Source: a virus | IMG/VR virus record: IMGVR_UViG_3300045988_171958 | Span: 224,001 to 288,000 of that record | DNA: 64,000 bases | Reading direction: 5' to 3' (one strand) | Part shown: positions 1-64,000 of the stretch, one piece after another | How the letters are laid out: each line of letters begins with the position of its first letter | Numbering within the stretch: position 1 is the stretch's first letter | Position numbers and translations under genes: made by a program | The notes under the pieces: generated by a model | Seen by the model: the letters and a program-made list of their open reading frames with translations, nothing else | Database searches by the model: none | Told to the model about the DNA's origin: nothing

Positions 1-3000
1 TGATATATATCAGTTAAAGATTTATCTGGTTCTGATGGGATCAACTTATCTGGTTGAATATTTATATCTTTGAACTTGTTGTAATCTTTTTCATAATTAT
101 CATAGAACTGAGGTATTGTGTTATTAGACAACAATTCTCTTACATTGACATAACGATAAGATAAGCTGTATTCTTGAGGAATAATCACTTCACCATAATA
201 TGAGAACTTGCTTGATTTATCATATCCAGGTTTATCATTAGTAGGACCAGGTAAATCAGTGAGCATTTTCCAACCACTATATGGCTTTCCATCTACACTA
301 TATCTGTTAAGTACTTCCCAGTAGGTGTTTACTTCTTTTACACCAACATTATAGAATTGCTTTGTTCCTTCTCCATCAACATAATTTACCATTATTTCTC
401 TAGATCCAACAGAATATGACATTGAGTATCCTTTAGGTAATTTAGGAGAATTCTCATGTATATATTCTTCTTGTGTAGGACATAATATGTTTCTTCCAAT
501 ATATACATAAGAAGCTAATATATCATCATTATTATCATACTTTACAACATGTTGGTTTTTATTCAACACATATCTTGTACCATCAAGATCTTTACCTATT
601 GTAAGAATACCAAGTAATGTGTTTTCATTTTCTACAGATATTTCAGATACTGGAATAGGTTCATAGGAAGGATAATATGAATAAGTAACATATTTGTAAG
701 AATTACCAGATTCATCTGTATTATATCTTTCTACTCGTCTACGATATACAGTAGTTTTCTTATTCATGTATGATATAGGATCTTCATTGTATGTACAAAT
801 GAAATTACCATAACTCAATAAATAAGATCCCTGTACTTTAGACTTTGTACATGTTTGAATCATATTGCATGAATATTGTGAACACTTTTCACATCCATCA
901 CAAGTCCATATTTCATTATAAGAGTAGTTGGCAAAATCATCCGGTAAGATATATTTACCATTCTCATATTTCAACTTATATCCACCTTTTGGACTTTTAG
1001 TTCCATCAACATAAGCATAAGTATATATTCTCTTTACTGAAGATACATCAAAAGTACCAGTATAAGATCCTGGAACATCCATATATGAAAGAACTACTGG
1101 ATTTCCAACAATAAAATTAACACTCTTATCATTGCCAATAATATTTTCATTATCATTCAAATCAGTACTCAATTCAAGATAGTTTGCTGATTCATATAAT
1201 GGCAATCCTTCTGTAGATACATAAGGTTCATCAGTTATCTTCTTTGACCAACCAGCTTCTGGTATCTTCATCCATTTTTCTTCTATAGGTTCAGTAGAAG
1301 ATGTTCTGTTTTTCTGACAAAGTACATATTCTTCATTTCCAATCAACTTATACTTATTGCCATAAGGATTGATCTTTATATATTCTTTATAATCTGATAA
1401 TAGGTTTTGAAGTTTACCTTCCCAATCTTTTTCACCATTACTATAATTGTCAAGCAACCAGTTGTACCATTCTTCATTTGGATTTCCTGCACCACTTAAT
1501 ATGTTTCCTTTATTCAATATTACTAAATCATATAAAGTACAGAATACTCCATGTGATCCATTTTGTATCTTTATTAGGTCAATTACCTTTTCTATATCAT
1601 CATTTTTCTTATAACGTTTAGACAATCTAGAAGAATCTCCTAAGAATATAGTTCCAAAATCTGTAACAACATGATTTTCTTCTAACAACTTAGTAAGATT
1701 CAAATATGATACAGAATAATTACCATCATAATTGTCATAATATCTAGTATTGTATCTTTTATTCTTTCCATCATTAGTTACAGATAAAGTATGGAATAAG
1801 TAATTTTCTACATCTATCTTTGGATCTGAATAAGACTTGAACAAATTATCTTTTTCAGTAATATCAAAATCAGTCATATCAACTCTACTAGTCTTATGAC
1901 TACCTATAGGTGTTACTATAGTACTATATGCACATAATTGCTTGTTTCCACCATTTATATAATGAGCTTCCCAAGATGCATTATTTGTAAACAAATGACC
2001 TTTGACATTTACATCACCATTAATATTAGTATATGACATGTCAATATCAAATGTATCCATCGGAGTAAGCTTACATTGAGACGGATTATGTACCATTGTT
2101 GTAGTACCTAGGTTTGGATTGACATTACTACTACCTATCTTAAGTCTTGATTTGTCATCAGTATCATGTGCAACACCAAAGTATGCATTCCACAGTATAG
2201 TAGAAATATCTGTTCCATTGAATGATTCTCTACCAATACCCATGATATTGTATCTGTTGAGAGTTGTGAGATTCTTTGCTAATACTTCAGCTAAGTCAAA
2301 TATTGGATATTGATAACTGTCTGTGGATGAAACATCATCATTAGCATTATAAATAGAGTTAGGAACATATTCCTTAGGATACTTTGTATAAGGTATTGAT
2401 TTTGGGATAGTACCATATCTCTTATATACAGTTTCTGAATCAACTTTTACAACTTTGTTACCATTGTTATCTATGGAAATATAAGATATTGGGTTTCTAG
2501 TAACTACAACTTCATCATTTATGTCAAAGTGTCTATTGTCATAAGTATTCTCTGTTCCTTCGATCTTTCCTTGTATGCTATCTGTAAATTCTAGAGAGAA
2601 ATTGAGATTGTTCTTATATTGTTCTACATCTTTCTCTACAGAATTTCCTAAAGATCTAGAATAAGAACCAGTAATAGCAGTAAAGTAGTCAGAATTATGA
2701 TTTCTGATTACAGGATATACTGCATTAGAAGAATCATGACTGTTATTCTTTAAGTCATTGTTTACTTTAGAAAATACTACCCATCTATGTTGATAATTGT
2801 CAGGACTATATTGAGCATTAGCATAATGAGAAATCATGTTCTCTAAACTCATCATATAAGAGAGATCTAAAGCAGCAATACCACCAGGTCTCTTGAGATA
2901 AGTCATTTCATGCTTCTTTACACCATTCTCTTCATATTCATAACAAGTCCAGAAAGAAGTAACAAGAGTATCCTTACCAAGAAGATAAGACAATGAAGTT

Positions 3001-5198
3001 GCTTTCTTATCTATTCGATATATGTAAGAGTTGTTAAGTATATCTTCATTCTTAAAGAATCTATAGTTAGTCCCTTCAAAAGAATAAGTAGTTAAGTAAG
3101 TATTCCAGGTATCGGTGTAAGTATCATATTTGCATATATACTTATTTTCTGTAGAATCCTTCTCCATGGTATCTACATAAGAAGAACATACAAGTAGAGA
3201 ATTGCTTATATATGAATAGTCATCAGTAGTAGCTATAGTATTCAACCACTCATTAGATGGTACCCAAGCATATACAGAAACAACAGAATCTCCTCCAACA
3301 TTAGAATCACTATCCATATAGTTAGCAGCAAATTCTTTCAATTCCCAATTTACCTTATCCCAGTTCTTTACCGTTTCTGGTCCATATATGATAGAAGAAC
3401 TTGGATCAAAATTGTTTGGATCAGTATCTTGCTTTATTATGATTCCACTACCATTTGAACTAATCGCTCTAGCATACTGATCTGTCTTTACACCATTTAT
3501 GATCCAATAACCATCTGTACCGATATAAGGTACTATAAATGACTGGTACCAATCAATAGAAGATATGATATTGTCATTTACATAACTGATTATGAAATCA
3601 TATAATATAGTCTTCTGTTCAGTACCATGGGCTAATATTACTTGTTCATTATCAGCATCTGTATAATTGCAGATTTTCTGTAGATATTTGAATATTCCTT
3701 TACCAGGTTTCTTATCTGTTCCAAGTTGTATGAAATTTACTTGTAAAGAAGAAAGAGAATTATATATAATAGAAGAATCATTAGAGTTGTAAGTAAAGTT
3801 CACTTCAAAATCTAATGGCATGATTATGCTATAAGAATCTTCAACTTCTACAGATTTTGCTCCATATTGTGTACTTGCTTCTTCTTTTGCAGATAGTAAA
3901 AGTTGAGCAATTATTTGTCTCTTTATCTTTATATTAGTTGAATCCCTGTACATGATATCATCATATACAGAAAGTACTATAGGGAAAAGTTGTGAAGTAT
4001 CATTTACAAAATATTCAAGCTTTTCTTCTATCATAGTTTGATCGTCCTGATCATCCATATACCATTCACCAACACCTACTGAATTGCAAATTTCATTATT
4101 GACTATAGGTGCAAAGCTTGCTACTGACCATCCAACATTAGTTTCAGTATTCTCATCTACTTGCAATGTGTACTTCTTTGTAAAGAGAGGAGATCCATCA
4201 TCAGTAAATACATAAGTATTTTCTGTCATTAAGTTGCATAATGAATCAATCAACTCTGATGGAGTTAAGCTACCATCTGCGTCATAAGTATCAGATATCT
4301 TTTTCCATAAGTCATCTTCATAATCATAATTTACGGAGTCTACTCTTGTAAAGTCTCCTAAATCTATCTTAGTAGAATTGCACTTGTATGCTTCTAACAA
4401 CCATTTGTGTTCATTATTTGTGTTAGTAATATAATAGTTTGGATTCTTCTTAAGTCTGATCAATACTAACTTTTCATACTCGTTAGGATTGACTTCTGTT
4501 GAAGCATCATTGGTCAAAGTAGCATCTTCTGGTAACATCAAATTAGATTCATTAGACATGAATACTCTGAAACCATCTACAAATTCACCATCTACTGTTA
4601 TTTCTTCACAAATATATTCGTTATCATAAGGACCATACTTACCAGAATCATGATGCCCTACAACTTTATAGATAAGAACATCTTTACCAATAGTCTTATC
4701 ATGTGTACGTGCAATAATAGCAGAATTTCTATGCCAATATGATGAACCATTTATACCAGTGGAATCATTAAGATAAATCTCAGAACCATACTGATCTTTA
4801 GTAATGTTCTTAAGAATGTTATTTGATGATTCTATAGTAAACTGTGAATTAGCATTACCATTTATGTTTGAATTCACTTCATCATATCCAACTGGAACTC
4901 TAGTTCCTGACTTGTCACTAGTTTCCTCAGCATCTACTTCAACTATCTTACCAACTATGCTGTTTGAAGATTTTGTCCAAGTAAATTCAGCTGCTATATT
5001 TGATTGACTGAAATCACCAAGATAATTTGGAAATAAATCAGAAATGATGAAACTGTCATTCTTTATAGAATCTCCTTTAGTTGAAAGTCTTTGGCCAAGG
5101 TTAGCCAAAGACTGTTTCAAATAAGGATCAGTATAGTTGCTTAAGTAATTAGCATTGCTTACTCGTGACTCAAATGAGTTTATATTGATTATTGACAT
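1..5198 (-). CDS. Giant hypothetical protein, C-terminus cut by window edge (over 1732 aa)
   Basis: ATG at 5198-5196; translation begins MSIININSFESRVSNANYLSNYTDPYLKQSLAN. The ORF track lists no complete minus-strand ORF in 1-5200, as expected if this frame stays open to the window edge. Only short antisense plus-strand ORFs are present. Confidence 0.8.
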   Translation of the reverse strand, partial: MSIININSFESRVSNANYLSNYTDPYLKQSLANLGQRLSTKGDSIKNDSFIISDLFPNYLGDFSQSNIAAEFTWTKSSNSIVGKIVEVDAEETSDKSGTRVPVGYDEVNSNINGNANSQFTIESSNNILKNITKDQYGSEIYLNDSTGINGSSYWHRNSAIIARTHDKTIGKDVLIYKVVGHHDSGKYGPYDNEYICEEITVDGEFVDGFRVFMSNESNLMLPEDATLTNDASTEVNPNEYEKLVLIRLKKNPNYYITNTNNEHKWLLEAYKCNSTKIDLGDFTRVDSVNYDYEDDLWKKISDTYDADGSLTPSELIDSLCNLMTENTYVFTDDGSPLFTKKYTLQVDENTETNVGWSVASFAPIVNNEICNSVGVGEWYMDDQDDQTMIEEKLEYFVNDTSQLFPIVLSVYDDIMYRDSTNIKIKRQIIAQLLLSAKEEASTQYGAKSVEVEDSYSIIMPLDFEVNFTYNSNDSSIIYNSLSSLQVNFIQLGTDKKPGKGIFKYLQKICNYTDADNEQVILAHGTEQKTILYDFIISYVNDNIISSIDWYQSFIVPYIGTDGYWIINGVKTDQYARAISSNGSGIIIKQDTDPNNFDPSSSIIYGPETVKNWDKVNWELKEFAANYMDSDSNVGGDSVVSVYAWVPSNEWLNTIATTDDYSYISNSLLVCSSYVDTMEKDSTENKYICKYDTYTDTWNTYLTTYSFEGTNYRFFKNEDILNNSYIYRIDKKATSLSYLLGKDTLVTSFWTCYEYEENGVKKHEMTYLKRPGGIAALDLSYMMSLENMISHYANAQYSPDNYQHRWVVFSKVNNDLKNNSHDSSNAVYPVIRNHNSDYFTAITGSYSRSLGNSVEKDVEQYKNNLNFSLEFTDSIQGKIEGTENTYDNRHFDINDEVVVTRNPISYISIDNNGNKVVKVDSETVYKRYGTIPKSIPYTKYPKEYVPNSIYNANDDVSSTDSYQYPIFDLAEVLAKNLTTLNRYNIMGIGRESFNGTDISTILWNAYFGVAHDTDDKSRLKIGSSNVNPNLGTTTMVHNPSQCKLTPMDTFDIDMSYTNINGDVNVKGHLFTNNASWEAHYINGGNKQLCAYSTIVTPIGSHKTSRVDMTDFDITEKDNLFKSYSDPKIDVENYLFHTLSVTNDGKNKRYNTRYYDNYDGNYSVSYLNLTKLLEENHVVTDFGTIFLGDSSRLSKRYKKNDDIEKVIDLIKIQNGSHGVFCTLYDLVILNKGNILSGAGNPNEEWYNWLLDNYSNGEKDWEGKLQNLLSDYKEYIKINPYGNKYKLIGNEEYVLCQKNRTSSTEPIEEKWMKIPEAGWSKKITDEPYVSTEGLPLYESANYLELSTDLNDNENIIGNDKSVNFIVGNPVVLSYMDVPGSYTGTFDVSSVKRIYTYAYVDGTKSPKGGYKLKYENGKYILPDDFANYSYNEIWTCDGCEKCSQYSCNMIQTCTKSKVQGSYLLSYGNFICTYNEDPISYMNKKTTVYRRRVERYNTDESGNSYKYVTYSYYPSYEPIPVSEISVENENTLLGILTIGKDLDGTRYVLNKNQHVVKYDNNDDILASYVYIGRNILCPTQEEYIHENSPKLPKGYSMSYSVGSREIMVNYVDGEGTKQFYNVGVKEVNTYWEVLNRYSVDGKPYSGWKMLTDLPGPTNDKPGYDKSSKFSYYGEVIIPQEYSLSYRYVNVRELLSNNTIPQFYDNYEKDYNKFKDINIQPDKLIPSEPDKSLTDIY

Positions 5199-5244
5199 AG
5201 ATATTTGTTTGATATTCTAAACTTTCAATCAGGATTAAGCATTT

Positions 5245-8200
5245 TTATTTCAAAACAAATTTGTAATGAATTTTATATAGCTTGTCAGAATTAAGTGAAT
5301 TCAACTTCATCGGTGTTGACGTCACTTTATAATCATACCTGTTGAATAAAAATAATTTTTGATCTTCATTCATATCATCAATCAACGTACCCCTGTTCAA
5401 CATTAAGAATATTGCATAGGCTTGTTCTTCAGTTGATCTATTGACAACTTCATTATAAGAGTATAGCTTATTAGTAGACCATTCTAATGTATCATCACAA
5501 TATACAATTGCAGAATCATTAAAATGCTTTTGTTCCAACAGCTTTATTCTTATTTCTTGTCCATTCTTATCTTTCTTTCTATTGTTGTAATCTTTTATGA
5601 CATTATTTTTTGATGGTACATATATTGGTGTTGAATTTCTCATATCCAACTGTAACGATGTTTTATATATTACACTATCACCTATAGATGGATATTTTCC
5701 AGTTTCTACAATTCTGTTAGTATTCTCTATTGTATCTTTGAATTTCAACAGCCATTGATCAGATACAGAAGTTACTCTGTTTATTAATGGTACTATGTTC
5801 CCAAAATATCTGTTATATTGCAGATATGTGTTTGACTTAGCTATAGTTACATCAGTTTCTGATACTTCTACATTAGGGTCATCAACAGTACAGTTAGATT
5901 CTTTATATCTCATTATAAATCTAAAGTTTGATGGCTTAGTTATCGTAATCAATCTGTCAAATATTACAGATGGTTGCACTTTAAAGAATGGAAGCATTTG
6001 TTTGAACACTTTGAATATGTAATCCTTTCTCACATTTATATCAACTCCATTAACATATTTTATAAGTTTTATCTTATTGTCATAAGTATATGTAGGAATA
6101 TCCGGAACATTTGATATATTATATTGAGCTATCACATTGAATGTACTTGTTGTATTGTCAGCATCTATATTTATTATCCAAAAACCATAGTTTGTTCCAT
6201 CTTTCTTTATTGTACCGAAATTTTCAATTCCATATCCTAAATCATCATACCTAAAGTTATCTAACTGAACATTCACACTATCATAATTTGAATATATTAT
6301 TGGGTCTCCATAAAGTTTTTTCAAATTATTTACAGTTTGCTCATTTATCTCTATCATCCAATTTACATTGTTTGTATTGTATCTGTATAGGTACCAAGTA
6401 TCACCCTTTTTATTTACTTTAGTCTTCATTAAGTCATTAAGCAAATAATGAGCATATATTATTGTATCTTCTTTTTCTTGAGCATATATGTCGTTGAATA
6501 ATGGGATAAGTACATGACCAACTGGATCACATTCTTCTACTTTGGTCTGAACATTATAGGATATCTTATATTCAGAAGACAACATATTTCTTTCCCACTC
6601 ATCCGTCTTCTCTAATCTATATAGATAGATATCTCTGTATTCAGAACTGTCATCCTTTTCTATTTTCATTACTTTATCATAGATGGTATCATCAAGTCTA
6701 GTAACATTTATGCTAAATACTATTTCATAAGAATTCACATCAAAGTCATCTTCATCACTATGGCGGAACTTCCATATTCCATTTCCTTTATATTCTATTC
6801 TGTCATAGAAATAGTTGAATATTCTATAAGGGTTGTCAACTTTTTTACCTGAAATAGTTATCTGCTCTTCCATTCCATGAATGTTCTTCAACTTGGTATA
6901 TGCATCTACTATCTGTATCTTATCATCAGAATCATTGGCCATAATTCTTTGCTTTACATACAAATAATCATACCAATTTTCTATTATATCAACCGGATAG
7001 TCATAATTATAGTCTTTACACAATTCATTATACCACCAATAAAGATGTTCTTTATTCAAGAACTTAGCCTTCATTCTTTTTATATAAGACAATCTTTCTT
7101 GAACCTTATCTTCTGATATGCCACTTTTTAACAATACTCTTCTGAAATTGTATACATCACACCATATTACATCAATATCCTTATCCTTATCTTCATCATT
7201 CATTGTATCTCCATAAAAGTTCAATTCTGGATCTTTCTTTATGAATATGTTTGTTGCACATACTTCATTATCACCATATACTACTGGCATGAATGTATAT
7301 TTTGACTTAGAAGAGAGATGTTTTGTAAGATAATAACTAGTGTCTTTATATATGTTTTTCAATGCCATTCTGAAATTGTAAGCAGGTTTTCCTACAACAT
7401 TGAAATATGTTAAATCATAATTGTCTGCTTTTGAATTGCTTTTCAATCCAGTAAGATAGTAATAAGCTATCTGGTCGGTATCAGTAGCATCCAGCATCTT
7501 AATCCATTTTTCATTGAAGAATTCACCTTCTCTATATAAGTTGAATCCATATTGTGTATTTATTAGGGATGATGGTTGCAACAATATGTATGAGTAACTG
7601 AAACCTTCTCTTCTATGAGATTCTATGTTTTCTTCAGGAATATAATAAGTGAACCCTACTTGATTTCTTATTTTCTTATCATTCTTAGAGGATATGCAAA
7701 TCTGCTTTACCATTGGATCTTGCCATATATCAAAATCAGTATACTGATACCAGTAGTAACTGTAAGGATTTTCCTTTTCTATAGAATATGTAGAAGTACT
7801 TCCAGTAATGTAATTCTCTAATGTATATGATAAGAATTTCTTGTTTGGATCAGTTATCAGATCATAAGTTGATATATCATATCCAGGAGCAAAAACATAA
7901 GATTGGTAATTCTTTCCATTTACAAAATCATCATTGTATGGATCTATAGGTGAACTTCCATTATGAACTTTGATACCATATTTGTAAGAAACATAGCTAA
8001 GTGGACCACCAATCTTAATGTATGACAAATAAGATGAAGTGTCATCCACCATCATCTTCAATATGTGGATTGGGAGCATTTCATAGGAACTTGCTTTATA
8101 AGTGTTGATAATATCATCTATAGAATCAGAAGTAGTCAACTTATATATATTTTCACTTTTAAATAAATTGAATGCATCATTGAAAGTAGTATTTGCAATT

Positions 8201-10167
8201 TCATGATTATATGAGAAATGAGCATAAGACAATTCATAAGATAATACATTTTCTAATTCTCTTATTGTATCATCATAATTATACCAGCTATTTATGTCAT
8301 CCATTGTAAACCCATAATCATTAATGTTCACATACCATTTTGAATATGAATATGAATTGTTAGGATCTATCTTTATGAATGTATCATTTAACGACATTAC
8401 TGCATTCTTTTCACTATCTGATGGATTTGTTGAAGTAAATGCTTCACAAGAAGCTTTAGCAATAGCATCACTATATAGCATTGAAGGCATGATTACAGTA
8501 TTGAACTTACAATTAGTTTCAAACTGGCTAGCCATGCTTGTAGATACAGTATAGTTAGCATGCTTCATGACATCATTAGCTACTGAAGTCTTTACAGAGA
8601 ATCTTGGATTTACAAATACCCCAAACTTATCTATTTTTTCATTATCTTTAGTAAGTGCTTTATATATATGAGCAAGATTATGTAGAATGCCATTATAATA
8701 GCATTCATCATTCATTACATTTTCCCAATGAGCACTATCTATCCAAGAACTATCATTTTCTGATATCTTACATAAGCTAAACCAATTATAACCATACTTA
8801 TTCATTATGTTTTCATAATTAGTTGTTATGTTTGAATATCTGTCATTATATTTGTCAATATCTTTTCCTAAAGGAAATATGAGTGAATAATCTTCTGCTA
8901 CAGATGATTTGCCAGATGATACTGTTTCACATATTCCTGAAACAGTATATGATGGTGTAGGAAATTCTCTATATAAGAGATTAGAATACTGGTTGTCGGA
9001 AAATGCAAAAGCAAGATTTATGATGTATGGATTTTCATCTGATGATGCTTGTAACTTCCATCTAGAATACATTTTGCTTATCTTATTAGACAAAGAATAT
9101 TTTTGCATTCTTGCTTCATGTAAGCTAGGATATTTGCTGTCCATTATATTTGGAACATTTCCAGGTATGTAGTTCATCAATCCGGTATTCTTATCCATTC
9201 TAAGGATACTCTGATTTAGTGTATCATAGTCACAACTCCAATCATACCAAGATATTCTGTTTCCATTTGATATGTAATATCCAGATACTTCAACTTGTGC
9301 ACCTTTATATAATGTTTTCTCTGATTGGTCAAGTACTTTATCTAAATCAATACTGAAACACAATGGCAATACTTGTTTCATTGCAATATTCTTTCTTTTG
9401 AATTGTAATCCTAAAGAAAGATCAAAAAGATTTATAGTTGACATAGAGGATAGCATGTTACCTATTTCATTAGATATCGCGGTAGCTATGCCACCATGGT
9501 TCAAATCAATTCCATTGTATGTTGCATTTTTATTGTCAGCTGAAATATTTGCTACTTTAGAATCAATACAAGATTTATAAGAATCAAGATAATGGAATAG
9601 ATAGTTTCTCTTATCTTTTGAGTGATCCATTATATTGACTTTCATTCTCTTATACAGTTTTTTGTCTTTGTTGATGAATATCATATCTATAATGAATGCA
9701 TCAGGTAAGTCATTTGGATCATCTACATATATAGGTGCAAAAAATTCAAATTTATGGTTATTCTTCACATTCAATACTCTACTGCAACCCATTTCCAAAT
9801 CTATGTTTCTATCATAAATTGGATTTAACTTATCAAAATTCTGAACATTGGTTTCATCAAAAGACATTCCATTACTGAAGAAAACATTATTGTAATATTT
9901 ATAGTATTCTTTCAGGTCATAAGAGTAGTTTGAAGATAGAAGATTAGCTTCTATTTTCTTATCATATATTGTATGAGACAATGGAGACAGCACAGCACCT
10001 CTTACAAAGCAATCATATACATCATATTCTTTATCTGTTGATTTGATATAATCTGATGTTGTGCAAACTATTTTGACATTTCCACTATATGTAGGAATGA
10101 CTCTTATTAATGGCTTTATCATTAAAGTAGGACAATATTTGTTTTTCTGATATTTAAAAATTGACAA
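5245..10167 (-). CDS. Giant hypothetical protein (1640 aa), probably virion-associated
   Basis: Uninterrupted 4.9-kb ORF in tandem with the preceding giant ORF. The first codon in the track is TTG at 10167; the first ATG is at 10122. N/Y/D/K/I-rich, with no motif I can assign. Confidence 0.85.
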   Translation of the reverse strand: MSIFKYQKNKYCPTLMIKPLIRVIPTYSGNVKIVCTTSDYIKSTDKEYDVYDCFVRGAVLSPLSHTIYDKKIEANLLSSNYSYDLKEYYKYYNNVFFSNGMSFDETNVQNFDKLNPIYDRNIDLEMGCSRVLNVKNNHKFEFFAPIYVDDPNDLPDAFIIDMIFINKDKKLYKRMKVNIMDHSKDKRNYLFHYLDSYKSCIDSKVANISADNKNATYNGIDLNHGGIATAISNEIGNMLSSMSTINLFDLSLGLQFKRKNIAMKQVLPLCFSIDLDKVLDQSEKTLYKGAQVEVSGYYISNGNRISWYDWSCDYDTLNQSILRMDKNTGLMNYIPGNVPNIMDSKYPSLHEARMQKYSLSNKISKMYSRWKLQASSDENPYIINLAFAFSDNQYSNLLYREFPTPSYTVSGICETVSSGKSSVAEDYSLIFPLGKDIDKYNDRYSNITTNYENIMNKYGYNWFSLCKISENDSSWIDSAHWENVMNDECYYNGILHNLAHIYKALTKDNEKIDKFGVFVNPRFSVKTSVANDVMKHANYTVSTSMASQFETNCKFNTVIMPSMLYSDAIAKASCEAFTSTNPSDSEKNAVMSLNDTFIKIDPNNSYSYSKWYVNINDYGFTMDDINSWYNYDDTIRELENVLSYELSYAHFSYNHEIANTTFNDAFNLFKSENIYKLTTSDSIDDIINTYKASSYEMLPIHILKMMVDDTSSYLSYIKIGGPLSYVSYKYGIKVHNGSSPIDPYNDDFVNGKNYQSYVFAPGYDISTYDLITDPNKKFLSYTLENYITGSTSTYSIEKENPYSYYWYQYTDFDIWQDPMVKQICISSKNDKKIRNQVGFTYYIPEENIESHRREGFSYSYILLQPSSLINTQYGFNLYREGEFFNEKWIKMLDATDTDQIAYYYLTGLKSNSKADNYDLTYFNVVGKPAYNFRMALKNIYKDTSYYLTKHLSSKSKYTFMPVVYGDNEVCATNIFIKKDPELNFYGDTMNDEDKDKDIDVIWCDVYNFRRVLLKSGISEDKVQERLSYIKRMKAKFLNKEHLYWWYNELCKDYNYDYPVDIIENWYDYLYVKQRIMANDSDDKIQIVDAYTKLKNIHGMEEQITISGKKVDNPYRIFNYFYDRIEYKGNGIWKFRHSDEDDFDVNSYEIVFSINVTRLDDTIYDKVMKIEKDDSSEYRDIYLYRLEKTDEWERNMLSSEYKISYNVQTKVEECDPVGHVLIPLFNDIYAQEKEDTIIYAHYLLNDLMKTKVNKKGDTWYLYRYNTNNVNWMIEINEQTVNNLKKLYGDPIIYSNYDSVNVQLDNFRYDDLGYGIENFGTIKKDGTNYGFWIINIDADNTTSTFNVIAQYNISNVPDIPTYTYDNKIKLIKYVNGVDINVRKDYIFKVFKQMLPFFKVQPSVIFDRLITITKPSNFRFIMRYKESNCTVDDPNVEVSETDVTIAKSNTYLQYNRYFGNIVPLINRVTSVSDQWLLKFKDTIENTNRIVETGKYPSIGDSVIYKTSLQLDMRNSTPIYVPSKNNVIKDYNNRKKDKNGQEIRIKLLEQKHFNDSAIVYCDDTLEWSTNKLYSYNEVVNRSTEEQAYAIFLMLNRGTLIDDMNEDQKLFLFNRYDYKVTSTPMKLNSLNSDKLYKIHYKFVLK

Positions 10168-10517
10168 TACTGTTTATTAATATTATTTAACATTTAAAAT
10201 ATGTCTGGTATCTATTTTTGTCTTTATTTTAATATAAGAAAATTAAAATTGAACTTTAAATGAAGTCACTCAAACTACATAGCGTCTCATCAGTGAAACA
10301 ATCTTTTGGTTGCTTCTTATCTTGGTGCGGCAGTATGCCTTGTGGGTTTAGACATTCATAGTAAAGTTCGTGATAGAGGAATTGTATCTGATCACGAATT
10401 AGTGAACGGAACAATTCTTATTTTATTAGATGAATATTGATTGAGAAGAAGTTCCGTATACAATTAGGAATTTTTTCTCATTTTTTGTATATAAAAGTTT
10501 GAAATATTCCTTATAGA

Positions 10518-10535
10518 TTCTATATTATATATGTA
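10518..10535 (+). promoter_or_regulatory. Phage promoter-like motif TTCTATATTATATATGTA upstream of the tRNA array
   Basis: Same core (TTCTATATT) recurs upstream of at least 9 other plus-strand units in this window. It lies about 140 nt before the first tRNA. Confidence 0.5.
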
Positions 10536-10676
10536 ATTACTTAATAAACAATTACAATACATGAAATAAGATCCAGAACTTAATACTTCTGAGTTGGTAG
10601 GTGACCAATAGCTTAAGGATATAAAGCAATTCATGCTAACAGGATTTTCTAGAGATCCGTAATTTGTTTATTAATT

Positions 10677-10749
10677 GGGTAAATAGCTCCAATGGTAGAG
10701 CACTAGATTGAAGATCTAGGTGTTGTTGGTTCGAATCCATCTTTACCCA
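10677..10749 (+). tRNA. trnF: tRNA-Phe (GAA)
   Basis: Acceptor GGGTAAA/TTTACCC; anticodon arm CTAGA-TTGAAGA-TCTAG; T loop TTCGAAT. Confidence 0.9.
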
Positions 10750-10761
10750 CAAAAATTATTT

Positions 10762-10835
10762 GGTTCTATAGCTCAGATGAATAGAGCAGGATTCTTCTAA
10801 AATCCGGGTCATGGGTTTGAATCCCATTGGAACCA
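10762..10835 (+). tRNA. trnR: tRNA-Arg (UCU)
   Basis: Acceptor GGTTCTA/TGGAACC; anticodon arm GGATT-CTTCTAA-AATCC; T arm ATGGG-TTTGAAT-CCCAT. Confidence 0.9.
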
Positions 10836-10865
10836 CTAATTAAGTTCTTTGAAATATTTATTTAA

Positions 10866-10954
10866 GTTCCATTAGCTCAGTTGGTTCCGTAAGGCTAGAG
10901 AGCATCCGACTTTTAATCGGAGGGTCACGGGTTCGAGCCCCGTATGGAACACCA
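10866..10954 (+). tRNA. trnK: tRNA-Lys (UUU) with enlarged 21-nt D-loop; CCA encoded
   Basis: Acceptor GTTCCAT/ATGGAAC; anticodon arm TCCGA-CTTTTAA-TCGGA; T arm ACGGG-TTCGAGC-CCCGT; 3' ACCA. D stem is GCTC/GAGC, but the D-loop AGTTGGTTCCGTAAGGCTAGA contains an extra CC-GTAA-GG mini-hairpin (10887-10894). Confidence 0.75.
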
Positions 10955-11276
10955 TGGTAGTCAAGAGATCTCTGCTGAGAATGAATAAAGAATGAGAAGC
11001 TCATCATCATTAACATCTGGATAATCAACAGATTTATGTGAATACCTCTGTTGGTCGTATGTAAGAGGTTTAATTTGGACAAGACCAAGAATTACATAGA
11101 CAACTTTGCATGGGCACCGGAAAAAGATCGAGAGATAATTAATGATGAATAACAAAGTTATTTAAACAAACCGTCCTAATTTGTTTGGTAACAGGTTGTT
11201 ATTGTTGAATCATATCATTGAAGTAGCTAATCAATTGAAGAAGGGAACAGCAATTGAAATACCAAATCCCTTGTAT

Positions 11277-11361
11277 GGAAGTATGGGTGAGTGGTTTAAA
11301 CCAGCACACTGCTAACGTGCCGAACCTAAAGGTTCCGAAGGTTCGAATCCTTCTGCTTCCG
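11277..11361 (+). tRNA. trnS: tRNA-Ser (GCU), class II
   Basis: Acceptor GGAAGTA/TGCTTCC; anticodon loop CTGCTAA; long variable arm GAACC-TAAA-GGTTC; T arm GAAGG-TTCGAAT-CCTTC. Confidence 0.85.
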
Positions 11362-11377
11362 CGAGAAATTTATGATT

Positions 11378-11465
11378 GGAAGTTTGGTAGAGTTGGTTTA
11401 ATACATCAGTCTTGAAAACTGACGAACTGTAAAAAGTTCCGCAGGTTCGAATCCTGCAGCTTCCG
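11378..11465 (+). tRNA. trnS: tRNA-Ser (UGA), class II
   Basis: Acceptor GGAAGTT/AGCTTCC; anticodon arm TCAGT-CTTGAAA-ACTGA; long variable arm; T arm GCAGG-TTCGAAT-CCTGC. Confidence 0.85.
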
Positions 11466-11480
11466 CAAATGTATATATAA

Positions 11481-11551
11481 CTGCCATTGTCCGAGTGGTT
11501 AGGTGTAGGTCCGCAAAATCTACAACATTGGTTCGAATCCAATATGGCAGT
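11481..11551 (+). tRNA. trnC: tRNA-Cys (GCA)
   Basis: Acceptor CTGCCAT/ATGGCAG; anticodon arm TAGGT-CCGCAAA-ATCTA (C instead of U at position 33); T arm ATTGG-TTCGAAT-CCAAT; short D stem. Confidence 0.7.
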
Positions 11552-11763
11552 CATTACATACAAGAACCAATAATGACATTGAAGTTCATTGAAAGAGATT
11601 GATACGTCGAGTGGACACCATATTCGCGATATAATGTTGCTCTCCTCAAATAGAAATATTAAGTGGATATATGCTGCAGTAAATATACCCAGTATAAGTT
11701 TTCTATGTTGTCTATAGATATCGATGGCTAAAAGGTCTATAGAAACTCTCGTTCTTGTATTTT

Positions 11764-11838
11764 GGTTCAATAGCTCAGTTGGTTTAGAGCGTCTGTTTTA
11801 CAAGCAGAAGGTCCAAAGTTCGAATCTTTGTTGAACCA
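11764..11838 (+). tRNA. trnV: tRNA-Val (UAC)
   Basis: Acceptor GGTTCAA/TTGAACC; anticodon arm TCTGT-TTTACAA-GCAGA; T arm CAAAG-TTCGAAT-CTTTG. Confidence 0.9.
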
Positions 11839-11911
11839 CATAATAAACCGGAGAACTAGCAGTGCCGTGAGAATAAGATCCGATTGCAAAGTCAACCCGG
11901 TTATAGTATAT

Positions 11912-11984
11912 GCAGATGTAGCTCAATGGTTAGAGTGCTTCCTTGCCATGGAAGAAGTTGTGAGTTCGATCCTCATCATCTGCT
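11912..11984 (+). tRNA. trnG: tRNA-Gly (GCC)
   Basis: Acceptor GCAGATG/CATCTGC; anticodon arm CTTCC-TTGCCAT-GGAAG; T arm GTGAG-TTCGATC-CTCAT. Confidence 0.9.
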
Positions 11985-11994
11985 CAATATATAT

Positions 11995-12072
11995 GCATCA
12001 GTGGTGTAGTTGGTGGTGCACATCTGGCTTCCAACCAGAAGGCTTTCGCGAGTTCGAATCTCGTCTGATGCT
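11995..12072 (+). tRNA. trnG: tRNA-Gly (UCC) with 8-nt variable loop
   Basis: Acceptor GCATCAG/CTGATGC; anticodon arm TCTGG-CTTCCAA-CCAGA; T arm GCGAG-TTCGAAT-CTCGT. The variable region AGGCTTTC is 3 nt longer than class I norms. Confidence 0.75.
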
Positions 12073-12079
12073 CTAATAT

Positions 12080-12167
12080 CTAGGTGTACTCTAATTGGTC
12101 AGAGCCTTGATTTGGGATCAAGTGGATACTGATAAAGTGGATGCAGGTTCGAGTCCTGTCACCTAGA
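12080..12167 (+). tRNA. trnP: tRNA-Pro (UGG) with anomalous 20-nt variable region
   Basis: Acceptor CTAGGTG/CACCTAG; D arm CTCT-AATTGGTC-AGAG; anticodon arm CTTGA-TTTGGGA-TCAAG; T arm GCAGG-TTCGAGT-CCTGT. TGGATACTGATAAAGTGGAT lies between the anticodon and T arms. Confidence 0.65.
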
Positions 12168-12173
12168 CTATAT

Positions 12174-12250
12174 ACACCGATCAGTCAATTGGTTTAGGCT
12201 AGCAGTCTCCAAAATTGCTAATATTGGTTCGATTCCAGTTCGGTGTGCCA
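12174..12250 (+). tRNA. trnW: tRNA-Trp (CCA); CCA end encoded
   Basis: Acceptor ACACCGA/TCGGTGT; anticodon arm GCAGT-CTCCAAA-ATTGC; T arm ATTGG-TTCGATT-CCAGT; 3' GCCA. Confidence 0.85.
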
Positions 12251-12277
12251 GTGTTTAATTTTAAATGTTGTTAATAT

Positions 12278-12682
12278 ATGAGTAACATGAGAAATAGAGC
12301 TTGGAGAAGAAAGAAGACTGAATCAAAATGGAATTCTCGTTGTAAGAAGTTCATGTTTGATAGTATTTTTAGAGATGGTGATAAAGAATATTCATTCAAC
12401 ATAAGTGAAGGTAATGGCAAGAAAATCAGACGTACAATAATGATTCCTAATTTGAGAAGACCAACTTCATGGAAAGAAATGAAGAAACTTGATCCGTGGG
12501 CTAGGTTTTTGAAGAATGGTTCTGGATATCGTACTTATATATCAGACCAGATGGATGCTAAGCGAAAAGTTAAGTTGCAACGTATCAACAACAAGAAACT
12601 TATCAATGAAGGAATTCAGGAATATGATGACATATATGATGAAACTTTAGAAGATAATTTCTATCTTAATAATGTAGCATAA
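12278..12682 (+). CDS. Small basic protein of unknown function embedded in the tRNA array (134 aa)
   Basis: ATG-initiated ORF MSNMRNRAWRRKKTESKWNSRCKK... with an Arg/Lys-rich N-terminal two-thirds and an acidic C-terminal tail. It exactly fills the gap between tRNA-Trp and tRNA-His. Confidence 0.7.
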   Translation: MSNMRNRAWRRKKTESKWNSRCKKFMFDSIFRDGDKEYSFNISEGNGKKIRRTIMIPNLRRPTSWKEMKKLDPWARFLKNGSGYRTYISDQMDAKRKVKLQRINNKKLINEGIQEYDDIYDETLEDNFYLNNVA

Positions 12683-12693
12683 ATTATGTACAT

Positions 12694-12765
12694 GGGTTCT
12701 TTCGTTCAATGGTAGGACAGGAGGTTGTGGTTCTCCTTATTAGAGTTCGATTCTCTAAGGAACCC
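12694..12765 (+). tRNA. trnH: tRNA-His (GUG) with encoded G-1
   Basis: Extra 5' G (12694) opposite discriminator C; acceptor GGTTCTT/AGGAACC; anticodon arm GGAGG-TTGTGGT-TCTCC; T arm TAGAG-TTCGATT-CTCTA. Confidence 0.85.
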
Positions 12766-13149
12766 CAAACGTGATCAGAATATACTGGTGATTGGACAAA
12801 AACAATGTAGCTGAGAAGAGTAATGCAATAATACGCGTAAATAATTGCATGAAACATATAATAAGCGCGGATGAAAAAAGCCTTACCTATGGCCGCCTCC
12901 CTACATTTGTATTTTGAATGTCAATGAAACAATAAGTATAAGGTTTGGTAACGCTTATTAAATTAATTGGTTCATTCAAGTTCACTATGCAGTCTGGGCT
13001 TTATAGAGCCTTGTAGTTTAAAGCATCGTAAAACATTCTGGTTATAAGAGAATATATCACCCAAGCGAATTGTCATGAGATTCGTACACCTGCTTAAGAT
13101 GGTTGAATTATGTGGGAAGTAATTCTATAAAATAGGGCATGCCCACAAT

Positions 13150-13223
13150 GGCGTAATAGCTCAGTTGATTAGAGCGCATCATTCATGCTGATGAGGTCGT
13201 TGGTTTGAGTCCATCTTACGCCA
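13150..13223 (+). tRNA. trnM: tRNA with CAU anticodon (Met; Ile-lysidine type not excluded)
   Basis: Acceptor GGCGTAA/TTACGCC; anticodon arm CATCA-TTCATGC-TGATG; T arm GTTGG-TTTGAGT-CCATC. Confidence 0.8.
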
Positions 13224-13303
13224 CAGCTTAAACGGACCGAACTTAGTCTTTTATGCATCTTTTCTCTAGGGTAAGGTGTTAAACACCAAAAGAAAAGGCA
13301 CCA

Positions 13304-13386
13304 GGGAATATGCTGTAATTGGTAGCCAGGCCAGACTTAGGATCTGGTGCTTCAATAGCGTGTGGGTTCGAGTCCCACTATTCCCA
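13304..13386 (+). tRNA. trnL: tRNA-Leu (UAG), class II
   Basis: Acceptor GGGAATA/TATTCCC; anticodon arm CCAGA-CTTAGGA-TCTGG; variable arm with GCT-TCAAT-AGC; T arm GTGGG-TTCGAGT-CCCAC. Confidence 0.85.
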
Positions 13387-13649
13387 CAATCGTTGAAGTA
13401 ATGTAGTTTATGAAAGTCTAACATTAGTAATGGAAACCTAATGGCCCTCTATGTTATCCTAAAGAGAATAAAGTACGATTAGTAAATGAGTTATGGATCT
13501 GTTTAAACAGATCGCTTCAGAACTTCTAAAGAAGTCAGTAAGTTAGATGAAACCACCATAATATAATATCTGGATAACTATATGTATGGATAGGAATGAA
13601 GTTTTAGGTGCAGACACCGGTAGCGTCACCTTTTGTAATTCCTAGTATT

Positions 13650-13735
13650 GCTCCGATGTTGGAATTGGTAGACAAGATGGACTTAAAATCCATTGGTCAG
13701 TGATGACCGTACGGGTTCGATCCCCGTTCGGAGTA
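13650..13735 (+). tRNA. trnL: tRNA-Leu (UAA), class II
   Basis: Acceptor GCTCCGA/TCGGAGT; anticodon arm ATGGA-CTTAAAA-TCCAT; long variable arm GGTCA-GTGA-TGACC; T arm ACGGG-TTCGATC-CCCGT. Confidence 0.85.
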
Positions 13736-13913
13736 CAAATTGATAGCAATCCTGAATAGAGAAGGAAGAAAGACGAGTTATGAAGGTAAGTATGCTTAAA
13801 GCTGCACGTATAATGCAGTGCATACCAAGGATAAATAACTAAAACACACCATATAAACTCTACACGAAGGTCTGATGCAGGAAGTGCGCACTTGCTATCA
13901 ATTTATTTTTATT

Positions 13914-13997
13914 GCTTTCATGGCGGAATTGGTAGACGCAACTGTCTCAAAAACAGCTGATAGAAATATCATGAAGGTTCGAGTCCTTCTGGAAGTA
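13914..13997 (+). tRNA. trnL: tRNA-Leu (CAA), class II
   Basis: Acceptor GCTTTCA/TGGAAGT; anticodon loop CTCAAAA; variable arm GATA-GAAA-TATC; T arm GAAGG-TTCGAGT-CCTTC. Confidence 0.85.
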
Positions 13998-14031
13998 CTT
14001 ATTATTCAATTAAACAATTATTTTATTTTAC

Positions 14032-15033
14032 ATGAGATTACCTTTGGTGCCACTTTCAGAATGGGTATTGAATAGACAGAATGAATTTGAATTAAAATTA
14101 TTTGAATCATTCAGACAAGAATTCAATATAAGAGACAATGAAGAATTTAATATTTGTGAAAGATATGGGTCTTATGATGGACAAATGAAATTCTGTAGAG
14201 ACTTTGCAACAATGTTGTCAGAAGACATACAAGACAATCTTAATATGACTGATTTTAGATATGACTTAAATAAAGAAGAAATTAAAGATTATTATAAAGG
14301 ATTGTTTTTTGACAATATTCACTTGATATGTAATACAATGTGTCAGACAGGATATCAAGCAAGAAAATCTGAATATAATCCAAAAACCCTTACATTTAAA
14401 GATGTATATATCTATATAAACATCAAGGAATACAATAAAGAAAAGGACATTACTGTTGCACTTACTCATGAGCTTACACATGCTTATGATGATTGGAACA
14501 GACACTCAAAAGAAGGAGTTGAAACATTACTTGATATTGAGAAAAACACAGGATATGATAAATTAATTGATAAGATAAAGTCAAGTGATTTCAATGAAAA
14601 GATTGCATCTGAAATGATTTATACATTCACTTCAGTAGAAAAGAATGCTTACATGTCAGAATTGACCGCTGAAATAGAAAGTATAGGGGAAAAAATCAAA
14701 GATTATACATATATGGATGCGTTAAAAATATTTAAGAATTCAGATACATGGAAAAGATTCAATCAATTCAAAGAATATTTTATGTTGATGAATAATGAAG
14801 AAAAGAAAGTATTGTGTGATGTATACAGAGAAATAAAGAAATCAAGCAATACAGACAATAAGATATTAAAACAATTGAAATATGATATACAAGAAACATT
14901 TGATAAGATGTGTACTATCATACCAAAGATTTACTATTATTACAAAGAAAAGTATTCAAATAAAGAAATAAAGAAAGAAAAAGTAAGTGAATCAAGATTA
15001 AATAGAATAAAGAAAAGATTTAACATAATTTAA
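14032..15033 (+). CDS. Putative Zn-metallopeptidase-like protein (HExxH) inside the tRNA array (333 aa)
   Basis: ALTHELTHAYDDW contains HELTH (aa 146-150, nt 14467-14481), a zincin-type HExxH motif. The rest is K/E-rich and helical, with no further family assignment. Confidence 0.5.
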   Translation: MRLPLVPLSEWVLNRQNEFELKLFESFRQEFNIRDNEEFNICERYGSYDGQMKFCRDFATMLSEDIQDNLNMTDFRYDLNKEEIKDYYKGLFFDNIHLICNTMCQTGYQARKSEYNPKTLTFKDVYIYINIKEYNKEKDITVALTHELTHAYDDWNRHSKEGVETLLDIEKNTGYDKLIDKIKSSDFNEKIASEMIYTFTSVEKNAYMSELTAEIESIGEKIKDYTYMDALKIFKNSDTWKRFNQFKEYFMLMNNEEKKVLCDVYREIKKSSNTDNKILKQLKYDIQETFDKMCTIIPKIYYYYKEKYSNKEIKKEKVSESRLNRIKKRFNII

Positions 15034-15096
15034 CTAAATAATATTGTCCACTTTACTATTTATATATTATATTTAAATGAATAAATGAATAAAACA

Positions 15097-15210
15097 ATGA
15101 GAACTATCACAAATACATATTATCAAATAATTGATGAACAGGCCATTGATAATCAACGAATGGTTTGCTCTTGTTTTGGTATATGTGAAAGTGATGAGAT
15201 TGACTTTTAA
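15097..15210 (+). CDS. Possible small ORF (37 aa, MRTITNTYYQIIDEQAIDNQRMVCSCFGICESDEIDF)
   Basis: Below the ORF-track cutoff. Its 5' end ATGAGAACTAT is shared with the small ORF at 19033, and a hairpin follows it. Confidence 0.25.
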   Translation: MRTITNTYYQIIDEQAIDNQRMVCSCFGICESDEIDF

Positions 15211-15253
15211 ATACGTCCTCCACTGTTTAAACATTCAACAATACAATCAAGAC

Positions 15254-15281
15254 AAGAGCAATACAGAAATGTGTTGCTCTT
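15254..15281 (+). terminator. Hairpin AAGAGCAA-(12 nt)-TTGCTCTT followed by TGTTGATTT
   Basis: 8-bp stem read directly; the loop is large, so this is a weak terminator call. Confidence 0.3.
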
Positions 15282-15380
15282 TGTTGATTTAGCTTCAGCT
15301 GTACTGAAGCATGAAGTACTAAAAAAGTTGATAAAAAATGAAAATTTTTTGAAAGATCTTTGAAATACTGATAAATCAAA

Positions 15381-15397
15381 TCTATATTATATATGTA
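15381..15397 (+). promoter_or_regulatory. Promoter-like motif TCTATATTATATATGTA
   Basis: Identical over 17 nt to the 10519-10535 copy; 38 nt upstream of the ATG at 15435. Confidence 0.5.
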
Positions 15398-15434
15398 AGT
15401 TATATAAAATATCACATTTAAAATTATAATTATT

Positions 15435-15656
15435 ATGACAAGATTAGAATCAAACATTAAGATATTGAATATTATAAAGCAACTTGCCTATATGTTTCCA
15501 GATATGAGATTCATTCAGTTGCTTACAACTGTTGATGCAATTCTTGGTACTGATCAGTTCTATGAGGAATCGGAAGTTACATTGAATAGAATCAAAGAGA
15601 AAATTGAATATCAACAAAGAAGATATGGTAAGTTGACTGATATTGATATTAATTAG
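15435..15656 (+). CDS. Hypothetical protein (73 aa) in the tRNA array
   Basis: ATG ORF preceded by the promoter motif and followed 12 nt later by tRNA-Glu. Confidence 0.6.
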   Translation: MTRLESNIKILNIIKQLAYMFPDMRFIQLLTTVDAILGTDQFYEESEVTLNRIKEKIEYQQRRYGKLTDIDIN

Positions 15657-15667
15657 ATAATATAAAT

Positions 15668-15741
15668 GGCGCGTTCGACAAGTGGCCTAAGTCGCCAGTT
15701 TTTCACGCTGGTATTCACCGGTTCGAATCCGGTACGCGCTA
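15668..15741 (+). tRNA. trnE: tRNA-Glu (UUC)
   Basis: Acceptor GGCGCGT/ACGCGCT; 3-bp D stem GAC/GTC with AAGTGGCCTAA loop (as in E. coli tRNA-Glu); anticodon arm CCAGT-TTTTCAC-GCTGG; T arm ACCGG-TTCGAAT-CCGGT. Confidence 0.85.
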
Positions 15742-15752
15742 CGATAAATATT

Positions 15753-15835
15753 GGGTAGATAGATAAGTGGTTAAAATGGTTTGACTGTAAATCAAATGGC
15801 TTCGGCCTTCGGGAGTTCGAATCTCTCTCTGCCCA
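15753..15835 (+). tRNA. trnY: tRNA-Tyr (GUA), class II
   Basis: Acceptor GGGTAGA/TCTGCCC; anticodon loop CTGTAAA; variable arm GGC-TTCG-GCC; T arm GGGAG-TTCGAAT-CTCTC. Confidence 0.85.
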
Positions 15836-15984
15836 CCGGGTCAAAAGAGCAAATGATAATCATGACAAAGTGATGTGTGAACAATTTAGATATAATCAAC
15901 GCTTTACGTTGCTTGCAACTAAAGTTATTGTGAAAGCCACATAGGAGATTGATGTGCAGCTAACTGAGACTTTAATCAGTATTT

Positions 15985-16061
15985 GGAGTATTAAGCCCTG
16001 TTGGTAAGGGAACTAGACTGTCACTCTAGTAAAACTAAGGGTTCGAGTCCCTTATGCTCCG
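15985..16061 (+). tRNA. trnD: tRNA-Asp (GUC), 7-nt variable loop
   Basis: Acceptor GGAGTAT/ATGCTCC; anticodon arm CTAGA-CTGTCAC-TCTAG; T arm AAGGG-TTCGAGT-CCCTT. Confidence 0.8.
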
Positions 16062-16070
16062 CAAATAGAT

Positions 16071-16142
16071 TGGACTATGGTGTAACTGGAAACACTACAG
16101 ATTTTGGTTCTGTCATTCGGAGTTCGAACCTCCGTGGTCCAA
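16071..16142 (+). tRNA. trnQ: tRNA-Gln (UUG)
   Basis: Acceptor TGGACTA/TGGTCCA; anticodon arm ACAGA-TTTTGGT-TCTGT; T arm CGGAG-TTCGAAC-CTCCG. Confidence 0.85.
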
Positions 16143-16148
16143 CAATTT

Positions 16149-16259
16149 AGGTGGTTATATCAGTTGGTTAACTTAGTTCTTGAACAGAACATAAGTGATG
16201 TTCATTAGATAGCTTGCCTGATAAGCAAGAGGTCATAGGTTCAAGTCCTATATCACCTA
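16149..16259 (+). tRNA. trnI: tRNA-Ile (GAU) interrupted by a 37-nt hairpin insertion in the D-loop
   Basis: Acceptor AGGTGGT/ATCACCT; D stem TATC (16158-61) pairs with GATA (16208-11); anticodon arm CTTGC-CTGATAA-GCAAG; T arm ATAGG-TTCAAGT-CCTAT. After the canonical AGTTGGTTA, the D-loop carries ACTTAGTTCTTGAACAGAACATAAGTGATGTTCATTA (16171-16207). Confidence 0.7.
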
Positions 16260-16289
16260 CAAGATTCTTTGAAATTTTGGATATAGTTA

Positions 16290-16308
16290 TTCTATATTTA
16301 ATATAAAT
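16290..16308 (+). promoter_or_regulatory. Internal promoter-like motif TTCTATATTTAATATAAAT
   Basis: Core TTCTATATT lies 5 nt upstream of tRNA-Ile(UAU) and the nuclease gene. Confidence 0.4.
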
Positions 16309-16312
16309 AAAT

Positions 16313-16386
16313 ACTCCAGTAACTCAGTTGGTTAGAGTGCTCGGCTTATACCCAAGTGGTCGGGGGTTCAAGTCCCTCCTGGAGTA
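16313..16386 (+). tRNA. trnI: tRNA-Ile (UAU)
   Basis: Acceptor ACTCCAG/CTGGAGT; D arm ACTC-AGTTGGTTA-GAGT; anticodon arm CTCGG-CTTATAC-CCAAG (one C/A mismatch); T arm GGGGG-TTCAAGT-CCCTC. Confidence 0.75.
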
Positions 16387-16397
16387 CTATTAAATGT

Positions 16398-17021
16398 ATG
16401 GATTTAATAAAAAGTTATGCAAGTAAATGTTGTACAGGGCAAAAGAAAATAGCTTATTGTGTAGATTGTGGGAAAGAACTTATAATTTATAAAAGAGCTT
16501 CTTCAAAAACTTGTAGATGTGATAATTGCAGAAAAAACCGCATTAGACAAAAAAGACTACAATATAGATTAAATTTTTTAAATAATGATTATGAAATTCA
16601 TTTTGGTAGAAAATATTCAAAAGAAAGCTGGCTAGCATTACATAATGGTGGTTGTAAAGGAATACAACATCAAGGTGATTTAAGACGTAGTAAAAATGAA
16701 ATAGAATTTTGTAAATTATGTGAAGAATATTTTAATAATGTTAAACATAATGAATGTATATTTAATGGATGGGATGCAGATATAATAATAGAAGATATAA
16801 AATTCGCGGTATTATGGAATGGTCCATGGCATTATAAACAAATTACGAAATCTCATTCAGTTAAGCAAATACAAAATAGGGATAAAATAAAGATAAAAGA
16901 AATTAAAGAATCTGGTTGGACACCTTATATTATAAAAGATATGGGTAAGGCAAATAAAGATTTTGTTAAAGAAAAATTTGATGAATTCTTGAAATATTTA
17001 AAAGAAAATACTATTATTTAA
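16398..17021 (+). CDS. Zn-ribbon + PD-(D/E)xK (Vsr/DUF559-like) nuclease, probable homing endonuclease (207 aa)
   Basis: The track ORF starts at GTG 16356 inside tRNA-Ile(UAU); the first ATG after the tRNA is 16398 (MDLIKSY). N-terminal CVDCG...CRCDNC; C-terminal SKNEIEF...GWDADIIIEDIKFAVLWNGPWHY...RDKIKIKEIKESGWTPYIIKD matches the E...D...ExK Vsr/DUF559 pattern. Confidence 0.55.
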   Translation: MDLIKSYASKCCTGQKKIAYCVDCGKELIIYKRASSKTCRCDNCRKNRIRQKRLQYRLNFLNNDYEIHFGRKYSKESWLALHNGGCKGIQHQGDLRRSKNEIEFCKLCEEYFNNVKHNECIFNGWDADIIIEDIKFAVLWNGPWHYKQITKSHSVKQIQNRDKIKIKEIKESGWTPYIIKDMGKANKDFVKEKFDEFLKYLKENTII

Positions 17022-17037
17022 ATAGTTAATTATATAT

Positions 17038-17119
17038 CGTGGGTGAGTGAAACGGATATTTATAAATCACGTCGGTCTCATAAGCCGTACAATAGTGGGT
17101 TCGACTCCCACACCCATCA
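17038..17119 (+). tRNA. trnM: Second CAU-anticodon tRNA (Met, possibly initiator-like) with enlarged D-loop
   Basis: Anticodon loop CTCATAA; T arm GTGGG-TTCGACT-CCCAC; acceptor CGTGGGT/ACCCATC with unpaired 1:72 (C/C); D stem GTGA/TCAC encloses a 16-nt loop. The 5' boundary is uncertain. Confidence 0.5.
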
Positions 17120-17143
17120 CTAACAAAGAAATTCTAAACTTAA

Positions 17144-17216
17144 GGATCGATAGCTCAGTTGGTAGAGCAACTTGCTGTTAACAAGAAGGTCGTCAGTTCG
17201 AATCTGGCTCGGTCCG
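17144..17216 (+). tRNA. trnN: tRNA-Asn (GUU)
   Basis: Acceptor GGATCGA/TCGGTCC; anticodon loop CTGTTAA; T arm GTCAG-TTCGAAT-CTGGC. Confidence 0.9.
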
Positions 17217-17413
17217 CAAACGGCAACGATTATTTAGAGGCGGCTTAACTGCTACTCGAATGTGATATGGGTTGGATAATCACCAACATGGTCAAGGACA
17301 TGCACACTTCTTGATATTGACGCGACAAAACAAGATGAAGCCTAATATTACGGTGAAAGTCGAACTCTTTCTTGAATTCATCCTCTTTGTCAATTGATAG
17401 AATCCTTGAATTT

Positions 17414-17488
17414 GGGGTCAATAGCTCAGTTGACTAGAGCACTTGATTTGCATTCAAAAGGTCCAGGGTTTGAATCCCTGTGGCTCCA
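17414..17488 (+). tRNA. trnA: tRNA-Ala (UGC)
   Basis: Acceptor GGGGTCA/TGGCTCC (two G-U pairs); 3-nt instead of 2-nt linker before D stem GCTC; anticodon loop TTTGCAT; T arm CAGGG-TTTGAAT-CCCTG. Confidence 0.8.
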
Positions 17489-17630
17489 CAAGTAATAGAG
17501 AGGACCTAGCATTTAACTAGGTGGTTGTTAGAGGTGTCAGTGCAATCTACAGGTACTCCTGATAGCTCAATGTATTACGAGAATATGGTCATGATAGTTT
17601 GCACATCTGATGCCATATTTGATTTTATAT

Positions 17631-17703
17631 GCCATTATAGCTCAATTGGTAGAGCATCTGTCTTGTAAACAGAAGGTTATCGGATCATACCCGGTTAATG
17701 GCT
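17631..17703 (+). tRNA. trnT: tRNA-Thr (UGU) with atypical T-loop
   Basis: Acceptor GCCATTA/TAATGGC; anticodon arm TCTGT-CTTGTAA-ACAGA. The T arm is ATCGG-ATCATAC-CCGGT, with loop ATCATAC instead of TTCRANY. Confidence 0.75.
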
Positions 17704-17724
17704 CAAATTATTTATGGAAAAGAA

Positions 17725-17750
17725 AAAGAGCATTCTTAAGAATGCTCTTT
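17725..17750. terminator. Bidirectional intrinsic terminator (11-bp stem, TTAA loop)
   Basis: AAAGAGCATTC-TTAA-GAATGCTCTTT with an A-run upstream and a T-run downstream. It lies between the convergent tRNA array (+) and the 17759-18616 gene (-). Confidence 0.8.
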
Positions 17751-17758
17751 ATTTGTAT

Positions 17759-18616
17759 TTATTTATATGTATAAAATTGTACCCATTTATCTTTATCTTT
17801 CTTAACTTCTTCTATCAAATCCATAGCTTCATCAACCGCTTTGTTTATTGCTTTTGACAATTCTTTTGTCTCTAATGATTTATATGGGTCATCATCGTAG
17901 CTAGCTGAACCTGGTTTACCAATATAAAGCTGCCAATCTCCATTTTCTTTCTTTTTACCTATTAAGAAATCTATTTCTATTCCAGCTTTCTTGTCCCTAT
18001 GTACATATTCTATCTTAAGATATTTCTCACCTTCTTTCAAGTCTGTTACTTGCTTATCTGGGGCAGTAAATATCTTAAATTGAATCTCAGAACGTTGCTT
18101 AGCTTTAGCATCATCTTTTGCTCCATCTTGACCTAATGCCGGACTACTATTATTTTCAGTATTTCCATCATCTCCTGTATCTGATGTTTCTTCTGAAGCC
18201 GCATCATCCATACCTTGACCTTCTTCTTCCTCTCCTTCTTCTAATACATACTTTATCTTATCTTTCCACGTCTTTCCTTCAACCATAGGGATCATTGTTA
18301 TCAAATTTATGGCTTCACAATATAATTTAGGATTCTCAATTATATTTTCTACTTTACTAGAAAGACTTTTCACTTTCTCTATATAATCATTATTCTCTAC
18401 AGTAAGTAGTATTGTAGAATCTGGGTTCACATAACACTCCACTGTAATAGAAGGACTATCATCATCTGACAAATACTTTAAATATTTGCCTTCATCTAGT
18501 ATTCCTTCATATATAGTAGATCCAAACTTTTTCAATATGCAATTATGCTCCGTCATATATTTCCATATAGATGGAGCATTGTCATGTACATAACGTAATG
18601 ATACAAAATTTCTCAT
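17759..18616 (-). CDS. Hypothetical protein with central acidic linker (285 aa)
   Basis: ATG ORF MRNFVSLRYVHDN...; two globular halves joined by EEGEEEEGQGMDDAASEETSDTGDDGNTENN. Confidence 0.8.
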   Translation of the reverse strand: MRNFVSLRYVHDNAPSIWKYMTEHNCILKKFGSTIYEGILDEGKYLKYLSDDDSPSITVECYVNPDSTILLTVENNDYIEKVKSLSSKVENIIENPKLYCEAINLITMIPMVEGKTWKDKIKYVLEEGEEEEGQGMDDAASEETSDTGDDGNTENNSSPALGQDGAKDDAKAKQRSEIQFKIFTAPDKQVTDLKEGEKYLKIEYVHRDKKAGIEIDFLIGKKKENGDWQLYIGKPGSASYDDDPYKSLETKELSKAINKAVDEAMDLIEEVKKDKDKWVQFYTYK

Positions 18617-18773
18617 AGTGTATTTTATATTCTATTTAAAAATTGCTAGACAATTTAGACTTTTGATTTCAATCAAATTAAAAATAAATTTATCGGTACA
18701 ATTGACCTACATCAATTAATTATGCGGTTTTCAAAAAATTCCTTTATTTTTATAACTGTTTTTTAAATTCAAA

Positions 18774-18788
18774 TCTATATTTAATTTG
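18774..18788 (+). promoter_or_regulatory. Promoter-like motif TCTATATTTAATTTG
   Basis: Core CTATATT about 30 nt upstream of the first small ORF (18817). Confidence 0.35.
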
Positions 18789-18816
18789 AATGATAAATAT
18801 ATCTAATGTGTTAATC

Positions 18817-18915
18817 ATGAAGATATTAAAGAAAATAGGAGATATCTATTTGAGAGTAATTGCATTATCAATATGTTACCCTTCAAATGAGATGAATTAT
18901 AAAAACAAAACATAA
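18817..18915 (+). CDS. Small ORF (32 aa, MKILKKIGDIYLRVIALSICYPSNEMNYKNKT)
   Basis: First of three back-to-back sub-cutoff ORFs between a promoter motif and a strong terminator. Confidence 0.3.
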   Translation: MKILKKIGDIYLRVIALSICYPSNEMNYKNKT

Positions 18916-18919
18916 AAGG

Positions 18920-19018
18920 ATGAAAACTATGAAGAAGTTAATTAAGAAATTTTGGGATTCATATAAAGAAGCTATGTCCCTCTATGGTGAAGCAATCATC
19001 ATGTCAAAATCAGTTTAA
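18920..19018 (+). CDS. Small ORF (32 aa, MKTMKKLIKKFWDSYKEAMSLYGEAIIMSKSV)
   Basis: Starts 5 nt after the previous stop; its N-terminus is paralogous to the next ORF. Confidence 0.35.
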   Translation: MKTMKKLIKKFWDSYKEAMSLYGEAIIMSKSV

Positions 19019-19032
19019 ATTTAAATTAAAAA

Positions 19033-19143
19033 ATGAGAACTATGAAGAAAATTCTAAATGCTATCAAAAGAAACATGAAGGTATCTGCAGAACTTGGTTT
19101 GATGAACTGCACTGGATCTATACCTTTGTGGGCAACAAAGTAA
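19033..19143 (+). CDS. Small ORF (36 aa, MRTMKKILNAIKRNMKVSAELGLMNCTGSIPLWATK)
   Basis: N-terminus MRTMKK is similar to MKTMKK of the preceding ORF; followed by a terminator. Confidence 0.35.
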   Translation: MRTMKKILNAIKRNMKVSAELGLMNCTGSIPLWATK

Positions 19144-19199
19144 CATTCGACATTTGAGATCCAAAATGCCAAAGGGGAATGGCTCCTTTGGTTGATGCT

Positions 19200-19227
19200 G
19201 ACAGGACATTAAGTTCTGTCATTTTTT
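19200..19227 (+). terminator. Rho-independent terminator
   Basis: GACAGGAC-ATTAA-GTTCTGTC followed by ATTTTTTG. Confidence 0.75.
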
Positions 19228-19269
19228 GTATATTTCGAAGATTTTTATATAGATATTTTAACTTAAGGT

Positions 19270-19713
19270 ATGGACTTTTCTAAAATGACTGTATATATAA
19301 AGAAAGCAATAAAAGGTAATTTCTTCAGTAAGCTCATTCAACAGAATTCAGGATATAGCAGCAAAAGCTTCTTTCTAGTTGTTGTTACATTCATAGGTAC
19401 TCTACTGCTTGCTGTACCAATATTCTCTCTTACTATAGAAGCTTGGTACAACCATACTATAACTACTGACTTGACAGCAATGGCAGCTTATATAACAGCA
19501 GTAGCAGCTGTATTCACATCAGTAGGTCTTACAAAAGTGTGGTCAGAAAAATATGAGCATAAACTTCCTGGTCCTGATGGAAAATTTGGAACAAATGATG
19601 ATATTATCATAAATGTTACAGATGAAGAATATAATAAAATATTAGATGTAATGAATAAGCAATGCAATCACCAGGATGGCGGCTGGGATGGCCAGGGAGC
19701 GGATAATTGCTAA
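19270..19713 (+). CDS. Two-pass membrane protein (147 aa), holin-like by topology only
   Basis: Hydrophobic segments FFLVVVTFIGTLLLAVPIFSLTI and LTAMAAYITAVAAVFTSVGLTKVW. The last 14 codons (HQDGGWDGQGADNC) are encoded by the GC-rich repeat element. Confidence 0.6.
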   Translation: MDFSKMTVYIKKAIKGNFFSKLIQQNSGYSSKSFFLVVVTFIGTLLLAVPIFSLTIEAWYNHTITTDLTAMAAYITAVAAVFTSVGLTKVWSEKYEHKLPGPDGKFGTNDDIIINVTDEEYNKILDVMNKQCNHQDGGWDGQGADNC

Positions 19714-19757
19714 TAAGTATAATTTATCAGATGACCAAATTATCCGCCATCCTGGTG
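19669..19757 (+). repeat. GC-rich long-hairpin element, copy A
   Basis: CACCAGGATGGCGG (19669-82) pairs with CCGCCATCCTGGTG (19744-57), and GCGGATAATT (19699-708) with AATTATCCGC (19738-47). It shares the core CAGGGAGCGGATAATT, TATCAG and the 3' flank GTGAATRTTTT with copy B at 29065-29143. Confidence 0.7.
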
Positions 19758-19781
19758 AATATTTTATATCAAGAACTGAAG

Positions 19782-22580
19782 TTAGTTGAATTGCCTGAAT
19801 CTAGCTCTCAATGGATCTTGGTTATATTGTCCAGGCATATCATATATGCTTGGTTCATTTCCATATCCATTAGGTGATCCATAGAAATCATTCATAGATG
19901 GCAATCCTTGTTGCATACCTGTATTGTACATTGTATACATGTTAGGTATACTGGTACTTGCATTACTTTGTGTTTCTCTATATATACTAGAAGATTCTGC
20001 AGCAGCAGTAGGTAAATTTCTGTTATCCAATGATACTGTTATCTGTTTCTCTTCTTTCTTCTTTTGCAATACATTAGACATCATATCTGCTATCTTCTTA
20101 AGCATATCTAGTTTCTTCATTTCTGATTCTTCCTTTTCTATTTGTTCCCATTGTCCAGTAGCTTTCATCTCTATCTCCCACTCTTCCATGAAATCTTTAT
20201 ATTTTGTAGTATTCTTAAGAAGTGGAAGTTGTACAAAAGTCATTATCAAATCATCATGGCCGTATGCAGCAGCATAACTGCCATTTCCATTCTTATCTTC
20301 AAAATTCTCAAGCTCTGAAACAGTAAGCAAGTCTGTTATTATGACATCAAACTTCTCTAACATCATCTTAAGCAATGCACATGCAGATATCTTAGTAGCA
20401 TGACTCAATCTGATACCTGGAATTGTCTTGCTGTTTTTGAATCCATTCAAATTAGCAATATTGTCTTCTTGACTGCCTTTCTTGTATCTTATCAAATTAG
20501 CCAAGTCAAATTCACCTAATGGATTTACTTGCCATCTCCAACTTGCCTCTGGCATATATTCAGGTTCATTCAAATTCTTAAGATAGTTGTAGAATAAAGC
20601 ACCATAAGTATTCCATTCTACTGACACTATAGTCTTATTAGGATTGAATAACTGTCCATACAATACCCAGAACTCTAAGCTAGCTTGTTCCAAATCTATA
20701 GTATTGCAATGCCAATATCCTATTTGTTCAAACTTATCTTTTCCTATTACTTCTATTATGTTGAATGTTGTAAAGTCATTACCACCACCTTCTGCTAAGT
20801 CAACTAATATGATGAACCATCCAATCTTCAAATAATGCAAGTCATAATCTTTCTTGAACTTAAATTCTGTCTTATGTAAGCTGAAATACCAACTATCATC
20901 TGTAGGTGTCTCAAACAAGTAAGTCAAGTCTCTTATCTTTCCTAAGCATTCTCTTGATACAAGACATTTATCAGATGCAGAGAATTGTGTACCATATTGA
21001 TAGTAGAAAGCTTCTTCTGAACCTAAGACACCAACCATCATAGCTTTCCAAGCATTATCTCTCTTCTTCCAAATATGATTGTCAGGATCCCATTGAGGAA
21101 CTTGCCACCAATCTACTTTAAATGGAGCATACATAGACTTTCCTGTTTCTGCGGCATGCCATAGCTTATAGAACAAATTGAATCCATTTTGTGTTGACAT
21201 GATACATATATTAGAGCTTGTATCTGCAGTAACAGTAGGAAGAATGTTGTTGTAGAACAATTCAACATCATTAGGTGGACACCAAGCAAACTCATCAAGT
21301 ATCAAGAAGTTTATTGTCTTACCAAGACCGGCAGTAGGAGAGAAAGCTTCAGTAGATATTGTAGAGTTGTTGTCAAAAGCTATCTCTGACTGATTCCACT
21401 TCAAAGTACCAAGCTTCAGATGGTAAGGAAGATACAGATACATATCTTTTATCTTCTTTATCAAATCTTGTCCTGCTGGACCAGACTTAGAAAGTATCAA
21501 TGCATTTCTATCATTTCTGAACAATACTGACCAAAGACAGAATATTGCTGTAGTTGTTGAGTTGTGACTCAATATTCCATTAGTATAATATCTGTGATAA
21601 GGATGTTCTACTGAAACATCACACATAGATACTTTTGTTTTAGATACTGAAACAGACTTTACCATAGATGGTCCTCTATCTGTCATTATTTTAGATAGGT
21701 TTTCAACAAGTTTATCAGCATATATTATATCTAAGTTTTCATCAAACAACATGTGTTTGTCTGCACATTCTATAGAATACCCATTTTCAAGGATTACCTT
21801 ATATATTGCAAATGGCTTAGTATTGTAAATGTATGATATTGGTTGATATCCAACATCTGTCAATACTTTTATCCTATATTCAGAAATATCTATTTCTTTA
21901 GTGGTTTTACAGTTATCTAAAAGTTCCTTATGAAATACAAAATTGTATTCTAACCAATCAACAACTTCTACTGCTTTATAGTTTTCTTTTTTATATAGAT
22001 AATATTTCAGTTTCCAGAAAGCAGAGTTATCAAACAAGTTTTGAAATTCATAAAAAGGCAATTCAAACAAATAGTCAGATCCACTTTTTACATATTTGAA
22101 ATTCTTAAAAAGATATGTGAATTTTTGTTTACCAAACTGAATACCATAATTGTTTATGAATGCATTAGTAAACAAAAACTTCACCGTTGTATTTTGTAAA
22201 AGGCACTTTCCACTTTGTCTGCAACTTAAAAACAGGCTGAATCTGTTTTGTTGAAGATGTCTCATGTAATCTTCCTGATAGTCACGGAGTATTACTGGTT
22301 GCAAACCAGTTGGGGTCATAAGATAGCATTTGGTAGCAAAGTACAATGGATCTTCCATACAATGCATATAATCTTCTATCTCTTCTTGTGTACGCTTGAA
22401 GACCAGATCTGGCTTCAATAACTTAGTATTCTTACCAATAAAAGGGTTTGCTTTCAATGGCAAACCCTTCTTCATAGCATCTACAGCTTTCTCAAGTACT
22501 GAACAGCTCCAGATAACTGCTTCTGCCTCTTTTCCTCCTTTATCTCTCTTTACTGGATCAAATTCAAATTCTTTAGCCAT
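19782..22580 (-). CDS. terL: Terminase large subunit (T4 gp17-like) interrupted by an intein
   Basis: After removing aa 126-340 the sequence reads RDYQEDYMRHLQQNRFSLFLSCRQSGK|STTTAIFCLW (Walker A as in T4 gp17 SRQLGKT). Walker B is FLILDEFAW, followed by a C-terminal nuclease-sized domain. Confidence 0.9.
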   Translation of the reverse strand: MAKEFEFDPVKRDKGGKEAEAVIWSCSVLEKAVDAMKKGLPLKANPFIGKNTKLLKPDLVFKRTQEEIEDYMHCMEDPLYFATKCYLMTPTGLQPVILRDYQEDYMRHLQQNRFSLFLSCRQSGKCLLQNTTVKFLFTNAFINNYGIQFGKQKFTYLFKNFKYVKSGSDYLFELPFYEFQNLFDNSAFWKLKYYLYKKENYKAVEVVDWLEYNFVFHKELLDNCKTTKEIDISEYRIKVLTDVGYQPISYIYNTKPFAIYKVILENGYSIECADKHMLFDENLDIIYADKLVENLSKIMTDRGPSMVKSVSVSKTKVSMCDVSVEHPYHRYYTNGILSHNSTTTAIFCLWSVLFRNDRNALILSKSGPAGQDLIKKIKDMYLYLPYHLKLGTLKWNQSEIAFDNNSTISTEAFSPTAGLGKTINFLILDEFAWCPPNDVELFYNNILPTVTADTSSNICIMSTQNGFNLFYKLWHAAETGKSMYAPFKVDWWQVPQWDPDNHIWKKRDNAWKAMMVGVLGSEEAFYYQYGTQFSASDKCLVSRECLGKIRDLTYLFETPTDDSWYFSLHKTEFKFKKDYDLHYLKIGWFIILVDLAEGGGNDFTTFNIIEVIGKDKFEQIGYWHCNTIDLEQASLEFWVLYGQLFNPNKTIVSVEWNTYGALFYNYLKNLNEPEYMPEASWRWQVNPLGEFDLANLIRYKKGSQEDNIANLNGFKNSKTIPGIRLSHATKISACALLKMMLEKFDVIITDLLTVSELENFEDKNGNGSYAAAYGHDDLIMTFVQLPLLKNTTKYKDFMEEWEIEMKATGQWEQIEKEESEMKKLDMLKKIADMMSNVLQKKKEEKQITVSLDNRNLPTAAAESSSIYRETQSNASTSIPNMYTMYNTGMQQGLPSMNDFYGSPNGYGNEPSIYDMPGQYNQDPLRARFRQFN
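21561..22205 (-). mobile_element. Intein (215 aa) inserted in the TerL P-loop
   Basis: Begins with Cys126 (TGC at 22205-22203; CLLQNTTVKF = block A) and ends ...MCDVSVEHPYHRYYTNGILSHN (blocks F/G, His-Asn at 21566-21561), followed by +1 Ser. Block B-like SIECADKHMLF. No LAGLIDADG, HNH or GIY-YIG motif seen. Confidence 0.85.
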
Positions 22581-23517
22581 TTGGTGATATTCCTAATTTT
22601 CCTGCAAGCTTGAACAACTGTTTTTGAACAGCTGTCTTAGCTTTTTGTTTTGTCTTATTTGTTGATGTTCCTAGATCATTATATTGCTCTTTAGCTTTTT
22701 CTAATGTTGGATCAATAAGCTTTTTCTTCATTGTTGTAGCTGCAGCATAAGCAGAATTATTTACGGCCTCATCATAATGCTTCTGAACATCTTCCATCTT
22801 TTTGTCTGCATAATCAGACATATATGTTTTAGCACTATCAATAGCACTGTTTATTTGATTGTTTACCCATCCCGGACCTTGTATCATTAAAGCAGATATA
22901 TCTTCACAATCTTTTTGAATAGATGATAATGTCTTATCTTTGAATTCATTAGCATCTTTAACAGCTTTCTTACACCAAGCTATTGCTTTCTTTGTTTTAT
23001 TTTCTTTTTCCTTTTCTGCTTCTTTTTGAGCATGCTCTTCTGCTGGAGTACCCATCATTTCTTTCAAACGTTGTTGAAGTTCTTCTTTACATTGTTCTGC
23101 AGCTATAGCAGTAGCTTTCTTAGTAACTTGTGCAGGAAATGATGCAACCATTCCAACTATCTTAGTACCCATTTTAGTAGTAAGTTGAACTCCATACGTT
23201 GTAAGTTCTCCAACTGCTTGCTTAGCAACATCTGCTGTTTGAAAAGCTCCTTGCATAGCAGCTAATCCAGCACCAACTAAGCTACCAGCCATGCCACCTA
23301 TCTGACTTCCAACTTTAGTTACTTCTTTAGTAGCAGTACTTTTGAGATCAGAGACCATAGACATAGTCTTGTCTTGTACAGCATCTGCCAACTGTTTCAA
23401 ATTGCCAGCTTCTATATCAATACCAGTAGCTGCAATAACTGAAGTTGCTTGTCCGGTCAAGAAATTCTGTCCATAATCAATGCATTTTGCTTGCATCTGT
23501 CCTGGTATTGCTCCCAT
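22573..23517 (-). CDS. Alpha-helical Gly/Ala-rich protein (314 aa); tape-measure-, ejection- or scaffold-like, unassigned
   Basis: Contains IGGMAGSLVGAGLAAMQGAF and long K/E/A helical stretches. Overlaps the TerL start by 8 nt. Confidence 0.4.
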   Translation of the reverse strand: MGAIPGQMQAKCIDYGQNFLTGQATSVIAATGIDIEAGNLKQLADAVQDKTMSMVSDLKSTATKEVTKVGSQIGGMAGSLVGAGLAAMQGAFQTADVAKQAVGELTTYGVQLTTKMGTKIVGMVASFPAQVTKKATAIAAEQCKEELQQRLKEMMGTPAEEHAQKEAEKEKENKTKKAIAWCKKAVKDANEFKDKTLSSIQKDCEDISALMIQGPGWVNNQINSAIDSAKTYMSDYADKKMEDVQKHYDEAVNNSAYAAATTMKKKLIDPTLEKAKEQYNDLGTSTNKTKQKAKTAVQKQLFKLAGKLGISPNG

Positions 23518-23519
23518 AT

Positions 23520-24209
23520 TTATTCACTTACAAATGATGTTTTTGAATTCATTTCATCTATGGTATCTGATATCGCTTTAGAACACTTCAATATAGATGG
23601 ACATAAACTTACAGTATAAGGATTTCCATTAGCTGCATTATTCAATTCATCTAATCCAGCCTTCAAATCTGACAACAATTTGTATAGTTTATTTCCTCTA
23701 ACTATTGGGTCTTCACATTTTTCTGTTAAACCAACAAATACTTTTGACCCTCTTATAGATATTTCAGTACCATTAGATTTGCTTTCTATATCCCCGGCTT
23801 GATTTATCTGGGTTTGAGCATGTTCGCCTATTCTAGTTACAAATCCTTGGTTGCCTGTATAGAACATCTGAGCACCAACACTCTTACCAGATCTTGACAC
23901 TAATACATCATAATCAAAATCTTGTTGAGCAGCAGTAGTATTGATGTTTGTTTCCCACATTGTAATATAATAATATTCATATTCATTTGTGGAATCATGC
24001 AATATCCATACTTTTTGTCCCTCTATGCATTTAGAGACACGTTGATATCCTGATCCACTTGTAAATGGAGCAATCCAAAACATATCTTCTTCATGCATAG
24101 AGGCATTATTAAACCAACCAGGAACTACAGCTTTGATTCGACCCATTTTCTTTGGATCATCAGCAGTCACTACAACTCCAGGTCTTATTTCACAATTACT
24201 CAGTTTCAT
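23520..24209 (-). CDS. Baseplate central spike/hub protein with gp5/gpV-type OB-fold (229 aa)
   Basis: IRPGVVVTADDPKKMGRIKAVVPGWF...MFWIAPFTSGSGYQRVSKCIEGQKVWILHDS parallels the T4 gp5 N-terminus FVGVVEDRMDPLKLGRVRVRVVGLH...LPWMSVIQPITS...GPVEGTRVYGHFLD. Confidence 0.6.
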   Translation of the reverse strand: MKLSNCEIRPGVVVTADDPKKMGRIKAVVPGWFNNASMHEEDMFWIAPFTSGSGYQRVSKCIEGQKVWILHDSTNEYEYYYITMWETNINTTAAQQDFDYDVLVSRSGKSVGAQMFYTGNQGFVTRIGEHAQTQINQAGDIESKSNGTEISIRGSKVFVGLTEKCEDPIVRGNKLYKLLSDLKAGLDELNNAANGNPYTVSLCPSILKCSKAISDTIDEMNSKTSFVSE

Positions 24210-24930
24210 CTGATAAATTATCTATATCATCTTTAGAGAAGATAATGGTAAACTTACCCTTTTCCATTTTCTCTTTATATCTATTTTGTCCAAATGTTTT
24301 ATCACAACCAAGACATACTGCTTTGACAACTTTCTTACCAACAACAAACAATGATGGGAAAAGTGTTACTGTATCACCTTCATTATCATAAATGAACCAA
24401 GAATCTCCTTCATCAATTGCTGCATTAAATTCTTTTTCAAATTTACCACATATATCTTTTACTTGATCTATAACATCATCTGTTATTCCAACTTTCTTAA
24501 TATATTCATTCTTTGATATTTCAGCCTTCATGTGTGCCTTGAACATACCAATAATTTCTTTTGGATCTTTATTAGACCAATTTTCTTTATTGAATATTTT
24601 ATGGAAATCAGCATTTGATGATGCATAATCTATAGGGGTTATTTCAAACAAATCTTTTGTATTGCGAACTCCTCTTCTTCTTATCTGTCCATTATCTATA
24701 ATCTTGGATAAAGCTTCCAAGTTAGATTTTTCAGTACCAGTTGTTGAAATCACATATAATGACTTGTTAGTACCAAGTACTTTCTTTACGGATCTGTTCC
24801 ATTTTGTGATTCTTGTCTTCTTCAAACCAATGTTTGTAAATATTGGTGTTAAATCACCTACTTCTTTTGCATTTCCTGTAATATCTGACTTAGATATTGA
24901 TTCTTCTATAAATTCTACTAATGATTTCAT
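24196..24930 (-). CDS. CTS-like-leader protein (244 aa), candidate packaged internal protein
   Basis: N-terminus MKSLVEFIEES compared with the T4 capsid targeting sequence MKTYQEFIAE. Located immediately downstream of the portal gene. Confidence 0.55.
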   Translation of the reverse strand: MKSLVEFIEESISKSDITGNAKEVGDLTPIFTNIGLKKTRITKWNRSVKKVLGTNKSLYVISTTGTEKSNLEALSKIIDNGQIRRRGVRNTKDLFEITPIDYASSNADFHKIFNKENWSNKDPKEIIGMFKAHMKAEISKNEYIKKVGITDDVIDQVKDICGKFEKEFNAAIDEGDSWFIYDNEGDTVTLFPSLFVVGKKVVKAVCLGCDKTFGQNRYKEKMEKGKFTIIFSKDDIDNLSDETE

Positions 24931-24945
24931 TTGACTTTTTATATT

Positions 24946-26730
24946 TTACATTTCTCCAGATCCGCCTTCAGCTGAATTGTCCGGTTGTACATCTCCCATC
25001 ATTTCTGAATCTCCTCCAGCATCTTCTGATCCATCATTTTCCATTCCTGCATCTTCTGAATCTGAATCCATTCCTGACATTTCTTCTTCACCATTCTCTT
25101 CTTCCTCAGATTCTGCATCACCCTTTTCTTGCTTCTCTAACCATTTGCATTTTTGGTTGTATTCAAAATCAGCATCAGACATCTTCAGATATCTTTCAAG
25201 TAAGAATCTCATAGAGAAATAGCTATCTTCATTTCCTTCAGCATCAGTTGTAGTGAATGTATCTTTAAGCATACCAATTGTTTCAAGACGTTTGTTGGTA
25301 ACTTCAAGATCCATCATTTCAGTAAATTGATTGTAAGAATTGTATCTGAATATGATAGCATCCAATACTCTCTTGTCATTCTTCATCTCTGGAATTGAGA
25401 GAGCAACTTGAATCTGAATAGGTTTGATGATTACCATAGAGAATACATTTCTAAGTCTGTCAACAAATCTACCAAAGTTTATTTCATCTCTAAGAGTTTG
25501 AGTTGGATCAGTTCCAAACCAAGCAGCAGCATTTTCTTTGTCAAATCTGCTTTCTGGTATCTTAGACATCTTATATAGCTTAGAAAGATAGTACTTAAGC
25601 TGTTCACTATCATTAAGGCTTGGACCTTGGTCAACAAGTGTCTCTATTTCCGGCTTACCATTTTCATTTTCAGGCATCCAATATTCTTTATTGAATGGAA
25701 GATTAGTTCTGCCATTTACTTTAAGTTCACCAGTTTCTGTATTGAAGTCTATATCTTCTTTATATCTAGCCATAGCAGAATTCAGAGTCTGCATACCTTT
25801 TGCTCTGTTCATACCAGCTACAGGTATAGTGAACATTGTCTTAAAGCTGGCTTGAGTTACAGTCCAGATAAGTTGTGCTTGCTCTATGATTCTGTATATG
25901 TTGAATGGTCGAATCAGACGTTCAAGATATGATTGTCTATCTATTACTCCACTATCTTCATACTTGATATATATTACTTGAGAATCAAGCATGATACGTT
26001 CCTGTCCAATCACATCTTTGAACTGTACCCAATATTGTATGCCATTGTCAATAACACGAGTAATAGTAGCTGGATCTATAGGAATGATACCAATGATTGT
26101 ATGAGGGTTTTCTATGTTGTCATATACAATTTCATAAGCTATTACTCCATCTATCAGCCATCTTTTGAATTGGTCCCAAGCTTTGTTTTTCCAATCAAGA
26201 AGCATATATATCTTATAGAAGGTTGTATCTACACAGTTCTTTATCTCTTCTATATGATTTTCATTCAATTGTTGCAGTACACTTGGTTCAATATAAGGTT
26301 CTCCAATATAGACATCATTATCATCATAAACTATACATTCGTTAGCCATGATATCCAATATATCTTCTATTTCTGGATTCATAGCCATCTTTCTCAGAAC
26401 ATCTCTTTTCTGTTCAAGAGTCTTTTCTCTAAATGGTTTGTCTTCTTCTGGCTTCTGCTTCCAGTTATCCATTATACCAGCATACAAGTTAGAAGTCATT
26501 ACTCCAATATCTTTAGGTTGCATCAACTTGTCTGCTGGTACCGCTTTCATGTTCTTTATAACATCAGAAGTCCAGTTCATACCATAATGACTGAGCTTAT
26601 ACAGAATTTTTGCAAGATGACCAGGTTCTCTTACCTGCATCTGGTTTTGCTGTATAGGCATCATATCATTAGCTTGTTCATATATAGTTTTATTTCCTTC
26701 TAATACGTTACTTAAGTTACCAAATATCAT
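24946..26730 (-). CDS. Portal protein (T4 gp20-like), acidic C-terminal tail
   Basis: 594 aa. The segment YWMPENENGKPEIETLVDQGPSLNDSEQLKYYLSKLYKMSKIPESRF matches my recollection of the conserved gp20-family core. Position in the head module next to TerL supports it. The C-terminus is E/D/G/S-rich. Confidence 0.7.
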   Translation of the reverse strand: MIFGNLSNVLEGNKTIYEQANDMMPIQQNQMQVREPGHLAKILYKLSHYGMNWTSDVIKNMKAVPADKLMQPKDIGVMTSNLYAGIMDNWKQKPEEDKPFREKTLEQKRDVLRKMAMNPEIEDILDIMANECIVYDDNDVYIGEPYIEPSVLQQLNENHIEEIKNCVDTTFYKIYMLLDWKNKAWDQFKRWLIDGVIAYEIVYDNIENPHTIIGIIPIDPATITRVIDNGIQYWVQFKDVIGQERIMLDSQVIYIKYEDSGVIDRQSYLERLIRPFNIYRIIEQAQLIWTVTQASFKTMFTIPVAGMNRAKGMQTLNSAMARYKEDIDFNTETGELKVNGRTNLPFNKEYWMPENENGKPEIETLVDQGPSLNDSEQLKYYLSKLYKMSKIPESRFDKENAAAWFGTDPTQTLRDEINFGRFVDRLRNVFSMVIIKPIQIQVALSIPEMKNDKRVLDAIIFRYNSYNQFTEMMDLEVTNKRLETIGMLKDTFTTTDAEGNEDSYFSMRFLLERYLKMSDADFEYNQKCKWLEKQEKGDAESEEEENGEEEMSGMDSDSEDAGMENDGSEDAGGDSEMMGDVQPDNSAEGGSGEM

Positions 26731-26749
26731 GTATCTTACATTACTATTG

Positions 26750-26761
26750 CTTATATAAAAA
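26750..26761 (-). promoter_or_regulatory. Late-promoter-like TTTTTATATAAG (minus strand) upstream of portal
   Basis: Reverse complement of cttatataaaaa, about 20 nt upstream of the portal ATG. The same TTTATATAA core occurs upstream of three other minus-strand units. Confidence 0.3.
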
Positions 26762-26791
26762 TATAGAGAATTGAAATTACAACCTATTGAT

Positions 26792-26806
26792 TTCTATATT
26801 ACTTTA
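26792..26806 (+). promoter_or_regulatory. Promoter-like motif TTCTATATTACTTTA
   Basis: Core TTCTATATT 32 nt upstream of ATG 26838. It lies inside the TTG-initiated N-terminal extension in the ORF track. Confidence 0.45.
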
Positions 26807-26837
26807 TATTACAAAACAAATAATATATCATAATAAA

Positions 26838-27734
26838 ATGAGTGGAAATTTATTTCAACAAGGAAAATATAAAGCAGAACCTATCAAATCAGAAGTAGCA
26901 CCATTATTACAACAATTAGTGATAAAAGAATTGTTAGATAATTATCCTGATATGGAATACTGTTGCATTGGATCCATAGGTAAGAAGAAAGATGGAGAAT
27001 ATAATGGAGATATAGATATTGCTATAAAAACAGAAAGTATAGAAGAACTAGAAAATATGATAACCAAAGTATTCTCTTATACAGAAAGTGTTACAAGCAA
27101 ATCTTATTTCATAGTATCTATGCTTTATCCTTATAAGGACCCATTAGATGATGACAAGCTAAAGTTTGCTGCAGTTGACTTTATGATGATGAAAGACAAA
27201 GAATACACTGAATTCAGATATTACTGTCCTGATTATAGAAAAGATGAGTCAAAGTATAAAGTTGGTGTAAAGATAATGTGGGCAAATACTATATTGAACC
27301 ATACAAAAGAGAGATTGAATGGAGTAGATTTGTCAAAGAACCAAATGGGTTCATTCAGATTTGTACCAACTGGATTATATCAAACGATATTCAATGTTGA
27401 TACATTTGAAGTAATATCAAACAAATTCATTACAACAAATGTTGATGAAATAGTAAATATGGTTTTTGATGATAGTGATAGAAGTCATTTCAACTCAGTA
27501 GAAACCTTATGGGAAGGTATTCATTCAGAACATTATAAATATCCAGAAGAAGTAAAAATTCTAGAAGCTAGATTGATGATAAATAGCTATAGAAAGGGAT
27601 GGAAAGAGATTATAGATTCAGGAGATTTCAAAATGAAATATTGGACTAAAGAAGATATTTATAAGATGATAGAACCTTATAAATTGGAAAGAAACATAAA
27701 CAAATATTTAGATGTAAAGAATGGAATCCTATAG
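26838..27734 (+). CDS. Pol-beta-superfamily nucleotidyltransferase-like protein (298 aa)
   Basis: IGSIGKKKDGEYNGDIDIAI = G-S-x12-D-x-D signature (nt 26970-27017), with a possible third acidic residue in FAAVDFMMM. Start moved from TTG 26787 to ATG 26838. Confidence 0.5.
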   Translation: MSGNLFQQGKYKAEPIKSEVAPLLQQLVIKELLDNYPDMEYCCIGSIGKKKDGEYNGDIDIAIKTESIEELENMITKVFSYTESVTSKSYFIVSMLYPYKDPLDDDKLKFAAVDFMMMKDKEYTEFRYYCPDYRKDESKYKVGVKIMWANTILNHTKERLNGVDLSKNQMGSFRFVPTGLYQTIFNVDTFEVISNKFITTNVDEIVNMVFDDSDRSHFNSVETLWEGIHSEHYKYPEEVKILEARLMINSYRKGWKEIIDSGDFKMKYWTKEDIYKMIEPYKLERNINKYLDVKNGIL

Positions 27735-27749
27735 GATTCCATTCTTTTT
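27720..27749. terminator. Bidirectional hairpin terminator
   Basis: AATGGAATCC-TATA-GGATTCCATT then CTTTTT, between convergent genes. It overlaps the last codons of the NTase gene. Confidence 0.7.
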
Positions 27750-27753
27750 GTAT

Positions 27754-28482
27754 TTAATCATAAGAAGAGTCCTCTTTATCTTGCCAATCATCAGGTAAGT
27801 TTAAAATATCTGTCCAACCAAGCATTATATCAATAATACTACTACCAGGACCATCCCAATAAAGATCATCATCTGTGTATTCATCATTCATTACATTATC
27901 CATGAATTCATCACTATCATAGAATTTCTCACCACTTTTTCTAGCATATTTTACAGCATCTTTAATATTGTCAAATGATTTAACTATATAGCTAGCATCA
28001 AAGTCTTCATAGTCAAAATACGCAGAACCTAAAAGACCAAGCAAGTCTGATAGTGTACCAATATGCAAACATTGATGATATTCATCTTTGTAAATATAGA
28101 ATTTTGCCTTAGGAACTTTGACATCTTTCCATTTTACAAATTTAAATGCTCCATCATCACTGCCACTTGTAATTTGTTTTAATACTGGGAATTTGATTGT
28201 ACTTACTTTAGAAGCTGGTTCCGCTTTTGCAAGAGCTTTCATAGCTGGATTATTAGCTGTCATATCTTTGACAGTAGCAACTACTTTACCACAGTTCTTA
28301 GCATCAGGACCAGGTTTCCAACCTTTAAGCTCCTTTTCAAGAGCCTTACCAGCAGCAACAGCAAATCGGTTTGCTTGTGAATTTCTACCTTTCTCTCTGG
28401 CAGCCTTTGAAGCACGACCAAGCAATTCAGAACTAAGCTCCATAATCAATGCTTCATTCAAATACTGACTTAAATTTTTCAT
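27754..28482 (-). CDS. CTS-like-leader protein (242 aa), acidic C-terminus
   Basis: N-terminus MKNLSQYLNEALIMELSSE (L-N-E site at position 8-10). Confidence 0.5.
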   Translation of the reverse strand: MKNLSQYLNEALIMELSSELLGRASKAAREKGRNSQANRFAVAAGKALEKELKGWKPGPDAKNCGKVVATVKDMTANNPAMKALAKAEPASKVSTIKFPVLKQITSGSDDGAFKFVKWKDVKVPKAKFYIYKDEYHQCLHIGTLSDLLGLLGSAYFDYEDFDASYIVKSFDNIKDAVKYARKSGEKFYDSDEFMDNVMNDEYTDDDLYWDGPGSSIIDIMLGWTDILNLPDDWQDKEDSSYD

Positions 28483-28493
28483 TATGAATTTTT

Positions 28494-28505
28494 GTTTATA
28501 TAAAC
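28494..28505 (-). promoter_or_regulatory. Late-promoter-like palindrome GTTTATATAAAC
   Basis: 12-23 nt upstream of ATG 28482; contains the TTTATATAA core. Confidence 0.3.
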
Positions 28506-28526
28506 TTTATAAATAATAATAAGTTT

Positions 28527-28598
28527 TTTGAAATTTTTTATGTTTGTTCTAAATTTATTTGCAACAAGATTGAAATAAATCAAGATTGTTCTATATTA
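28527..28598 (+). repeat. 72-nt duplicated control region, copy A (contains promoter motif and CAAGATTG direct repeat)
   Basis: 68/72 identical to 63508-63579; the last 48 nt AAATTTATTTGCAACAAGATTGAAATAAATCAAGATTGTTCTATATTA are identical. CAAGATTG occurs at 28565-72 and 28581-88; TTCTATATT starts at 28589. Confidence 0.8.
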
Positions 28599-28637
28599 GA
28601 TTCGTTCAAAATAAGAAGTTTAATTTAAATATTGATA

Positions 28638-29024
28638 ATGATTATGAAGAAGTTTTTTGTTACTTTTATTTTCTGTGTAGTATCTGTTATATCATTTGCT
28701 AACACTCCTACATATTTTGTAAAGAACATTGATACAGAAAATATGCCTATCATGGATCTTGAATCACAAGAAAATACAGAATACTGGGTATCAATGTTCA
28801 AATTTGTTCAAGCTGCACAGAAATCAAATGCAACTAAAATGGTAATCAAATATGATGGAAAATGGAAGTATGTAATTCCATCTTCTGAAGCCCTTATTCA
28901 GTTGGATATCATTATTTCTCATTTATGTTCTGGTAGTTCCGTTAAGAATGGTACATTTGAAAAAGGAATGAAAGAAGCTTTTGAAATAGCAAAGAAGGAT
29001 AAATTGATTATTTCTGTACGTTAA
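28638..29024 (+). CDS. Small secreted protein (signal peptide; about 128 aa)
   Basis: M-I-M-KKFFVTFIFCVVSVISFA|NTP is a typical signal sequence. The track start is TTG 28632, with ATGs at 28638 and 28644. Confidence 0.65.
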   Translation: MIMKKFFVTFIFCVVSVISFANTPTYFVKNIDTENMPIMDLESQENTEYWVSMFKFVQAAQKSNATKMVIKYDGKWKYVIPSSEALIQLDIIISHLCSGSSVKNGTFEKGMKEAFEIAKKDKLIISVR

Positions 29025-29064
29025 CTTAATGCATTCACTAGGTTCTATAGGGTTCTCCTGTTAA

Positions 29065-29143
29065 GTGCCTGGGTCACACAGGGAGCGGATAATTATGATT
29101 CAGTATATTCTATCAGCTAAGATAATTTTAACGTCCCTGTGTG
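29065..29143 (+). repeat. GC-rich long-hairpin element, copy B
   Basis: CACACAGGGA (29075-84) pairs with TCCCTGTGTG (29134-43). It contains CAGGGAGCGGATAATT and TATCAG and is followed by AATGTTTTTG. It aligns gap-free with copy A over about 64 nt. Confidence 0.7.
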
Positions 29144-29199
29144 AATGTTTTTGTTCAACATCTATTGAACTATTTTTAAATAACCAAAGAAATACGAAC

Positions 29200-30468
29200 A
29201 TGAATTATTCATTTTTAAATAATTTTCAACCATTTGTTGTAAAGTTCATAGATGATATTTGCATACCTAAATCTTGTAGAGGAAAATATCTTCTATGTAT
29301 AAATGCAATGGGTATCAAATGGTTTGAAGAAAATTACATAACACTAGAATACGGTGATGGTTTTATTGAAGGTGAGGTTCTAGGTCCTAAGTATCTGATG
29401 CTTGAGGATAGTGGAGCTAACAAGTTTGACATGCCTAGAATTTATGTACCAATTACAAAGGAGTTGATTGATAATGATACTTCAGAATTAGGAAAATTCT
29501 TAATTAAAGCACTTACAGACAATAGTGTATATGGTACTGGTATAGAAGGTTTTAGACCTAGTAAAAACTATTACTTGAATGAAACATTATACAAATGGTG
29601 TACTAGAACAAAAGACCATACTGGTAATGATATTCAATCATTAGCAGAAGAAGATGATGACATATATTTACCCGACTATCTCTATTATGATAGAGAAAAT
29701 GACAAACCTAAAATAACATCATATTTTGAAGAATTGTCTGATAATGAGAAGAAAAGCATTGACTTGAATTTCTTCTTCAATAAGAATGAAATATCAGATT
29801 TGAAGTTTACTGAAGATGATTTCTATTTCTTTCCACAAACTTTCTTCAAAATCATATTAAAGTATACAACTATAACAGAAGAAAACAGACAGGCAGTACC
29901 AAATAATGTTTATGATGTTGTACAGAAGTATTTTGTTAATCATAAAAATGATGAAGCAACAAAACTGTTACAGACTATCATGAATACCAGTACAGATGGT
30001 ACTGATTTGCCTTCTACTATTTCTACTTGCAATTCTTGTACTAACCAATATAATCTATTAAGTGGAAGTTCAAATATAGGTGAAAAGAGTTGTCTAGAAA
30101 AGTATAGAGATGCTATGGATTCATGGTTGAAGATCATGTTGGGTGATTTAGTATATTACAATTCTTGGATGACAGTAAATGAGAACAATACTAAATATCC
30201 TAATTATGATTTGATAGATTTGTTGATAGAATTTCTGAATGAATATATCAAGTACAACAACTTCCCATCCAAAGAACAGAATAGCATAACTAATTTCAAT
30301 TGCCCATCATTAGATAGTTCTTATGATGATAGTGATTGTATTAAAAGTACAATCATGAACTATATTAAAGTTCTAGAATGGGTAAAGAAATGTGAAACTG
30401 TAAAGAACAGAAATAAAATAAAGGTATATGGTAGAGATTTTGCTAATTACCTTTTAACATATTTTTAA
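29200..30468 (+). CDS. Hypothetical protein (422 aa)
   Basis: The track ORF starts at GTG 29065 inside the hairpin element; the first ATG is 29200 (MNYSFLNNFQPF). Confidence 0.75.
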   Translation: MNYSFLNNFQPFVVKFIDDICIPKSCRGKYLLCINAMGIKWFEENYITLEYGDGFIEGEVLGPKYLMLEDSGANKFDMPRIYVPITKELIDNDTSELGKFLIKALTDNSVYGTGIEGFRPSKNYYLNETLYKWCTRTKDHTGNDIQSLAEEDDDIYLPDYLYYDRENDKPKITSYFEELSDNEKKSIDLNFFFNKNEISDLKFTEDDFYFFPQTFFKIILKYTTITEENRQAVPNNVYDVVQKYFVNHKNDEATKLLQTIMNTSTDGTDLPSTISTCNSCTNQYNLLSGSSNIGEKSCLEKYRDAMDSWLKIMLGDLVYYNSWMTVNENNTKYPNYDLIDLLIEFLNEYIKYNNFPSKEQNSITNFNCPSLDSSYDDSDCIKSTIMNYIKVLEWVKKCETVKNRNKIKVYGRDFANYLLTYF

Positions 30469-30490
30469 ATTAACGTTAATTAAAACATAT

Positions 30491-30880
30491 ATGAAAAGTT
30501 TAGTAGAAACATTGAATGAATCACTAAATATCAATGAAAGTAAAGAAAAGATGCTTAGATTCGAATTTGGTGACCTAGATCATGCAGATGAGACTATCAA
30601 ATCTATTGAAGATCTTGCTAATAAGAATTCTGTGTATTCAGAAAAAATTGATGGTGGTATCAAGATTAAAGCTAATGATTCCAATAAGGATAAGTTAGAT
30701 TCTATCCAAGATGTACTTCAACAATATGTACAGAAAATGCAGGATGATGATAAAGCAAATCAAGATGATGTAAAGTCATTAGCAAATCAATTGAATAAGT
30801 TGAGTGACTTTATTGAATCAGAAGATGACGATGATAAAGAAGATAAAGAAAATAAAGAAGATAATGAAGAAGGAGAATAA
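30491..30880 (+). CDS. CTS-like-leader protein, highly acidic (129 aa)
   Basis: N-terminus MKSLVETLNESLNINES; C-terminus SEDDDDKEDKENKEDNEEGE. Confidence 0.55.
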   Translation: MKSLVETLNESLNINESKEKMLRFEFGDLDHADETIKSIEDLANKNSVYSEKIDGGIKIKANDSNKDKLDSIQDVLQQYVQKMQDDDKANQDDVKSLANQLNKLSDFIESEDDDDKEDKENKEDNEEGE

Positions 30881-30900
30881 GAATTAAAATATTCAAAATG

Positions 30901-30934
30901 AAAAATGGGAAGAACTTAAGTTCTTCCCATTTTT
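30901..30934. terminator. Bidirectional terminator, 15-bp stem with CTTAAG apex
   Basis: AAAAATGGGAAGAAC-TTAA-GTTCTTCCCATTTTT between convergent genes. Confidence 0.8.
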
Positions 30935-30936
30935 AT

Positions 30937-32055
30937 TTATTTTTTACTTTCATCACTTTCGATAATGAATGTTGTTTTATCATCTTTATCAGATTTTGCT
31001 ATATTTTCATATTTAGTCATATTACCACTCCAAAGATAAGATATATCTTTAGATGTTGAACCAGTTCGGTTCAATACATAAGGTAAATTATTCAACTTAC
31101 TTACTGTTTTCAGTAAATAAGAAAGCTTTTTTAATATTGAAGCAGAATCTTCAAGTTTTTCTCCTTCATTCCAAACATAAGAAGTATTAGGAAATTCTGT
31201 TGATTTCCAATTTTTCAATTTATCTACTTCATCTAACAAATATTCAAATGATACAGGAATATATTCATAATTGTATTCATCATCATGTGTTATGCTAGGA
31301 TCCAAATATTTATTTACATTGCCAATCTGAGCTTTGTATGACAAAACACCTTTAGGACTAACTTTGTCCATTTTTCCAACAAAATATAATGGTCTTGGAT
31401 TTGGACCACTTACTTTTTTACTAGCTCTAATAAAATATGTTGTTTTATCATAATCAATAACTATTGGTGTATATGTATAACCAATTGTTTCTACATATTT
31501 ACCAAGGTCACTAAATTGTGTACTGAAATTTTTAGATAGTGTAAGTGATCTTGAATGACAATAATCTCGATATCTTGATGGAATATCTGAACTGATATCA
31601 AAATAATTCTTATCAATATCATTAAATGGTGGAGTCAATGCAACTGGTATACCATAAGCATCTGTAGCTACTAAGTCAAATTCACCAGTATCTTTATATG
31701 CATTAGATGAAGTATATACATAAGTGTAAGCGTTATTGTACAATTGTGTATCCCCATAACTATACTGTCCATTATTATCTCTATCTATATAAGCAACATT
31801 AGCAATGTAATTGTAAGTTGTATATTCATCAGGTATTTGAGGGGCACATATCATGAATGAGTTTGCAATCTTAGTACCCATTCCATTATTTGTAGCAGTT
31901 GTAGTACCATTTCCACCTGTATCTGAACTTCCAGTACGATATATCTTATCTAATGATGATAGCAACTTAAACGGAGCATTTGTCACTATTACATTAAAGT
32001 CCTTACCTGTTTGGGCTAAATTTCCTATATGTGAAGATACTAAATTATTATCCAT
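30937..32055 (-). CDS. Hypothetical virion-module protein (372 aa)
   Basis: ATG ORF co-oriented with and tightly packed against the tail/baseplate genes. No assignable motif. Confidence 0.7.
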   Translation of the reverse strand: MDNNLVSSHIGNLAQTGKDFNVIVTNAPFKLLSSLDKIYRTGSSDTGGNGTTTATNNGMGTKIANSFMICAPQIPDEYTTYNYIANVAYIDRDNNGQYSYGDTQLYNNAYTYVYTSSNAYKDTGEFDLVATDAYGIPVALTPPFNDIDKNYFDISSDIPSRYRDYCHSRSLTLSKNFSTQFSDLGKYVETIGYTYTPIVIDYDKTTYFIRASKKVSGPNPRPLYFVGKMDKVSPKGVLSYKAQIGNVNKYLDPSITHDDEYNYEYIPVSFEYLLDEVDKLKNWKSTEFPNTSYVWNEGEKLEDSASILKKLSYLLKTVSKLNNLPYVLNRTGSTSKDISYLWSGNMTKYENIAKSDKDDKTTFIIESDESKK

Positions 32056-32061
32056 TTTGAT

Positions 32062-32841
32062 TTATTCTTTTGTGATTGATTCTCTATCAGAAGATTTGTT
32101 ACCTAATGATTTTGGATGTAAACAAACATCTTGTTTGAATTTACCAATTATACTATCATTCCTAGATTCAGTTCTTTCATCAATTTGAGGATATGATGTT
32201 GATAATTTAAGGGAAAACTCTATTGATTTCTGATTAGTATCAGAACTAGTCATATCTATCTTATTGATTTGTATAGATTGTTCTGTTGGCCAATCTAAAG
32301 AACATTTTATTGTTTGTCCTAAATAAGTTATTCTGAAGTATTTGTTGAATACTAACTTATCAATTATTTCTTGCAACAATACTACAGATTCATTGAAATT
32401 AGATAGAACATATCTTAGCTTTAATGTTACTTCTAATGGTAATCGACGCATTTCTGCATTCATACCAACTATTTCATTTCCAACTATTCTTTCATAAACA
32501 CCTCTAACATAAGGTTGTGTAAGCTCTTCTAATGGTATGCTTACATTATCCATTTCAACAATACATCTTGGCATTTTCATATAAATCTGGTCTTCTCCAG
32601 ATACTTCATTCAAACTATATTTATATCCATTGCTTTCTATATACATATAAGAAGATCCTGTGTTGAATATGAAATGATTGATAGGTTTATCATATAACAC
32701 TATATTTCTAGTAAGCCAAGATAAGGCACCCTTTATCAATATTGAGAAGAATCGTTCATCTCTATCAAAGAGATTGTCAAATTTCTCAACATTCCAAGGA
32801 TGTTTCCATTTTTCTGTGGTTTTGTTAACTAGATTCTGCAT
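32062..32841 (-). CDS. Hypothetical virion-module protein (259 aa)
   Basis: ATG ORF 6 nt upstream of the next gene. No assignable motif. Confidence 0.7.
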   Translation of the reverse strand: MQNLVNKTTEKWKHPWNVEKFDNLFDRDERFFSILIKGALSWLTRNIVLYDKPINHFIFNTGSSYMYIESNGYKYSLNEVSGEDQIYMKMPRCIVEMDNVSIPLEELTQPYVRGVYERIVGNEIVGMNAEMRRLPLEVTLKLRYVLSNFNESVVLLQEIIDKLVFNKYFRITYLGQTIKCSLDWPTEQSIQINKIDMTSSDTNQKSIEFSLKLSTSYPQIDERTESRNDSIIGKFKQDVCLHPKSLGNKSSDRESITKE

Positions 32842-32881
32842 ATTTAAAAATAGAAATGTTTATGAACTTATTTCACACATA

Positions 32882-32900
32882 TTCTATATTTACTATAAAT
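32882..32900 (+). promoter_or_regulatory. Promoter-like motif TTCTATATTTACTATAAAT
   Basis: 29 nt upstream of ATG 32929. Confidence 0.45.
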
Positions 32901-32928
32901 GATAGAATAAACATATACAATAACTATA

Positions 32929-33342
32929 ATGTTTACAAAAGAAGAAATAAAGAATGCCGCACAAAATATAGTAAATCTTTCTAATGAAGATCCAGAAGAA
33001 ATCTATGTTACCAAGTGGAATATTGAAAACAAGTTAAAAGAAAAAGATCCATCATATACAAAGAAGACATTAGCAAAGTTTATTAGTGACTTGCATTTTG
33101 GAAAATTTATCTTTGTACATAATGGATCTAGCTTACCATTTTCTATATATGAAGGTTATATGTTTGTTGCAACAGAATCAAATGATTTTACATATTTTAT
33201 AAATTCACTATCAAAATTAGATTATGATCTGAATAATTTACAAAAATATGACTATATGAAATTACTTGATTCAACACCTTATGATAGTGACTATTTCTTG
33301 ATAGATGGTGTATTGATGATTTCAGACAGATTAAAATTGTAA
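32929..33342 (+). CDS. Hypothetical protein (137 aa), single-gene plus-strand island
   Basis: Opposite orientation to the flanking structural genes; has its own promoter motif. Its 3' end overlaps the convergent 33331-34794 gene by 12 nt. Confidence 0.65.
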   Translation: MFTKEEIKNAAQNIVNLSNEDPEEIYVTKWNIENKLKEKDPSYTKKTLAKFISDLHFGKFIFVHNGSSLPFSIYEGYMFVATESNDFTYFINSLSKLDYDLNNLQKYDYMKLLDSTPYDSDYFLIDGVLMISDRLKL

Positions 33343-34794
33343 GAAATTCTTAACACCATTTTTCCAAAGGTCTTTGTAAGCTTTCTTAGCATTTTTACCA
33401 ATACTTTTGAATGTTGAACCAACATTAGCTGCTTCACCATAAAGGTTACCAAGACCTGCACTACCATCGATAAGCATCATAGCAGCAGATATAGTAGATT
33501 CTGATGCATCAACTAACGTCTTATAAGTTTGACTTGCAGGATTGTAATAGTATTTATTATCTATTGCATACTGCATCATCTTATGACGTTTGTTTTCATG
33601 GTCATCAGATTCAGGATTTGTAGTACCACCAGAATTAATTCCATTCACATTTACATCACCCAAATTAACTGTATTAGGATCTTTATCAAGGTGTTTTTCA
33701 CGATTATCTATATCAGGGTCACCTTTCTTTCCACTCAACACATAACTACTAATTCCATTTTGACTCCATAAGAATCCAGAATCACCAAACAATACTTTTG
33801 CAAATTCATTTTGATTATGTTGGTATACACGATCATATTTTATCTTGAACGTTGGGGTAGATTGGAATGGAGTCTGATTTGAAAATGATTGTGGAAGCAT
33901 TGTATTTAAAGTAGAATAATCTATTTCACAACCCTGAAAAGAAAACAATTTGAATGACATTCTATCCGTCATGTTAGCACTATTGAGATTCTTATATACA
34001 GTTGTTCTTCCTTTCAAATCTCTGGTAGAAGTTTGCAGATATCTTATTGGGGATTGAAATACAACAACATCTAAATCAAATTTTCTTAGATTTTCTGGTA
34101 ATATTTCTTTTTGGTTTATAGCATCATAAGCTGCATATTTATAGAAATCCATTAAAGTAAGTAAACGTAAATCAGTTGCTTCTTCTGAACATTCTATTTC
34201 TATAGATTTTTCTGCTGTCAGATTATCTAAATTCATATTCAAAGCATTATTTACATCTTTTACTGATTTGAAGAACCAAGGAGCATTAGAAGATATGTAG
34301 CTTAATGATCGTACAAACTTTATCAAAGACTTTTTTCTAGCCATCATATTATCATTATATTTATAAAAATTTCTATCAAGATATTGTATAGCAGTGTTGT
34401 TTGCTGCAAATTTCTTACCATTAGAAGATTGCATAATACCACCTAACAAACCATAAGATGTATCAAACTTAAAGAATAATTTAAAGTATAGCCAAGCTGG
34501 TTGAGTTGCAATAGAATCTAATCCTTTCTGAAAACTTACTCGTTCATTTATGAAATCTTTATAACCCCAAGCAGGAACATCAAGTAATGTTTGATCAGTA
34601 TTAGCGTCTCTAGAAGATATAGTGCCAGAGCCATCATATTCCACTTGCTCATCAGGTACAACTTTGTTTGCTTTTAATGGACCTTTATAATCTAAAGTAT
34701 TTTGCTGAGGTTTTTTTTCATATCCATCAGAACCATTCCCAGTAGATGAAACACCTTTACCTAATCCTCCTAATAATTTTGATAGAATTGACAT
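33331..34794 (-). CDS. Structural protein (487 aa); possibly baseplate-tail tube junction type (T4 gp54/gp48-like)
   Basis: LFSFQGCEIDYSTL...TPTFKIKYDRVYQ and the Gly/Ser-rich C-terminus loosely recall T4 gp54 (MFTGCIPISVSAPELSY...FDVTFAYRVMQ). From memory only. Confidence 0.3.
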   Translation of the reverse strand: MSILSKLLGGLGKGVSSTGNGSDGYEKKPQQNTLDYKGPLKANKVVPDEQVEYDGSGTISSRDANTDQTLLDVPAWGYKDFINERVSFQKGLDSIATQPAWLYFKLFFKFDTSYGLLGGIMQSSNGKKFAANNTAIQYLDRNFYKYNDNMMARKKSLIKFVRSLSYISSNAPWFFKSVKDVNNALNMNLDNLTAEKSIEIECSEEATDLRLLTLMDFYKYAAYDAINQKEILPENLRKFDLDVVVFQSPIRYLQTSTRDLKGRTTVYKNLNSANMTDRMSFKLFSFQGCEIDYSTLNTMLPQSFSNQTPFQSTPTFKIKYDRVYQHNQNEFAKVLFGDSGFLWSQNGISSYVLSGKKGDPDIDNREKHLDKDPNTVNLGDVNVNGINSGGTTNPESDDHENKRHKMMQYAIDNKYYYNPASQTYKTLVDASESTISAAMMLIDGSAGLGNLYGEAANVGSTFKSIGKNAKKAYKDLWKNGVKNFLQF

Positions 34795-34812
34795 GATTTT
34801 AATTTTATTTAT

Positions 34813-35331
34813 TTATTGATTTGAAAGATAAGTAAATGTTCCTGATAATGTGCAATCCAATGACATATTTGTATTGCCATTTATTCTTGAGAATGGAACT
34901 TCAAATTCTACTTGGGTAAATTTTGACTTCATCTTAACGATACCTAATACATAATTGATACTTACTATTTCAGCATCTTTTAAAGTATCTTCATCTATCA
35001 TCAAGTCGGTATATGATTCTGAGTTTTTCTTAGAAAACTGTACTACTTTATCCCAGTATTCTTTTATATTTACTATCTTCTTTTCAAATGGATATTCTTT
35101 AGAAGTAAGCATAATACGAGGAGATGTTTTCCAATTCTTATCTTTAATTGGTTTAATATCCCATCTATAGTATCTCTGATGATCCGTTAAAAAATCAGAA
35201 ATTGATTTTTTCAACATTTGGTTGTAAATATCATTAACTTTATCATTTATGTAATCAGAAGTTGAAACTAAAGTATCATCAGATACTATTATTTGCTTAT
35301 ATATTTCAGAAGAATTGTTTATGTTTTTCAT
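34813..35331 (-). CDS. Hypothetical protein (172 aa)
   Basis: Track start 35367 overlaps the upstream gene. ATG 35331 (MKNINNSS) lies 1 nt after the upstream stop. Confidence 0.7.
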   Translation of the reverse strand: MKNINNSSEIYKQIIVSDDTLVSTSDYINDKVNDIYNQMLKKSISDFLTDHQRYYRWDIKPIKDKNWKTSPRIMLTSKEYPFEKKIVNIKEYWDKVVQFSKKNSESYTDLMIDEDTLKDAEIVSINYVLGIVKMKSKFTQVEFEVPFSRINGNTNMSLDCTLSGTFTYLSNQ

Positions 35332-35332
35332 T

Positions 35333-36937
35333 TTAAGTATTGTTATATGATTTAGGAACAGAATCACTGTTTATATAACCAGGTATAATATCTCTTCTTA
35401 TGAGGTATATTTTTTGAATGATTTCATGTTCTTCATTCTTTACATCATATTCAAATGACATACCATCAATATAATAAACACCAGATACGGATAAGTTTAT
35501 GAATCCAAGAGTTGAATCTTCAAACATTTTTTCCAATTCAACACTAGATGGGTTAGGCATTTCAGATTTATCTCCACTTAAATTATGCCAGTTTTGCCAC
35601 ATCTGTCGTTTACCTAATTCTGTATATTCAAATATTGCTAAATTTATGAGAGTTCCTCGTTGAAGACCGAAATTTGGCTTTGCCAACTTTACTTCCAATG
35701 TCTTAGCTCTCATTTTCCTGAAATAATTGTCATGAATCATTTTTTGTTTCAGAACTGGAGTATTGTGATCTTCTGGGTCACCATATTCATATCCAGAAAA
35801 AACAGTATTTCTAAATCGACATGCATTGTTTACTGTATCATTTACGGATGTTCCATGGAATTTCATATTAGTAGTATTGAGGGCATCATTTCCAGTTCCA
35901 GAAGTTGGAGAACCAATCGTGTATTCATTCATGTTTCCATGCTCCATTATATCTTTGTTGTTTACTCTCCACTTCCAAGATGATACAAGATAGTTGCCAA
36001 GCTCAGGCATTCTCTTATAGTTAGTAAGCAATCGATGTGCCATACCATGTTGCATATCTTCTTTTATGTCATCATCTGTAAATCCAAGACCACTAACAGG
36101 ATGTATTCCAAGGTCATTTGGAGTTATCTTTTCGGTCATAACCCAAGAAAAGTTTACAACTACTAAATAACGATAAAGATCTACCCAACAATCAAATACA
36201 CTATTTTCATCTAATCCACCAAATGCAACATGTTTCTGTATAGCTTCTGTATAAGTTTCACTTCTTATTATTCTTGTCTTATCATCTTTTATTTCTTTTA
36301 CTTTATCTGTAGCGGCAAATCCCAAACCACATTCAGTAACTGCAACGTAATGTAAGAATTCATAAGTAGTAGGGTATTTGTTTGGACCAAGTTGACAGTA
36401 TTTTGCAGAACATCCTGGAGTTGGCCAAGGATTGAATGTAATTTGCTTTGTCATTTTTTGACGTAAAGACAACAAATGATATTCACCATAATATACTATC
36501 TGATCAGCATGATATTCCACTTTACTAACATAGAAATCTATAGAAATAGGTTTGTAGGCACCATCAACAGAATCTGTCATTACTATAGTCATATTAGAAG
36601 ACATAGAAGCAGTTTCCATCAACTCTTCACTTTTTTCTTGTTGGGATATGATGACTTTACAAGTTGGAATAAACTTATCATAATCAATATGTACATATTT
36701 TATAGAATTTCTAAGAATTACTTTATTGTCTATTCTTATGATAGGTATTCTTGGACCTTCTAACTTTACAACATTTATTGGTTGATTATTTATACCAAGT
36801 CCTGAAGATTTTATGTCTTGAGATTCATTGAATTTTACTACAGCGTTTTTCTTAACTGATGGATCATGCCTTACTATTGGGTCCAATTTATTTACATTTG
36901 GACTCAATGGTTGATATAGCTCTTTCAAATCTTCCAT
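35333..36937 (-). CDS. Putative baseplate hub protein (gpD/gp27-like) (534 aa)
   Basis: Follows a LysM/tail-protein-X-like gene, as in P2/Mu-type baseplate modules. Size and TTYEFLHYVAVTECGLGF-type segment are compatible; unverified. Confidence 0.35.
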   Translation of the reverse strand: MEDLKELYQPLSPNVNKLDPIVRHDPSVKKNAVVKFNESQDIKSSGLGINNQPINVVKLEGPRIPIIRIDNKVILRNSIKYVHIDYDKFIPTCKVIISQQEKSEELMETASMSSNMTIVMTDSVDGAYKPISIDFYVSKVEYHADQIVYYGEYHLLSLRQKMTKQITFNPWPTPGCSAKYCQLGPNKYPTTYEFLHYVAVTECGLGFAATDKVKEIKDDKTRIIRSETYTEAIQKHVAFGGLDENSVFDCWVDLYRYLVVVNFSWVMTEKITPNDLGIHPVSGLGFTDDDIKEDMQHGMAHRLLTNYKRMPELGNYLVSSWKWRVNNKDIMEHGNMNEYTIGSPTSGTGNDALNTTNMKFHGTSVNDTVNNACRFRNTVFSGYEYGDPEDHNTPVLKQKMIHDNYFRKMRAKTLEVKLAKPNFGLQRGTLINLAIFEYTELGKRQMWQNWHNLSGDKSEMPNPSSVELEKMFEDSTLGFINLSVSGVYYIDGMSFEYDVKNEEHEIIQKIYLIRRDIIPGYINSDSVPKSYNNT

Positions 36938-36941
36938 AAAA

Positions 36942-37421
36942 TTAATAAATCAATAAATTTGTATCACCTACTTGTACATAATTATGGTCAAATACTGTTG
37001 CTTCATTTGGTGATCGTTTTTCATCTTTATTCTTTTTGAATGTTTGTGTTCTATTAAGTAAAGATGAAGATGTAGAAGCTAGTCCATCCATATTGGTTTT
37101 TACAACTTTTGTAAATCTATCTATAAATTCAGGTTGTGGACATATCAAAACATTTCCTTCCATCAATTCAAAAGGATTTGATATTCCATTTATCTTACAT
37201 AATATATCAGCATATTCATCTGAATGATAAAGAACAAATGATATTAAATCTGGTCTAGCAATATATTCTTTTGATACTTCAACTATTGTATATGCATTCG
37301 AGAAATCAATAGTATCATCAAATGTCTTTACCAATAAATCCTTTACTCTTTCTATTGTACCATCAGAAAACTTGTATTCTAATTCAGGTTTTTGTTTTAT
37401 CAATCCGTAATTAAGTGGCAT
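36942..37421 (-). CDS. LysM / phage tail protein X-like protein (159 aa)
   Basis: YTIVEVSKEYIARPDLISFVLYHSDEYADILCKINGISNPFELMEGNVLICP fits the LysM-like tail-X pattern (Y-x-V...D-x-I...N-x-I...G-x-x-L-x-x-P). Confidence 0.5.
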   Translation of the reverse strand: MPLNYGLIKQKPELEYKFSDGTIERVKDLLVKTFDDTIDFSNAYTIVEVSKEYIARPDLISFVLYHSDEYADILCKINGISNPFELMEGNVLICPQPEFIDRFTKVVKTNMDGLASTSSSLLNRTQTFKKNKDEKRSPNEATVFDHNYVQVGDTNLLIY

Positions 37422-37455
37422 GTGTTAAAATTCATATCTCCTTATACAAAAATAA

Positions 37456-37483
37456 AAAGAGGAATTCAGCTGAATTCCTCTTT
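37456..37483 (-). terminator. Perfect 28-nt palindrome terminator
   Basis: AAAGAGGAATTCAG|CTGAATTCCTCTTT, followed on the minus strand by TTATTTTTG. Directly after the stop of the 293-aa fibre gene. Confidence 0.7.
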
Positions 37484-37487
37484 GATA

Positions 37488-38369
37488 TTAGTTTGATATA
37501 ATGAATGTTGTATTTTCTGGTTTTGAGGTTAATAAATTGAATTCACCTAATGTACCTGTCCATAAATATGTCGCTTTATTTAAACCATCATCCTTTTGTA
37601 CACCATTTTCAACATAAATACCAGATCTCCACATTACTCTATTTTCAAGATTTTTTAATCTATTCATAATAGAATTGTATTGATCTGCGGTAACTATACC
37701 TGCTAATTCTGCATTTCCAACACCATTATTATCTTTATCATGTTTTATAGTAGTACCACTATTCAATACTGGTATGTTGATACTGCTATCAGGTTTGTCT
37801 CCATAATGGGTATATGATAATGTTACGGTACTTGCATTATTTGTATATTTGAATCCCTGTGTCCAACCAGTATAAGTATGATTGTCGGAACCATCTACAG
37901 TAATGCTATGGATATTATCATAAACATTATCTTTATTCATATACTGGGTTGAACTAGCACCATCTTCATTTATCAATGATTTGATATTTGTCTTTGACCA
38001 GCCTGGTTTGTCGGTATTATGTGTTTTAAAATTACCACTGTTATCCCAATTTACCAACATATAATAACCTCTTTCAGGTTTATCTTCTACATACCATAAT
38101 TGTCCTATAGCATCTGATCCTTTTCCTGATTTATCTGCATAACACTCTTGAGATAATATGAATTTTGGTATCTTATATAAATCATTTAAACTCTTAACAG
38201 TATGATGTCCAGCTACCCAATTCATATTAGTAATTGCTGTAGTGGTTTCATCAGATGGTACTAATTTAGCATTTCTATCCAAAAATGTTTCTTCTTTACC
38301 AACTATGGTTCCACTGGTACCATTTATTTTTTTAATGTCTAGATCTCTATTTGTTTCTATTCTTCCCAT
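37488..38369 (-). CDS. Tail fibre / receptor-binding-type protein (293 aa)
   Basis: Last gene of the fibre cluster. AELAGIVTADQYNSIMNRLKNLE resembles the AGLMSxxDKxKLD fibre motif present in the 1682-aa protein. Confidence 0.5.
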   Translation of the reverse strand: MGRIETNRDLDIKKINGTSGTIVGKEETFLDRNAKLVPSDETTTAITNMNWVAGHHTVKSLNDLYKIPKFILSQECYADKSGKGSDAIGQLWYVEDKPERGYYMLVNWDNSGNFKTHNTDKPGWSKTNIKSLINEDGASSTQYMNKDNVYDNIHSITVDGSDNHTYTGWTQGFKYTNNASTVTLSYTHYGDKPDSSINIPVLNSGTTIKHDKDNNGVGNAELAGIVTADQYNSIMNRLKNLENRVMWRSGIYVENGVQKDDGLNKATYLWTGTLGEFNLLTSKPENTTFIISN

Positions 38370-38380
38370 TATTAACCTAA

Positions 38381-41300
38381 TTAAGATATTGTTATTGACA
38401 TATTAGCAGAACCAACATTAGACCTATATATATAATATTGTTGTGGTAATCCTGCTCCATTTATATATTTAAAGGTTTCAGTTTTTACTCCATTTTTTTC
38501 AATTGTTACTTGTATAAATGATGAAGTAATAATTTCTACTCCGTTTTTCTTTATTTGAGATATTTTTCCCCAGTTTGTAGGAAATGCCATAAAGAAACAA
38601 TGATTAGAATCAGACAAATAATCTATATTCCAATTTTTTGAATATATTGCTTTGCTATGCCTTCCTAAATGATTATTTTCGTCTATTTTTACCACAGACT
38701 CTTTTTTGTCTTTTAAATTTCCAAGATTATTATATAATGCCTCATTTAATTCTTGCATTGTACATATACCATAAAATAATAATCTATATGTGGACCAATT
38801 AACAAAACAAGATGTGTTATCTTCACCAGACGCAGGAACAATAGAACCTAAGTGTTTAGTACCATCTGAACTTGCAGCATAATCATCAGGATATCCGGAA
38901 ATGATAAGACCGCGTTTCTTTGCGAAAATAGTTTGATAACATACTTCTCCACCACCTCCGTTTAATATTGGTGATGACCAAACATCAGAATTAGTATTTA
39001 CTGCAGGTAATTTTTTATCCCATGCACCATCACATCTTTCTGGTTCCTTTTGATTATCTACAGTCCATTTCCATGTACCAGACCATTTTGGTCTGAAACC
39101 ATATTCTATCTGTAAATTAGTAATATTATTTGATTTATGTACAATATTTGCTAATTTATAACTAGTTATACCATCATTTTTAAATACTTGCCATGAACCA
39201 GTTGAAATTTGTATTCCTGCAATCTGTTTGTCACCTTCCCATATAGAGTCAAGTCTGGCCTTATCTCTTGCCGACATAAGGCCTGCTATACCAGAATTAT
39301 CATTTTCTAATGCACCTGGGATTGCTTGTGGTAATACTAAAGTATAAGTATTATTTAACCAAACATTATGTTTTTCAACATTATTATCTATATAAGTTTG
39401 TTTAAATACTTGTGTAGTATAATGTAATGTATAGCTTACTGGTGTATAAGTGAATGGATCTATAGACTTTGTAAAATAAGTACCAGTACCAAAAGTATCG
39501 AACTTATCATTCATAGTATTATACAAATAAGTATAGCTATTTCTGTACATATTATATGTTACAACAGTTGACCATGACTTATGGTTGATCTCCTTATCAT
39601 CCTTATAAATACCAGGATCATAATCATGAGCATACACATAAGTATCATTACTAAAATAACCTACACCATTTTTTCCATCTTCAGTCTCACTTTGACCAAT
39701 CCAGAATGCATTCTTTCTACTAATTTGCGGTTTTCCTTCATCATCTTTATAAGGACCTACTCCAATACCAACGGCAAAGTAACTTTTTTTATCTTCATTA
39801 TATTTACCAACAGTGGTATTTGTATATGATGAAACTTTTATTCCTTGTCCTAAACCTATACTATAGTTACCATTAATGACTGTATTTGTCTTATCTCCTA
39901 TATAAGCATGTACAGTTTCTATATAAGCACTTCTTGTATGTAATCTAGTATCATGAGTATCATCCGTATAAGCATTAATATTACCTGATACAACTTGTGT
40001 TATTTTTTCTCCAGTTATTTTTTCAGTTTTTCCTCCTGAACTTACAATCAAGCTATCATGCTTACCTACTGTAACAGATCTTTCATTAGTTATAGATTCA
40101 GTATGTACTCCACCTGTAGTTATATTTACATTAGCTTCGTTAGTTACATTAACATTATTTGCCGTTATATTAGTTCTAATACCTTTGACTATATCATCCT
40201 TATTAGATGAAGTATATGCATAAGATGTACCGTATGTAATTATCTTAACTTCAGATTGTTGTTCAACATCTTGTTTTTTATCATTTTTTACAATTGTTCC
40301 ATTAGTTATATTGACATTACCAACTGTTATATTAGTTCTAATACCTTTGACTATATCATCCTTATTAGATGAAGTATATGCATAAGATGTACCGTATGTA
40401 ATTATCTTAACTTCAGATTGTTGTTCAACATCTTGTTTTTTATCATTTTTTACAATTGTTCCATTAGTTATATTGACATTACCAACTGTGGCAATTTCTC
40501 TATTACCTTCTGTCGTATTTGTTATGTTACCATGAACATAAATATAAGAATTTTCATAAGTATAACTAGTATAATTATCCTTATTGATTTTTGTTACGGC
40601 CCCAGTAATATCTTCAGTAAGTGTTCCTTTAGCCGTTACAGACTTATTACCAATATTTTCATCATATTTTGTACTTGCATTAAGACTTATACTTGGAGAA
40701 GTCAAATCTCCTTTAGTAGTAGAAGTTACATAGAAATTAGTACCTTTATTTCCTTCTTGATCTTTACCTATGAAAGTATTTTTAGCACCCTTAAAATATG
40801 CATCTGTACTAGACTTAATACATAATTCATTAGTTACATGAATATGAGTTTTATTTAAGTCTAAATTAGTACTACCAGATGTTATGTTTAAAGAGCCTGT
40901 ATTTAAATTAGTATTTCCTGTAACTTTTATAGTTGAATTTCCTGTTACATTTTCATTATTTGTATTAGTTGTCTTATTTGATATAGTACTATTTTCATTT
41001 ATAGTATTACCTTTTATAGTTGTTGTAGCAGAAGTACCACCATGAACAGGTTGCCCAATATAAGTATGTCTTCTACCATATACATAAGATACATCAGAAC
41101 TTATATCAACATAAGTACCATCTTTTGTTGCATCACCATGAATACATATTTTGGGAGCAGATAAATATACACTATTATCTGATCTTTCAGTTATAGATCC
41201 ATTTACAAAAGTCTCTAAAGCTTTATTTACATAAACATAATTACCATCATAAGCATAACATGACTTAAATCCACTAACAGTAGAAATAAATGTTGAACCA

Positions 41301-43429
41301 TAACCTTCATAAGCAGCACCAGTAGTTCTAGTATCAGAAGTACCATTGAATCTATTTGTAGTATTACCATTTACAGTGATATTACAAGTATTATTTTTGT
41401 TTGCCGTACCTATTGTTTGTGTATAGTTACCTTTTACAACTTCTGTATGGTTTCCATCTACTGTAGTTTTGAAATATCCTGTATTATGGTTAGTAGTATT
41501 TGGTCCTTCAATATTTATATCACCATTGTGATAGATACCTACAACATTATGACGCTTATCATCTGCAGTACCATTACCTATTGTAAACAAAGTACCACTA
41601 TTTCCTGTATCAGTATTTTTTGGATCAGATACATTGTACTTACCTTGTGCATGTTCTGATTCATTGTTTGCTATAGTATAAGAACCTTCTGCATGAGCTG
41701 CAGTAGCATTAGTACCGGTTATGCTACCTTGTCCTTCTGCATGAGAAGCTAAACCATTAGTTGTGGTAACAATACCTTCGGTATGTGACTGATCACTACT
41801 TGCATTAGTACCATAACCTTCAGCATGACTATCATGGTTATTAGCTTTTGATTCATGACCTTGAGCTAATGAATATTCACCTTTTGCTACTGTTCCTAAA
41901 CCAATAGCAACACTACCTTTACCAGTAGCTTTACTATAGTTCATAGCAACAGATCCTTCACCTTCTGCTGTACCATTATTCATAGCAGTAGACTTTACTC
42001 CTGAAGCAGAACTTGCATTCATAGCTACAGAATTTGTTCCTGATGCAGTACTTGCATTAGTAGCTAATGATTGTTGACCAGTAGCATGACCTTTTATTAA
42101 TGCCATAGCACCTTGTCCTGTTTCAGCTATAGAACCTTGTCCAATAGCCACACTATCTGTTGATTTCGCAGTACCTTGTATAGAAACAGAATTAGATCCA
42201 GAAGCAGTACCATCTAATGATATTGAATTATCACCAGATGCAGTACCAGTAAAAGCAATAGAATTAGACCCGGAAGCAGTACCTTTTACAGCAACAGAAT
42301 TATCACCAGAAGCAGTTCCAGAAACTAATGCAACACTATTTACACCAGAGGCTAATGTTCCCTTTATACCATGAGCAAATGAATTGATACCACCAGCAGT
42401 TGCTTCACCTCCTGAATGAGAATTCTTTCCGTTTGCATAAGAACTGTTCTCTGCATGGGCATTCACACCTTTAGTATAAGAACCAGTACCTTCAGCATGA
42501 GAATTATCTGCATTACTATGTACATAAGTAGAATTACCTTCGGTATGAGCATTTACTGCAGAAACTGTAGTAGTAGTACCTTCCGCATGTCCTGCATTAA
42601 ATAGTACTTTATTTTTATATCCTTCTACATGAGCATATTCACCAGATACAATATTTTCTCTACCTTCAGCATGAGAATCATTACCAGATACTGTATTTCT
42701 GTGACCTTCAGCGTGTGCATGTAAAGCATTTACTGTATTACTTAAGCCTTCACCATGAGATGCTTCACCATTTACTGTAGTAAGCTTTCCTTCAGCATGA
42801 GAAAAGTTACCAATAGCTACATTATTTGTATAGTCATTGAATATTTCAGCATAAGAAGTAGTAGGAAAATAAGTACCATCAGGAAGTTCTTTCTTTTCAT
42901 AAGAATATTCTTTAGACTTAGTATAGCTATCATACCAATGACCTACGCCAGTATAGTAAGTACCAAGCTGTGTTTTACGAACAAAATCTTTATCGAGAGT
43001 ATAGTCCATCTCTTGCTTAAGCACTATTCTATCTGCATAATATGTATTAGGATTACCATCAGGAACAAAACCATATTTATTTTTGGCAGTACCTCTTCCT
43101 TTATCTGTACCTTTATAGGATACATACCAAGGACCCTTCATATCTATAGTTTCTAGTACTTTATTACCTTCATCATCTTTAGTATAATTACTATCTTTTC
43201 TCTTATCATCTTCATTTACATAAGGAACTGAAGTAATTAATCCCACATAATAGTTACCAGATCCACCATTATTTGTACCAATTTTATATGATACTGTTCT
43301 TTGGTTCAATTCCCAAAGTAAATCGGTATAAGAATAATTCAATTGAGTTGCATCAATTGGTTCTCGGTTACCTCTACCTAACAAGCTACCCCATGTAAGT
43401 GCGGTTGTTCCTATTGGTTTTACTGCCAT
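38381..43429 (-). CDS. Giant tail fibre protein (1682 aa) with H-x-E-G beta-repeat region and internal perfect duplication
   Basis: Dozens of (S/A)H(A/T/G)EG repeats at roughly 12-16 aa spacing, then N/T/G-rich beta-helix-like repeats. GIAGLMSARDKARLDSI fibre motif. N-terminal domain is paralogous to the 1291-aa protein (YYADRI, QLGTYYTGVGHW, EIFNDY). Confidence 0.75.
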   Translation of the reverse strand: MAVKPIGTTALTWGSLLGRGNREPIDATQLNYSYTDLLWELNQRTVSYKIGTNNGGSGNYYVGLITSVPYVNEDDKRKDSNYTKDDEGNKVLETIDMKGPWYVSYKGTDKGRGTAKNKYGFVPDGNPNTYYADRIVLKQEMDYTLDKDFVRKTQLGTYYTGVGHWYDSYTKSKEYSYEKKELPDGTYFPTTSYAEIFNDYTNNVAIGNFSHAEGKLTTVNGEASHGEGLSNTVNALHAHAEGHRNTVSGNDSHAEGRENIVSGEYAHVEGYKNKVLFNAGHAEGTTTTVSAVNAHTEGNSTYVHSNADNSHAEGTGSYTKGVNAHAENSSYANGKNSHSGGEATAGGINSFAHGIKGTLASGVNSVALVSGTASGDNSVAVKGTASGSNSIAFTGTASGDNSISLDGTASGSNSVSIQGTAKSTDSVAIGQGSIAETGQGAMALIKGHATGQQSLATNASTASGTNSVAMNASSASGVKSTAMNNGTAEGEGSVAMNYSKATGKGSVAIGLGTVAKGEYSLAQGHESKANNHDSHAEGYGTNASSDQSHTEGIVTTTNGLASHAEGQGSITGTNATAAHAEGSYTIANNESEHAQGKYNVSDPKNTDTGNSGTLFTIGNGTADDKRHNVVGIYHNGDINIEGPNTTNHNTGYFKTTVDGNHTEVVKGNYTQTIGTANKNNTCNITVNGNTTNRFNGTSDTRTTGAAYEGYGSTFISTVSGFKSCYAYDGNYVYVNKALETFVNGSITERSDNSVYLSAPKICIHGDATKDGTYVDISSDVSYVYGRRHTYIGQPVHGGTSATTTIKGNTINENSTISNKTTNTNNENVTGNSTIKVTGNTNLNTGSLNITSGSTNLDLNKTHIHVTNELCIKSSTDAYFKGAKNTFIGKDQEGNKGTNFYVTSTTKGDLTSPSISLNASTKYDENIGNKSVTAKGTLTEDITGAVTKINKDNYTSYTYENSYIYVHGNITNTTEGNREIATVGNVNITNGTIVKNDKKQDVEQQSEVKIITYGTSYAYTSSNKDDIVKGIRTNITVGNVNITNGTIVKNDKKQDVEQQSEVKIITYGTSYAYTSSNKDDIVKGIRTNITANNVNVTNEANVNITTGGVHTESITNERSVTVGKHDSLIVSSGGKTEKITGEKITQVVSGNINAYTDDTHDTRLHTRSAYIETVHAYIGDKTNTVINGNYSIGLGQGIKVSSYTNTTVGKYNEDKKSYFAVGIGVGPYKDDEGKPQISRKNAFWIGQSETEDGKNGVGYFSNDTYVYAHDYDPGIYKDDKEINHKSWSTVVTYNMYRNSYTYLYNTMNDKFDTFGTGTYFTKSIDPFTYTPVSYTLHYTTQVFKQTYIDNNVEKHNVWLNNTYTLVLPQAIPGALENDNSGIAGLMSARDKARLDSIWEGDKQIAGIQISTGSWQVFKNDGITSYKLANIVHKSNNITNLQIEYGFRPKWSGTWKWTVDNQKEPERCDGAWDKKLPAVNTNSDVWSSPILNGGGGEVCYQTIFAKKRGLIISGYPDDYAASSDGTKHLGSIVPASGEDNTSCFVNWSTYRLLFYGICTMQELNEALYNNLGNLKDKKESVVKIDENNHLGRHSKAIYSKNWNIDYLSDSNHCFFMAFPTNWGKISQIKKNGVEIITSSFIQVTIEKNGVKTETFKYINGAGLPQQYYIYRSNVGSANMSITIS
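40164..40487. repeat. Perfect 2 x 162-bp tandem duplication inside the 1682-aa fibre gene
   Basis: 40164-40325 equals 40326-40487 base for base. It encodes VGNVNITNGTIVKNDKKQDVEQQSEVKIITYGTSYAYTSSNKDDIVKGIRTNIT twice, with a diverged partial third unit at lower coordinates. Confidence 0.9.
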
Positions 43430-43458
43430 AATATCTTATATTAGAAATGTTCTTTTGT

Positions 43459-43470
43459 ATTATATAAAAA
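43459..43470 (-). promoter_or_regulatory. Late-promoter-like TTTTTATATAAT
   Basis: 30-41 nt upstream of ATG 43429 and just downstream (minus sense) of the 43488-43505 terminator. Confidence 0.3.
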
Positions 43471-43487
43471 TATTCATCAATAAAAAA

Positions 43488-43505
43488 GAGAAGCTTAAGC
43501 TTCTC
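43488..43505 (-). terminator. Hairpin terminator with CTTAAG apex
   Basis: GAGAAGC-TTAA-GCTTCTC, followed on the minus strand by TTTTTTATT. After the stop of the 1291-aa fibre gene. Confidence 0.6.
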
Positions 43506-43515
43506 CTTCTAGTAT

Positions 43516-46500
43516 TTATTTTCTTTCAAATGCAAATCCCCAAGTTCCTTTAGTAATATCACCTGGTGCACATACTGCAACTATATGATATCTCAATCCA
43601 CTAGGATTTATTGGGTTATCTGTAGTAAACTCATACTTTTCACGTCCAGTATTTGTTGTACTTAATGCATCACCATTATCATTATCAGATGCTGGAGTTC
43701 TAACACCTGTATCAAGAGCAGATTCGACATTCATCTGGTTTTTGTAATACATATAGAATCCATCAGGTACAGCAGAACTATTATGCTTACAAAGTTTGTA
43801 TATATTAGTTGGATATGCAAACCAGCAAGTTTTAACAGATCTGCTTATTGATGCATTAGATTGCTGTGTTTTCCCAGAAGCTGCTTGTAAATTACCATAT
43901 AAATGACCATGGTCTATATCACCATTAGATCTTCCAACAGCAGCATTCTTCTTACCTAAGAATTCATTTTGTGTCCATTTTTTCCATAATGGATTAGGTT
44001 TACGAACACCATTTTCCATTATATAAGGAACGTCATTTGTAGTACCATAGTATATTCTATATCTTGCTGTCAAAGTAAAAGATGCAGATGAATATGAAGG
44101 TAATTCAGTAAATTTATCATAAGGTGCGGCACCATCATCAGGTATATATGTTGCTTTTTCCATAAGTTGTTGAAAATACATTTGAGTTGCTGGATTAAAT
44201 ATATATGAATATGCTGTCCAAACAGTAAATTTACCTTCCCTATCAAGCTTTATTTTATCTGATATTGTACTTCTTGTCGAATATAATCCTGTTCTATAAT
44301 CAGTTTTACCAATTTCGTCAAAAGCGCCTCTATTATCCACAGCATTACAGTATGAACTATAATAAGCTAAATTGTATGAATTAGCATAATCATAAGGAGG
44401 TACCCAATTGAATTTATGATAAGGGTCTTTTGCTCCGGTATCATTCAAATATATATAATTAGGATCTGTAACATCTTCATTGTTTGCTACTAATCTCTTA
44501 GGCCAGTATTTAGCTGTATCACTCTTCATACCGGCAAGCAATTCTTTATTATGTATTACTTTATCAAATTTTTGGGCTGATATATTAGAATTATTTGGTA
44601 ATTTAAAGTAAGTTATTTCTCTTACACCTGTAGAATAACCTAACATATTTCCTAATGAAGTACCATATATAGGGTCTATGTTTTCTGGTTTATCAACACC
44701 AACATTAAATGCTCTAAATTGTATTTCAAAACTAGTTGTAGCACCTACTTCACAAATACCATCAGAATTCTGACTATTTTGGAAATATGACCATCCAACA
44801 CTATCATTAGAAATAACTGCATTTGCAATTCTATTTCCAGTATACCAAATAGCATATTGTAAGCTAGGTCTGTAATACTTAGGTTGTACAAGCAATGCTC
44901 TCATAACTGTGGTTAGATATGCTGTTGGACCTAATGAATTTACATAGCTATAAGATGTTGGGGCTACAACTTCACCACCTACTATCATACCACCATCATA
45001 ATACATCTGTCCATTCTTTCGAATATCCATGATGTTATGGCGAGAATTTTCTTTTACATAATTACCGGCATAACTATAAATAGGTTCCTTTTCACTATTT
45101 TCGCCTATTTTCTTTTTGTATAAAGTACTAGGACCCTTTGTTGTATCTCCAGTTCCACCATTTCCAATACTGAAAATAGTTTCATAACTGGATTCATAAA
45201 AACCAACAGTAGTTGTATTATTAGTACCATCTATTCCAATAGGATATCTACCTGGTAAGTATTTGTTATTTACACGGGCAAATTCATTAGGAATCTTATT
45301 AGTATCATTGTTTTCTACTAAGAAACCATTAGCAGAATAATATGATCTGTTGTATGTACCATGTCCTACTTCTGTCTTATTCTTAGATACTGTATAGAAA
45401 CCATCAGTAGAAGAGTAAGATCCTCTCGCTATAGTACCAACACCACTTGAATGTGAGAATTCTCCATAAGATGATGTATTGTTTCCTTCTGATATAGAAC
45501 CTATACCATTAGCATAAGTTGATACACCAAAAGAAGAAGAGAAATTAGATTGTGCTGTTGTCCTATTACCACTAGCAAATGATCCTTCTCCATTAGCATA
45601 AGTTGATACACCTTGTGAATGTGATGATTGTCCTATTGCCTTAGTATGTTCACCTTCGGCATGACTGTATCTATAAGCAATGGTTTCAATACCTTCTGTA
45701 TGTGATGATTGTCCTATTGCTTTAGTACGTTCACCTTCAGCATGAGATGAAGTAGATTCTGCTATTGTATTGTTACCTTCAGCATGAGAATACTGTCCAT
45801 TTGCATGGGTAACATTACCTTCTGCATGGGATCCAGATCCTGAAGCATAAGTACCATTACCTTCAGCATGACCATATTCAGCCGTTGTATAAGATCCATT
45901 ACCTTCAGCATGACCACCTATTGCATTTGAAGTAACATAAGTTTTATAACCTTCAACATGGCTATAGTTAGAATTAGCTCTGCCATATCCACCTTCAGCA
46001 TGAGATGCAATGTTGTAAGCTGATGTATAAGTACCTTCTGCATGTGTACTTGTTCCAGCTGACATTGTTCTGCTACCTTCAGCATGGGCATAAGTACCTT
46101 TTGCATAAGAGAAATTACCTTCAGCATGACTGTATTCATAAGCATTAGTTTCAATACCTTCTGCATGTCCTCCAGTACCAGTTGTTACTGTATTTACTCC
46201 TTCTACATGGGAAAATGAACCCATTGCTTTACCGCTACCTTCAGCATGTGCATAATTAGCGGTTTCTGTTATCTGAGCATTGTTTTCTGCATGGGAATAT
46301 GTACCTAATACTGTAGATTTGTTTTCTGCATGAGAATAAGATCCCAAATCGGTATTTGTAGCTGAACCTGTAACAGAAGACCCTTCGGTATGGGAATATT
46401 TACCATAAGCTTTAGATTCTTTACCTTCAGCATGAGCACCTTGACCACCAGATATAGAATCTTCACCTTCAGCAACAGAATAATTAGCATTAGCTATTGT

Positions 46501-47391
46501 TTTACTACCAGTTGCAAATGCACCAATACCATAAGATGATGTATTTGTACCAGTAGCAAAACCAGCCTTAGCATAAGTTGATTTTCCTATAGCTATACCA
46601 TTTTCAAAAGCAACAGAATCAACACCATGTACAAATGCATTGTTTCCAAGTGCTTTAGAATTAGATCCACCAACATGGGACGATGTCGCAGATATTGCTT
46701 GGTTTGAATGACCTTCAACATGTGAATAGCTTGAATTTATTGCTGAATTTGATTCACCTTCTACATGTGAATAGGAGGCATTATTGGAAGAAGTATTGCT
46801 TGCTCCTTCTACATGACTAAAATCACTACCACCAGTATTCTTATATCCTTCTATATGGGTAAATGATCCAGCTAATGTATTGGACTTACCTTCAATATGA
46901 GACATTATTGGTGATTCACCTTTAAGATTATTTGTTATCTTGTAAGTGTTATAGTCATTGAATATTTCATTGTAAGCTAATGAACCCCTATCCTCTGTTG
47001 CATCTGGCCATTTACCAACACCAGTATATGATGTACCTAATTGCTTCTTTTTTACAAATTCTCTCTGTAGGAAAGTATTAGTATAAGTAGCAGTCATGAT
47101 TCTATCAGCATAATAAGAAACATCACTATTACCTTCATTCTTTATTAAGAAAGGAGTATAATAATCTGATTGTTTTTCCCCATTTGGTATTGTTTCAGGT
47201 CCTTGAGTTACAACAATTTGACCCTTATATATAGATGAAGTACTAGTCCTCATCTCTTCTTTCAAAGAATCATAACTTGAAGGAAGAGAAGATTCATCCA
47301 ATGGTTGCTTAGTGTTTCTTCTCATTGAGAATGCAACATCTACAACTCTTCCTTTTGTATCATATACTTGAGATGGAATTTTATTACCCAT
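43516..47391 (-). CDS. Giant tail fibre protein (1291 aa) with H-x-E-G repeats
   Basis: Over 30 repeats of the SH(A/V/T/I)EG type (for example YSHVEGESNSAINSSYSHVEGHSNQAI), reminiscent of the G-x-x-S/N-x-A-x-G head repeats of trimeric adhesins. N-terminal domain is paralogous to the 1682-aa protein. Confidence 0.75.
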   Translation of the reverse strand: MGNKIPSQVYDTKGRVVDVAFSMRRNTKQPLDESSLPSSYDSLKEEMRTSTSSIYKGQIVVTQGPETIPNGEKQSDYYTPFLIKNEGNSDVSYYADRIMTATYTNTFLQREFVKKKQLGTSYTGVGKWPDATEDRGSLAYNEIFNDYNTYKITNNLKGESPIMSHIEGKSNTLAGSFTHIEGYKNTGGSDFSHVEGASNTSSNNASYSHVEGESNSAINSSYSHVEGHSNQAISATSSHVGGSNSKALGNNAFVHGVDSVAFENGIAIGKSTYAKAGFATGTNTSSYGIGAFATGSKTIANANYSVAEGEDSISGGQGAHAEGKESKAYGKYSHTEGSSVTGSATNTDLGSYSHAENKSTVLGTYSHAENNAQITETANYAHAEGSGKAMGSFSHVEGVNTVTTGTGGHAEGIETNAYEYSHAEGNFSYAKGTYAHAEGSRTMSAGTSTHAEGTYTSAYNIASHAEGGYGRANSNYSHVEGYKTYVTSNAIGGHAEGNGSYTTAEYGHAEGNGTYASGSGSHAEGNVTHANGQYSHAEGNNTIAESTSSHAEGERTKAIGQSSHTEGIETIAYRYSHAEGEHTKAIGQSSHSQGVSTYANGEGSFASGNRTTAQSNFSSSFGVSTYANGIGSISEGNNTSSYGEFSHSSGVGTIARGSYSSTDGFYTVSKNKTEVGHGTYNRSYYSANGFLVENNDTNKIPNEFARVNNKYLPGRYPIGIDGTNNTTTVGFYESSYETIFSIGNGGTGDTTKGPSTLYKKKIGENSEKEPIYSYAGNYVKENSRHNIMDIRKNGQMYYDGGMIVGGEVVAPTSYSYVNSLGPTAYLTTVMRALLVQPKYYRPSLQYAIWYTGNRIANAVISNDSVGWSYFQNSQNSDGICEVGATTSFEIQFRAFNVGVDKPENIDPIYGTSLGNMLGYSTGVREITYFKLPNNSNISAQKFDKVIHNKELLAGMKSDTAKYWPKRLVANNEDVTDPNYIYLNDTGAKDPYHKFNWVPPYDYANSYNLAYYSSYCNAVDNRGAFDEIGKTDYRTGLYSTRSTISDKIKLDREGKFTVWTAYSYIFNPATQMYFQQLMEKATYIPDDGAAPYDKFTELPSYSSASFTLTARYRIYYGTTNDVPYIMENGVRKPNPLWKKWTQNEFLGKKNAAVGRSNGDIDHGHLYGNLQAASGKTQQSNASISRSVKTCWFAYPTNIYKLCKHNSSAVPDGFYMYYKNQMNVESALDTGVRTPASDNDNGDALSTTNTGREKYEFTTDNPINPSGLRYHIVAVCAPGDITKGTWGFAFERK

Positions 47392-47421
47392 TTTGTTGGC
47401 TATTTAATATATTCGATTTAG

Positions 47422-49179
47422 TTAAAAATTGACTTCTAAAGTCATAGTATCTGCAAACATTGTGTATTCAACATTTTCTAAATAGAATGTTTTGTATTGT
47501 GTTCCGTTGTATACATACTTATCAGAAATATGTTTTTTCAACATTACTGAATTTATCTCAGTTATATCATTTTCAATTCCGGAATTCCAAGATTTCATTA
47601 TTATTCTTGAATTGTCAAATAATGCACCTGGTAAAGCAACCCAAATAATATATTGTCCTGCTAAATTATTTATCTTAAGTGAACCAGTAGATTCTTTTGA
47701 ATCAATCAATTTGTTTGATTGTCCACTAAGACCATTTGCCGTTACTGGAGCGCTTTGATTTGTTATACCCCAGAATACTTTAAATGAGAATTTCTTACCT
47801 ATTTTTGGGAAATCAGTTTTTTCAGTAAGTCCTTCTGCAAATGCATGATCTGTATCTTGTATGTTCAAACTTTTAAGCTGTGGGTACAAATTTACATTAG
47901 CTTTGCCATGACTGAACTGATATTTCATATTAGAATTCAATATGAATTCTTTATTTATCAAGTCCAATGCTTCTGCTTTAGTAGTAGGATTCTTTGATAT
48001 AGTAGATATTGAATTCAACAATCCAGTAACATTATTCAATCCATTTGATAGAGAAGCTGTATTCTTCAATATAGAATTTTCAAATACCATTGTTGTTGAA
48101 GAAGCATCATTTAATGATATATCCAATCCAATTGTATCTAAATTCACTTTTGAATTATACTCAATTGCTTCATTAGTCCAATTTTCTAATGAAACATCAT
48201 TTATGACTATATTATTCAATACAGGTTTCTTATATGGATATGGTTCTATCAACAAATTCAAAAGTTTATCCAATGGGGTATTCTTCCATTTTTCTCCAGT
48301 GCATACTTGGAAAGAATTCAAAGATACTTGTCCACCTTCATAAGTTGATGTTCCATAATAAGTATAAGTACCTGTATTTGTTATTGGGTTTCCGCTATCA
48401 TCATAAGTTATATATTCATAAGTACCTTCATACGTCTTAGATTTATCAACATATTCATAAGTTGAATTTTCAGTTATGTAAGTATATCGCTTTCCTCCAT
48501 CTGTTATTTCATCTTCTCTCTTAACAGAATACTTATCAATATTCTGAATTTTAGCAAGAGTTGCCATGTGATTTTCTCTATCATTCTTCAAGAAATTCTT
48601 TATTTCATCTAAAGAATCCAAGAAATCTGGGGCACCACCAATAATTCTATCTACCCAATATTTTGTATATGTATAGCAATTTTCTTTGGCAGTTGCTACA
48701 TAGGTATATGTGTCTTCTTTGTATTTATTGAGTTTTACATCAATATTCCCAATATCAACTTTTATGCCATTTATATCCTTATTTATTTTAGTGAATTGTT
48801 CAGATGCATAAGTATAGAGATTATTATAACAAGTATCTGTATAGTTATGATTATGTTTCAACCACATTTCTACAGATCTTGGGTTATCTATGGTTTCTAC
48901 TACATCTTCTTCAGGAGAAAAGTAAGACATTCCAAATGTTTGACTGAATATTGGATTATATGACATTGCAATCCATTCAGCATTGTTCATGTTTTCTTCC
49001 TTTTCTAATCCCCATCCACTGGCAATCAAGTTACCACGTAGCCATAGAGAAGTTCTCTTATGGTTGTTTGATAAGTTGCTAGACAGAACTATGAGTGAAC
49101 CAGTTCTGTTTAGCATCTTAGGTATCTTAGTTGATGATGAAGTAATGAAACTTACTTTATTATATTCTGAAATTGCCAT
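47422..49179 (-). CDS. Tail/baseplate-module structural protein (585 aa), unassigned
   Basis: ATG ORF tightly packed between large structural genes. Confidence 0.6.
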   Translation of the reverse strand: MAISEYNKVSFITSSSTKIPKMLNRTGSLIVLSSNLSNNHKRTSLWLRGNLIASGWGLEKEENMNNAEWIAMSYNPIFSQTFGMSYFSPEEDVVETIDNPRSVEMWLKHNHNYTDTCYNNLYTYASEQFTKINKDINGIKVDIGNIDVKLNKYKEDTYTYVATAKENCYTYTKYWVDRIIGGAPDFLDSLDEIKNFLKNDRENHMATLAKIQNIDKYSVKREDEITDGGKRYTYITENSTYEYVDKSKTYEGTYEYITYDDSGNPITNTGTYTYYGTSTYEGGQVSLNSFQVCTGEKWKNTPLDKLLNLLIEPYPYKKPVLNNIVINDVSLENWTNEAIEYNSKVNLDTIGLDISLNDASSTTMVFENSILKNTASLSNGLNNVTGLLNSISTISKNPTTKAEALDLINKEFILNSNMKYQFSHGKANVNLYPQLKSLNIQDTDHAFAEGLTEKTDFPKIGKKFSFKVFWGITNQSAPVTANGLSGQSNKLIDSKESTGSLKINNLAGQYIIWVALPGALFDNSRIIMKSWNSGIENDITEINSVMLKKHISDKYVYNGTQYKTFYLENVEYTMFADTMTLEVNF

Positions 49180-49198
49180 TTATTCAATTGTTTATATT

Positions 49199-52100
49199 TT
49201 ACTTCATTGATATTACTTCATCATTAAATGTATTATCTGAATTAGAAGACATATCTATATTTTCTGATGACATATCATAGTTTCCTACAAATTCAATCAT
49301 ATAATGATAAGGGTCTCTTATAAGTGAATTTCTCAAATCAAAATACAAAGACTTTACTATGGAATTACTGTTTGAATTCGTATAATATTCAAATTCTATA
49401 GGTATGGACAAGTTTTCACCAACTTCAATATATTTAGAAGCTTTATCTTCTCCACTGGTAAGTATAGTATCTAATGAAAGCAAAGATGGATAGACAAATC
49501 CACCAACAAAACTGTTTTGAGATGAGAAGTTTCTTATACTTCCACCTTCACTGATGAATGAACTGAATGTTGTACTATTTGTAAGATATTCATAATTAGC
49601 ATTATCATTGTTTGAAGAAACCTTTACAATATCTTCATATCGCATCAACCAGTTATTGTCATTAGATAAACCATAATTATACCAAGAAGAATTAGACTTT
49701 ACCATATCAACATATATAGAATCTGTTGTCTTATTTTCTGTTGTAGAAAGTTCATTCAATCTAGATGTATATTCTAACAATTTCTTATAATCTACACCTT
49801 CTTTAGAATTTATGTTGTCAAAAACAAGTCCTTTCCATTTTACACTACTTGTACTTATAGTAGAAGAATGTAATGAACCTTGTCTTGGTCTGTATCCTAA
49901 CAACACTTGTCTGTTGTTTATTCCAATGTAGTTAGAAGGAGTTATTTGATATTCCAACTTATTTCCATTTGAAACATTTGTTTCATCTTTACTATTCTGT
50001 TCGGTAGTTGAGAAATATATAGAAGATCCATTCCAAGCGGAATTCTCTCTAAAGTAAATCCATTGTCCAAGATACTGTGCACATATCTTATTGTTTACTA
50101 ACATTGGTACTCTTTCAAAGTTAGCTAAGTTTGAATTGTAAGAATCTACATTACAGTTTATCAATGGAGTATTTGTATTGCCAGGGAATATGCTGTAAAG
50201 ATTCAATCTGACATCACCAGTATTCTTTATTACAATATTCATATTTTTCTTAATGAATATATCAGAAATATGATTGATGTTATATATGTTTACTGAATTC
50301 TTTGTATTAGGTGACAACAATATAGAATAATCATCATAAGTCAAATATACTTCAAACTTACTATTTGATTCATTATCTATCAAAGTCTTCCATTTTTCAA
50401 CATTACTATTTATATCATTAAGCTTATCCTTCAACGATATCATCTTATTTTCTGATGTGTTGAAACCTGAATATATGTTTTCTGGTGTATGGAAGAACGT
50501 TTGATCCGAACTTATTACTTTATCTTGTATGTGCTCTGTATATCCATCATCTATCAAGGTTTTTGAGAATGATGAAGTAACTGTATCTTTATCATTTTCT
50601 GTAAGTATAGTTGTCAAATCTATATTAGACTTATACTGTGATGGGAATACAACTGTCTTTTCATCACTCCAAGGAGTATATATAGAAATGAATGGTTGTC
50701 CAATATTGAGCTTATATCTTACTCTTATGATTACATCTTCACCTTGCTGTATTGGAATATCAATTTGATTCCACTTAATAATGTTATCAGTTGTAGAATA
50801 ATCAACAAAATCTACACCGACAGAATTGTCAAATACTAGTTTTCTTTGTCTATCTATATTATCTAATCTATTCCAATCAGTAAAAGTAGAAGAATCTATA
50901 GATATAAGTTGGTTGTTTTCTTTATTTGTTGATTTGTATTTATATTCAACATCACAACCAATTATCTCTACATCTATTCCATTACCTATTGAAGAAATAA
51001 GTTGAGAAAGATATTTTACGTCTGTTACTCCTCTTACTCTATATTTTACTTCATTTCCAGTAACATCCAAATCTGTAGACTTTATGTTTATTTCATCTAC
51101 TATAGAATTCAACTGTGATTGAAGATGAGTCTTTTCCGTATATAGAGAATTTAGCTGTGTCTTAAGTGAGTTTTGAGTTACTGTTATCTCTTTAGAGAAA
51201 TCAGTAGTCATGAGCTTGTTTGTCACCTCGTTGATTTCTGATTGCTTAGCAGATATTTGCTGTTGAAAATCATTCTTAGAAGCATGTAAGCTCTTTATCT
51301 CTTCATTACTTGTATCATCTACCAAATGCTTATTGATTGGTACAACTTGCAATATGTTTTCAGTATCAAATGTATTAGATACTGCTATTTGCATATCATC
51401 AGAATCCTGTAATGATTCCAATTGTGCCATAGTAAAGTTGCTTATTTGTGGATAAGCTGTATTTGTTATACCAAGAATCAAATCACCAATGTTTGTACAA
51501 TATTTCTTATAGTATTTCAGATAAGAAAGATTGTTACCATATTCATCTTGTACAAAATTACCACCGGCATCTTTTACATAGATAGAATTTAGATCACAAA
51601 ACAATGGAGTAGACCAAGAAGATCTGGTATTGTTTGATACAGCAGATAAGAATACTATGATATATTGGTTTTCCTCTAATGGTATCTCTACATAATGATA
51701 GTCAGAATAATTGTTGTTGTATATAGAGAAAATCATATCAGTATTTTCTTCTGTAGTTTGCAATGCTGTATGGCCTGAAGTTTCTTCTATCTCTATCTGC
51801 ATATTTGAATAATCTACATTCTTTACTTTCCATGTAGTAGATTGTCCTTTCATACATAAGAAATCTCCGGCTTTCAATTGATAAGAAATAGTTGAATCTT
51901 CTGAATTGAAATATTCAAATGTATCTAAATTCAAAATATAAGAAAGCTTTGAACCAACAGAAACAGCATGTGGATTATCATTTCCTAATTCTTCTTTTGT
52001 TGGAATAGACTCTATTCTGAATGCACTTCTATATCTTTCCTGCTTAATAGGAATATCAAGTTCACTATCATATTCTTCATAATCATTTCCCTTTGTATAC

Positions 52101-52636
52101 CCATATAAAGCAGTCTTTATATCTTCATAAGAAGAATATCCAGATAAAACGTTGTACATATCATAATCATATATCACTATCTTTTTCATCATCATTGAAG
52201 ATATGATATCTGACATGTTTGGAACATTTACTTTCAAATAAGTCTTAGGAGAAACTAAGTCTTTTAAGAAATTGTTGTCTTTAAATAATGCAATAGGATT
52301 TGCAGATTCCAATTTAGGTGTAGAAGGAGAAATTCCATTCTTAACCATCTTTATCTTATACAAGTCATTTGTTGACTCTAACCAAGCTTCACCAGAATTT
52401 GGAAGTTCTATTAATGAAGATAATGAAGAATCCAACTGCTCTATCTTATTGTCAAGATATAAGAATGATGGTATTCTTAAAGTTTCCCTTTCACCCTGAG
52501 GGTTTGTTACCACTAAAGATATTTGACTATCTCTAGTGGACAAACTTTGGGTCATTGCTTTTATCATATCATAGCATTGTATGTACATGCCATGGAGTTT
52601 TGTATAGTACTCTTTTATAGAATTGTTAGTTATCAT
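49199..52636 (-). CDS. Large tail/baseplate-module structural protein (1145 aa), unassigned
   Basis: ATG ORF with a central coiled-coil-like segment (SLHASKNDFQQQISAKQSEINEVTNKL...LKTQLNSLYTEKTHLQSQLNSIVDEI). Confidence 0.6.
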   Translation of the reverse strand: MITNNSIKEYYTKLHGMYIQCYDMIKAMTQSLSTRDSQISLVVTNPQGERETLRIPSFLYLDNKIEQLDSSLSSLIELPNSGEAWLESTNDLYKIKMVKNGISPSTPKLESANPIALFKDNNFLKDLVSPKTYLKVNVPNMSDIISSMMMKKIVIYDYDMYNVLSGYSSYEDIKTALYGYTKGNDYEEYDSELDIPIKQERYRSAFRIESIPTKEELGNDNPHAVSVGSKLSYILNLDTFEYFNSEDSTISYQLKAGDFLCMKGQSTTWKVKNVDYSNMQIEIEETSGHTALQTTEENTDMIFSIYNNNYSDYHYVEIPLEENQYIIVFLSAVSNNTRSSWSTPLFCDLNSIYVKDAGGNFVQDEYGNNLSYLKYYKKYCTNIGDLILGITNTAYPQISNFTMAQLESLQDSDDMQIAVSNTFDTENILQVVPINKHLVDDTSNEEIKSLHASKNDFQQQISAKQSEINEVTNKLMTTDFSKEITVTQNSLKTQLNSLYTEKTHLQSQLNSIVDEINIKSTDLDVTGNEVKYRVRGVTDVKYLSQLISSIGNGIDVEIIGCDVEYKYKSTNKENNQLISIDSSTFTDWNRLDNIDRQRKLVFDNSVGVDFVDYSTTDNIIKWNQIDIPIQQGEDVIIRVRYKLNIGQPFISIYTPWSDEKTVVFPSQYKSNIDLTTILTENDKDTVTSSFSKTLIDDGYTEHIQDKVISSDQTFFHTPENIYSGFNTSENKMISLKDKLNDINSNVEKWKTLIDNESNSKFEVYLTYDDYSILLSPNTKNSVNIYNINHISDIFIKKNMNIVIKNTGDVRLNLYSIFPGNTNTPLINCNVDSYNSNLANFERVPMLVNNKICAQYLGQWIYFRENSAWNGSSIYFSTTEQNSKDETNVSNGNKLEYQITPSNYIGINNRQVLLGYRPRQGSLHSSTISTSSVKWKGLVFDNINSKEGVDYKKLLEYTSRLNELSTTENKTTDSIYVDMVKSNSSWYNYGLSNDNNWLMRYEDIVKVSSNNDNANYEYLTNSTTFSSFISEGGSIRNFSSQNSFVGGFVYPSLLSLDTILTSGEDKASKYIEVGENLSIPIEFEYYTNSNSNSIVKSLYFDLRNSLIRDPYHYMIEFVGNYDMSSENIDMSSNSDNTFNDEVISMK

Positions 52637-52688
52637 CAGTTGATTTCTTCTTTAATATATCCTTATACTTAAAAATACTTTTATCTGC

Positions 52689-54581
52689 TTAACCTTCACG
52701 TTGAACCCACTGAAGTTGCAGACCTTCAATAGAGGCTTCAAGATAAGATACTTGATATGTTATTTGATTTTTGAAATCCATTATGTCGGTTCGAAATGTG
52801 TCAAGATTGTAAGCTGTCAAAACTGAACCAACAGCAGATTCTAATGAAGTTACTCTTTCACTTAGCTTATTCATTATCTTTGACATATCAACAAACTTAT
52901 CTAATACTTCATTTTGTCTAGATAATATCTGAGCAAATGTACAATAAGCTTCCTTCTTCGCATCATTTGTTATTTCACTAGGCATGTAGTCAGAAGTAGG
53001 AAATGGTTTAAACTGACTAGATAATGATAAAGACCAAGATGGAGAGAATCCAGTTGACAAATCAGACTTCAAAGTTACAAATTGCGGGCCAGAGAACCAA
53101 ATACCTAATGGCATATTCTTAACACACATTTCTTTGTCTTCATCTTCATTAGTCAAATTCAAATGATCTGAAGATTCAACATTAGTAGAATTTGTATTGT
53201 AGTTCATATCTACTAAATCGAATAATGGAATAAGCAAGTTGAATGATACTTCATTCCATTCTTTCACATCATTATGGTTTGTAAAAGATATTTCTTTCAA
53301 AGGTGAAGTCAATTCATAATAATGAGTACCATTTTCATAATTGTCATATTCTGGTTTCAAATCTTCTACATAATGTGGACCTATATATTCTTCTTTTATT
53401 TCAGATGCTTTTATTATATCTTCCAAAGTCTTTACATATTCTGGAATTTGCTTATCTGCTTCTGGTACCATCATAATATAAGTATTGTAATCATCAGTAT
53501 CACCAGTAGAGATATTGTGTGTTCTCTTGAATTTTATCTGTTCTTCTGTACTGAGCTTACTATATAAATTAGTATATAAATTATTAGATGCAACAGGGTT
53601 TATAGAAACTGTATTCTTTTCATCTTTATCAAAATCTAATTCTTTTACATATTCTGATTTTGTGGTAAACCAACCATGTAAATATCTCTCACTATTATAA
53701 TTGTTCAATACATTTTCTTTAGTATCATCACCATCAACTGGAGCCAAAGACATTGTATAATTGCTATCACTTACTATAGTACCGGATTTGAATGATCTGG
53801 TATCTACTACACAAATAGTGTCAGAAAATGTTCCATTCCAATCTTGTTCTGTGATATCACCTACATAGTTTATCTTAATGGATGAATCAAATGCCTGTAA
53901 AGTTTCTAATAAGTAATTCAATGGAAGCAATACAGATTCTTGATTCATATCTTTACTTACACAAAAATCTCTTAAAGAAGCTAACTTATTTTCATAGTAA
54001 GTTACTAACTTGTTTATCAACTGTTGCTTATTCCAAATGAATGTACTCAATTCATCTTCTTTAGTGATAAATGTTGGATCATCTTTATAGTCAAGCAAAA
54101 CTTTTTCTATAGTAATAGAATAAGGAGAATTTACATTGTTTGACTTTTCAGAAAGCTTAGTATGCTTAGTATCATTTCTATATGTTATCAATGTTGTTTT
54201 AGAAAGCGTTGTATTCATTAAGAATTCCATTTGACTTTCTTTGATTGACATACCAGCTTTATATTCAGTTCCAAGACTATCAACATATATCTTATTTATA
54301 TTTGTACTATCTTGAATTACATAGTTTTCAAATACATTTGTCTTAAGTGTATAAGAGACGTTCTTTGTATCTAATATGGTTGTTTTCCACTTATTGTAGG
54401 ATTCTATTGCAAAATCTCTTGAATTAAGCTTTGGCATACTGATACATAAGAAAGTAGAAGGATATATCTTGTTATCAGTAGACATCAAATTAGCAGTCAA
54501 AGATTCTGTATAGTTAGAGAAAGTCAAGAAACTAGAATCTTGACTTGCTGATTTATAAAATAGATTAGTTTTTCTTTTCAT
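52689..54581 (-). CDS. Tail/baseplate-module structural protein (630 aa), first gene of the operon
   Basis: Track start TTG 54599; ATG at 54581 (MKRKTNLFYKSA). C-terminal coiled-coil-like segment. Confidence 0.6.
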   Translation of the reverse strand: MKRKTNLFYKSASQDSSFLTFSNYTESLTANLMSTDNKIYPSTFLCISMPKLNSRDFAIESYNKWKTTILDTKNVSYTLKTNVFENYVIQDSTNINKIYVDSLGTEYKAGMSIKESQMEFLMNTTLSKTTLITYRNDTKHTKLSEKSNNVNSPYSITIEKVLLDYKDDPTFITKEDELSTFIWNKQQLINKLVTYYENKLASLRDFCVSKDMNQESVLLPLNYLLETLQAFDSSIKINYVGDITEQDWNGTFSDTICVVDTRSFKSGTIVSDSNYTMSLAPVDGDDTKENVLNNYNSERYLHGWFTTKSEYVKELDFDKDEKNTVSINPVASNNLYTNLYSKLSTEEQIKFKRTHNISTGDTDDYNTYIMMVPEADKQIPEYVKTLEDIIKASEIKEEYIGPHYVEDLKPEYDNYENGTHYYELTSPLKEISFTNHNDVKEWNEVSFNLLIPLFDLVDMNYNTNSTNVESSDHLNLTNEDEDKEMCVKNMPLGIWFSGPQFVTLKSDLSTGFSPSWSLSLSSQFKPFPTSDYMPSEITNDAKKEAYCTFAQILSRQNEVLDKFVDMSKIMNKLSERVTSLESAVGSVLTAYNLDTFRTDIMDFKNQITYQVSYLEASIEGLQLQWVQREG

Positions 54582-54604
54582 TTGAATTAAAAAATACAAC
54601 TTCT

Positions 54605-54616
54605 GTTATATAAAAA
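54605..54616 (-). promoter_or_regulatory. Late-promoter-like TTTTTATATAAC
   Basis: About 24 nt upstream of ATG 54581, in the divergent intergenic region. Confidence 0.3.
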
Positions 54617-54635
54617 TTGAAATTTCTAAATAAGT

Positions 54636-54653
54636 TTCTATATTATATCTGAA
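54636..54653 (+). promoter_or_regulatory. Promoter-like motif TTCTATATTATATCTGAA
   Basis: 16 nt upstream of ATG 54669, heading the plus-strand operon 54669-57189. Confidence 0.45.
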
Positions 54654-54668
54654 CAAAATATTATAGTT

Positions 54669-55124
54669 ATGAACAAAAGATATATTACAAGTTATGTGTT
54701 TGAAAAAGTTAGTAATCCAGAAAATGGAACAACTAAAGTTAATGTTCAATGGACAATTGACTTTAGCAGACTTCCTAACATGGTATTTTTGCTAGACTTT
54801 CTTTCAAATATTTTAACTAATGAAGATTTCAATAATATTGACCCATCACTTCAGTATTGGGACCATCGATATCATACATTTTCATTTGTTACTACTGCTT
54901 CTTCTAAAGTATCAGAGAAAGATACATACAATAAAGATACTGGTTATCAAATTGCTTTGATGAAAAATCAGAAGAAAGCAATGCATACTTACAATAAGTT
55001 GATTAATGTTATAAATAGTAAAATCAATAAGTATTTTAGGAAACCATTGGAAAGAATTGAAATTAAGAATGATTTTGATATTATTGATTTGCATATGAGA
55101 TTAGATGAATATAAACACAAATAA
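54669..55124 (+). CDS. Hypothetical protein (151 aa)
   Basis: First ORF of the plus-strand operon. Confidence 0.7.
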   Translation: MNKRYITSYVFEKVSNPENGTTKVNVQWTIDFSRLPNMVFLLDFLSNILTNEDFNNIDPSLQYWDHRYHTFSFVTTASSKVSEKDTYNKDTGYQIALMKNQKKAMHTYNKLINVINSKINKYFRKPLERIEIKNDFDIIDLHMRLDEYKHK

Positions 55125-55132
55125 AATTAAAC

Positions 55133-55885
55133 ATGTTAGGAGATAGACCATTAGTAATTTATGATGTTGAGACAACTGGTCTTGACAAGTCAAAAGATCA
55201 GATTATTCAAATTGCATTAGTAAAATATGATTGGAATATAAAGAAAATCATTGATAGTAAGAATTATTATATTCAACCAGAAGGTAGTTATTCTATTCCT
55301 ATTGGTGCTTATATGGTACATCATATTAATGCAGAATTCTTGAAAGATAAACCACATTTTAGAGAAGTTGCAAGTGAAATTTTTGATTTCTTTACAGGAT
55401 GTGATATCGTAACATATAATGGATGTTCATTTGATAATGCTATATTGACAGAAGAATTTTCTAGATGTGGTATCTTGTTTGATGTACGAACTTGTGACAA
55501 TTATGATTGTTTCTATGAAGAGAAACGTATCAATGGAAATCGATTAGGTGATACATTCAAACGTTATTATGGAAAGACAATGGATGAATGTGGTTTAAAT
55601 GCTCATGATGCTTTATCTGATGTAAAAGCAACTGCAGCTATTTTTGTAAAACAGCAAGAAGCACATCCTTATGAACCAGAAGAAATTCTTACTATTGATA
55701 ATGTAGTAGCTATGCAAGAATTCAATGGCAAGATAGTTCCATGTTTTACATTAGGAAAGTATAGAGGATTGGGAGTTGAATTTGTAGCAGGTTTCGACCA
55801 AGGTTATATTGCTTGGGCAATTGGTGATACTAGTAAGTTTGTTCCATCAACTAAAGAATATTTAAAGAAGTTTTTAAAAGTTTAA
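55133..55885 (+). CDS. DnaQ-like DEDDh 3'-5' exonuclease (250 aa)
   Basis: Exo I VIYDVETTGLD, Exo II IVTYNGCSFDNAIL, Exo III HDALSDVKATAAIF. Confidence 0.8.
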   Translation: MLGDRPLVIYDVETTGLDKSKDQIIQIALVKYDWNIKKIIDSKNYYIQPEGSYSIPIGAYMVHHINAEFLKDKPHFREVASEIFDFFTGCDIVTYNGCSFDNAILTEEFSRCGILFDVRTCDNYDCFYEEKRINGNRLGDTFKRYYGKTMDECGLNAHDALSDVKATAAIFVKQQEAHPYEPEEILTIDNVVAMQEFNGKIVPCFTLGKYRGLGVEFVAGFDQGYIAWAIGDTSKFVPSTKEYLKKFLKV

Positions 55886-55896
55886 AATTTATTAAA

Positions 55897-56391
55897 ATGA
55901 TTGTAGAAATTAAGAAGACAGAAGATGGTTTTTTTGATTTTCCATCTATGGTAAAGGAAGCAATGTTAAAGGGTGACAAGTTTGCTTTGATGACATTCCG
56001 ACAGATTATGTCTCGAATTATGGAATTCAAGACACAGGAAGTAAAAGAAGGTCAGCCTCGTCCGGTATATGATTTGGCAACAGAGAAGAAGTTGCTTGAA
56101 ACTGTACAGAAAGAGTTAAAGAAGGATGTTGAGATTTATTTGAATATCAATACAGCAAAATCTATTGCTAATGCTTCTGAGTCACAGAATCAGCTCAATA
56201 TTGTGAATGAGCTTCTTCCAAAGCCAGCTTCAGATGATGAAATCAATGAAGGTGTAGCAGATTGGGTAATCAAGTATGGAGAAATCACTTCTAAGGATAT
56301 GAAGGCAGTAATCAATCATGTTGTTGCTGGACACCCAAATGCTCGTAAGTCAGATATTGCTAGAATTGTAAAGTCAAACATTAAAAAGTAA
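55897..56391 (+). CDS. YqeY/GatB-domain-like protein (164 aa)
   Basis: MVKEAMLKGDKFALMTFRQI... and ...ELLPKPASDDEINEGVADWVIKYGEITSKDMKAVINHVV...KSDIARIVKSNI parallel bacterial YqeY (LPEQLSEEEL...GASSKADMGKVMG...ADGSLINKLV). Confidence 0.55.
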   Translation: MIVEIKKTEDGFFDFPSMVKEAMLKGDKFALMTFRQIMSRIMEFKTQEVKEGQPRPVYDLATEKKLLETVQKELKKDVEIYLNINTAKSIANASESQNQLNIVNELLPKPASDDEINEGVADWVIKYGEITSKDMKAVINHVVAGHPNARKSDIARIVKSNIKK

Positions 56392-56397
56392 AATAAG

Positions 56398-57189
56398 ATG
56401 AAAAGTAGAACTATTTTGAAGTATCAGTATGATGAGATTGGAACTTTCTTGTGTAATACATATATTGAGAAAAATCATTTAATGGAAAAGAAAGCAGAAG
56501 CTCAAAAGAAGATTTCTGATTTAATGGCTGAGAATTTACCAGATATTGTAAAGCAGGCATATAAACAATATCCAGATTATTTTGAGTTGAAGAAACGAAG
56601 TTTCTATGACATCGCTAGATTTGTTGATGCAAATACTTCACAATATGATCCAGAGCAACCAGGTGCATTGGGTAAGATAGAAAGTAAAAAGAAGAATTAT
56701 AGTCCAGAATCTATTGAGTTTGCTAACTATATTTATGATTCATTGAATAAGCTTGATCTTGTAAAGTATTCTGGTTCAAGTTACTTTGGGTATAGTACTA
56801 GCAAATATAATGTCTTTAATTTTGACTTCATTGGTCTTGAAATCAGCAAGAGTTGTGATACCGGCAACAATCGTTATTACAATAGTCGAGATGATGTAGA
56901 TGTAATTGCAAAGTATGCGTTGAATCATCCTGAAGTGAAGAAAATTTTCTTGAATTACTTTATTGAAACAATGAAGTATTTGAAGTTCAAGAAGGATATT
57001 TCTTGTGCATTCTCTACTATCACTACTACTAATATGCTTAAGAATGAAATTCCTGAAGCTTATGACTTCTTCTATAAGAAGTATGGTAAAGAGTATGAGA
57101 AGCAGGATAGTTATGAGAAGGATCGTAAGAAGGCAGAGAAGAAAGCCCAGTGTGATAAGATTGAAGGTCTTCGTGCAGCTATTTCATAA
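56398..57189 (+). CDS. Hypothetical protein (263 aa)
   Basis: ATG ORF 6 nt after the previous stop. Confidence 0.75.
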   Translation: MKSRTILKYQYDEIGTFLCNTYIEKNHLMEKKAEAQKKISDLMAENLPDIVKQAYKQYPDYFELKKRSFYDIARFVDANTSQYDPEQPGALGKIESKKKNYSPESIEFANYIYDSLNKLDLVKYSGSSYFGYSTSKYNVFNFDFIGLEISKSCDTGNNRYYNSRDDVDVIAKYALNHPEVKKIFLNYFIETMKYLKFKKDISCAFSTITTTNMLKNEIPEAYDFFYKKYGKEYEKQDSYEKDRKKAEKKAQCDKIEGLRAAIS

Positions 57190-57219
57190 AGTCTAAATTG
57201 GTTTAACCAATTTTTAAAT

Positions 57220-57519
57220 ATGAAAACACTCTCGAAATTATTAGAAGAAAAAATGATCCAGTCTAATCCAGACAAATTGGATATGGACTGGATCAATAAT
57301 GATAGACCAGTTATTACAAAGTCTGGTTATGAAGTAAAGATAGATTCAGTAGATTATAAAGAAATACCAAACCAGTTACACGGTAAAGTATTCTTTTCAG
57401 AAGGACCTGTTGATGGATGGGTATGGGATGAAACTGGTAAATGCATTACTTGTAAAGACAGATATGGTAATGGATATAGACCAGGTGATGATGAAACGTT
57501 GTTGAAGAATAATGATTAA
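57220..57519 (+). CDS. Small protein with CTS-like leader (99 aa)
   Basis: N-terminus MKTLSKLLEEK (L-E-E at 8-10). Preceded by the weak hairpin AAATTGG-TTTAA-CCAATTT (57195-57213). Confidence 0.5.
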   Translation: MKTLSKLLEEKMIQSNPDKLDMDWINNDRPVITKSGYEVKIDSVDYKEIPNQLHGKVFFSEGPVDGWVWDETGKCITCKDRYGNGYRPGDDETLLKNND

Positions 57520-57578
57520 TTTCTTAAATAATTTAACAATCATTAACATAATATTACTGAACTTTTACATAATCAAAT

Positions 57579-57595
57579 ACTATATTATATATGTA
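57579..57595 (+). promoter_or_regulatory. Promoter-like motif ACTATATTATATATGTA
   Basis: 16/17 identical to the 15381 and 10519 copies; 62 nt upstream of ATG 57657. Confidence 0.5.
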
Positions 57596-57616
57596 TGATA
57601 AATGAATATCATACAT
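57591..57616 (+). promoter_or_regulatory. 10-bp inverted repeat overlapping the promoter motif (operator or 5' leader hairpin)
   Basis: ATGTATGATA-AATGAA-TATCATACAT. Confidence 0.35.
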
Positions 57617-57656
57617 AACATAATAAATTATTAACCCTTTAAATTAAATCTTTTTA

Positions 57657-58745
57657 ATGAGTAAAGAAACAAAAACAAAAAATCTCATTGGTGCTCGAGT
57701 AGATGAGAATGACATTTTGAATTCAATGTTTACAAACGACAAGGATCGAATTAAGTTCAATTCACGAGCATTTGCGACAATGTCTATTGCGAAAGCATTT
57801 GCAAAGACTTACGGTATTGAATTGTCTGAAGATGCAAAGAAAGATAAGGCAATGAATACTGTTACTAATATCGAAGTTGGTCAACTTTATCTTGGTGAAG
57901 TTAAAGAGTTTGACAAGAATGTTTTGACATTCACTATTCCTGGTGTTAAGGAAGAGCTTATTTGTAAAGAGAATTTCAATTCTTGTATTGATGCAATTCG
58001 TAACTATCTCATGACACATAACAACCAGTTGATGTTTGAGGTACGTGAGAAGAAAGACAACACTTACATTGTATCTGTTTCTAATGGTTATTTCCGTTAT
58101 TGGATGCATCAGATTGAGAATGATATTCAGAAGGAAACACCTATTCCAGTTCATATTGATGAGGTAGTCAAAGGTGGATTTATTGCTCATGTCAATATTA
58201 ATCCATTGGTTGATCTTACAGGTAAAGAGTATGTCAATTCGGTATTCATTCCTGGTTCACAGATTGTATTGAATATTGAAAAGGACTTTGATAAGTGGGT
58301 AAATCAGGATATTGATATTATTCCACAGAAGGTAGTTGACTTCAAACGTGATTATGCTACTGGATGTATTGAGAAGTCTATTGTTGGTTCACGTAAGCGA
58401 TTGCTTCAGCTTGATGGTTATCAGAATTTGTATGACTTGTGGTTGAAAGAACGTCTTGCAAAGAAGAATGATAATGTTACTTATGAACGCCCTGTTTTGG
58501 ATGGACATGTTACAGGTATCATTAATTCAGCTAAGAAGCAAGGTGTGTTTATTGAACTTGATGGTTTGAATATTACAGGTTTGATGCCAATAGATCCTAA
58601 CAAGTTGCTTGATTTCCATCCAGGTGATCCTATTAATGTTAAAATTAAGGAGTTTGAAGTTCAAGATGGTAAAGATGCATTTAAGACTACACGAAAAGGT
58701 CGAGTAGTTGTTTGCAACACACGCCCAGTATTTGAACTTGCTTAG
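57657..58745 (+). CDS. Protein with three S1/OB-fold-like RNA-binding repeats (362 aa)
   Basis: VGQLYLGEVKEFDKNVLTFTIPGVKEELICKE; GGFIAHVNINPL...VNSVFIPGSQI; LDGHVTGIINSAKKQGVFIELDGLNITGLMPIDPNKLLDFHPGDPINVKIKEF. These fit the G-x-V-x-G-x-V...G-x-F-V...G-L...G-D-x-V-x-V-K S1 pattern. Confidence 0.5.
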   Translation: MSKETKTKNLIGARVDENDILNSMFTNDKDRIKFNSRAFATMSIAKAFAKTYGIELSEDAKKDKAMNTVTNIEVGQLYLGEVKEFDKNVLTFTIPGVKEELICKENFNSCIDAIRNYLMTHNNQLMFEVREKKDNTYIVSVSNGYFRYWMHQIENDIQKETPIPVHIDEVVKGGFIAHVNINPLVDLTGKEYVNSVFIPGSQIVLNIEKDFDKWVNQDIDIIPQKVVDFKRDYATGCIEKSIVGSRKRLLQLDGYQNLYDLWLKERLAKKNDNVTYERPVLDGHVTGIINSAKKQGVFIELDGLNITGLMPIDPNKLLDFHPGDPINVKIKEFEVQDGKDAFKTTRKGRVVVCNTRPVFELA

Positions 58746-58760
58746 AACTTGTTTAAATAG

Positions 58761-58794
58761 AAAATGGTGAAATTCTTAAGAATTTCACCATTTT
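58761..58794. terminator. Bidirectional terminator, 15-bp stem with CTTAAG apex
   Basis: AAAATGGTGAAATTC-TTAA-GAATTTCACCATTTT then TGTTTT, between convergent genes. Confidence 0.8.
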
Positions 58795-58801
58795 TGTTTT
58801 A

Positions 58802-59136
58802 TTATCCTCTCATAAAATCATTATATGATATAATTGTTGGGCCAAGTTTGATAGTATTGCCTTTTCCTCTAATAACAATATCAAATTCACCAACATCACC
58901 ATCATCTTTCGAAGTTACAGTTAAACCATCTGTCTTCTTAAGCCAAGCAATAGCAGCTTTTCCTGTAGTTAAAGGTTTTGAATAAACCCAACCATCATCA
59001 ATAGCATCAATCAATTCTGATTCATCGATAGGATCATCACTACCTTCACCGAGTAAAAATCTTAATACATCTGTACCTTTTTGATTTTTTAGTACTTCCT
59101 TAGATTCTGTCAATAAGGATTCTAATAAACTTTCAT
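58802..59136 (-). pseudogene. CTS-like-leader gene whose ATG is out of frame (1-nt shorter A-run)
   Basis: The paralog at 59669 reads ATGAAAAGTTTATTAGAA (MKSLLE). Here ATGAAAGTTTATTAGAA gives MKVY-stop, while the long frame reads ..ESLLESLL(TTG 59113)TESKEVLKNQ... (103 aa from the TTG). Could also be a homopolymer sequencing error. Confidence 0.5.
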
Positions 59137-59291
59137 ATATATTCTTTTTTTTTGTTACATACTAGAACCATCTGTTCTGGTTATTCCTAAGTTAGAGTTT
59201 GAACAGCAATAATGTAATATTTTTCCGGCATTCTCATATTCTGCTTAATAATTTCTACAAATACCTTTGCGGCTTTTTACTTTATCATTAT
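59137..59291 (-). pseudogene. Internally deleted remnant of a second copy of the 374-aa gene
   Basis: 59137-59197 is near-identical to the intergenic spacer plus 3' end of gene 59688-60812 (59670-59730). 59225-59291 is about 80 percent identical to 60203-60270. There is no open frame. Confidence 0.7.
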
Positions 59292-59669
59292 TTAGTTAGA
59301 TGGTTTCAATGTGGCACTTGTTGGATTAAAGTTAAAATTAATTGTACCAAATTTCTTATCTTTAATAGTAAATTGTGCAGTAAAACCATATTTAGCTTCA
59401 TCAAATTTAACAGATATTGGTTGATTAAAGTTTGATTGAATGATCGATGCTAAACCATCCTGATCATAATCTTTATGTGTTAGTTTTTTAATAGTATTAT
59501 TAAGTTCTACATCATCCAATAAATCACCACATCTTGGTGCTAAATCTCCGTCTTTTGCAAGATCATCGCAATCTTCATCAAAATACCAATTGAAAAAATC
59601 TTTTACTGTAGATTTTACTGTTCTTGATTCAAATAATGCGATATTTAAACTTTCTAATAAACTTTTCAT
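59292..59669 (-). CDS. CTS-like-leader protein (125 aa)
   Basis: N-terminus MKSLLESLNIALFES. Confidence 0.55.
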   Translation of the reverse strand: MKSLLESLNIALFESRTVKSTVKDFFNWYFDEDCDDLAKDGDLAPRCGDLLDDVELNNTIKKLTHKDYDQDGLASIIQSNFNQPISVKFDEAKYGFTAQFTIKDKKFGTINFNFNPTSATLKPSN

Positions 59670-59687
59670 ATATATTCTTTTTTTTTG

Positions 59688-60812
59688 TTACATACTAGAA
59701 CCATCTGTTCTCATAATTCCTGAGTTAGATAGAGAATTATCTGCTTGATTAGCAGCTACTTGTGATGGTTTATCAGTTCTTTGAGGTGTATTGATACCTT
59801 GTCCATTATCATCTTTATTCTTTTGCTCAGTATCTTGATCTTTATTATTTTCTTGGCCATTATCATTATTCTCATCTTTATTATCAGAATTATCAGAGTC
59901 TGATTTCAAATCATCTGCAGTACTTGGATCTTCAGCTATAGTAAAGCAACAAGCATCACCAGTTCTTCTTACACCGATGAATCCAAGCATGTCATCAATA
60001 ACTCCTTTCAATTCTTGATCCATTCCATTTGGATTATCAGCATCATTTACCCAGATACCATTATCACCTAAACCATAAATATTTACCAGGGTTTTTGTAA
60101 CAGTAGCTGTCTTACCAAATGGTTTTCTTACATCGTGTTTGTAACGTAAAGCAACTGATTCATTGCCATCTTCATCACGAACCGCAGTTATATAATAATT
60201 CTCTGGCATTCTCATATTTTGCTTAAGAATTTCTGCAAATGCCTTAGCTGCTTTTACTTTATCGTTACTTGCTAACAACTGTCTTATATCTTTCTTGGTT
60301 GTATCTTCAATTTCTTGATCCGGTTGCCATGCATCTTCCTTTATCTCACCAAACTGATTATATTCTATATCACCAATATGTAGTTGTTTTTGTTCATGGC
60401 AAGCAATCTTTGGTAATGATTCACATGAACTATTATCACATGGCCCATTATATCCATAAGATTGCTGAATATCTGAAGGACAAAAATATAAGAAATATTC
60501 TTCACCAACAGGAACAATCTTTATGCATGACAAACCTTGCATTGATACATAAGTGAAAAGAGAAGTTCTGTCATTCCATACATTTGTATATATGGCAGTT
60601 CTAACATCTTCTTCAGAATGCCATAATGATGATGTACATTTTAAAGAGAAATTATCTTCTGCCTTTGTAACAACCATAGAAAGTTGAGATGAAAAGAAAT
60701 TTCTTACATTTGTTACTATATTATCCACAGGAGTCAAATGATTAGTTACACCAACCTTATTTCCCAATGGTTGGTTATCAAATGACTCCTTTATCATTGA
60801 CAATGTCTTCAT
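59688..60812 (-). CDS. CTS-like-leader protein (374 aa) with low-complexity acidic/polar C-terminal region
   Basis: N-terminus MKTLSMIKESF (I-K-E at 7-9). The C-terminal third is D/N/K/Q-rich (SDSDNSDNKDENNDNGQENNKDQDTEQKNKDDNGQG). Confidence 0.55.
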   Translation of the reverse strand: MKTLSMIKESFDNQPLGNKVGVTNHLTPVDNIVTNVRNFFSSQLSMVVTKAEDNFSLKCTSSLWHSEEDVRTAIYTNVWNDRTSLFTYVSMQGLSCIKIVPVGEEYFLYFCPSDIQQSYGYNGPCDNSSCESLPKIACHEQKQLHIGDIEYNQFGEIKEDAWQPDQEIEDTTKKDIRQLLASNDKVKAAKAFAEILKQNMRMPENYYITAVRDEDGNESVALRYKHDVRKPFGKTATVTKTLVNIYGLGDNGIWVNDADNPNGMDQELKGVIDDMLGFIGVRRTGDACCFTIAEDPSTADDLKSDSDNSDNKDENNDNGQENNKDQDTEQKNKDDNGQGINTPQRTDKPSQVAANQADNSLSNSGIMRTDGSSM

Positions 60813-60838
60813 TTATTGAATTTCGTTGAAATTTATAG

Positions 60839-62326
60839 TTAAAAATATATTCTACTGTTTTTTGGTGGATTTACTTTATAATATAAGTCCATGCTAGTAA
60901 GTTGCTTTCCAATTGTTGTTTCTTTATCTGGATATCCCCGATAAAGCTTGTTTTGCATATATTCCTCTAATGAATTGCAACCAACATAATTATGTAAGCA
61001 ACATACTTCTTCTGGAATTTCTTTAGAATCTATATAATACAAAGGAGTTTCTCTAGTAAAGTTTCTGATAGGTAATCCACACTTCATTATTGTTTTGAAA
61101 GCATTATTCTGATAAGAAGATCTGTTACCATCATTGTATACTATAATGCTCTTTATCTTCAGTATTTTAGAATCAATATTGTCTTGTATAGTTTTTCTTA
61201 ATGAACTGCAATTGATTTCTTCATCCCCATCTATGAATATGCAATGGGTAAAGTCATTCAGATAATTATTGTAAACATCACTATAAGCTTCAGATAATAT
61301 TTCATGTTCTCCTCTATATTTAGAAATCAATTCTACATTAGAAAAATCAAGAATATCTTTAGGATCCTCTCCAGATATATCATTATTGTCAATAACAAAA
61401 ACTTTAGAAACACCAGAAGATATTATCTTAGAAATTTGTTCATTCAAATGATAGTTTTCATTCTTAACTATCATTATAGCAGCTATCTTTATCTTATTCA
61501 CATGAGGTAAATTAGATTGATAACCTATTCTTTCTGATAGATATTCATTCTCATTCTTTATTTCACATTCTGATATGACATCTATATCTTTAAAATCATC
61601 AAGAATATTTTGCCAAAATCTTATATTCTTATCAAAAGCATGAATAAACAGTGGCAACTTATGCTTTGTCATTTCATAAACAATATCTGCATTCATATCA
61701 TAAGCAAATGAGGTAGCAACATCAAAATTTGGTTTTCTGAAATCCCAAAGCATTGGCACTAACTGAGCAAAGTACAAATCTTCATATATAGAATACATGT
61801 TGCTGTTCATTCTGTTATGCTTATCAATATCTTCTTTATTCTCTCTAATGAATTCTCCAGTTGGATCAGTTACTTCTATCATAGTAGAAATATTTCTTAA
61901 GCTAACTCCCCCGTTACCAACAGCAGGAACATTGAACCATCTTGCATTCTGTGCTATGATAGGTGCACCAATATAGTCATAATTCATATCAATATATTCT
62001 TTAAGACTTCCTCCAATACAATATCCATCAGTTTGATATATCAAAGCATATTCATGTTCTTTGAAAGTATTCCAAAATTCATAACTTTCAAGAAGATTAG
62101 AATAAGATAAAGTTGATAAGAAATAATCATAAGAGAATGGTCTCAATATTACATCATGGTCAACATATCTTTTCCATTCTGCTGTACCTAAATTTTCTGG
62201 ATATATGAAATAGACTTCATAATCAGAAAAATCCTTCAAGTTTTTTGACAATGATTCAAGACTGAACTTATCTAATAATCCAGGAGTTTCTTTATATATT
62301 GGTATGATAATGCAATTTTTTTTCAT
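60839..62326 (-). CDS. Two-domain glycosyltransferase-like protein (DUF5672-like N-terminal half, GT2/GT92-like C-terminal half) (495 aa)
   Basis: N-terminal half: IIPIYKE...YDYIGAPI...VGNGGVSLRN, as I remember for DUF5672. C-terminal half: IAAIMIVKNENYHLNEQISKIISSGVSKVFVIDNNDISGED resembles the nucleotide-sugar-binding start of GT2/GT92 enzymes. Confidence 0.45.
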   Translation of the reverse strand: MKKNCIIIPIYKETPGLLDKFSLESLSKNLKDFSDYEVYFIYPENLGTAEWKRYVDHDVILRPFSYDYFLSTLSYSNLLESYEFWNTFKEHEYALIYQTDGYCIGGSLKEYIDMNYDYIGAPIIAQNARWFNVPAVGNGGVSLRNISTMIEVTDPTGEFIRENKEDIDKHNRMNSNMYSIYEDLYFAQLVPMLWDFRKPNFDVATSFAYDMNADIVYEMTKHKLPLFIHAFDKNIRFWQNILDDFKDIDVISECEIKNENEYLSERIGYQSNLPHVNKIKIAAIMIVKNENYHLNEQISKIISSGVSKVFVIDNNDISGEDPKDILDFSNVELISKYRGEHEILSEAYSDVYNNYLNDFTHCIFIDGDEEINCSSLRKTIQDNIDSKILKIKSIIVYNDGNRSSYQNNAFKTIMKCGLPIRNFTRETPLYYIDSKEIPEEVCCLHNYVGCNSLEEYMQNKLYRGYPDKETTIGKQLTSMDLYYKVNPPKNSRIYF

Positions 62327-62344
62327 TTTTAAATATTGTTAATT

Positions 62345-62983
62345 TTAGGGTTTGAAGTGTCTCCAATAAGTCATTATATTAGTAAGAGTATCCTTTGAAA
62401 AATGACCTTCTGTGTACATACCTGTTGGTAATAATCTTGTAGGTATGATATGAGTTTGGCTTCTCAACATAGGTATGTACATTCTTACTGCAAAACCTAT
62501 TTTATATTTCTTACATAATCTCTTAAGTACTGGCCAATTGATGTATTTATTTACTTTATGTACAGGTTCATTGAATTGCAATTGATAATATTGTTTGAAT
62601 ACTTCATATATTGAATTCATTACACGTGTTCTTGCAAATGGTGGAAAGTAATGGATATTTACACCAATCTCACGAATATTATTCTTTTTGTCTTTTGCTA
62701 AACCAAAAAATACAGTCATAGGAGTTTTGTCATAATACTCCAAATCTTCTGCTGTCTTAGGTGTGGCATAATTGAATACTACTATCTGTCCAGGAAGAAT
62801 ATACTTAGTAGTAGCTTTAGTATTTATGAGAATTTCTCTATAAGCTAAACGAGAACGCAAATTGATAGGTCTTCGTTTTAATGGGTGTTCATTAACAGCA
62901 TCATCTAACCTAAAATTCTTAATTTCTTCTTGTTGATATATCCAATTATCTATTTGTTGTAATCGTTGATTCTGTGTAGGCAT
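62345..62983 (-). CDS. Hypothetical protein (212 aa); possibly T4 gp2-like DNA end protector
   Basis: YYDKTPMTVFFG...IGVNIHYFPPFARTRV resembles my memory of the gp2 family (D-x-x-P...G-x-N-x-H-Y-x-P...R), and it is adjacent to the gp4-like gene. Unverified. Confidence 0.25.
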   Translation of the reverse strand: MPTQNQRLQQIDNWIYQQEEIKNFRLDDAVNEHPLKRRPINLRSRLAYREILINTKATTKYILPGQIVVFNYATPKTAEDLEYYDKTPMTVFFGLAKDKKNNIREIGVNIHYFPPFARTRVMNSIYEVFKQYYQLQFNEPVHKVNKYINWPVLKRLCKKYKIGFAVRMYIPMLRSQTHIIPTRLLPTGMYTEGHFSKDTLTNIMTYWRHFKP

Positions 62984-63001
62984 TTAAATTATAAAATAAA
63001 T

Positions 63002-63454
63002 TTACTGGAAGAAACGTTCTGTTACCAATATGAATTTCATATTATGTTCTTTAGCAAAGGTCATACAAGCTTTCCATTTGTCACAATTCTTTATCCATTG
63101 TTCTTTTAACCAAACAGAATCTTGTGGTCTAGGTTTCTTAGTTTGAGCATAAGGTTTTACTTCTACTATTGTCTGATGACCATCAGCATTCTCTATAATG
63201 AAATCTGGATAATAGTTTGCCATACCTTTCTTTAATCTGCTATAATATGGTATGGCTAAAGATTCAGATACCCATCCAGTAATGCTAGATTGATTTTCTA
63301 CATATTGAATGAACTTCATTTCCAACCCAGATCTTGCAATTACTGGCTCTTTTTCCTTGCATTTTTTGAATTTTTCTGGTGAGATGAGTGTTTGATGGTA
63401 GTAACTGTTCTTTCTTGGTTTTACATTTTTTATGAAGTTATCTGACTTTGCCAT
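63002..63454 (-). CDS. T4 gp4-like head completion protein (PD-(D/E)xK / TnsA-like nuclease fold) (150 aa)
   Basis: RSGLEMKFIQYVENQSSITGWVSESLAIPYYSRLKKGMANYYPDFIIENADGHQTIVEVKPYAQTKKP fits S-x-x-E...W-x-S-E...I-P-Y...Y-x-P-D-F...V-E-V-K-P. Size matches T4 gp4. Confidence 0.5.
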   Translation of the reverse strand: MAKSDNFIKNVKPRKNSYYHQTLISPEKFKKCKEKEPVIARSGLEMKFIQYVENQSSITGWVSESLAIPYYSRLKKGMANYYPDFIIENADGHQTIVEVKPYAQTKKPRPQDSVWLKEQWIKNCDKWKACMTFAKEHNMKFILVTERFFQ

Positions 63455-63507
63455 ATATTAATATAGTAACTTTATTATTAAAAATTCACATTTTGGTTTG
63501 AATTTTA

Positions 63508-63579
63508 TTTGAAATTTTTTAGTTTGTTTCTAAATTTATTTGCAACAAGATTGAAATAAATCAAGATTGTTCTATATTA
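63508..63579 (+). repeat. 72-nt duplicated control region, copy B
   Basis: See copy A (28527-28598). CAAGATTG occurs at 63546-53 and 63562-69; the promoter motif TTCTATATTATACATGT is at 63570-86. Confidence 0.8.
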
Positions 63580-63609
63580 TACATGTCAATAAAATATTAA
63601 TAATTTAAA

Positions 63610-63921
63610 ATGATTATGATTATGAATACAAATACAAATAATATTATCAAGGTGAACATTCATGTTTTAAACAAATTTACTAACAAACATGAAATTGTTA
63701 AAGTTTCTGTAAGAGCTAATAGTGTTATGGAACTTTGTGAAAGACTTGCCGGAGTAAATGGAAGAAATCTTCACTATCTTCTTGCTAGACCAGAGCTTTT
63801 TAACAGAACAAGATATTTCTTTTCATGCTTTACTAAAGCATTTAAGAATTACCTTTATTATGAAAAGGAAATGGGACCATGCCACAGATTTGAATATGAC
63901 GGAATCAGTCTTGATAAGTAA
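63610..63921 (+). CDS. Hypothetical protein (103 aa) starting MIMIM
   Basis: ATGATTATGATTATG start. It shares the leader TAATTTAAA..ATGATTATG with the gene at 28638. Confidence 0.65.
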   Translation: MIMIMNTNTNNIIKVNIHVLNKFTNKHEIVKVSVRANSVMELCERLAGVNGRNLHYLLARPELFNRTRYFFSCFTKAFKNYLYYEKEMGPCHRFEYDGISLDK

Positions 63922-63954
63922 GTATCAATTATTAATAAAACAAAATATTTTTGA

Positions 63955-64000
63955 ATGAAGTCATTATTGTCAATGATATTTGAAGCTGGTATACCATCAA
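63955..64000 (+). CDS. 5' end of another CTS-like-leader gene (partial)
   Basis: ATG AAG TCA TTA TTG TCA ATG ATA TTT GAA GCT = MKSLLSMIFEA (I-F-E at 8-10). Runs off the window. Confidence 0.4.
   Translation, partial: MKSLLSMIFEAGIPS

Follow-up and report, generated by a model that had tools for sequence, protein, structure and literature searches.

The isoleucine tRNA gene with anticodon GAU that lies at 16149–16259 of the window—by which we mean the whole 64 000-nt stretch of phage DNA analyzed here—appears to have been struck by a very small, non-autonomous mobile element of the phage, similar in behavior to MITEs and REP sequences, which has likely left the gene hypomorphic or without function. 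We put the probability of this reading at roughly 0.7. The element, 35 nt in length, would have inserted at a TA dinucleotide in the D-loop and duplicated it; it would do the same at TA sites elsewhere, including sites beside copies of itself, giving tandem arrays with a period of 39 nt. The form that moves may be a hairpin of single-stranded DNA, recognized by an enzyme supplied in trans. As for the interrupted gene, it is most likely an allele of recent origin, hypomorphic or without function, of an accessory tRNA that these phages can do without. We infer both the transposition at the DNA level and the loss of tRNA function from the copies and alleles described below.

The gene belongs to a cluster of 25 tRNA genes at 10.6–17.7 kb in the window. 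A first-pass annotation had described it as a tRNA-Ile(GAU) in which all four arms are canonical and the D-loop contains an additional 37 nt, at 16171–16207, folded into a hairpin (ACTTA-GTTCT/AGAAC-A-TAAGT, loop TGAAC), and had proposed searches with and without the insert, and a look among relatives for the insertion and for compensatory changes in its stem. The description holds throughout: the sequence reads as stated, ten further contigs carry the insertion while others have the gene uninterrupted, and the hairpin is supported by predicted folds and by covariation among copies. What was not visible at that stage is the nature of the insert, a mobile repeat between two copies of its TA target. 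The parts are these:

16149–16259, plus strand: tRNA-Ile(GAU) gene with an insertion in the D-loop, from Rfam alignment, with the arms read by position
16149–16170, plus strand: 5′ part of the gene, with the 5′ strands of the acceptor and D stems and the D-loop AGTTGGTTA containing G18 and G19; placed by Rfam alignment, and the same in bases as the intact alleles of relatives
16169–16170, no strand: TA target dinucleotide, left copy, from empty versus filled alleles
16171–16205, plus strand: mobile hairpin element of 35 nt, from its repeat family, covariation and folds
16206–16207, no strand: TA target dinucleotide, right copy, from empty versus filled alleles
16208–16259, plus strand: 3′ part of the gene, from the 3′ strand of the D stem through the anticodon arm (GAU), variable loop, T arm and acceptor to the discriminator A; a 100% match to the intact allele of L004 (related loci are given here by L numbers) and to others

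The acceptor stem pairs AGGTGGT (16149–16155) with ATCACCT (16252–16258), next to the discriminator, A16259, and the D stem pairs TATC (16158–16161) with GATA (16208–16211). The anticodon arm is CTTGC-CTGATAA-GCAAG (16213–16229) and the T arm is ATAGG-TTCAAGT-CCTAT (16235–16251). The D-loop is 46 nt long; natural D-loops are ~4–11 nt (PMC7609411). When a 122-nt stretch is searched alone, the Rfam tRNA model RF00005 aligns end to end over 16149–16259, scoring 47.8 bits where 29 is the gathering score, and places a 39-nt insertion in the D-loop. With 16171–16207 deleted, a canonical tRNA-Ile(GAU) remains, 74 nt including the discriminator (ARAGORN gives 75, counting one further base), and it agrees base for base with the uninterrupted gene of five IMG/VR contigs of 167–283 kb. 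The edges of the insertion are ambiguous by 0–3 nt, since TTA both stands before the insert and ends it; the other copies of the element fix the structure as TA, 35 nt and TA.

Larger Rfam searches, and ARAGORN, find a 67–68-nt tRNA at 16193–16259/60 instead, with 35 bits and without a proper D arm. This shorter call arises because AAGTGAT in the insert closely mimics the acceptor stem's 5′ strand, and automated tRNA finders will mis-call genes of this kind as tRNAs that lack a D arm. The insert also contains CTTGAAC, complementary to the T-loop, and for these two likenesses together we considered whether it might be a fragment of this very tRNA. We rejected the idea: the same bases occur in every copy of the element elsewhere, and the resemblance is therefore coincidental.

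The copy in the window is of the 35-nt subtype and reads ACTTAGTTCTTGAACAGAACATAAGTGATGTTCAT. The consensus of the family is ACTTTAGTTCTTGAACAGAACTGAAAGTGATGTTCAT, with TA on either side, and its commonest form is 37 nt long. In the window copy the stem strands are ACTTA+GTTCT (16171–16180) and AGAAC-A-TAAGT (16186–16196), with the loop TGAAC (16181–16185) between them, and there follows a tail, GATGTTCAT (16197–16205), in which GTTCA (16200–16204) is complementary to the loop. The palindrome thus takes up positions 1–26 of the element in the 35-nt form, or 1–28 in the 37-nt form, and the right end is a 9-nt tail that is not palindromic. The fold is an imperfect hairpin of 10 bp with a loop of 5 nt, worth −8 to −9 kcal/mol as RNA and −5 to −6 kcal/mol as DNA.

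In the 26 distinct copies taken together, pairing is kept in 95% of cells. None of 500 shuffles reached the observed covariation score, and pairing drops to 33–54% in slid controls. Both sides have changed together at three pairs: one is in the outer stem, U-A to A-U, and the other two are in the pairing between loop (TGAAC) and tail (GTTCA), G-C to A-U and C-G to U-A. In L108, the 35-nt subtype has one more A-U variant. With the tail only 3 nt from a 10-bp stem that closes a 5-nt loop, full pairing of loop with tail is impossible, and hence the two are probably alternative folds. Compensated pairing, taken with the absence of any preferred orientation (below), suggests that the fold matters at the level of DNA. 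The strand asymmetry of wobble pairs, which might have told RNA function from DNA function, was uninformative, G-T falling on the element strand at 3 sites and on the other strand at 2.

Approximately 90 copies of the element occur in related T4-like gut phages of ~250–300 kb, at a density of ~6–10 per genome. When loci with the intact tRNA were compared with the window by BLAST, the insert itself matched two other places in L003. Pattern scans placed the element at 14 IMG/VR loci, at 10 loci of contigs that had been assigned to two MAGs labeled ‘uncultured Romboutsia’, and at 31 human-gut metagenome loci; the bacterial chromosomes in the scan had none. By nhmmer there are 77 copies, 26 of them distinct in sequence, in 0.54 Mb of related sequence. 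The window has only the copy in the tRNA gene, plus weak fragments such as this one:

19765–19784, minus strand: CTAACTTCAGTTCTTGATAT, a weak match that looks like a truncated remnant of the element's left half, where the terminase gene ends (nhmmer E = 0.49)

At the terminase 3′ end of L004 there is a longer, degenerate copy, weakly attested at E = 0.062.

None of the 77 copies lies in the interior of a long ORF: all are intergenic or touch the end of an ORF. With respect to flanking genes, 7 copies are antisense, 5 sense, 4 between convergent genes and 3 between divergent genes, which is to say without bias. The bases that precede the target TA are T-rich. We considered a preference for hairpin loops as targets, and rejected it: the flanking stems at 26 reconstructed targets are no longer than those at background intergenic TAs (Mann–Whitney p = 0.21). 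Three 35-nt copies are found at stem-loop junctions. Nor are tRNA genes singled out: chance alone would give ~1 tRNA hit per genome-wide set of ~30 insertion loci. The two tRNA insertions found share their position in the D-loop, a coincidence with a chance probability of ~0.12. Fifteen to 35 nt on the 3′ side of many copies (for example in L008, L009, L010, L012, L015, L017, L037 and L049), the motif TTTAC(A/G)...(A/T)ATATAG(A/T)A recurs; the phages may use it as a promoter, or it may belong to a composite repeat of greater length, like the PeSL motifs discussed below. The window also has an intergenic direct repeat of 75 nt, at 28524–28598 and 63505–63579, with 93% identity between the two. 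It is homologous to sequence that flanks the element in L016, L019 and L059; it represents a paralogous empty site, and is probably a promoter region.

The case for mobility comes from comparing filled sites with empty ones. The tRNA-Ile gene reads GGT-TA-GATA when empty and GGT-TA-(35 nt)-TA-GATA when filled. A second site, intergenic, is empty in the window and filled by a sister copy of 35 nt in L003 and L038:

15292–15310, no strand: empty site in an intergenic hairpin, GCTTCAGCTG-TA-CTGAAGC, with its TA at 15302–15303, from alignment of the window with L003

The third is a tRNA-His(GUG) gene in a more distant lineage. Here, L107 has CAATGG-TA-GGAC intact, and L105 and L106 have the site filled by the same, identical 35-nt element (L105:5532–5569, which is L099:28–65, and L106:5298–5335); the gene is intact in L108–L119, too. 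At these three unrelated sites the duplication of TA, as made by MITEs of the TA type, is clean, and three more filled and empty pairs are compatible with it, their flanks having diverged. Copy number at a single locus varies from 0 (L018) to 1 (L010 and others), 2 (L033 and L047) and at least 4–5 (L051), and the period of the tandem arrays is exactly 39 nt, the length of the element plus one TA. Arrays of this kind might have grown by slippage rather than by insertion, and to that extent they count against a mobile element. Deletion of 75 copies in silico, from the first 62 loci, revealed no further interrupted tRNAs; the tRNA-His gene came to light by another route.

The interrupted allele is common. 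Ten contigs besides the window have it, without a difference over its 111 nt, and these derive from different samples, studies and assemblers. A gene for a 207-aa protein, 190 nt downstream of the tRNA, has the same sequence on at least 23 contigs, and each of the 10 of these that were examined has the 111-nt allele; their outer flanks are mosaic, at 85–99% identity. The interrupted tRNA and the protein gene form a single linked block, at least 99.6% identical. Among 43 contigs—a non-random sample that includes contigs with other variants of the 207-aa protein—17 have a tRNA-Ile of full length, 74 nt, two of these with mismatches in the anticodon stem; 14 have an internal deletion of 37 nt that leaves only the acceptor and T arms, two of these with a mutation in the T-loop; 11 have the gene interrupted by the element; and one lacks it at this site and has a copy elsewhere. 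The deletion allele (L060, L073–L078, L080, L092, L093, L123, L125, L127 and L128) is without exactly nucleotides 10–46, and its remnant is again 37 nt, like a minihelix; that the three lengths are 37, 74 and 111 nt looks coincidental.

Three readings of the interrupted gene were on offer in the first-pass annotation: a new kind of intervening sequence, a tRNA with an extra arm, and a dead gene. The last has the best support. Relatives have the gene uninterrupted, the same locus has other loss-of-function alleles, and an interrupted tRNA-His has acquired a mismatch in its anticodon stem. The deletion and stem-mismatch alleles of tRNA-Ile mean that the gene is dispensable, and decaying. The exons of all 11 interrupted copies are 100% intact, with no sign of decay, as expected if the insertion is recent. 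Those of the interrupted tRNA-His in L106 are essentially intact, too; in L105 the anticodon stem has three substitutions, one of which creates a G-G mismatch. Of the other two readings, the extra arm is less probable and the intervening sequence is not supported.

If the insertion is tolerated, the product would be a 111-nt cloverleaf with an additional hairpin at positions 20/21, either a working tRNA or a decoy that shields against host nucleases. We consider this unlikely, although there is something to be said for it. Both the Ile and the His gene were hit at the same TA of the D-loop, immediately before the D stem's 3′ strand, and both retain G18, G19 and the equivalent of A21; exons are intact throughout the 11 interrupted Ile copies, and nearly so in the His copy of L106; and the interrupted allele is widespread across samples. 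Another tRNA of these phages, moreover, tRNA-Lys(UUU), has a conserved mini-hairpin in a D-loop of 21 nt. Against it, the D-loop would have to be far longer than any in the natural range (PMC7609411), the coincidence of position is weak (p ~0.12), hits in tRNA genes are not above chance, and the tRNA-His of L105 has its G-G mismatch. The deletion and mismatch alleles at the Ile locus show, in addition, that persistence is no proof of function. Thermodynamics does not decide the matter. The minimum-free-energy fold of the interrupted RNA, at −27.9 kcal/mol, pairs CUUGAAC of the insert with GUUCAAG of the T-loop (ensemble probability ~0.55), which speaks against an independent arm, and a cloverleaf with a separate insert hairpin has −25.7 kcal/mol, 2.2 higher. 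The intact tRNA has the same 2.2 kcal/mol gap, however, and so the cloverleaf with hairpin is as near to the minimum as the cloverleaf of the intact tRNA is.

The tRNA-Lys(UUU) gene is of interest by itself. At 10866–10951 of the window, and likewise in L004, L060, L061 and L062, its 21-nt D-loop includes a mini-hairpin of the form CC-GNRA-GG. It scores 57 bits as a full tRNA; ARAGORN and the large Rfam searches give a truncated call, from 10884. The window has GUAA as its tetraloop, three relatives have GCAA and one has GGAA; the loop has thus kept its GNRA form through substitutions, and expansion of the D-loop is evidently tolerated in this group of phages. The mini-hairpin may be a functional extra element in the tRNA; tRNA-Lys is often the target of host anticodon nucleases. 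In L062 there is a second tRNA-Lys, which is canonical. The variable regions of two other tRNAs in the cluster also deserve mention. That of tRNA-Pro(UGG), at 12080–12167, is ~21 nt, making 88–89 nt in all, which is unusual for tRNA-Pro; the long form recurs in L060 and L108, L001 and L004 are without the gene, and L105–L107 and L109–L114 have a normal tRNA-Pro of 74–75 nt. In tRNA-Gly(UCC), at 11995–12072, the variable loop is ~9 nt.

A further possibility, and one we favor slightly less than the extra arm, is that the repeat is a regulatory hairpin of the phage—a terminator, or a site for RNA processing or protein binding—that spreads by recombination and came to be in the tRNA by accident. 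The phages are T4-like, to judge from their Gp23 and Gp20 matches, and T4-type phages have stem-loops of a comparable sort in their PeSL motifs (PMC2839356, PMC4122927). The copies are intergenic, several have TATAG(A/T)A 15–35 nt further on, and some share longer flanks. Recombination of ~100-bp cassettes, on the other hand, would not yield solo insertions of 35 nt with exact duplication of TA at three unrelated sites; orientation with respect to genes is unbiased, and no U-tract follows the hairpin. A regulatory role is compatible with a mobile element, as a secondary, domesticated one.

As for the intervening sequence, it would be a small intron of a new class, 37 nt cut from the pre-tRNA by an endonuclease and sealed by a ligase, possibly by RNA repair enzymes like those of T4. 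The insertion is precise and structured, its removal gives back a perfect tRNA, and T4-type phages encode the tRNA repair enzymes PNK and Rnl1. We nonetheless hold it to be very improbable. The hairpin abuts the 5′ junction and ends 11 nt short of the 3′ junction, because of which no bulge-helix-bulge can be drawn; nor are the ends of the insert complementary. Its 37 nt fall far short of a group I intron, the core of which needs at least ~200 nt and which is typically found in the anticodon loop, and the insert matched no intron family of Rfam at E ≤ 1 in the larger search, or at E ≤ 10 with the stretch searched alone. No RNA ligase or splicing endonuclease is found among the ORFs of the window or the Pfam families listed for related loci. 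An element that is spliced would be tolerated inside ORFs, and copies are absent from there; this one is an intergenic DNA repeat, instead, present in both orientations and in tandem arrays. Finally, the notion that the interrupted allele is an artefact of assembly or sequencing has only the general fallibility of metagenome assemblies to recommend it, and is refuted by the same 111-nt allele in 10 independently assembled contigs with mosaic flanks.

We looked for an enzyme that might mobilize the element. Among the genes of the window are those for a large terminase and a portal protein, and related loci encode a T4-type portal (Gp20), Gp23 capsid protein, NrdD, subunits of gyrase and topoisomerase, Hsp70, DnaJ and an NAD-dependent ligase. 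The genomes, ~250–300 kb in size with a G+C content of ~30%, derive from gut samples of humans and pigs. One of the related loci, L064 (GCA_902729945.1, CACVDK010000001.1; 293 853 bp), is 100% identical to positions 13398–20021 of the window; megablast against GenBank phages found no close relative. Searches of the ORFs of the window against Pfam, PHROGs and NCBIfam yielded no transposase. Among the Pfam hits listed for 248 protein clusters from related loci there is no DDE or Y1_Tnp domain, and the nuclease domains of these clusters are of TnsA-like, HNH and LAGLIDADG kinds only.

The 207-aa protein that adjoins the interrupted tRNA (16398–17021, plus strand) begins with a C4 zinc ribbon. The database contains 1410 of its homologues, and relatives have paralogues of it inside their tRNA cluster. 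Inspected by eye, its segment RRSKNEIEF...WDADIIIEDIKF...LWNGPWHY resembles PD-(D/E)XK nucleases of the Vsr/DUF559 sort, which suggests a putative free-standing homing endonuclease; Pfam gave no hits, PDB sequence and profile searches were not significant, and the AlphaFold model, with a pLDDT of 47, is unusable. The large terminase (19782–22580, minus strand) has 932 aa in the window and in most of its close relatives, and 738–753 aa in L067 and L105–L107, which points to an insertion in the long form, such as an intein or an extra domain. Two giant ORFs on the minus strand, 38381–43429 and 43516–47391, encode 1682 and 1291 aa, with no Pfam hits; they are rich in repeats with a period of 42 nt (14 aa) and in 36-nt repeats, and are probably fiber or surface proteins. 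Ten of the related loci, L019–L028, were binned in two MAGs of ‘uncultured Romboutsia sp.’ (CALESE01 and CALFLM01), and are 91–97% identical to IMG/VR phage contigs. This flags the MAGs as contaminated by phage contigs, and the binning, together with the ~30% G+C, hints weakly at a host among the Peptostreptococcaceae.

An element of 35 nt with a 2-nt duplication would mark the lower size limit of transposable DNA, and with filled and empty sites, arrays and covariation all to hand, the minimal substrate for transposition becomes directly testable. For the phages, the alleles at these loci illustrate how accessory tRNA repertoires are eroded by insertion, deletion and point mutation. A bolder combination can be imagined, in which this is the smallest transposable element so far, guided in its movement by structure in a way without known counterpart, and the interrupted Ile and His genes, hit in the variable pocket of the D-loop, make extra-arm tRNAs or decoys against host defenses aimed at tRNAs that, together with the tRNA-Lys hairpin, amount to a remodeling of tRNA elbows. 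We regard it as a long shot. If the interrupted tRNAs did prove functional, they would represent a new tRNA architecture. In the searchable literature on phage MITEs, D-loop insertions and phage tRNA oddities, we came across no precedent.

How does the element compare with known systems? Among sequences that interrupt genes, the D-loop introns of archaea that have a bulge-helix-bulge are short, like the insert, and their removal, too, restores a canonical tRNA. The insert lacks the bulge-helix-bulge, however; it resides in a phage of bacterial type, and it is found elsewhere as a DNA repeat in both orientations. The palindromic elements of Rickettsia are selfish palindromic repeats that may lie within functional genes, 100–150 bp in length and typically in frame in protein genes, whereas the copies described here avoid the interiors of ORFs.

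MITEs that duplicate TA—those of the IS630/Tc1-mariner kind and the Correia elements of Neisseria—are another point of comparison. Like our element, they are short, non-coding, mostly intergenic and able to form hairpins, they duplicate a TA target, and they are polymorphic in position between close relatives. MITEs are ~100 bp or more, however, against 35–37 bp here, and they have inverted repeats at their termini, whereas the inverted repeat here is not terminal but is followed by the 9-nt tail. A parental IS with a DDE transposase stands behind MITEs; none was found for this element in the window or among the 248 clusters, and the element inhabits phage genomes. And where MITE ends are each recognized by protein, the compensatory changes here point to base-pairing.

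REP and REPIN sequences, which are mobilized by RAYTs (Y1 HUH enzymes), and the IS200/IS605 family resemble the element in other ways. They, too, comprise imperfect extragenic palindromes of ~35–40 nt in clusters and arrays, with a structure conserved by covariation and single-stranded hairpin DNA as the plausible active form, and as a repeated, extragenic, imperfect palindrome of 20–40 nt the element would pass for a REP. Yet REPs have a conserved GT[AG]G on the 5′ side of the hairpin, and the element has ACTT after the TA and no GTAG; REP and IS200/IS605 elements insert without target duplication, and the element has TA on both sides. No RAYT or TnpA was found in the sampled sequence.

The PeSL motifs of T4-type phages, intergenic stem-loops with promoter motifs, have been tied to the plasticity of these genomes; each is a composite of ~100 bp, an early promoter (−35/−10) plus stem-loop, and they shuffle ORFs by homologous recombination, by way of mini-circles (PMC2839356, PMC4122927). 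As here, the phages are T4-like, the stem-loops are intergenic and repeated, and they are present in one genome and absent from a related one. PeSL motifs show no duplication of the target, and solo insertion of 35 nt into genes is not described for them; the element displays both: the copies in tRNA-Ile, in L003 (L003a) and in tRNA-His are solo 35-nt insertions with duplication of TA. PeSL motifs are the nearest analogue among phages, different in size and in manner of movement. Dispersed, extragenic, structured, polymorphic and target-duplicating, the element behaves as MITEs and REPs do, and yet it lacks defining features of each.

Follow-up and report, generated by a model that had tools for sequence, protein, structure and literature searches.

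A T4-type N-terminal leader probably marks a head-packaged set of proteins in a huge phage of the human gut

The internal proteins of phage T4 are basic and carry the capsid-targeting sequence (CTS) MKTYQEFIAE (PMC8442874). Those of the T-even phages form a diverse set with only the CTS in common, and one of them, T4 IPI, is an anti-restriction protein (PMC3012670). T4 head proteins with propeptides of 10–20 residues are loaded by means of them (PMC5694885), and the packaging of a foreign protein by fusion to the CTS is credited to Mullaney and Black 1996, as cited in PMC8442874. Further N-terminal propeptides can be read from the T4 record (NC_000866), namely MELITELFDE/D in Alt, which that record annotates as a host-modifying enzyme, MAKINELLRE/S in gp24 and MLKEQLIAE/A in gp22, where the slash denotes the end of the propeptide.

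Giant phages of the phiKZ type (SPN3US, 201phi2-1) contain many head-internal proteins that a prohead protease cuts after x-E; the propeptides are believed to be CTS-like, and there are paralogues with identical N-termini (PMC5694885). Most of these propeptides exceed 100 residues; they end in the motif A/S/G-x-E, and the portal itself is processed (PMC5694885). The x-E processing inside the head and the paralogues with like N-termini make these ejection and inner-body proteins resemble the family described below, but we rejected them as its model because the leaders found here have 9–14 residues with L or I at P3. Phage P1 also delivers a set of head-internal proteins, the Dar proteins, with its DNA. 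These counter host defences, and their incorporation is ordered and interdependent and is not known to proceed via a short common cleavable leader.

The window analysed here is a stretch of 64,000 nucleotides (positions 224,001 to 288,000 of IMG/VR record IMGVR_UViG_3300045988_171958) from a ~294-kb huge phage of the human gut, whose host is probably a gut Bacteroidota. An earlier note on this DNA had listed at least eight genes that begin with nearly the same short leader. All eight sites are present, seven as intact ORFs and one broken:

24196-24930, minus strand: p244, 244 aa, leader MKSLVEFIEE/S
27754-28482, minus strand: p242, 242 aa, leader MKNLSQYLNE/A
30491-30880, plus strand: p129, 129 aa, leader MKSLVETLNE/S, reading on as MKSLVETLNE/SLNINE/S
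57220-57519, plus strand: p99, 99 aa, leader MKTLSKLLEE/K
58802-59136, minus strand: p111, frame-disrupted copy with a 1-nt deletion, leader MKSLLESLLTE/S
59292-59669, minus strand: p125, 125 aa, leader MKSLLESLNIALFE/S
59688-60812, minus strand: p374, 374 aa, leader MKTLSMIKE/S
63955-64000, plus strand: p516, first 15 codons only before the window ends, leader MKSLLSMIFE/AGIPSK

The last of these encodes 516 aa in near-identical contigs. The common pattern, M-K-(S/T/N)-L followed by (L/I)-x-E at about residues 8–10, recurs in every one of the seven intact members, and thus in 7 of the 44 window genes. MK is a common protein start in AT-rich genomes, and 12 of the 44 genes begin in this way. 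Even when conditioned on these 12, the contrast with internal methionines, none of which (0/407 in the window) is followed by the strict motif, has a binomial P of ~1.7e-10. The further claim that the members diverge beyond the leader is borne out by BLASTP of the mature parts, all against all, in which no pair reaches E < 1; the leader is the sole common part of otherwise mutually unrelated proteins.

When strain variants are added to the window genes, the set grows to 13 members. Each of the 13 leaders has the form of a T4-type propeptide of ~10–20 residues from Met1 that ends in (L/I)-x-E, and all 13 have L or I at P3 and E at P1. Nine leaders carry S or A at P1', and nine are exactly 10 residues long, within a range of 9–14. 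The leaders are short and amphipathic and end in acidic residues, and that of p244 agrees with the T4 internal-protein CTS at 6 of 10 residues. Sec and lipoprotein signal peptides were considered and rejected. Such peptides have a basic N-terminus followed by a hydrophobic core of ~10–15 residues, which the leaders lack, in contrast to a true signal peptide at 28638-29024.

There are no PHROG, Pfam or PDB sequence matches for the mature part of any member, and none of the leader-bearing proteins matches an enzyme family. The mature domains likewise have no sequence or profile similarity to T4 IPI, IPII, IPIII or Alt, so that common descent with these proteins was not found. AlphaFold models of p516 (pLDDT 81.5) and p242 (pLDDT 69) are predicted to contain folded domains, and neither has a Foldseek match at E < 0.1 in PDB or BFVD. 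The mature parts of nine of the 13 members have a pI of 4.2–5.2; this prevailing acidity, which sets them apart from the basic internal proteins of T4, counts against a capsid role. Within the mature parts, (L/I)-x-E occurs 12 times where 20.4 sites would be expected, a modest deficit, and seven members lack it altogether. This scarcity counts for a capsid role, as does the cassette behaviour of the genes between strains.

The p244 gene follows the portal gene on its strand after a gap of 15 nt. It belongs to no Pfam or PHROG family and has only six relatives among 1.8 billion cluster representatives. Orthologues of p242 with as little as 45% identity retain the leader, and their N9 and E10 are 98% conserved. 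The p129 protein has a net charge of -17, a sequence poor in helix-breaking residues and a poly-acidic C-terminal tail similar in character to that of the T4 prohead core protein gp67. These features are closer to those of a core or scaffold protein that would be degraded than to those of cargo. An acidic low-complexity tail is also carried by p374, which is the first gene in a row of variable cassettes, and p125 is a cassette gene that is found in some strains only. In p111, one A is missing from a run of four directly after the ATG. With this base restored, the ORF encodes 111 aa and is identical at 106 of 111 residues to the intact gene of a related strain, and intact 111-aa copies are present in two genomes (L177 and L210). 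The break marks either a pseudogene or a sequencing error.

The p516 family offers a longer view of the leader junction. Homologues in other huge phages, at 25–33% identity (two at 22%), keep a hydrophobic-x-E/A followed by K.PS, with invariant P14 and S15 and with E10 conserved in 90% or more of the sequences. Their leaders vary in sequence and in length (5–11 residues), for example MRINE/A and MKDLKYFLMFE/A. These homologues adjoin genes for RecA and a 5'-3' exonuclease, and the genomic context of the distant ones is without nearby head genes. Similarly, the leader gene p87 of another genome (L287) sits among replication genes. That some leader genes (p516, this p87 and the p516 homologues) lie outside structural modules counts against a capsid role.

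The earlier note had also described the head genes of the window as T4-like. Profile and similarity searches confirm the portal, the terminase and the gp4-like gene and add a gp2-like gene:

19782-22580, minus strand: terminase large subunit (TerL), 932 aa, profile match
24946-26730, minus strand: T4-type portal protein, phrog_213 at 3.6e-75, PF07230
62345-62983, minus strand: T4 gp2-like DNA end protector, PF26869, similar to the PTm1 'DNA end protector'
63002-63454, minus strand: gp4-like head completion protein, phmmer 1.5e-16 to PAU gp134, annotated 'head completion protein'

The region examined covers ~115 kb of the ~294-kb genome, namely the window with ~10 kb on its left and ~41 kb on its right. 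It contains a gp20-family portal (PF07230), and genes for a gp23-type major capsid protein (MCP), a scaffold and a prohead protease of the gp21 type (MEROPS family S77) were not found in the window and its ~50 kb of flanks. Pfam and PHROG scans of the window proteins returned no capsid or protease gene, and phmmer searches with head proteins of PAU, PTm1 and LR756500 against six-frame ORFs of window and flanks returned the gp4-like match only. Wider searches gave the following. A capsid-profile search of a set of 5.8 billion proteins yielded 3186 matches, and among the matches listed (120) all belong to another clade, as do the best 80 loci of a capsid-profile scan of IMG/VR. A degenerate capsid-motif scan at the DNA level had 74 matches, including PAU, PTm1 and pT24 and none in the clade of the window phage, and a 30-mer of an intergenic repeat used as DNA query recovered known sites only.

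A prohead protease is present in relatives of this phage, namely PTm1, PAU and LR756500-like phages. One of them is PAU, a Sphingomonas (really Sphingobacterium) phage whose host is a Bacteroidota (PMC3738902) and whose portal is 33% identical to that of the window phage. At least 15 PAU genes start with MK[ST][LI]xxL[YF]E[AS], in a 30-kb region around the genes for portal, protease and MCP. The form of the leader is the same as here, with a dialect of LYE/A or LYE/S compared with LNE/S in the window phage, and no relationship is detectable between the mature proteins and the window members. By annotation, the carriers include gp152 ('scaffolding') and gp142 and gp154 ('internal capsid protein'); gp70 is noted as 'internal capsid protein' yet has no leader. 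PTm1, a relative by portal similarity, has a protease of the Peptidase_S77 family and a capsid protein of the Gp23 family, and a PTm1-like contig carries seven genes starting MKSLSTHITES beside protease and MCP. In another genome (L013), leader genes are clustered near those for protease, scaffold and capsid. The clade's capsid proteins begin with M..LINE[AS]E..W..I[IT]E[SA]TG and bear the same x-E sites before S or A. Among IMG/VR stretches chosen solely by DNA for MKSL[VLI]E, about ten adjoin S77 proteases, and the same strict pattern occurs in 2.1–2.5% of ORFs near capsid genes of other related phages. Judged by such N-termini, relatives with Bacteroidota hosts carry the same kind of leader family. 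Our literature search found no earlier description of the PAU family, nor of leaders of this type in any huge or jumbo phages of Bacteroidota.

Some leader genes share a promoter-like motif, ATTTTTA[AT]NT[AT], with portal and tail genes at equal spacing. There are 18 copies, 13 of which are located upstream of a start on the same strand. The copies that concern us here, and a spacer in the cassette row, are:

26752-26762, minus strand: promoter-like motif upstream of the portal gene
30461-30471, plus strand: promoter-like motif 30 nt upstream of p129
60836-60846, minus strand: promoter-like motif 34 nt upstream of p374
59137-59291, no strand assigned: spacer made of p374 remnants (an internal piece and the 3' end) and the junction to the next leader, with repeats D16 and D14

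This common motif and spacing, along with the position of p244 directly behind the portal gene, counts for a capsid role. A different promoter-like motif, which also precedes tRNA blocks, is found in front of p516. Repeat D16 joins 59131-59196 and 59664-59729 (94%), and repeat D14 joins 59201-59277 and 60179-60255 (83%). The spacer marks a cassette rearrangement, and leader genes vary in presence and absence between strains as cassettes.

In its architecture, the family corresponds closely to that of T4. A propeptide of ~10 residues runs from Met1 to (L/I)-x-E before a small residue, it is common to proteins with unrelated mature parts, the portal, terminase, gp2 and gp4 are of the same type, and the cargo loci are variable. 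The two differ in number (~4–5 members in T4 and 13 distinct genes in ~115 kb of the clade's pan-genome), in the charge of the proteins (basic in T4, mostly acidic here) and in the mature parts, which have no homology to any T4 protein. The window phage, moreover, probably lives on a gut Bacteroidota and has a genome of ~294 kb. These comparisons give us fair confidence that the common N-terminus acts as a T4-type capsid-targeting and cleavage propeptide, and the leader probably marks a head-packaged set of at least 12 otherwise unrelated proteins. The earlier note had proposed such a T4-like CTS; partial support for this comes from its form, from the lack of kinship among the mature parts, from head genes of T4 type and from the leaders on PAU scaffold and internal proteins, whereas the phage's own protease and MCP did not emerge from the ~115 kb. 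The note's further suggestion of an arsenal against host defences gained no direct support, given two structure models that match no known fold and the acidity of most members.

The leader, ~10 residues long and probably helical, would dock each protein on the scaffolding core during prohead assembly. A prohead protease of the T4 family (S77, gp21-like) would then cut after (L/I)-x-E at about residue 10, the leader peptide would exit the shell, and the mature protein would remain inside with the DNA. Targeting, cleavage, packaging and injection are all steps that we infer. Probably the set is mixed, with some members serving as core or scaffold and others as cargo delivered into the cell along with the DNA; the gp67-like tail of p129 and the leader on the annotated PAU scaffold make the former likely for some. 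From strain to strain, such cargo genes may come in anew, disappear or change their order as cassettes.

It is extremely unlikely, in our estimate, that the common start is a translation-initiation or mRNA feature in which A-rich codons after the ATG were spread by 5'-end duplication with no role for the peptide. This idea could draw on the frequent MK starts (12/44), on the lack of a visible Shine-Dalgarno sequence upstream of the leader genes and on the tandem copies at 59.1 and 59.7 kb, which share upstream DNA and the start of the leader through repeat D16. However, conservation reaches residues 8–11, as seen in the invariant P3 and P1 positions (13/13) and in N9 and E10 of p242 (98%), the motif is absent from all 407 internal methionines, and the E/A junction survives in the p516 family at 25–33% identity (two at 22%) with leaders of 5–11 residues. 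The codon for Ser3 is TCA in some genes and AGT in others, Leu4 has the four codons TTA, TTG, CTC and CTA, and upstream DNA differs among the leader genes except in the tandem pair. These synonymous and non-synonymous choices point to selection on the peptide and not on the DNA, and with that one exception we rejected recent DNA duplication as the source of the common start. The earlier note had named a duplicated initiation region, with the leader on cytoplasmic enzymes, as one case that would speak against its proposal; the sharing is instead at the peptide level, and all recognisable enzymes of the window are without the leader. Very unlikely, too, is a sorting or processing tag for another destination, be it a chaperone, a phage-made compartment, a membrane or activation cleavage by another protease. 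Several leader genes do lie among non-structural genes or behind the different promoter-like motif, other huge phages have longer N-terminal families (MKxLxxYIxEKLKINKDS in L301, MSLSxFIxERLKITS in L144), and the protease was not located in the window and its ~50 kb of flanks. Against these stand the missing hydrophobic core, the equality in form with T4 propeptides, the clusters around protease, scaffold and capsid genes in PAU and L013, and the x-E sites of the clade's capsid proteins.

A rival closer to the T4 scheme accepts that the leader targets the prohead core and is cut, and holds that most members are disposable core or scaffold proteins destroyed in maturation rather than a cargo or anti-defence arsenal. 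The high acidity of p129, its few helix-breaking residues and its gp67-like tail agree with this, as do the annotated PAU scaffold, the scaffold-like pI of nine of the 13 mature parts, unlike that of basic T4 internal proteins, and the fact that PHROG, Pfam, PDB and fold searches found no member that resembles a known anti-defence protein. Yet the few internal (L/I)-x-E sites, with none in seven members, fit a single cut and not degradation, strain-variable presence is unexpected in essential assembly parts, and the p516 and p242 models have predicted folded domains. We regard this rival as unlikely.

A more far-reaching possibility can be entertained, although we hold it only tentatively and doubt it more than we believe it. 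Perhaps the leader identifies injected effector cassettes that form an open-ended set and differ between strains, amounting to several dozen proteins in each genome. It would do so in a common lineage of human-gut huge phages and, beyond that, in huge phages of Bacteroidota with T4-type heads, and a protein would be recruited simply by gaining the 10-residue tag when recombination takes place at the leader junction. Were this true, metagenomes would directly reveal which proteins are injected, new acidic anti-defence proteins among them.

A CTS common to diverse internal proteins is long established in T-even phages, and the advance here is therefore one of reach and scale, not of principle. 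If the tag works as in T4, a one-line sequence rule would list the head-carried, host-delivered proteins of an uncultivated huge phage of the gut, which are otherwise invisible in metagenomes. As orphans that differ among strains of this phage in human guts and match no known fold, the leader genes are candidates for new functions in host takeover or anti-defence, and the tag may prove useful for loading foreign proteins into Bacteroidota phages.

All eight genes that the earlier note had grouped by a shared N-terminus of about ten residues (the leader: an MK[S/T/N]L start, then (L/I)-x-E) were confirmed, seven as intact ORFs and one as a disrupted copy. They are named here by protein length:

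24196-24930, minus strand: p244
27754-28482, minus strand: p242
30491-30880, plus strand: p129
57220-57519, plus strand: p99
58802-59136, minus strand: p111, the frame-disrupted copy
59292-59669, minus strand: p125
59688-60812, minus strand: p374
from 63955, plus strand: p516, cut by the window end

An MK[S/T/N]L start plus (L/I/F/M/V)-x-E within the first 16 residues is present in 7 of 44 genes and at 0 of 407 internal methionines, and the motif has a binomial P of about 1.7e-10 when conditioned on the 12 genes with an MK start. The same pattern is found in 2.1-2.5% of ORFs near capsid genes in other related phages. This leader family is real and well above chance. As the earlier note proposed, the bodies behind the leader are unrelated, with no pair scoring E below 1 once the leader is removed. 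The shared 5' ends do not reflect DNA identity: for Ser3 both AGT and TCA are used, four codons occur at Leu4, and the sequences upstream are dissimilar. Only in the tandem pair at 59.1/59.7 kb are the end of the preceding gene and the leader start duplicated. The sole defect of p111 is one A missing from the A4 run directly after the ATG (59128-59136, minus), and restoring it yields a 111-aa ORF identical at 106 of 111 positions to an intact gene of a related strain. This defect is either a very recent frameshift, in which slippage could have switched the gene off, or a homopolymer sequencing error.

Flanking sequence and strain variants add six members, which are p516 and the following (a slash marks the putative cut):

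p134: MKSLVECLLE/E
p162: MKSLTVLINE/E
p76: MKSLLQTLINE/Q
p89: MKSLVKLINE/S
p87: MKNLVSILNE/S

All 13 members have E at P1 and either L (7) or I (6) at P3; P1' is S or A in 9, and 9 leaders have a length of exactly 10 residues. Separately, a segment of about 45 residues in p244 (187-230) matches 20 tandem stretches of a 1518-aa metagenomic protein, P0094, and thus represents a repeat module that occurs elsewhere.

The capsid-targeting sequence (CTS) that T4's internal proteins carry, MKTYQEFIAE, is cut once, and the mature or fused foreign protein remains in the head (PMC8442874). More generally, T4 head proteins are loaded via short propeptides (PMC5694885), and the internal proteins of T-even phages, a varied group, have only the CTS in common (PMC3012670). 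The p244 leader MKSLVEFIEE/S matches the CTS at 6 of 10 positions, and the whole family shares its length and (L/I)-x-E rule with other T4 propeptides (from NC_000866: Alt MELITELFDE/D, gp24 MAKINELLRE/S, gp22 MLKEQLIAE/A). The analogy with T4 drawn in the earlier note is thus a fitting one, and systems of this kind are already known.

The junction behind the leader is conserved. In other huge phages p516 has homologues with 25-33% identity (22% in two cases), on contigs that reach 472 kb. Every one of them retains a hydrophobic-x-E, then A (rarely S), then K.PS. E10 is present in at least 90% of sequences and P14 and S15 are invariant, while the leader itself varies from MRINE to MKDLKYFLMFE. 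In p242 orthologues, down to 45% identity, N9 and E10 are 98% conserved. Such a pattern is what a functional junction would leave, and the simplest candidate is a site of cleavage. The C-terminus of the p516 family is also strongly conserved (KMxAWHNGTRKQNV..CSDAKLK..Y.IC..GY..EA..L..EADSRGLxL(N)E/S), and closes with what resembles a second (L/I)-x-E/S cleavage site.

The window (30% G+C) shares proteins with near-identical contigs of about 292-296 kb, as established by exact-protein look-ups, and thus comes from an uncultivated huge phage whose genome measures about 294 kb. Related contigs originate from human-gut metagenome assemblies. Its landmarks include:

10677-17704, plus strand: 25 tRNA genes in one block, for most amino acids, interrupted by small ORFs, with the motif CTATATTATATATGTA preceding at 10520 and 15382
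19782-22580, minus strand: large terminase (TerL) of 932 aa, profile match over residues 67-793
24946-26730, minus strand: T4-type portal (phrog_213 at 3.6e-75, PF07230)

The TerL ORF is long for its class, and the extent of the profile match suggests an insertion or additional domain. Also encoded are a gp2-like end protector, a gp4-like head completion protein and a series of very large tail-like ORFs. Two giant tail-fibre-like ORFs, 38381-43429 (1682 aa) and 43516-47391 (1291 aa), both minus, contain dozens of 42-nt (14-residue) repeats centred on S-H-A-E-G. The closest annotated portal relatives, at only 29-36% identity, are the LR7565xx huge phages, PAU, Tenacibaculum PTm1, Chryseobacterium MA9V and Lak phages. 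Every known host among them belongs to the Bacteroidota, the host of PAU really being Sphingobacterium (PMC3738902). The window's genes show no upstream Shine-Dalgarno sequences, which would fit a Bacteroidota host.

Some neighbouring proteins have other N-termini. Unlike the leaders, the 128-aa ORF at 28638-29024 (plus) begins with a classical signal peptide (MIMKKFFVTFIFCVVSVISFA) and probably encodes a secreted or lipoprotein-like phage protein. Two small adjoining genes, 63610-63921 (plus) and 19900-20301 of stretch L296, both begin MIMIMNT, another small N-terminal family. At 6170-6811, in the right flank beyond the window, L296 encodes a 213-aa protein with a Peptidase_G2/intramolecular-chaperone autoproteolytic domain (4e-17), a type typical of tail-spike maturation, adjoining a family-2 glycosyltransferase.

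The strongest support for a capsid-targeting role comes from relatives. PAU has at least 15 genes with the start MK[ST][LI]xxL[YF]E[AS] in a 30-kb region surrounding its portal gene, the protease gene (gp151) and the capsid gene (gp156). One of them, gp152, bears the annotation 'scaffolding', and two, gp142 and gp154, that of 'internal capsid protein'; immediately upstream there are another three. On a PTm1-like contig, 7 genes start MKSLSTHITES and adjoin the protease and capsid genes. PTm1 itself has a protease of the T4 gp21 family (Peptidase_S77), to which a scaffold-like region is fused, and a Gp23-family capsid protein. Clade capsid proteins start M..LINE[AS]E..W..I[IT]E[SA]TG, with the same x-E/[SA] sites as the leaders. 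Among IMG/VR stretches chosen solely by DNA for MKSL[VLI]E, about ten, from other T4-like phages, adjoin S77 proteases. Leader genes of one phage share a 'dialect' that differs from phage to phage, as would be expected if the leader and a single phage-specific partner co-evolve. Other huge phages carry different and longer N-terminal families: in one (stretch L144, 7950-14309), 8 neighbouring genes next to a protease and capsid gene start MSLSxFIxERLKITS, and in another, of 472 kb (stretch L301, 1-6258 and 11637-11969), at least 9 genes start MKxLxxYIxEKLKINKDS.

We infer expression and gene dynamics from promoter-like motifs and strain comparison:

26752-26762, 43461-43471 and 54607-54617, minus strand, and 30461-30471, plus strand: examples of ATTTTTA[AT]NT[AT]
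10520, 15382 and 57580 (exact), 54638 and 63572 (two mismatches), all plus strand: second motif, CTATATTATA[TC]ATGTA

Of the 18 copies of the first motif in the window, 13 are followed on the same strand by a start codon at a distance of 10-69 nt (mostly 27-42 nt). The genes so preceded are mostly structural and include the portal gene and five large structural ORFs, together with p129, p374 and p99. The motif is a candidate late promoter for this phage. The p244 gene starts 15 nt after the portal gene. The second motif precedes tRNA blocks and plus-strand gene clusters, including the one leading into p516. Strains differ in having zero to three additional leader genes after p374, and the spacer 59137-59291 is composed of p374 remnants; p516 is missing or truncated in some strains, and p162 and p87 occur in few. 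These strain-variable genes resemble the variable internal-protein loci of T-even phages. A 75-nt intergenic repeat (28524-28598 and 63505-63579, 93% identical) lies each time between divergently transcribed genes; its 30-nt core was found in IMG/VR in only three stretches, one on each of three contigs of the clade.

Most mature parts are acidic (pI 4.2-5.2) and p129 has a poly-acidic tail similar to that of T4 gp67, so some of the members may belong to the core or scaffold and not to the cargo. Some leader genes sit among non-structural genes or behind the second motif. Internal (L/I)-x-E sites are mildly depleted in the mature parts (12 versus 20.4 expected), which would be compatible with single cleavage. 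Several strategies found no protease, scaffold or capsid gene of this phage in the window and about 50 kb of flanks. A capsid-motif scan matched PAU, PTm1 and pT24 and no contig of the window's clade, and thus the capsid protein may be divergent. Family searches gave no match for the leader proteins, and neither p242 (pLDDT 69) nor p516 (pLDDT 81.5) has a fold match in PDB or BFVD; the anti-defence role put forward in the earlier note is therefore hypothetical.

The best explanation for the leader, and a likely one, is that of the earlier note, a T4-style capsid-targeting propeptide. A literature search found no paper on such leaders in PAU-like, Lak-like or other Bacteroidota huge phages. The principle is known; its setting here is a distant, abundant huge phage of the human gut, in which orphan proteins carry the leader in unusually large number, as a set that varies between strains. 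The value of the finding is a testable sequence rule that predicts head-packaged proteins.
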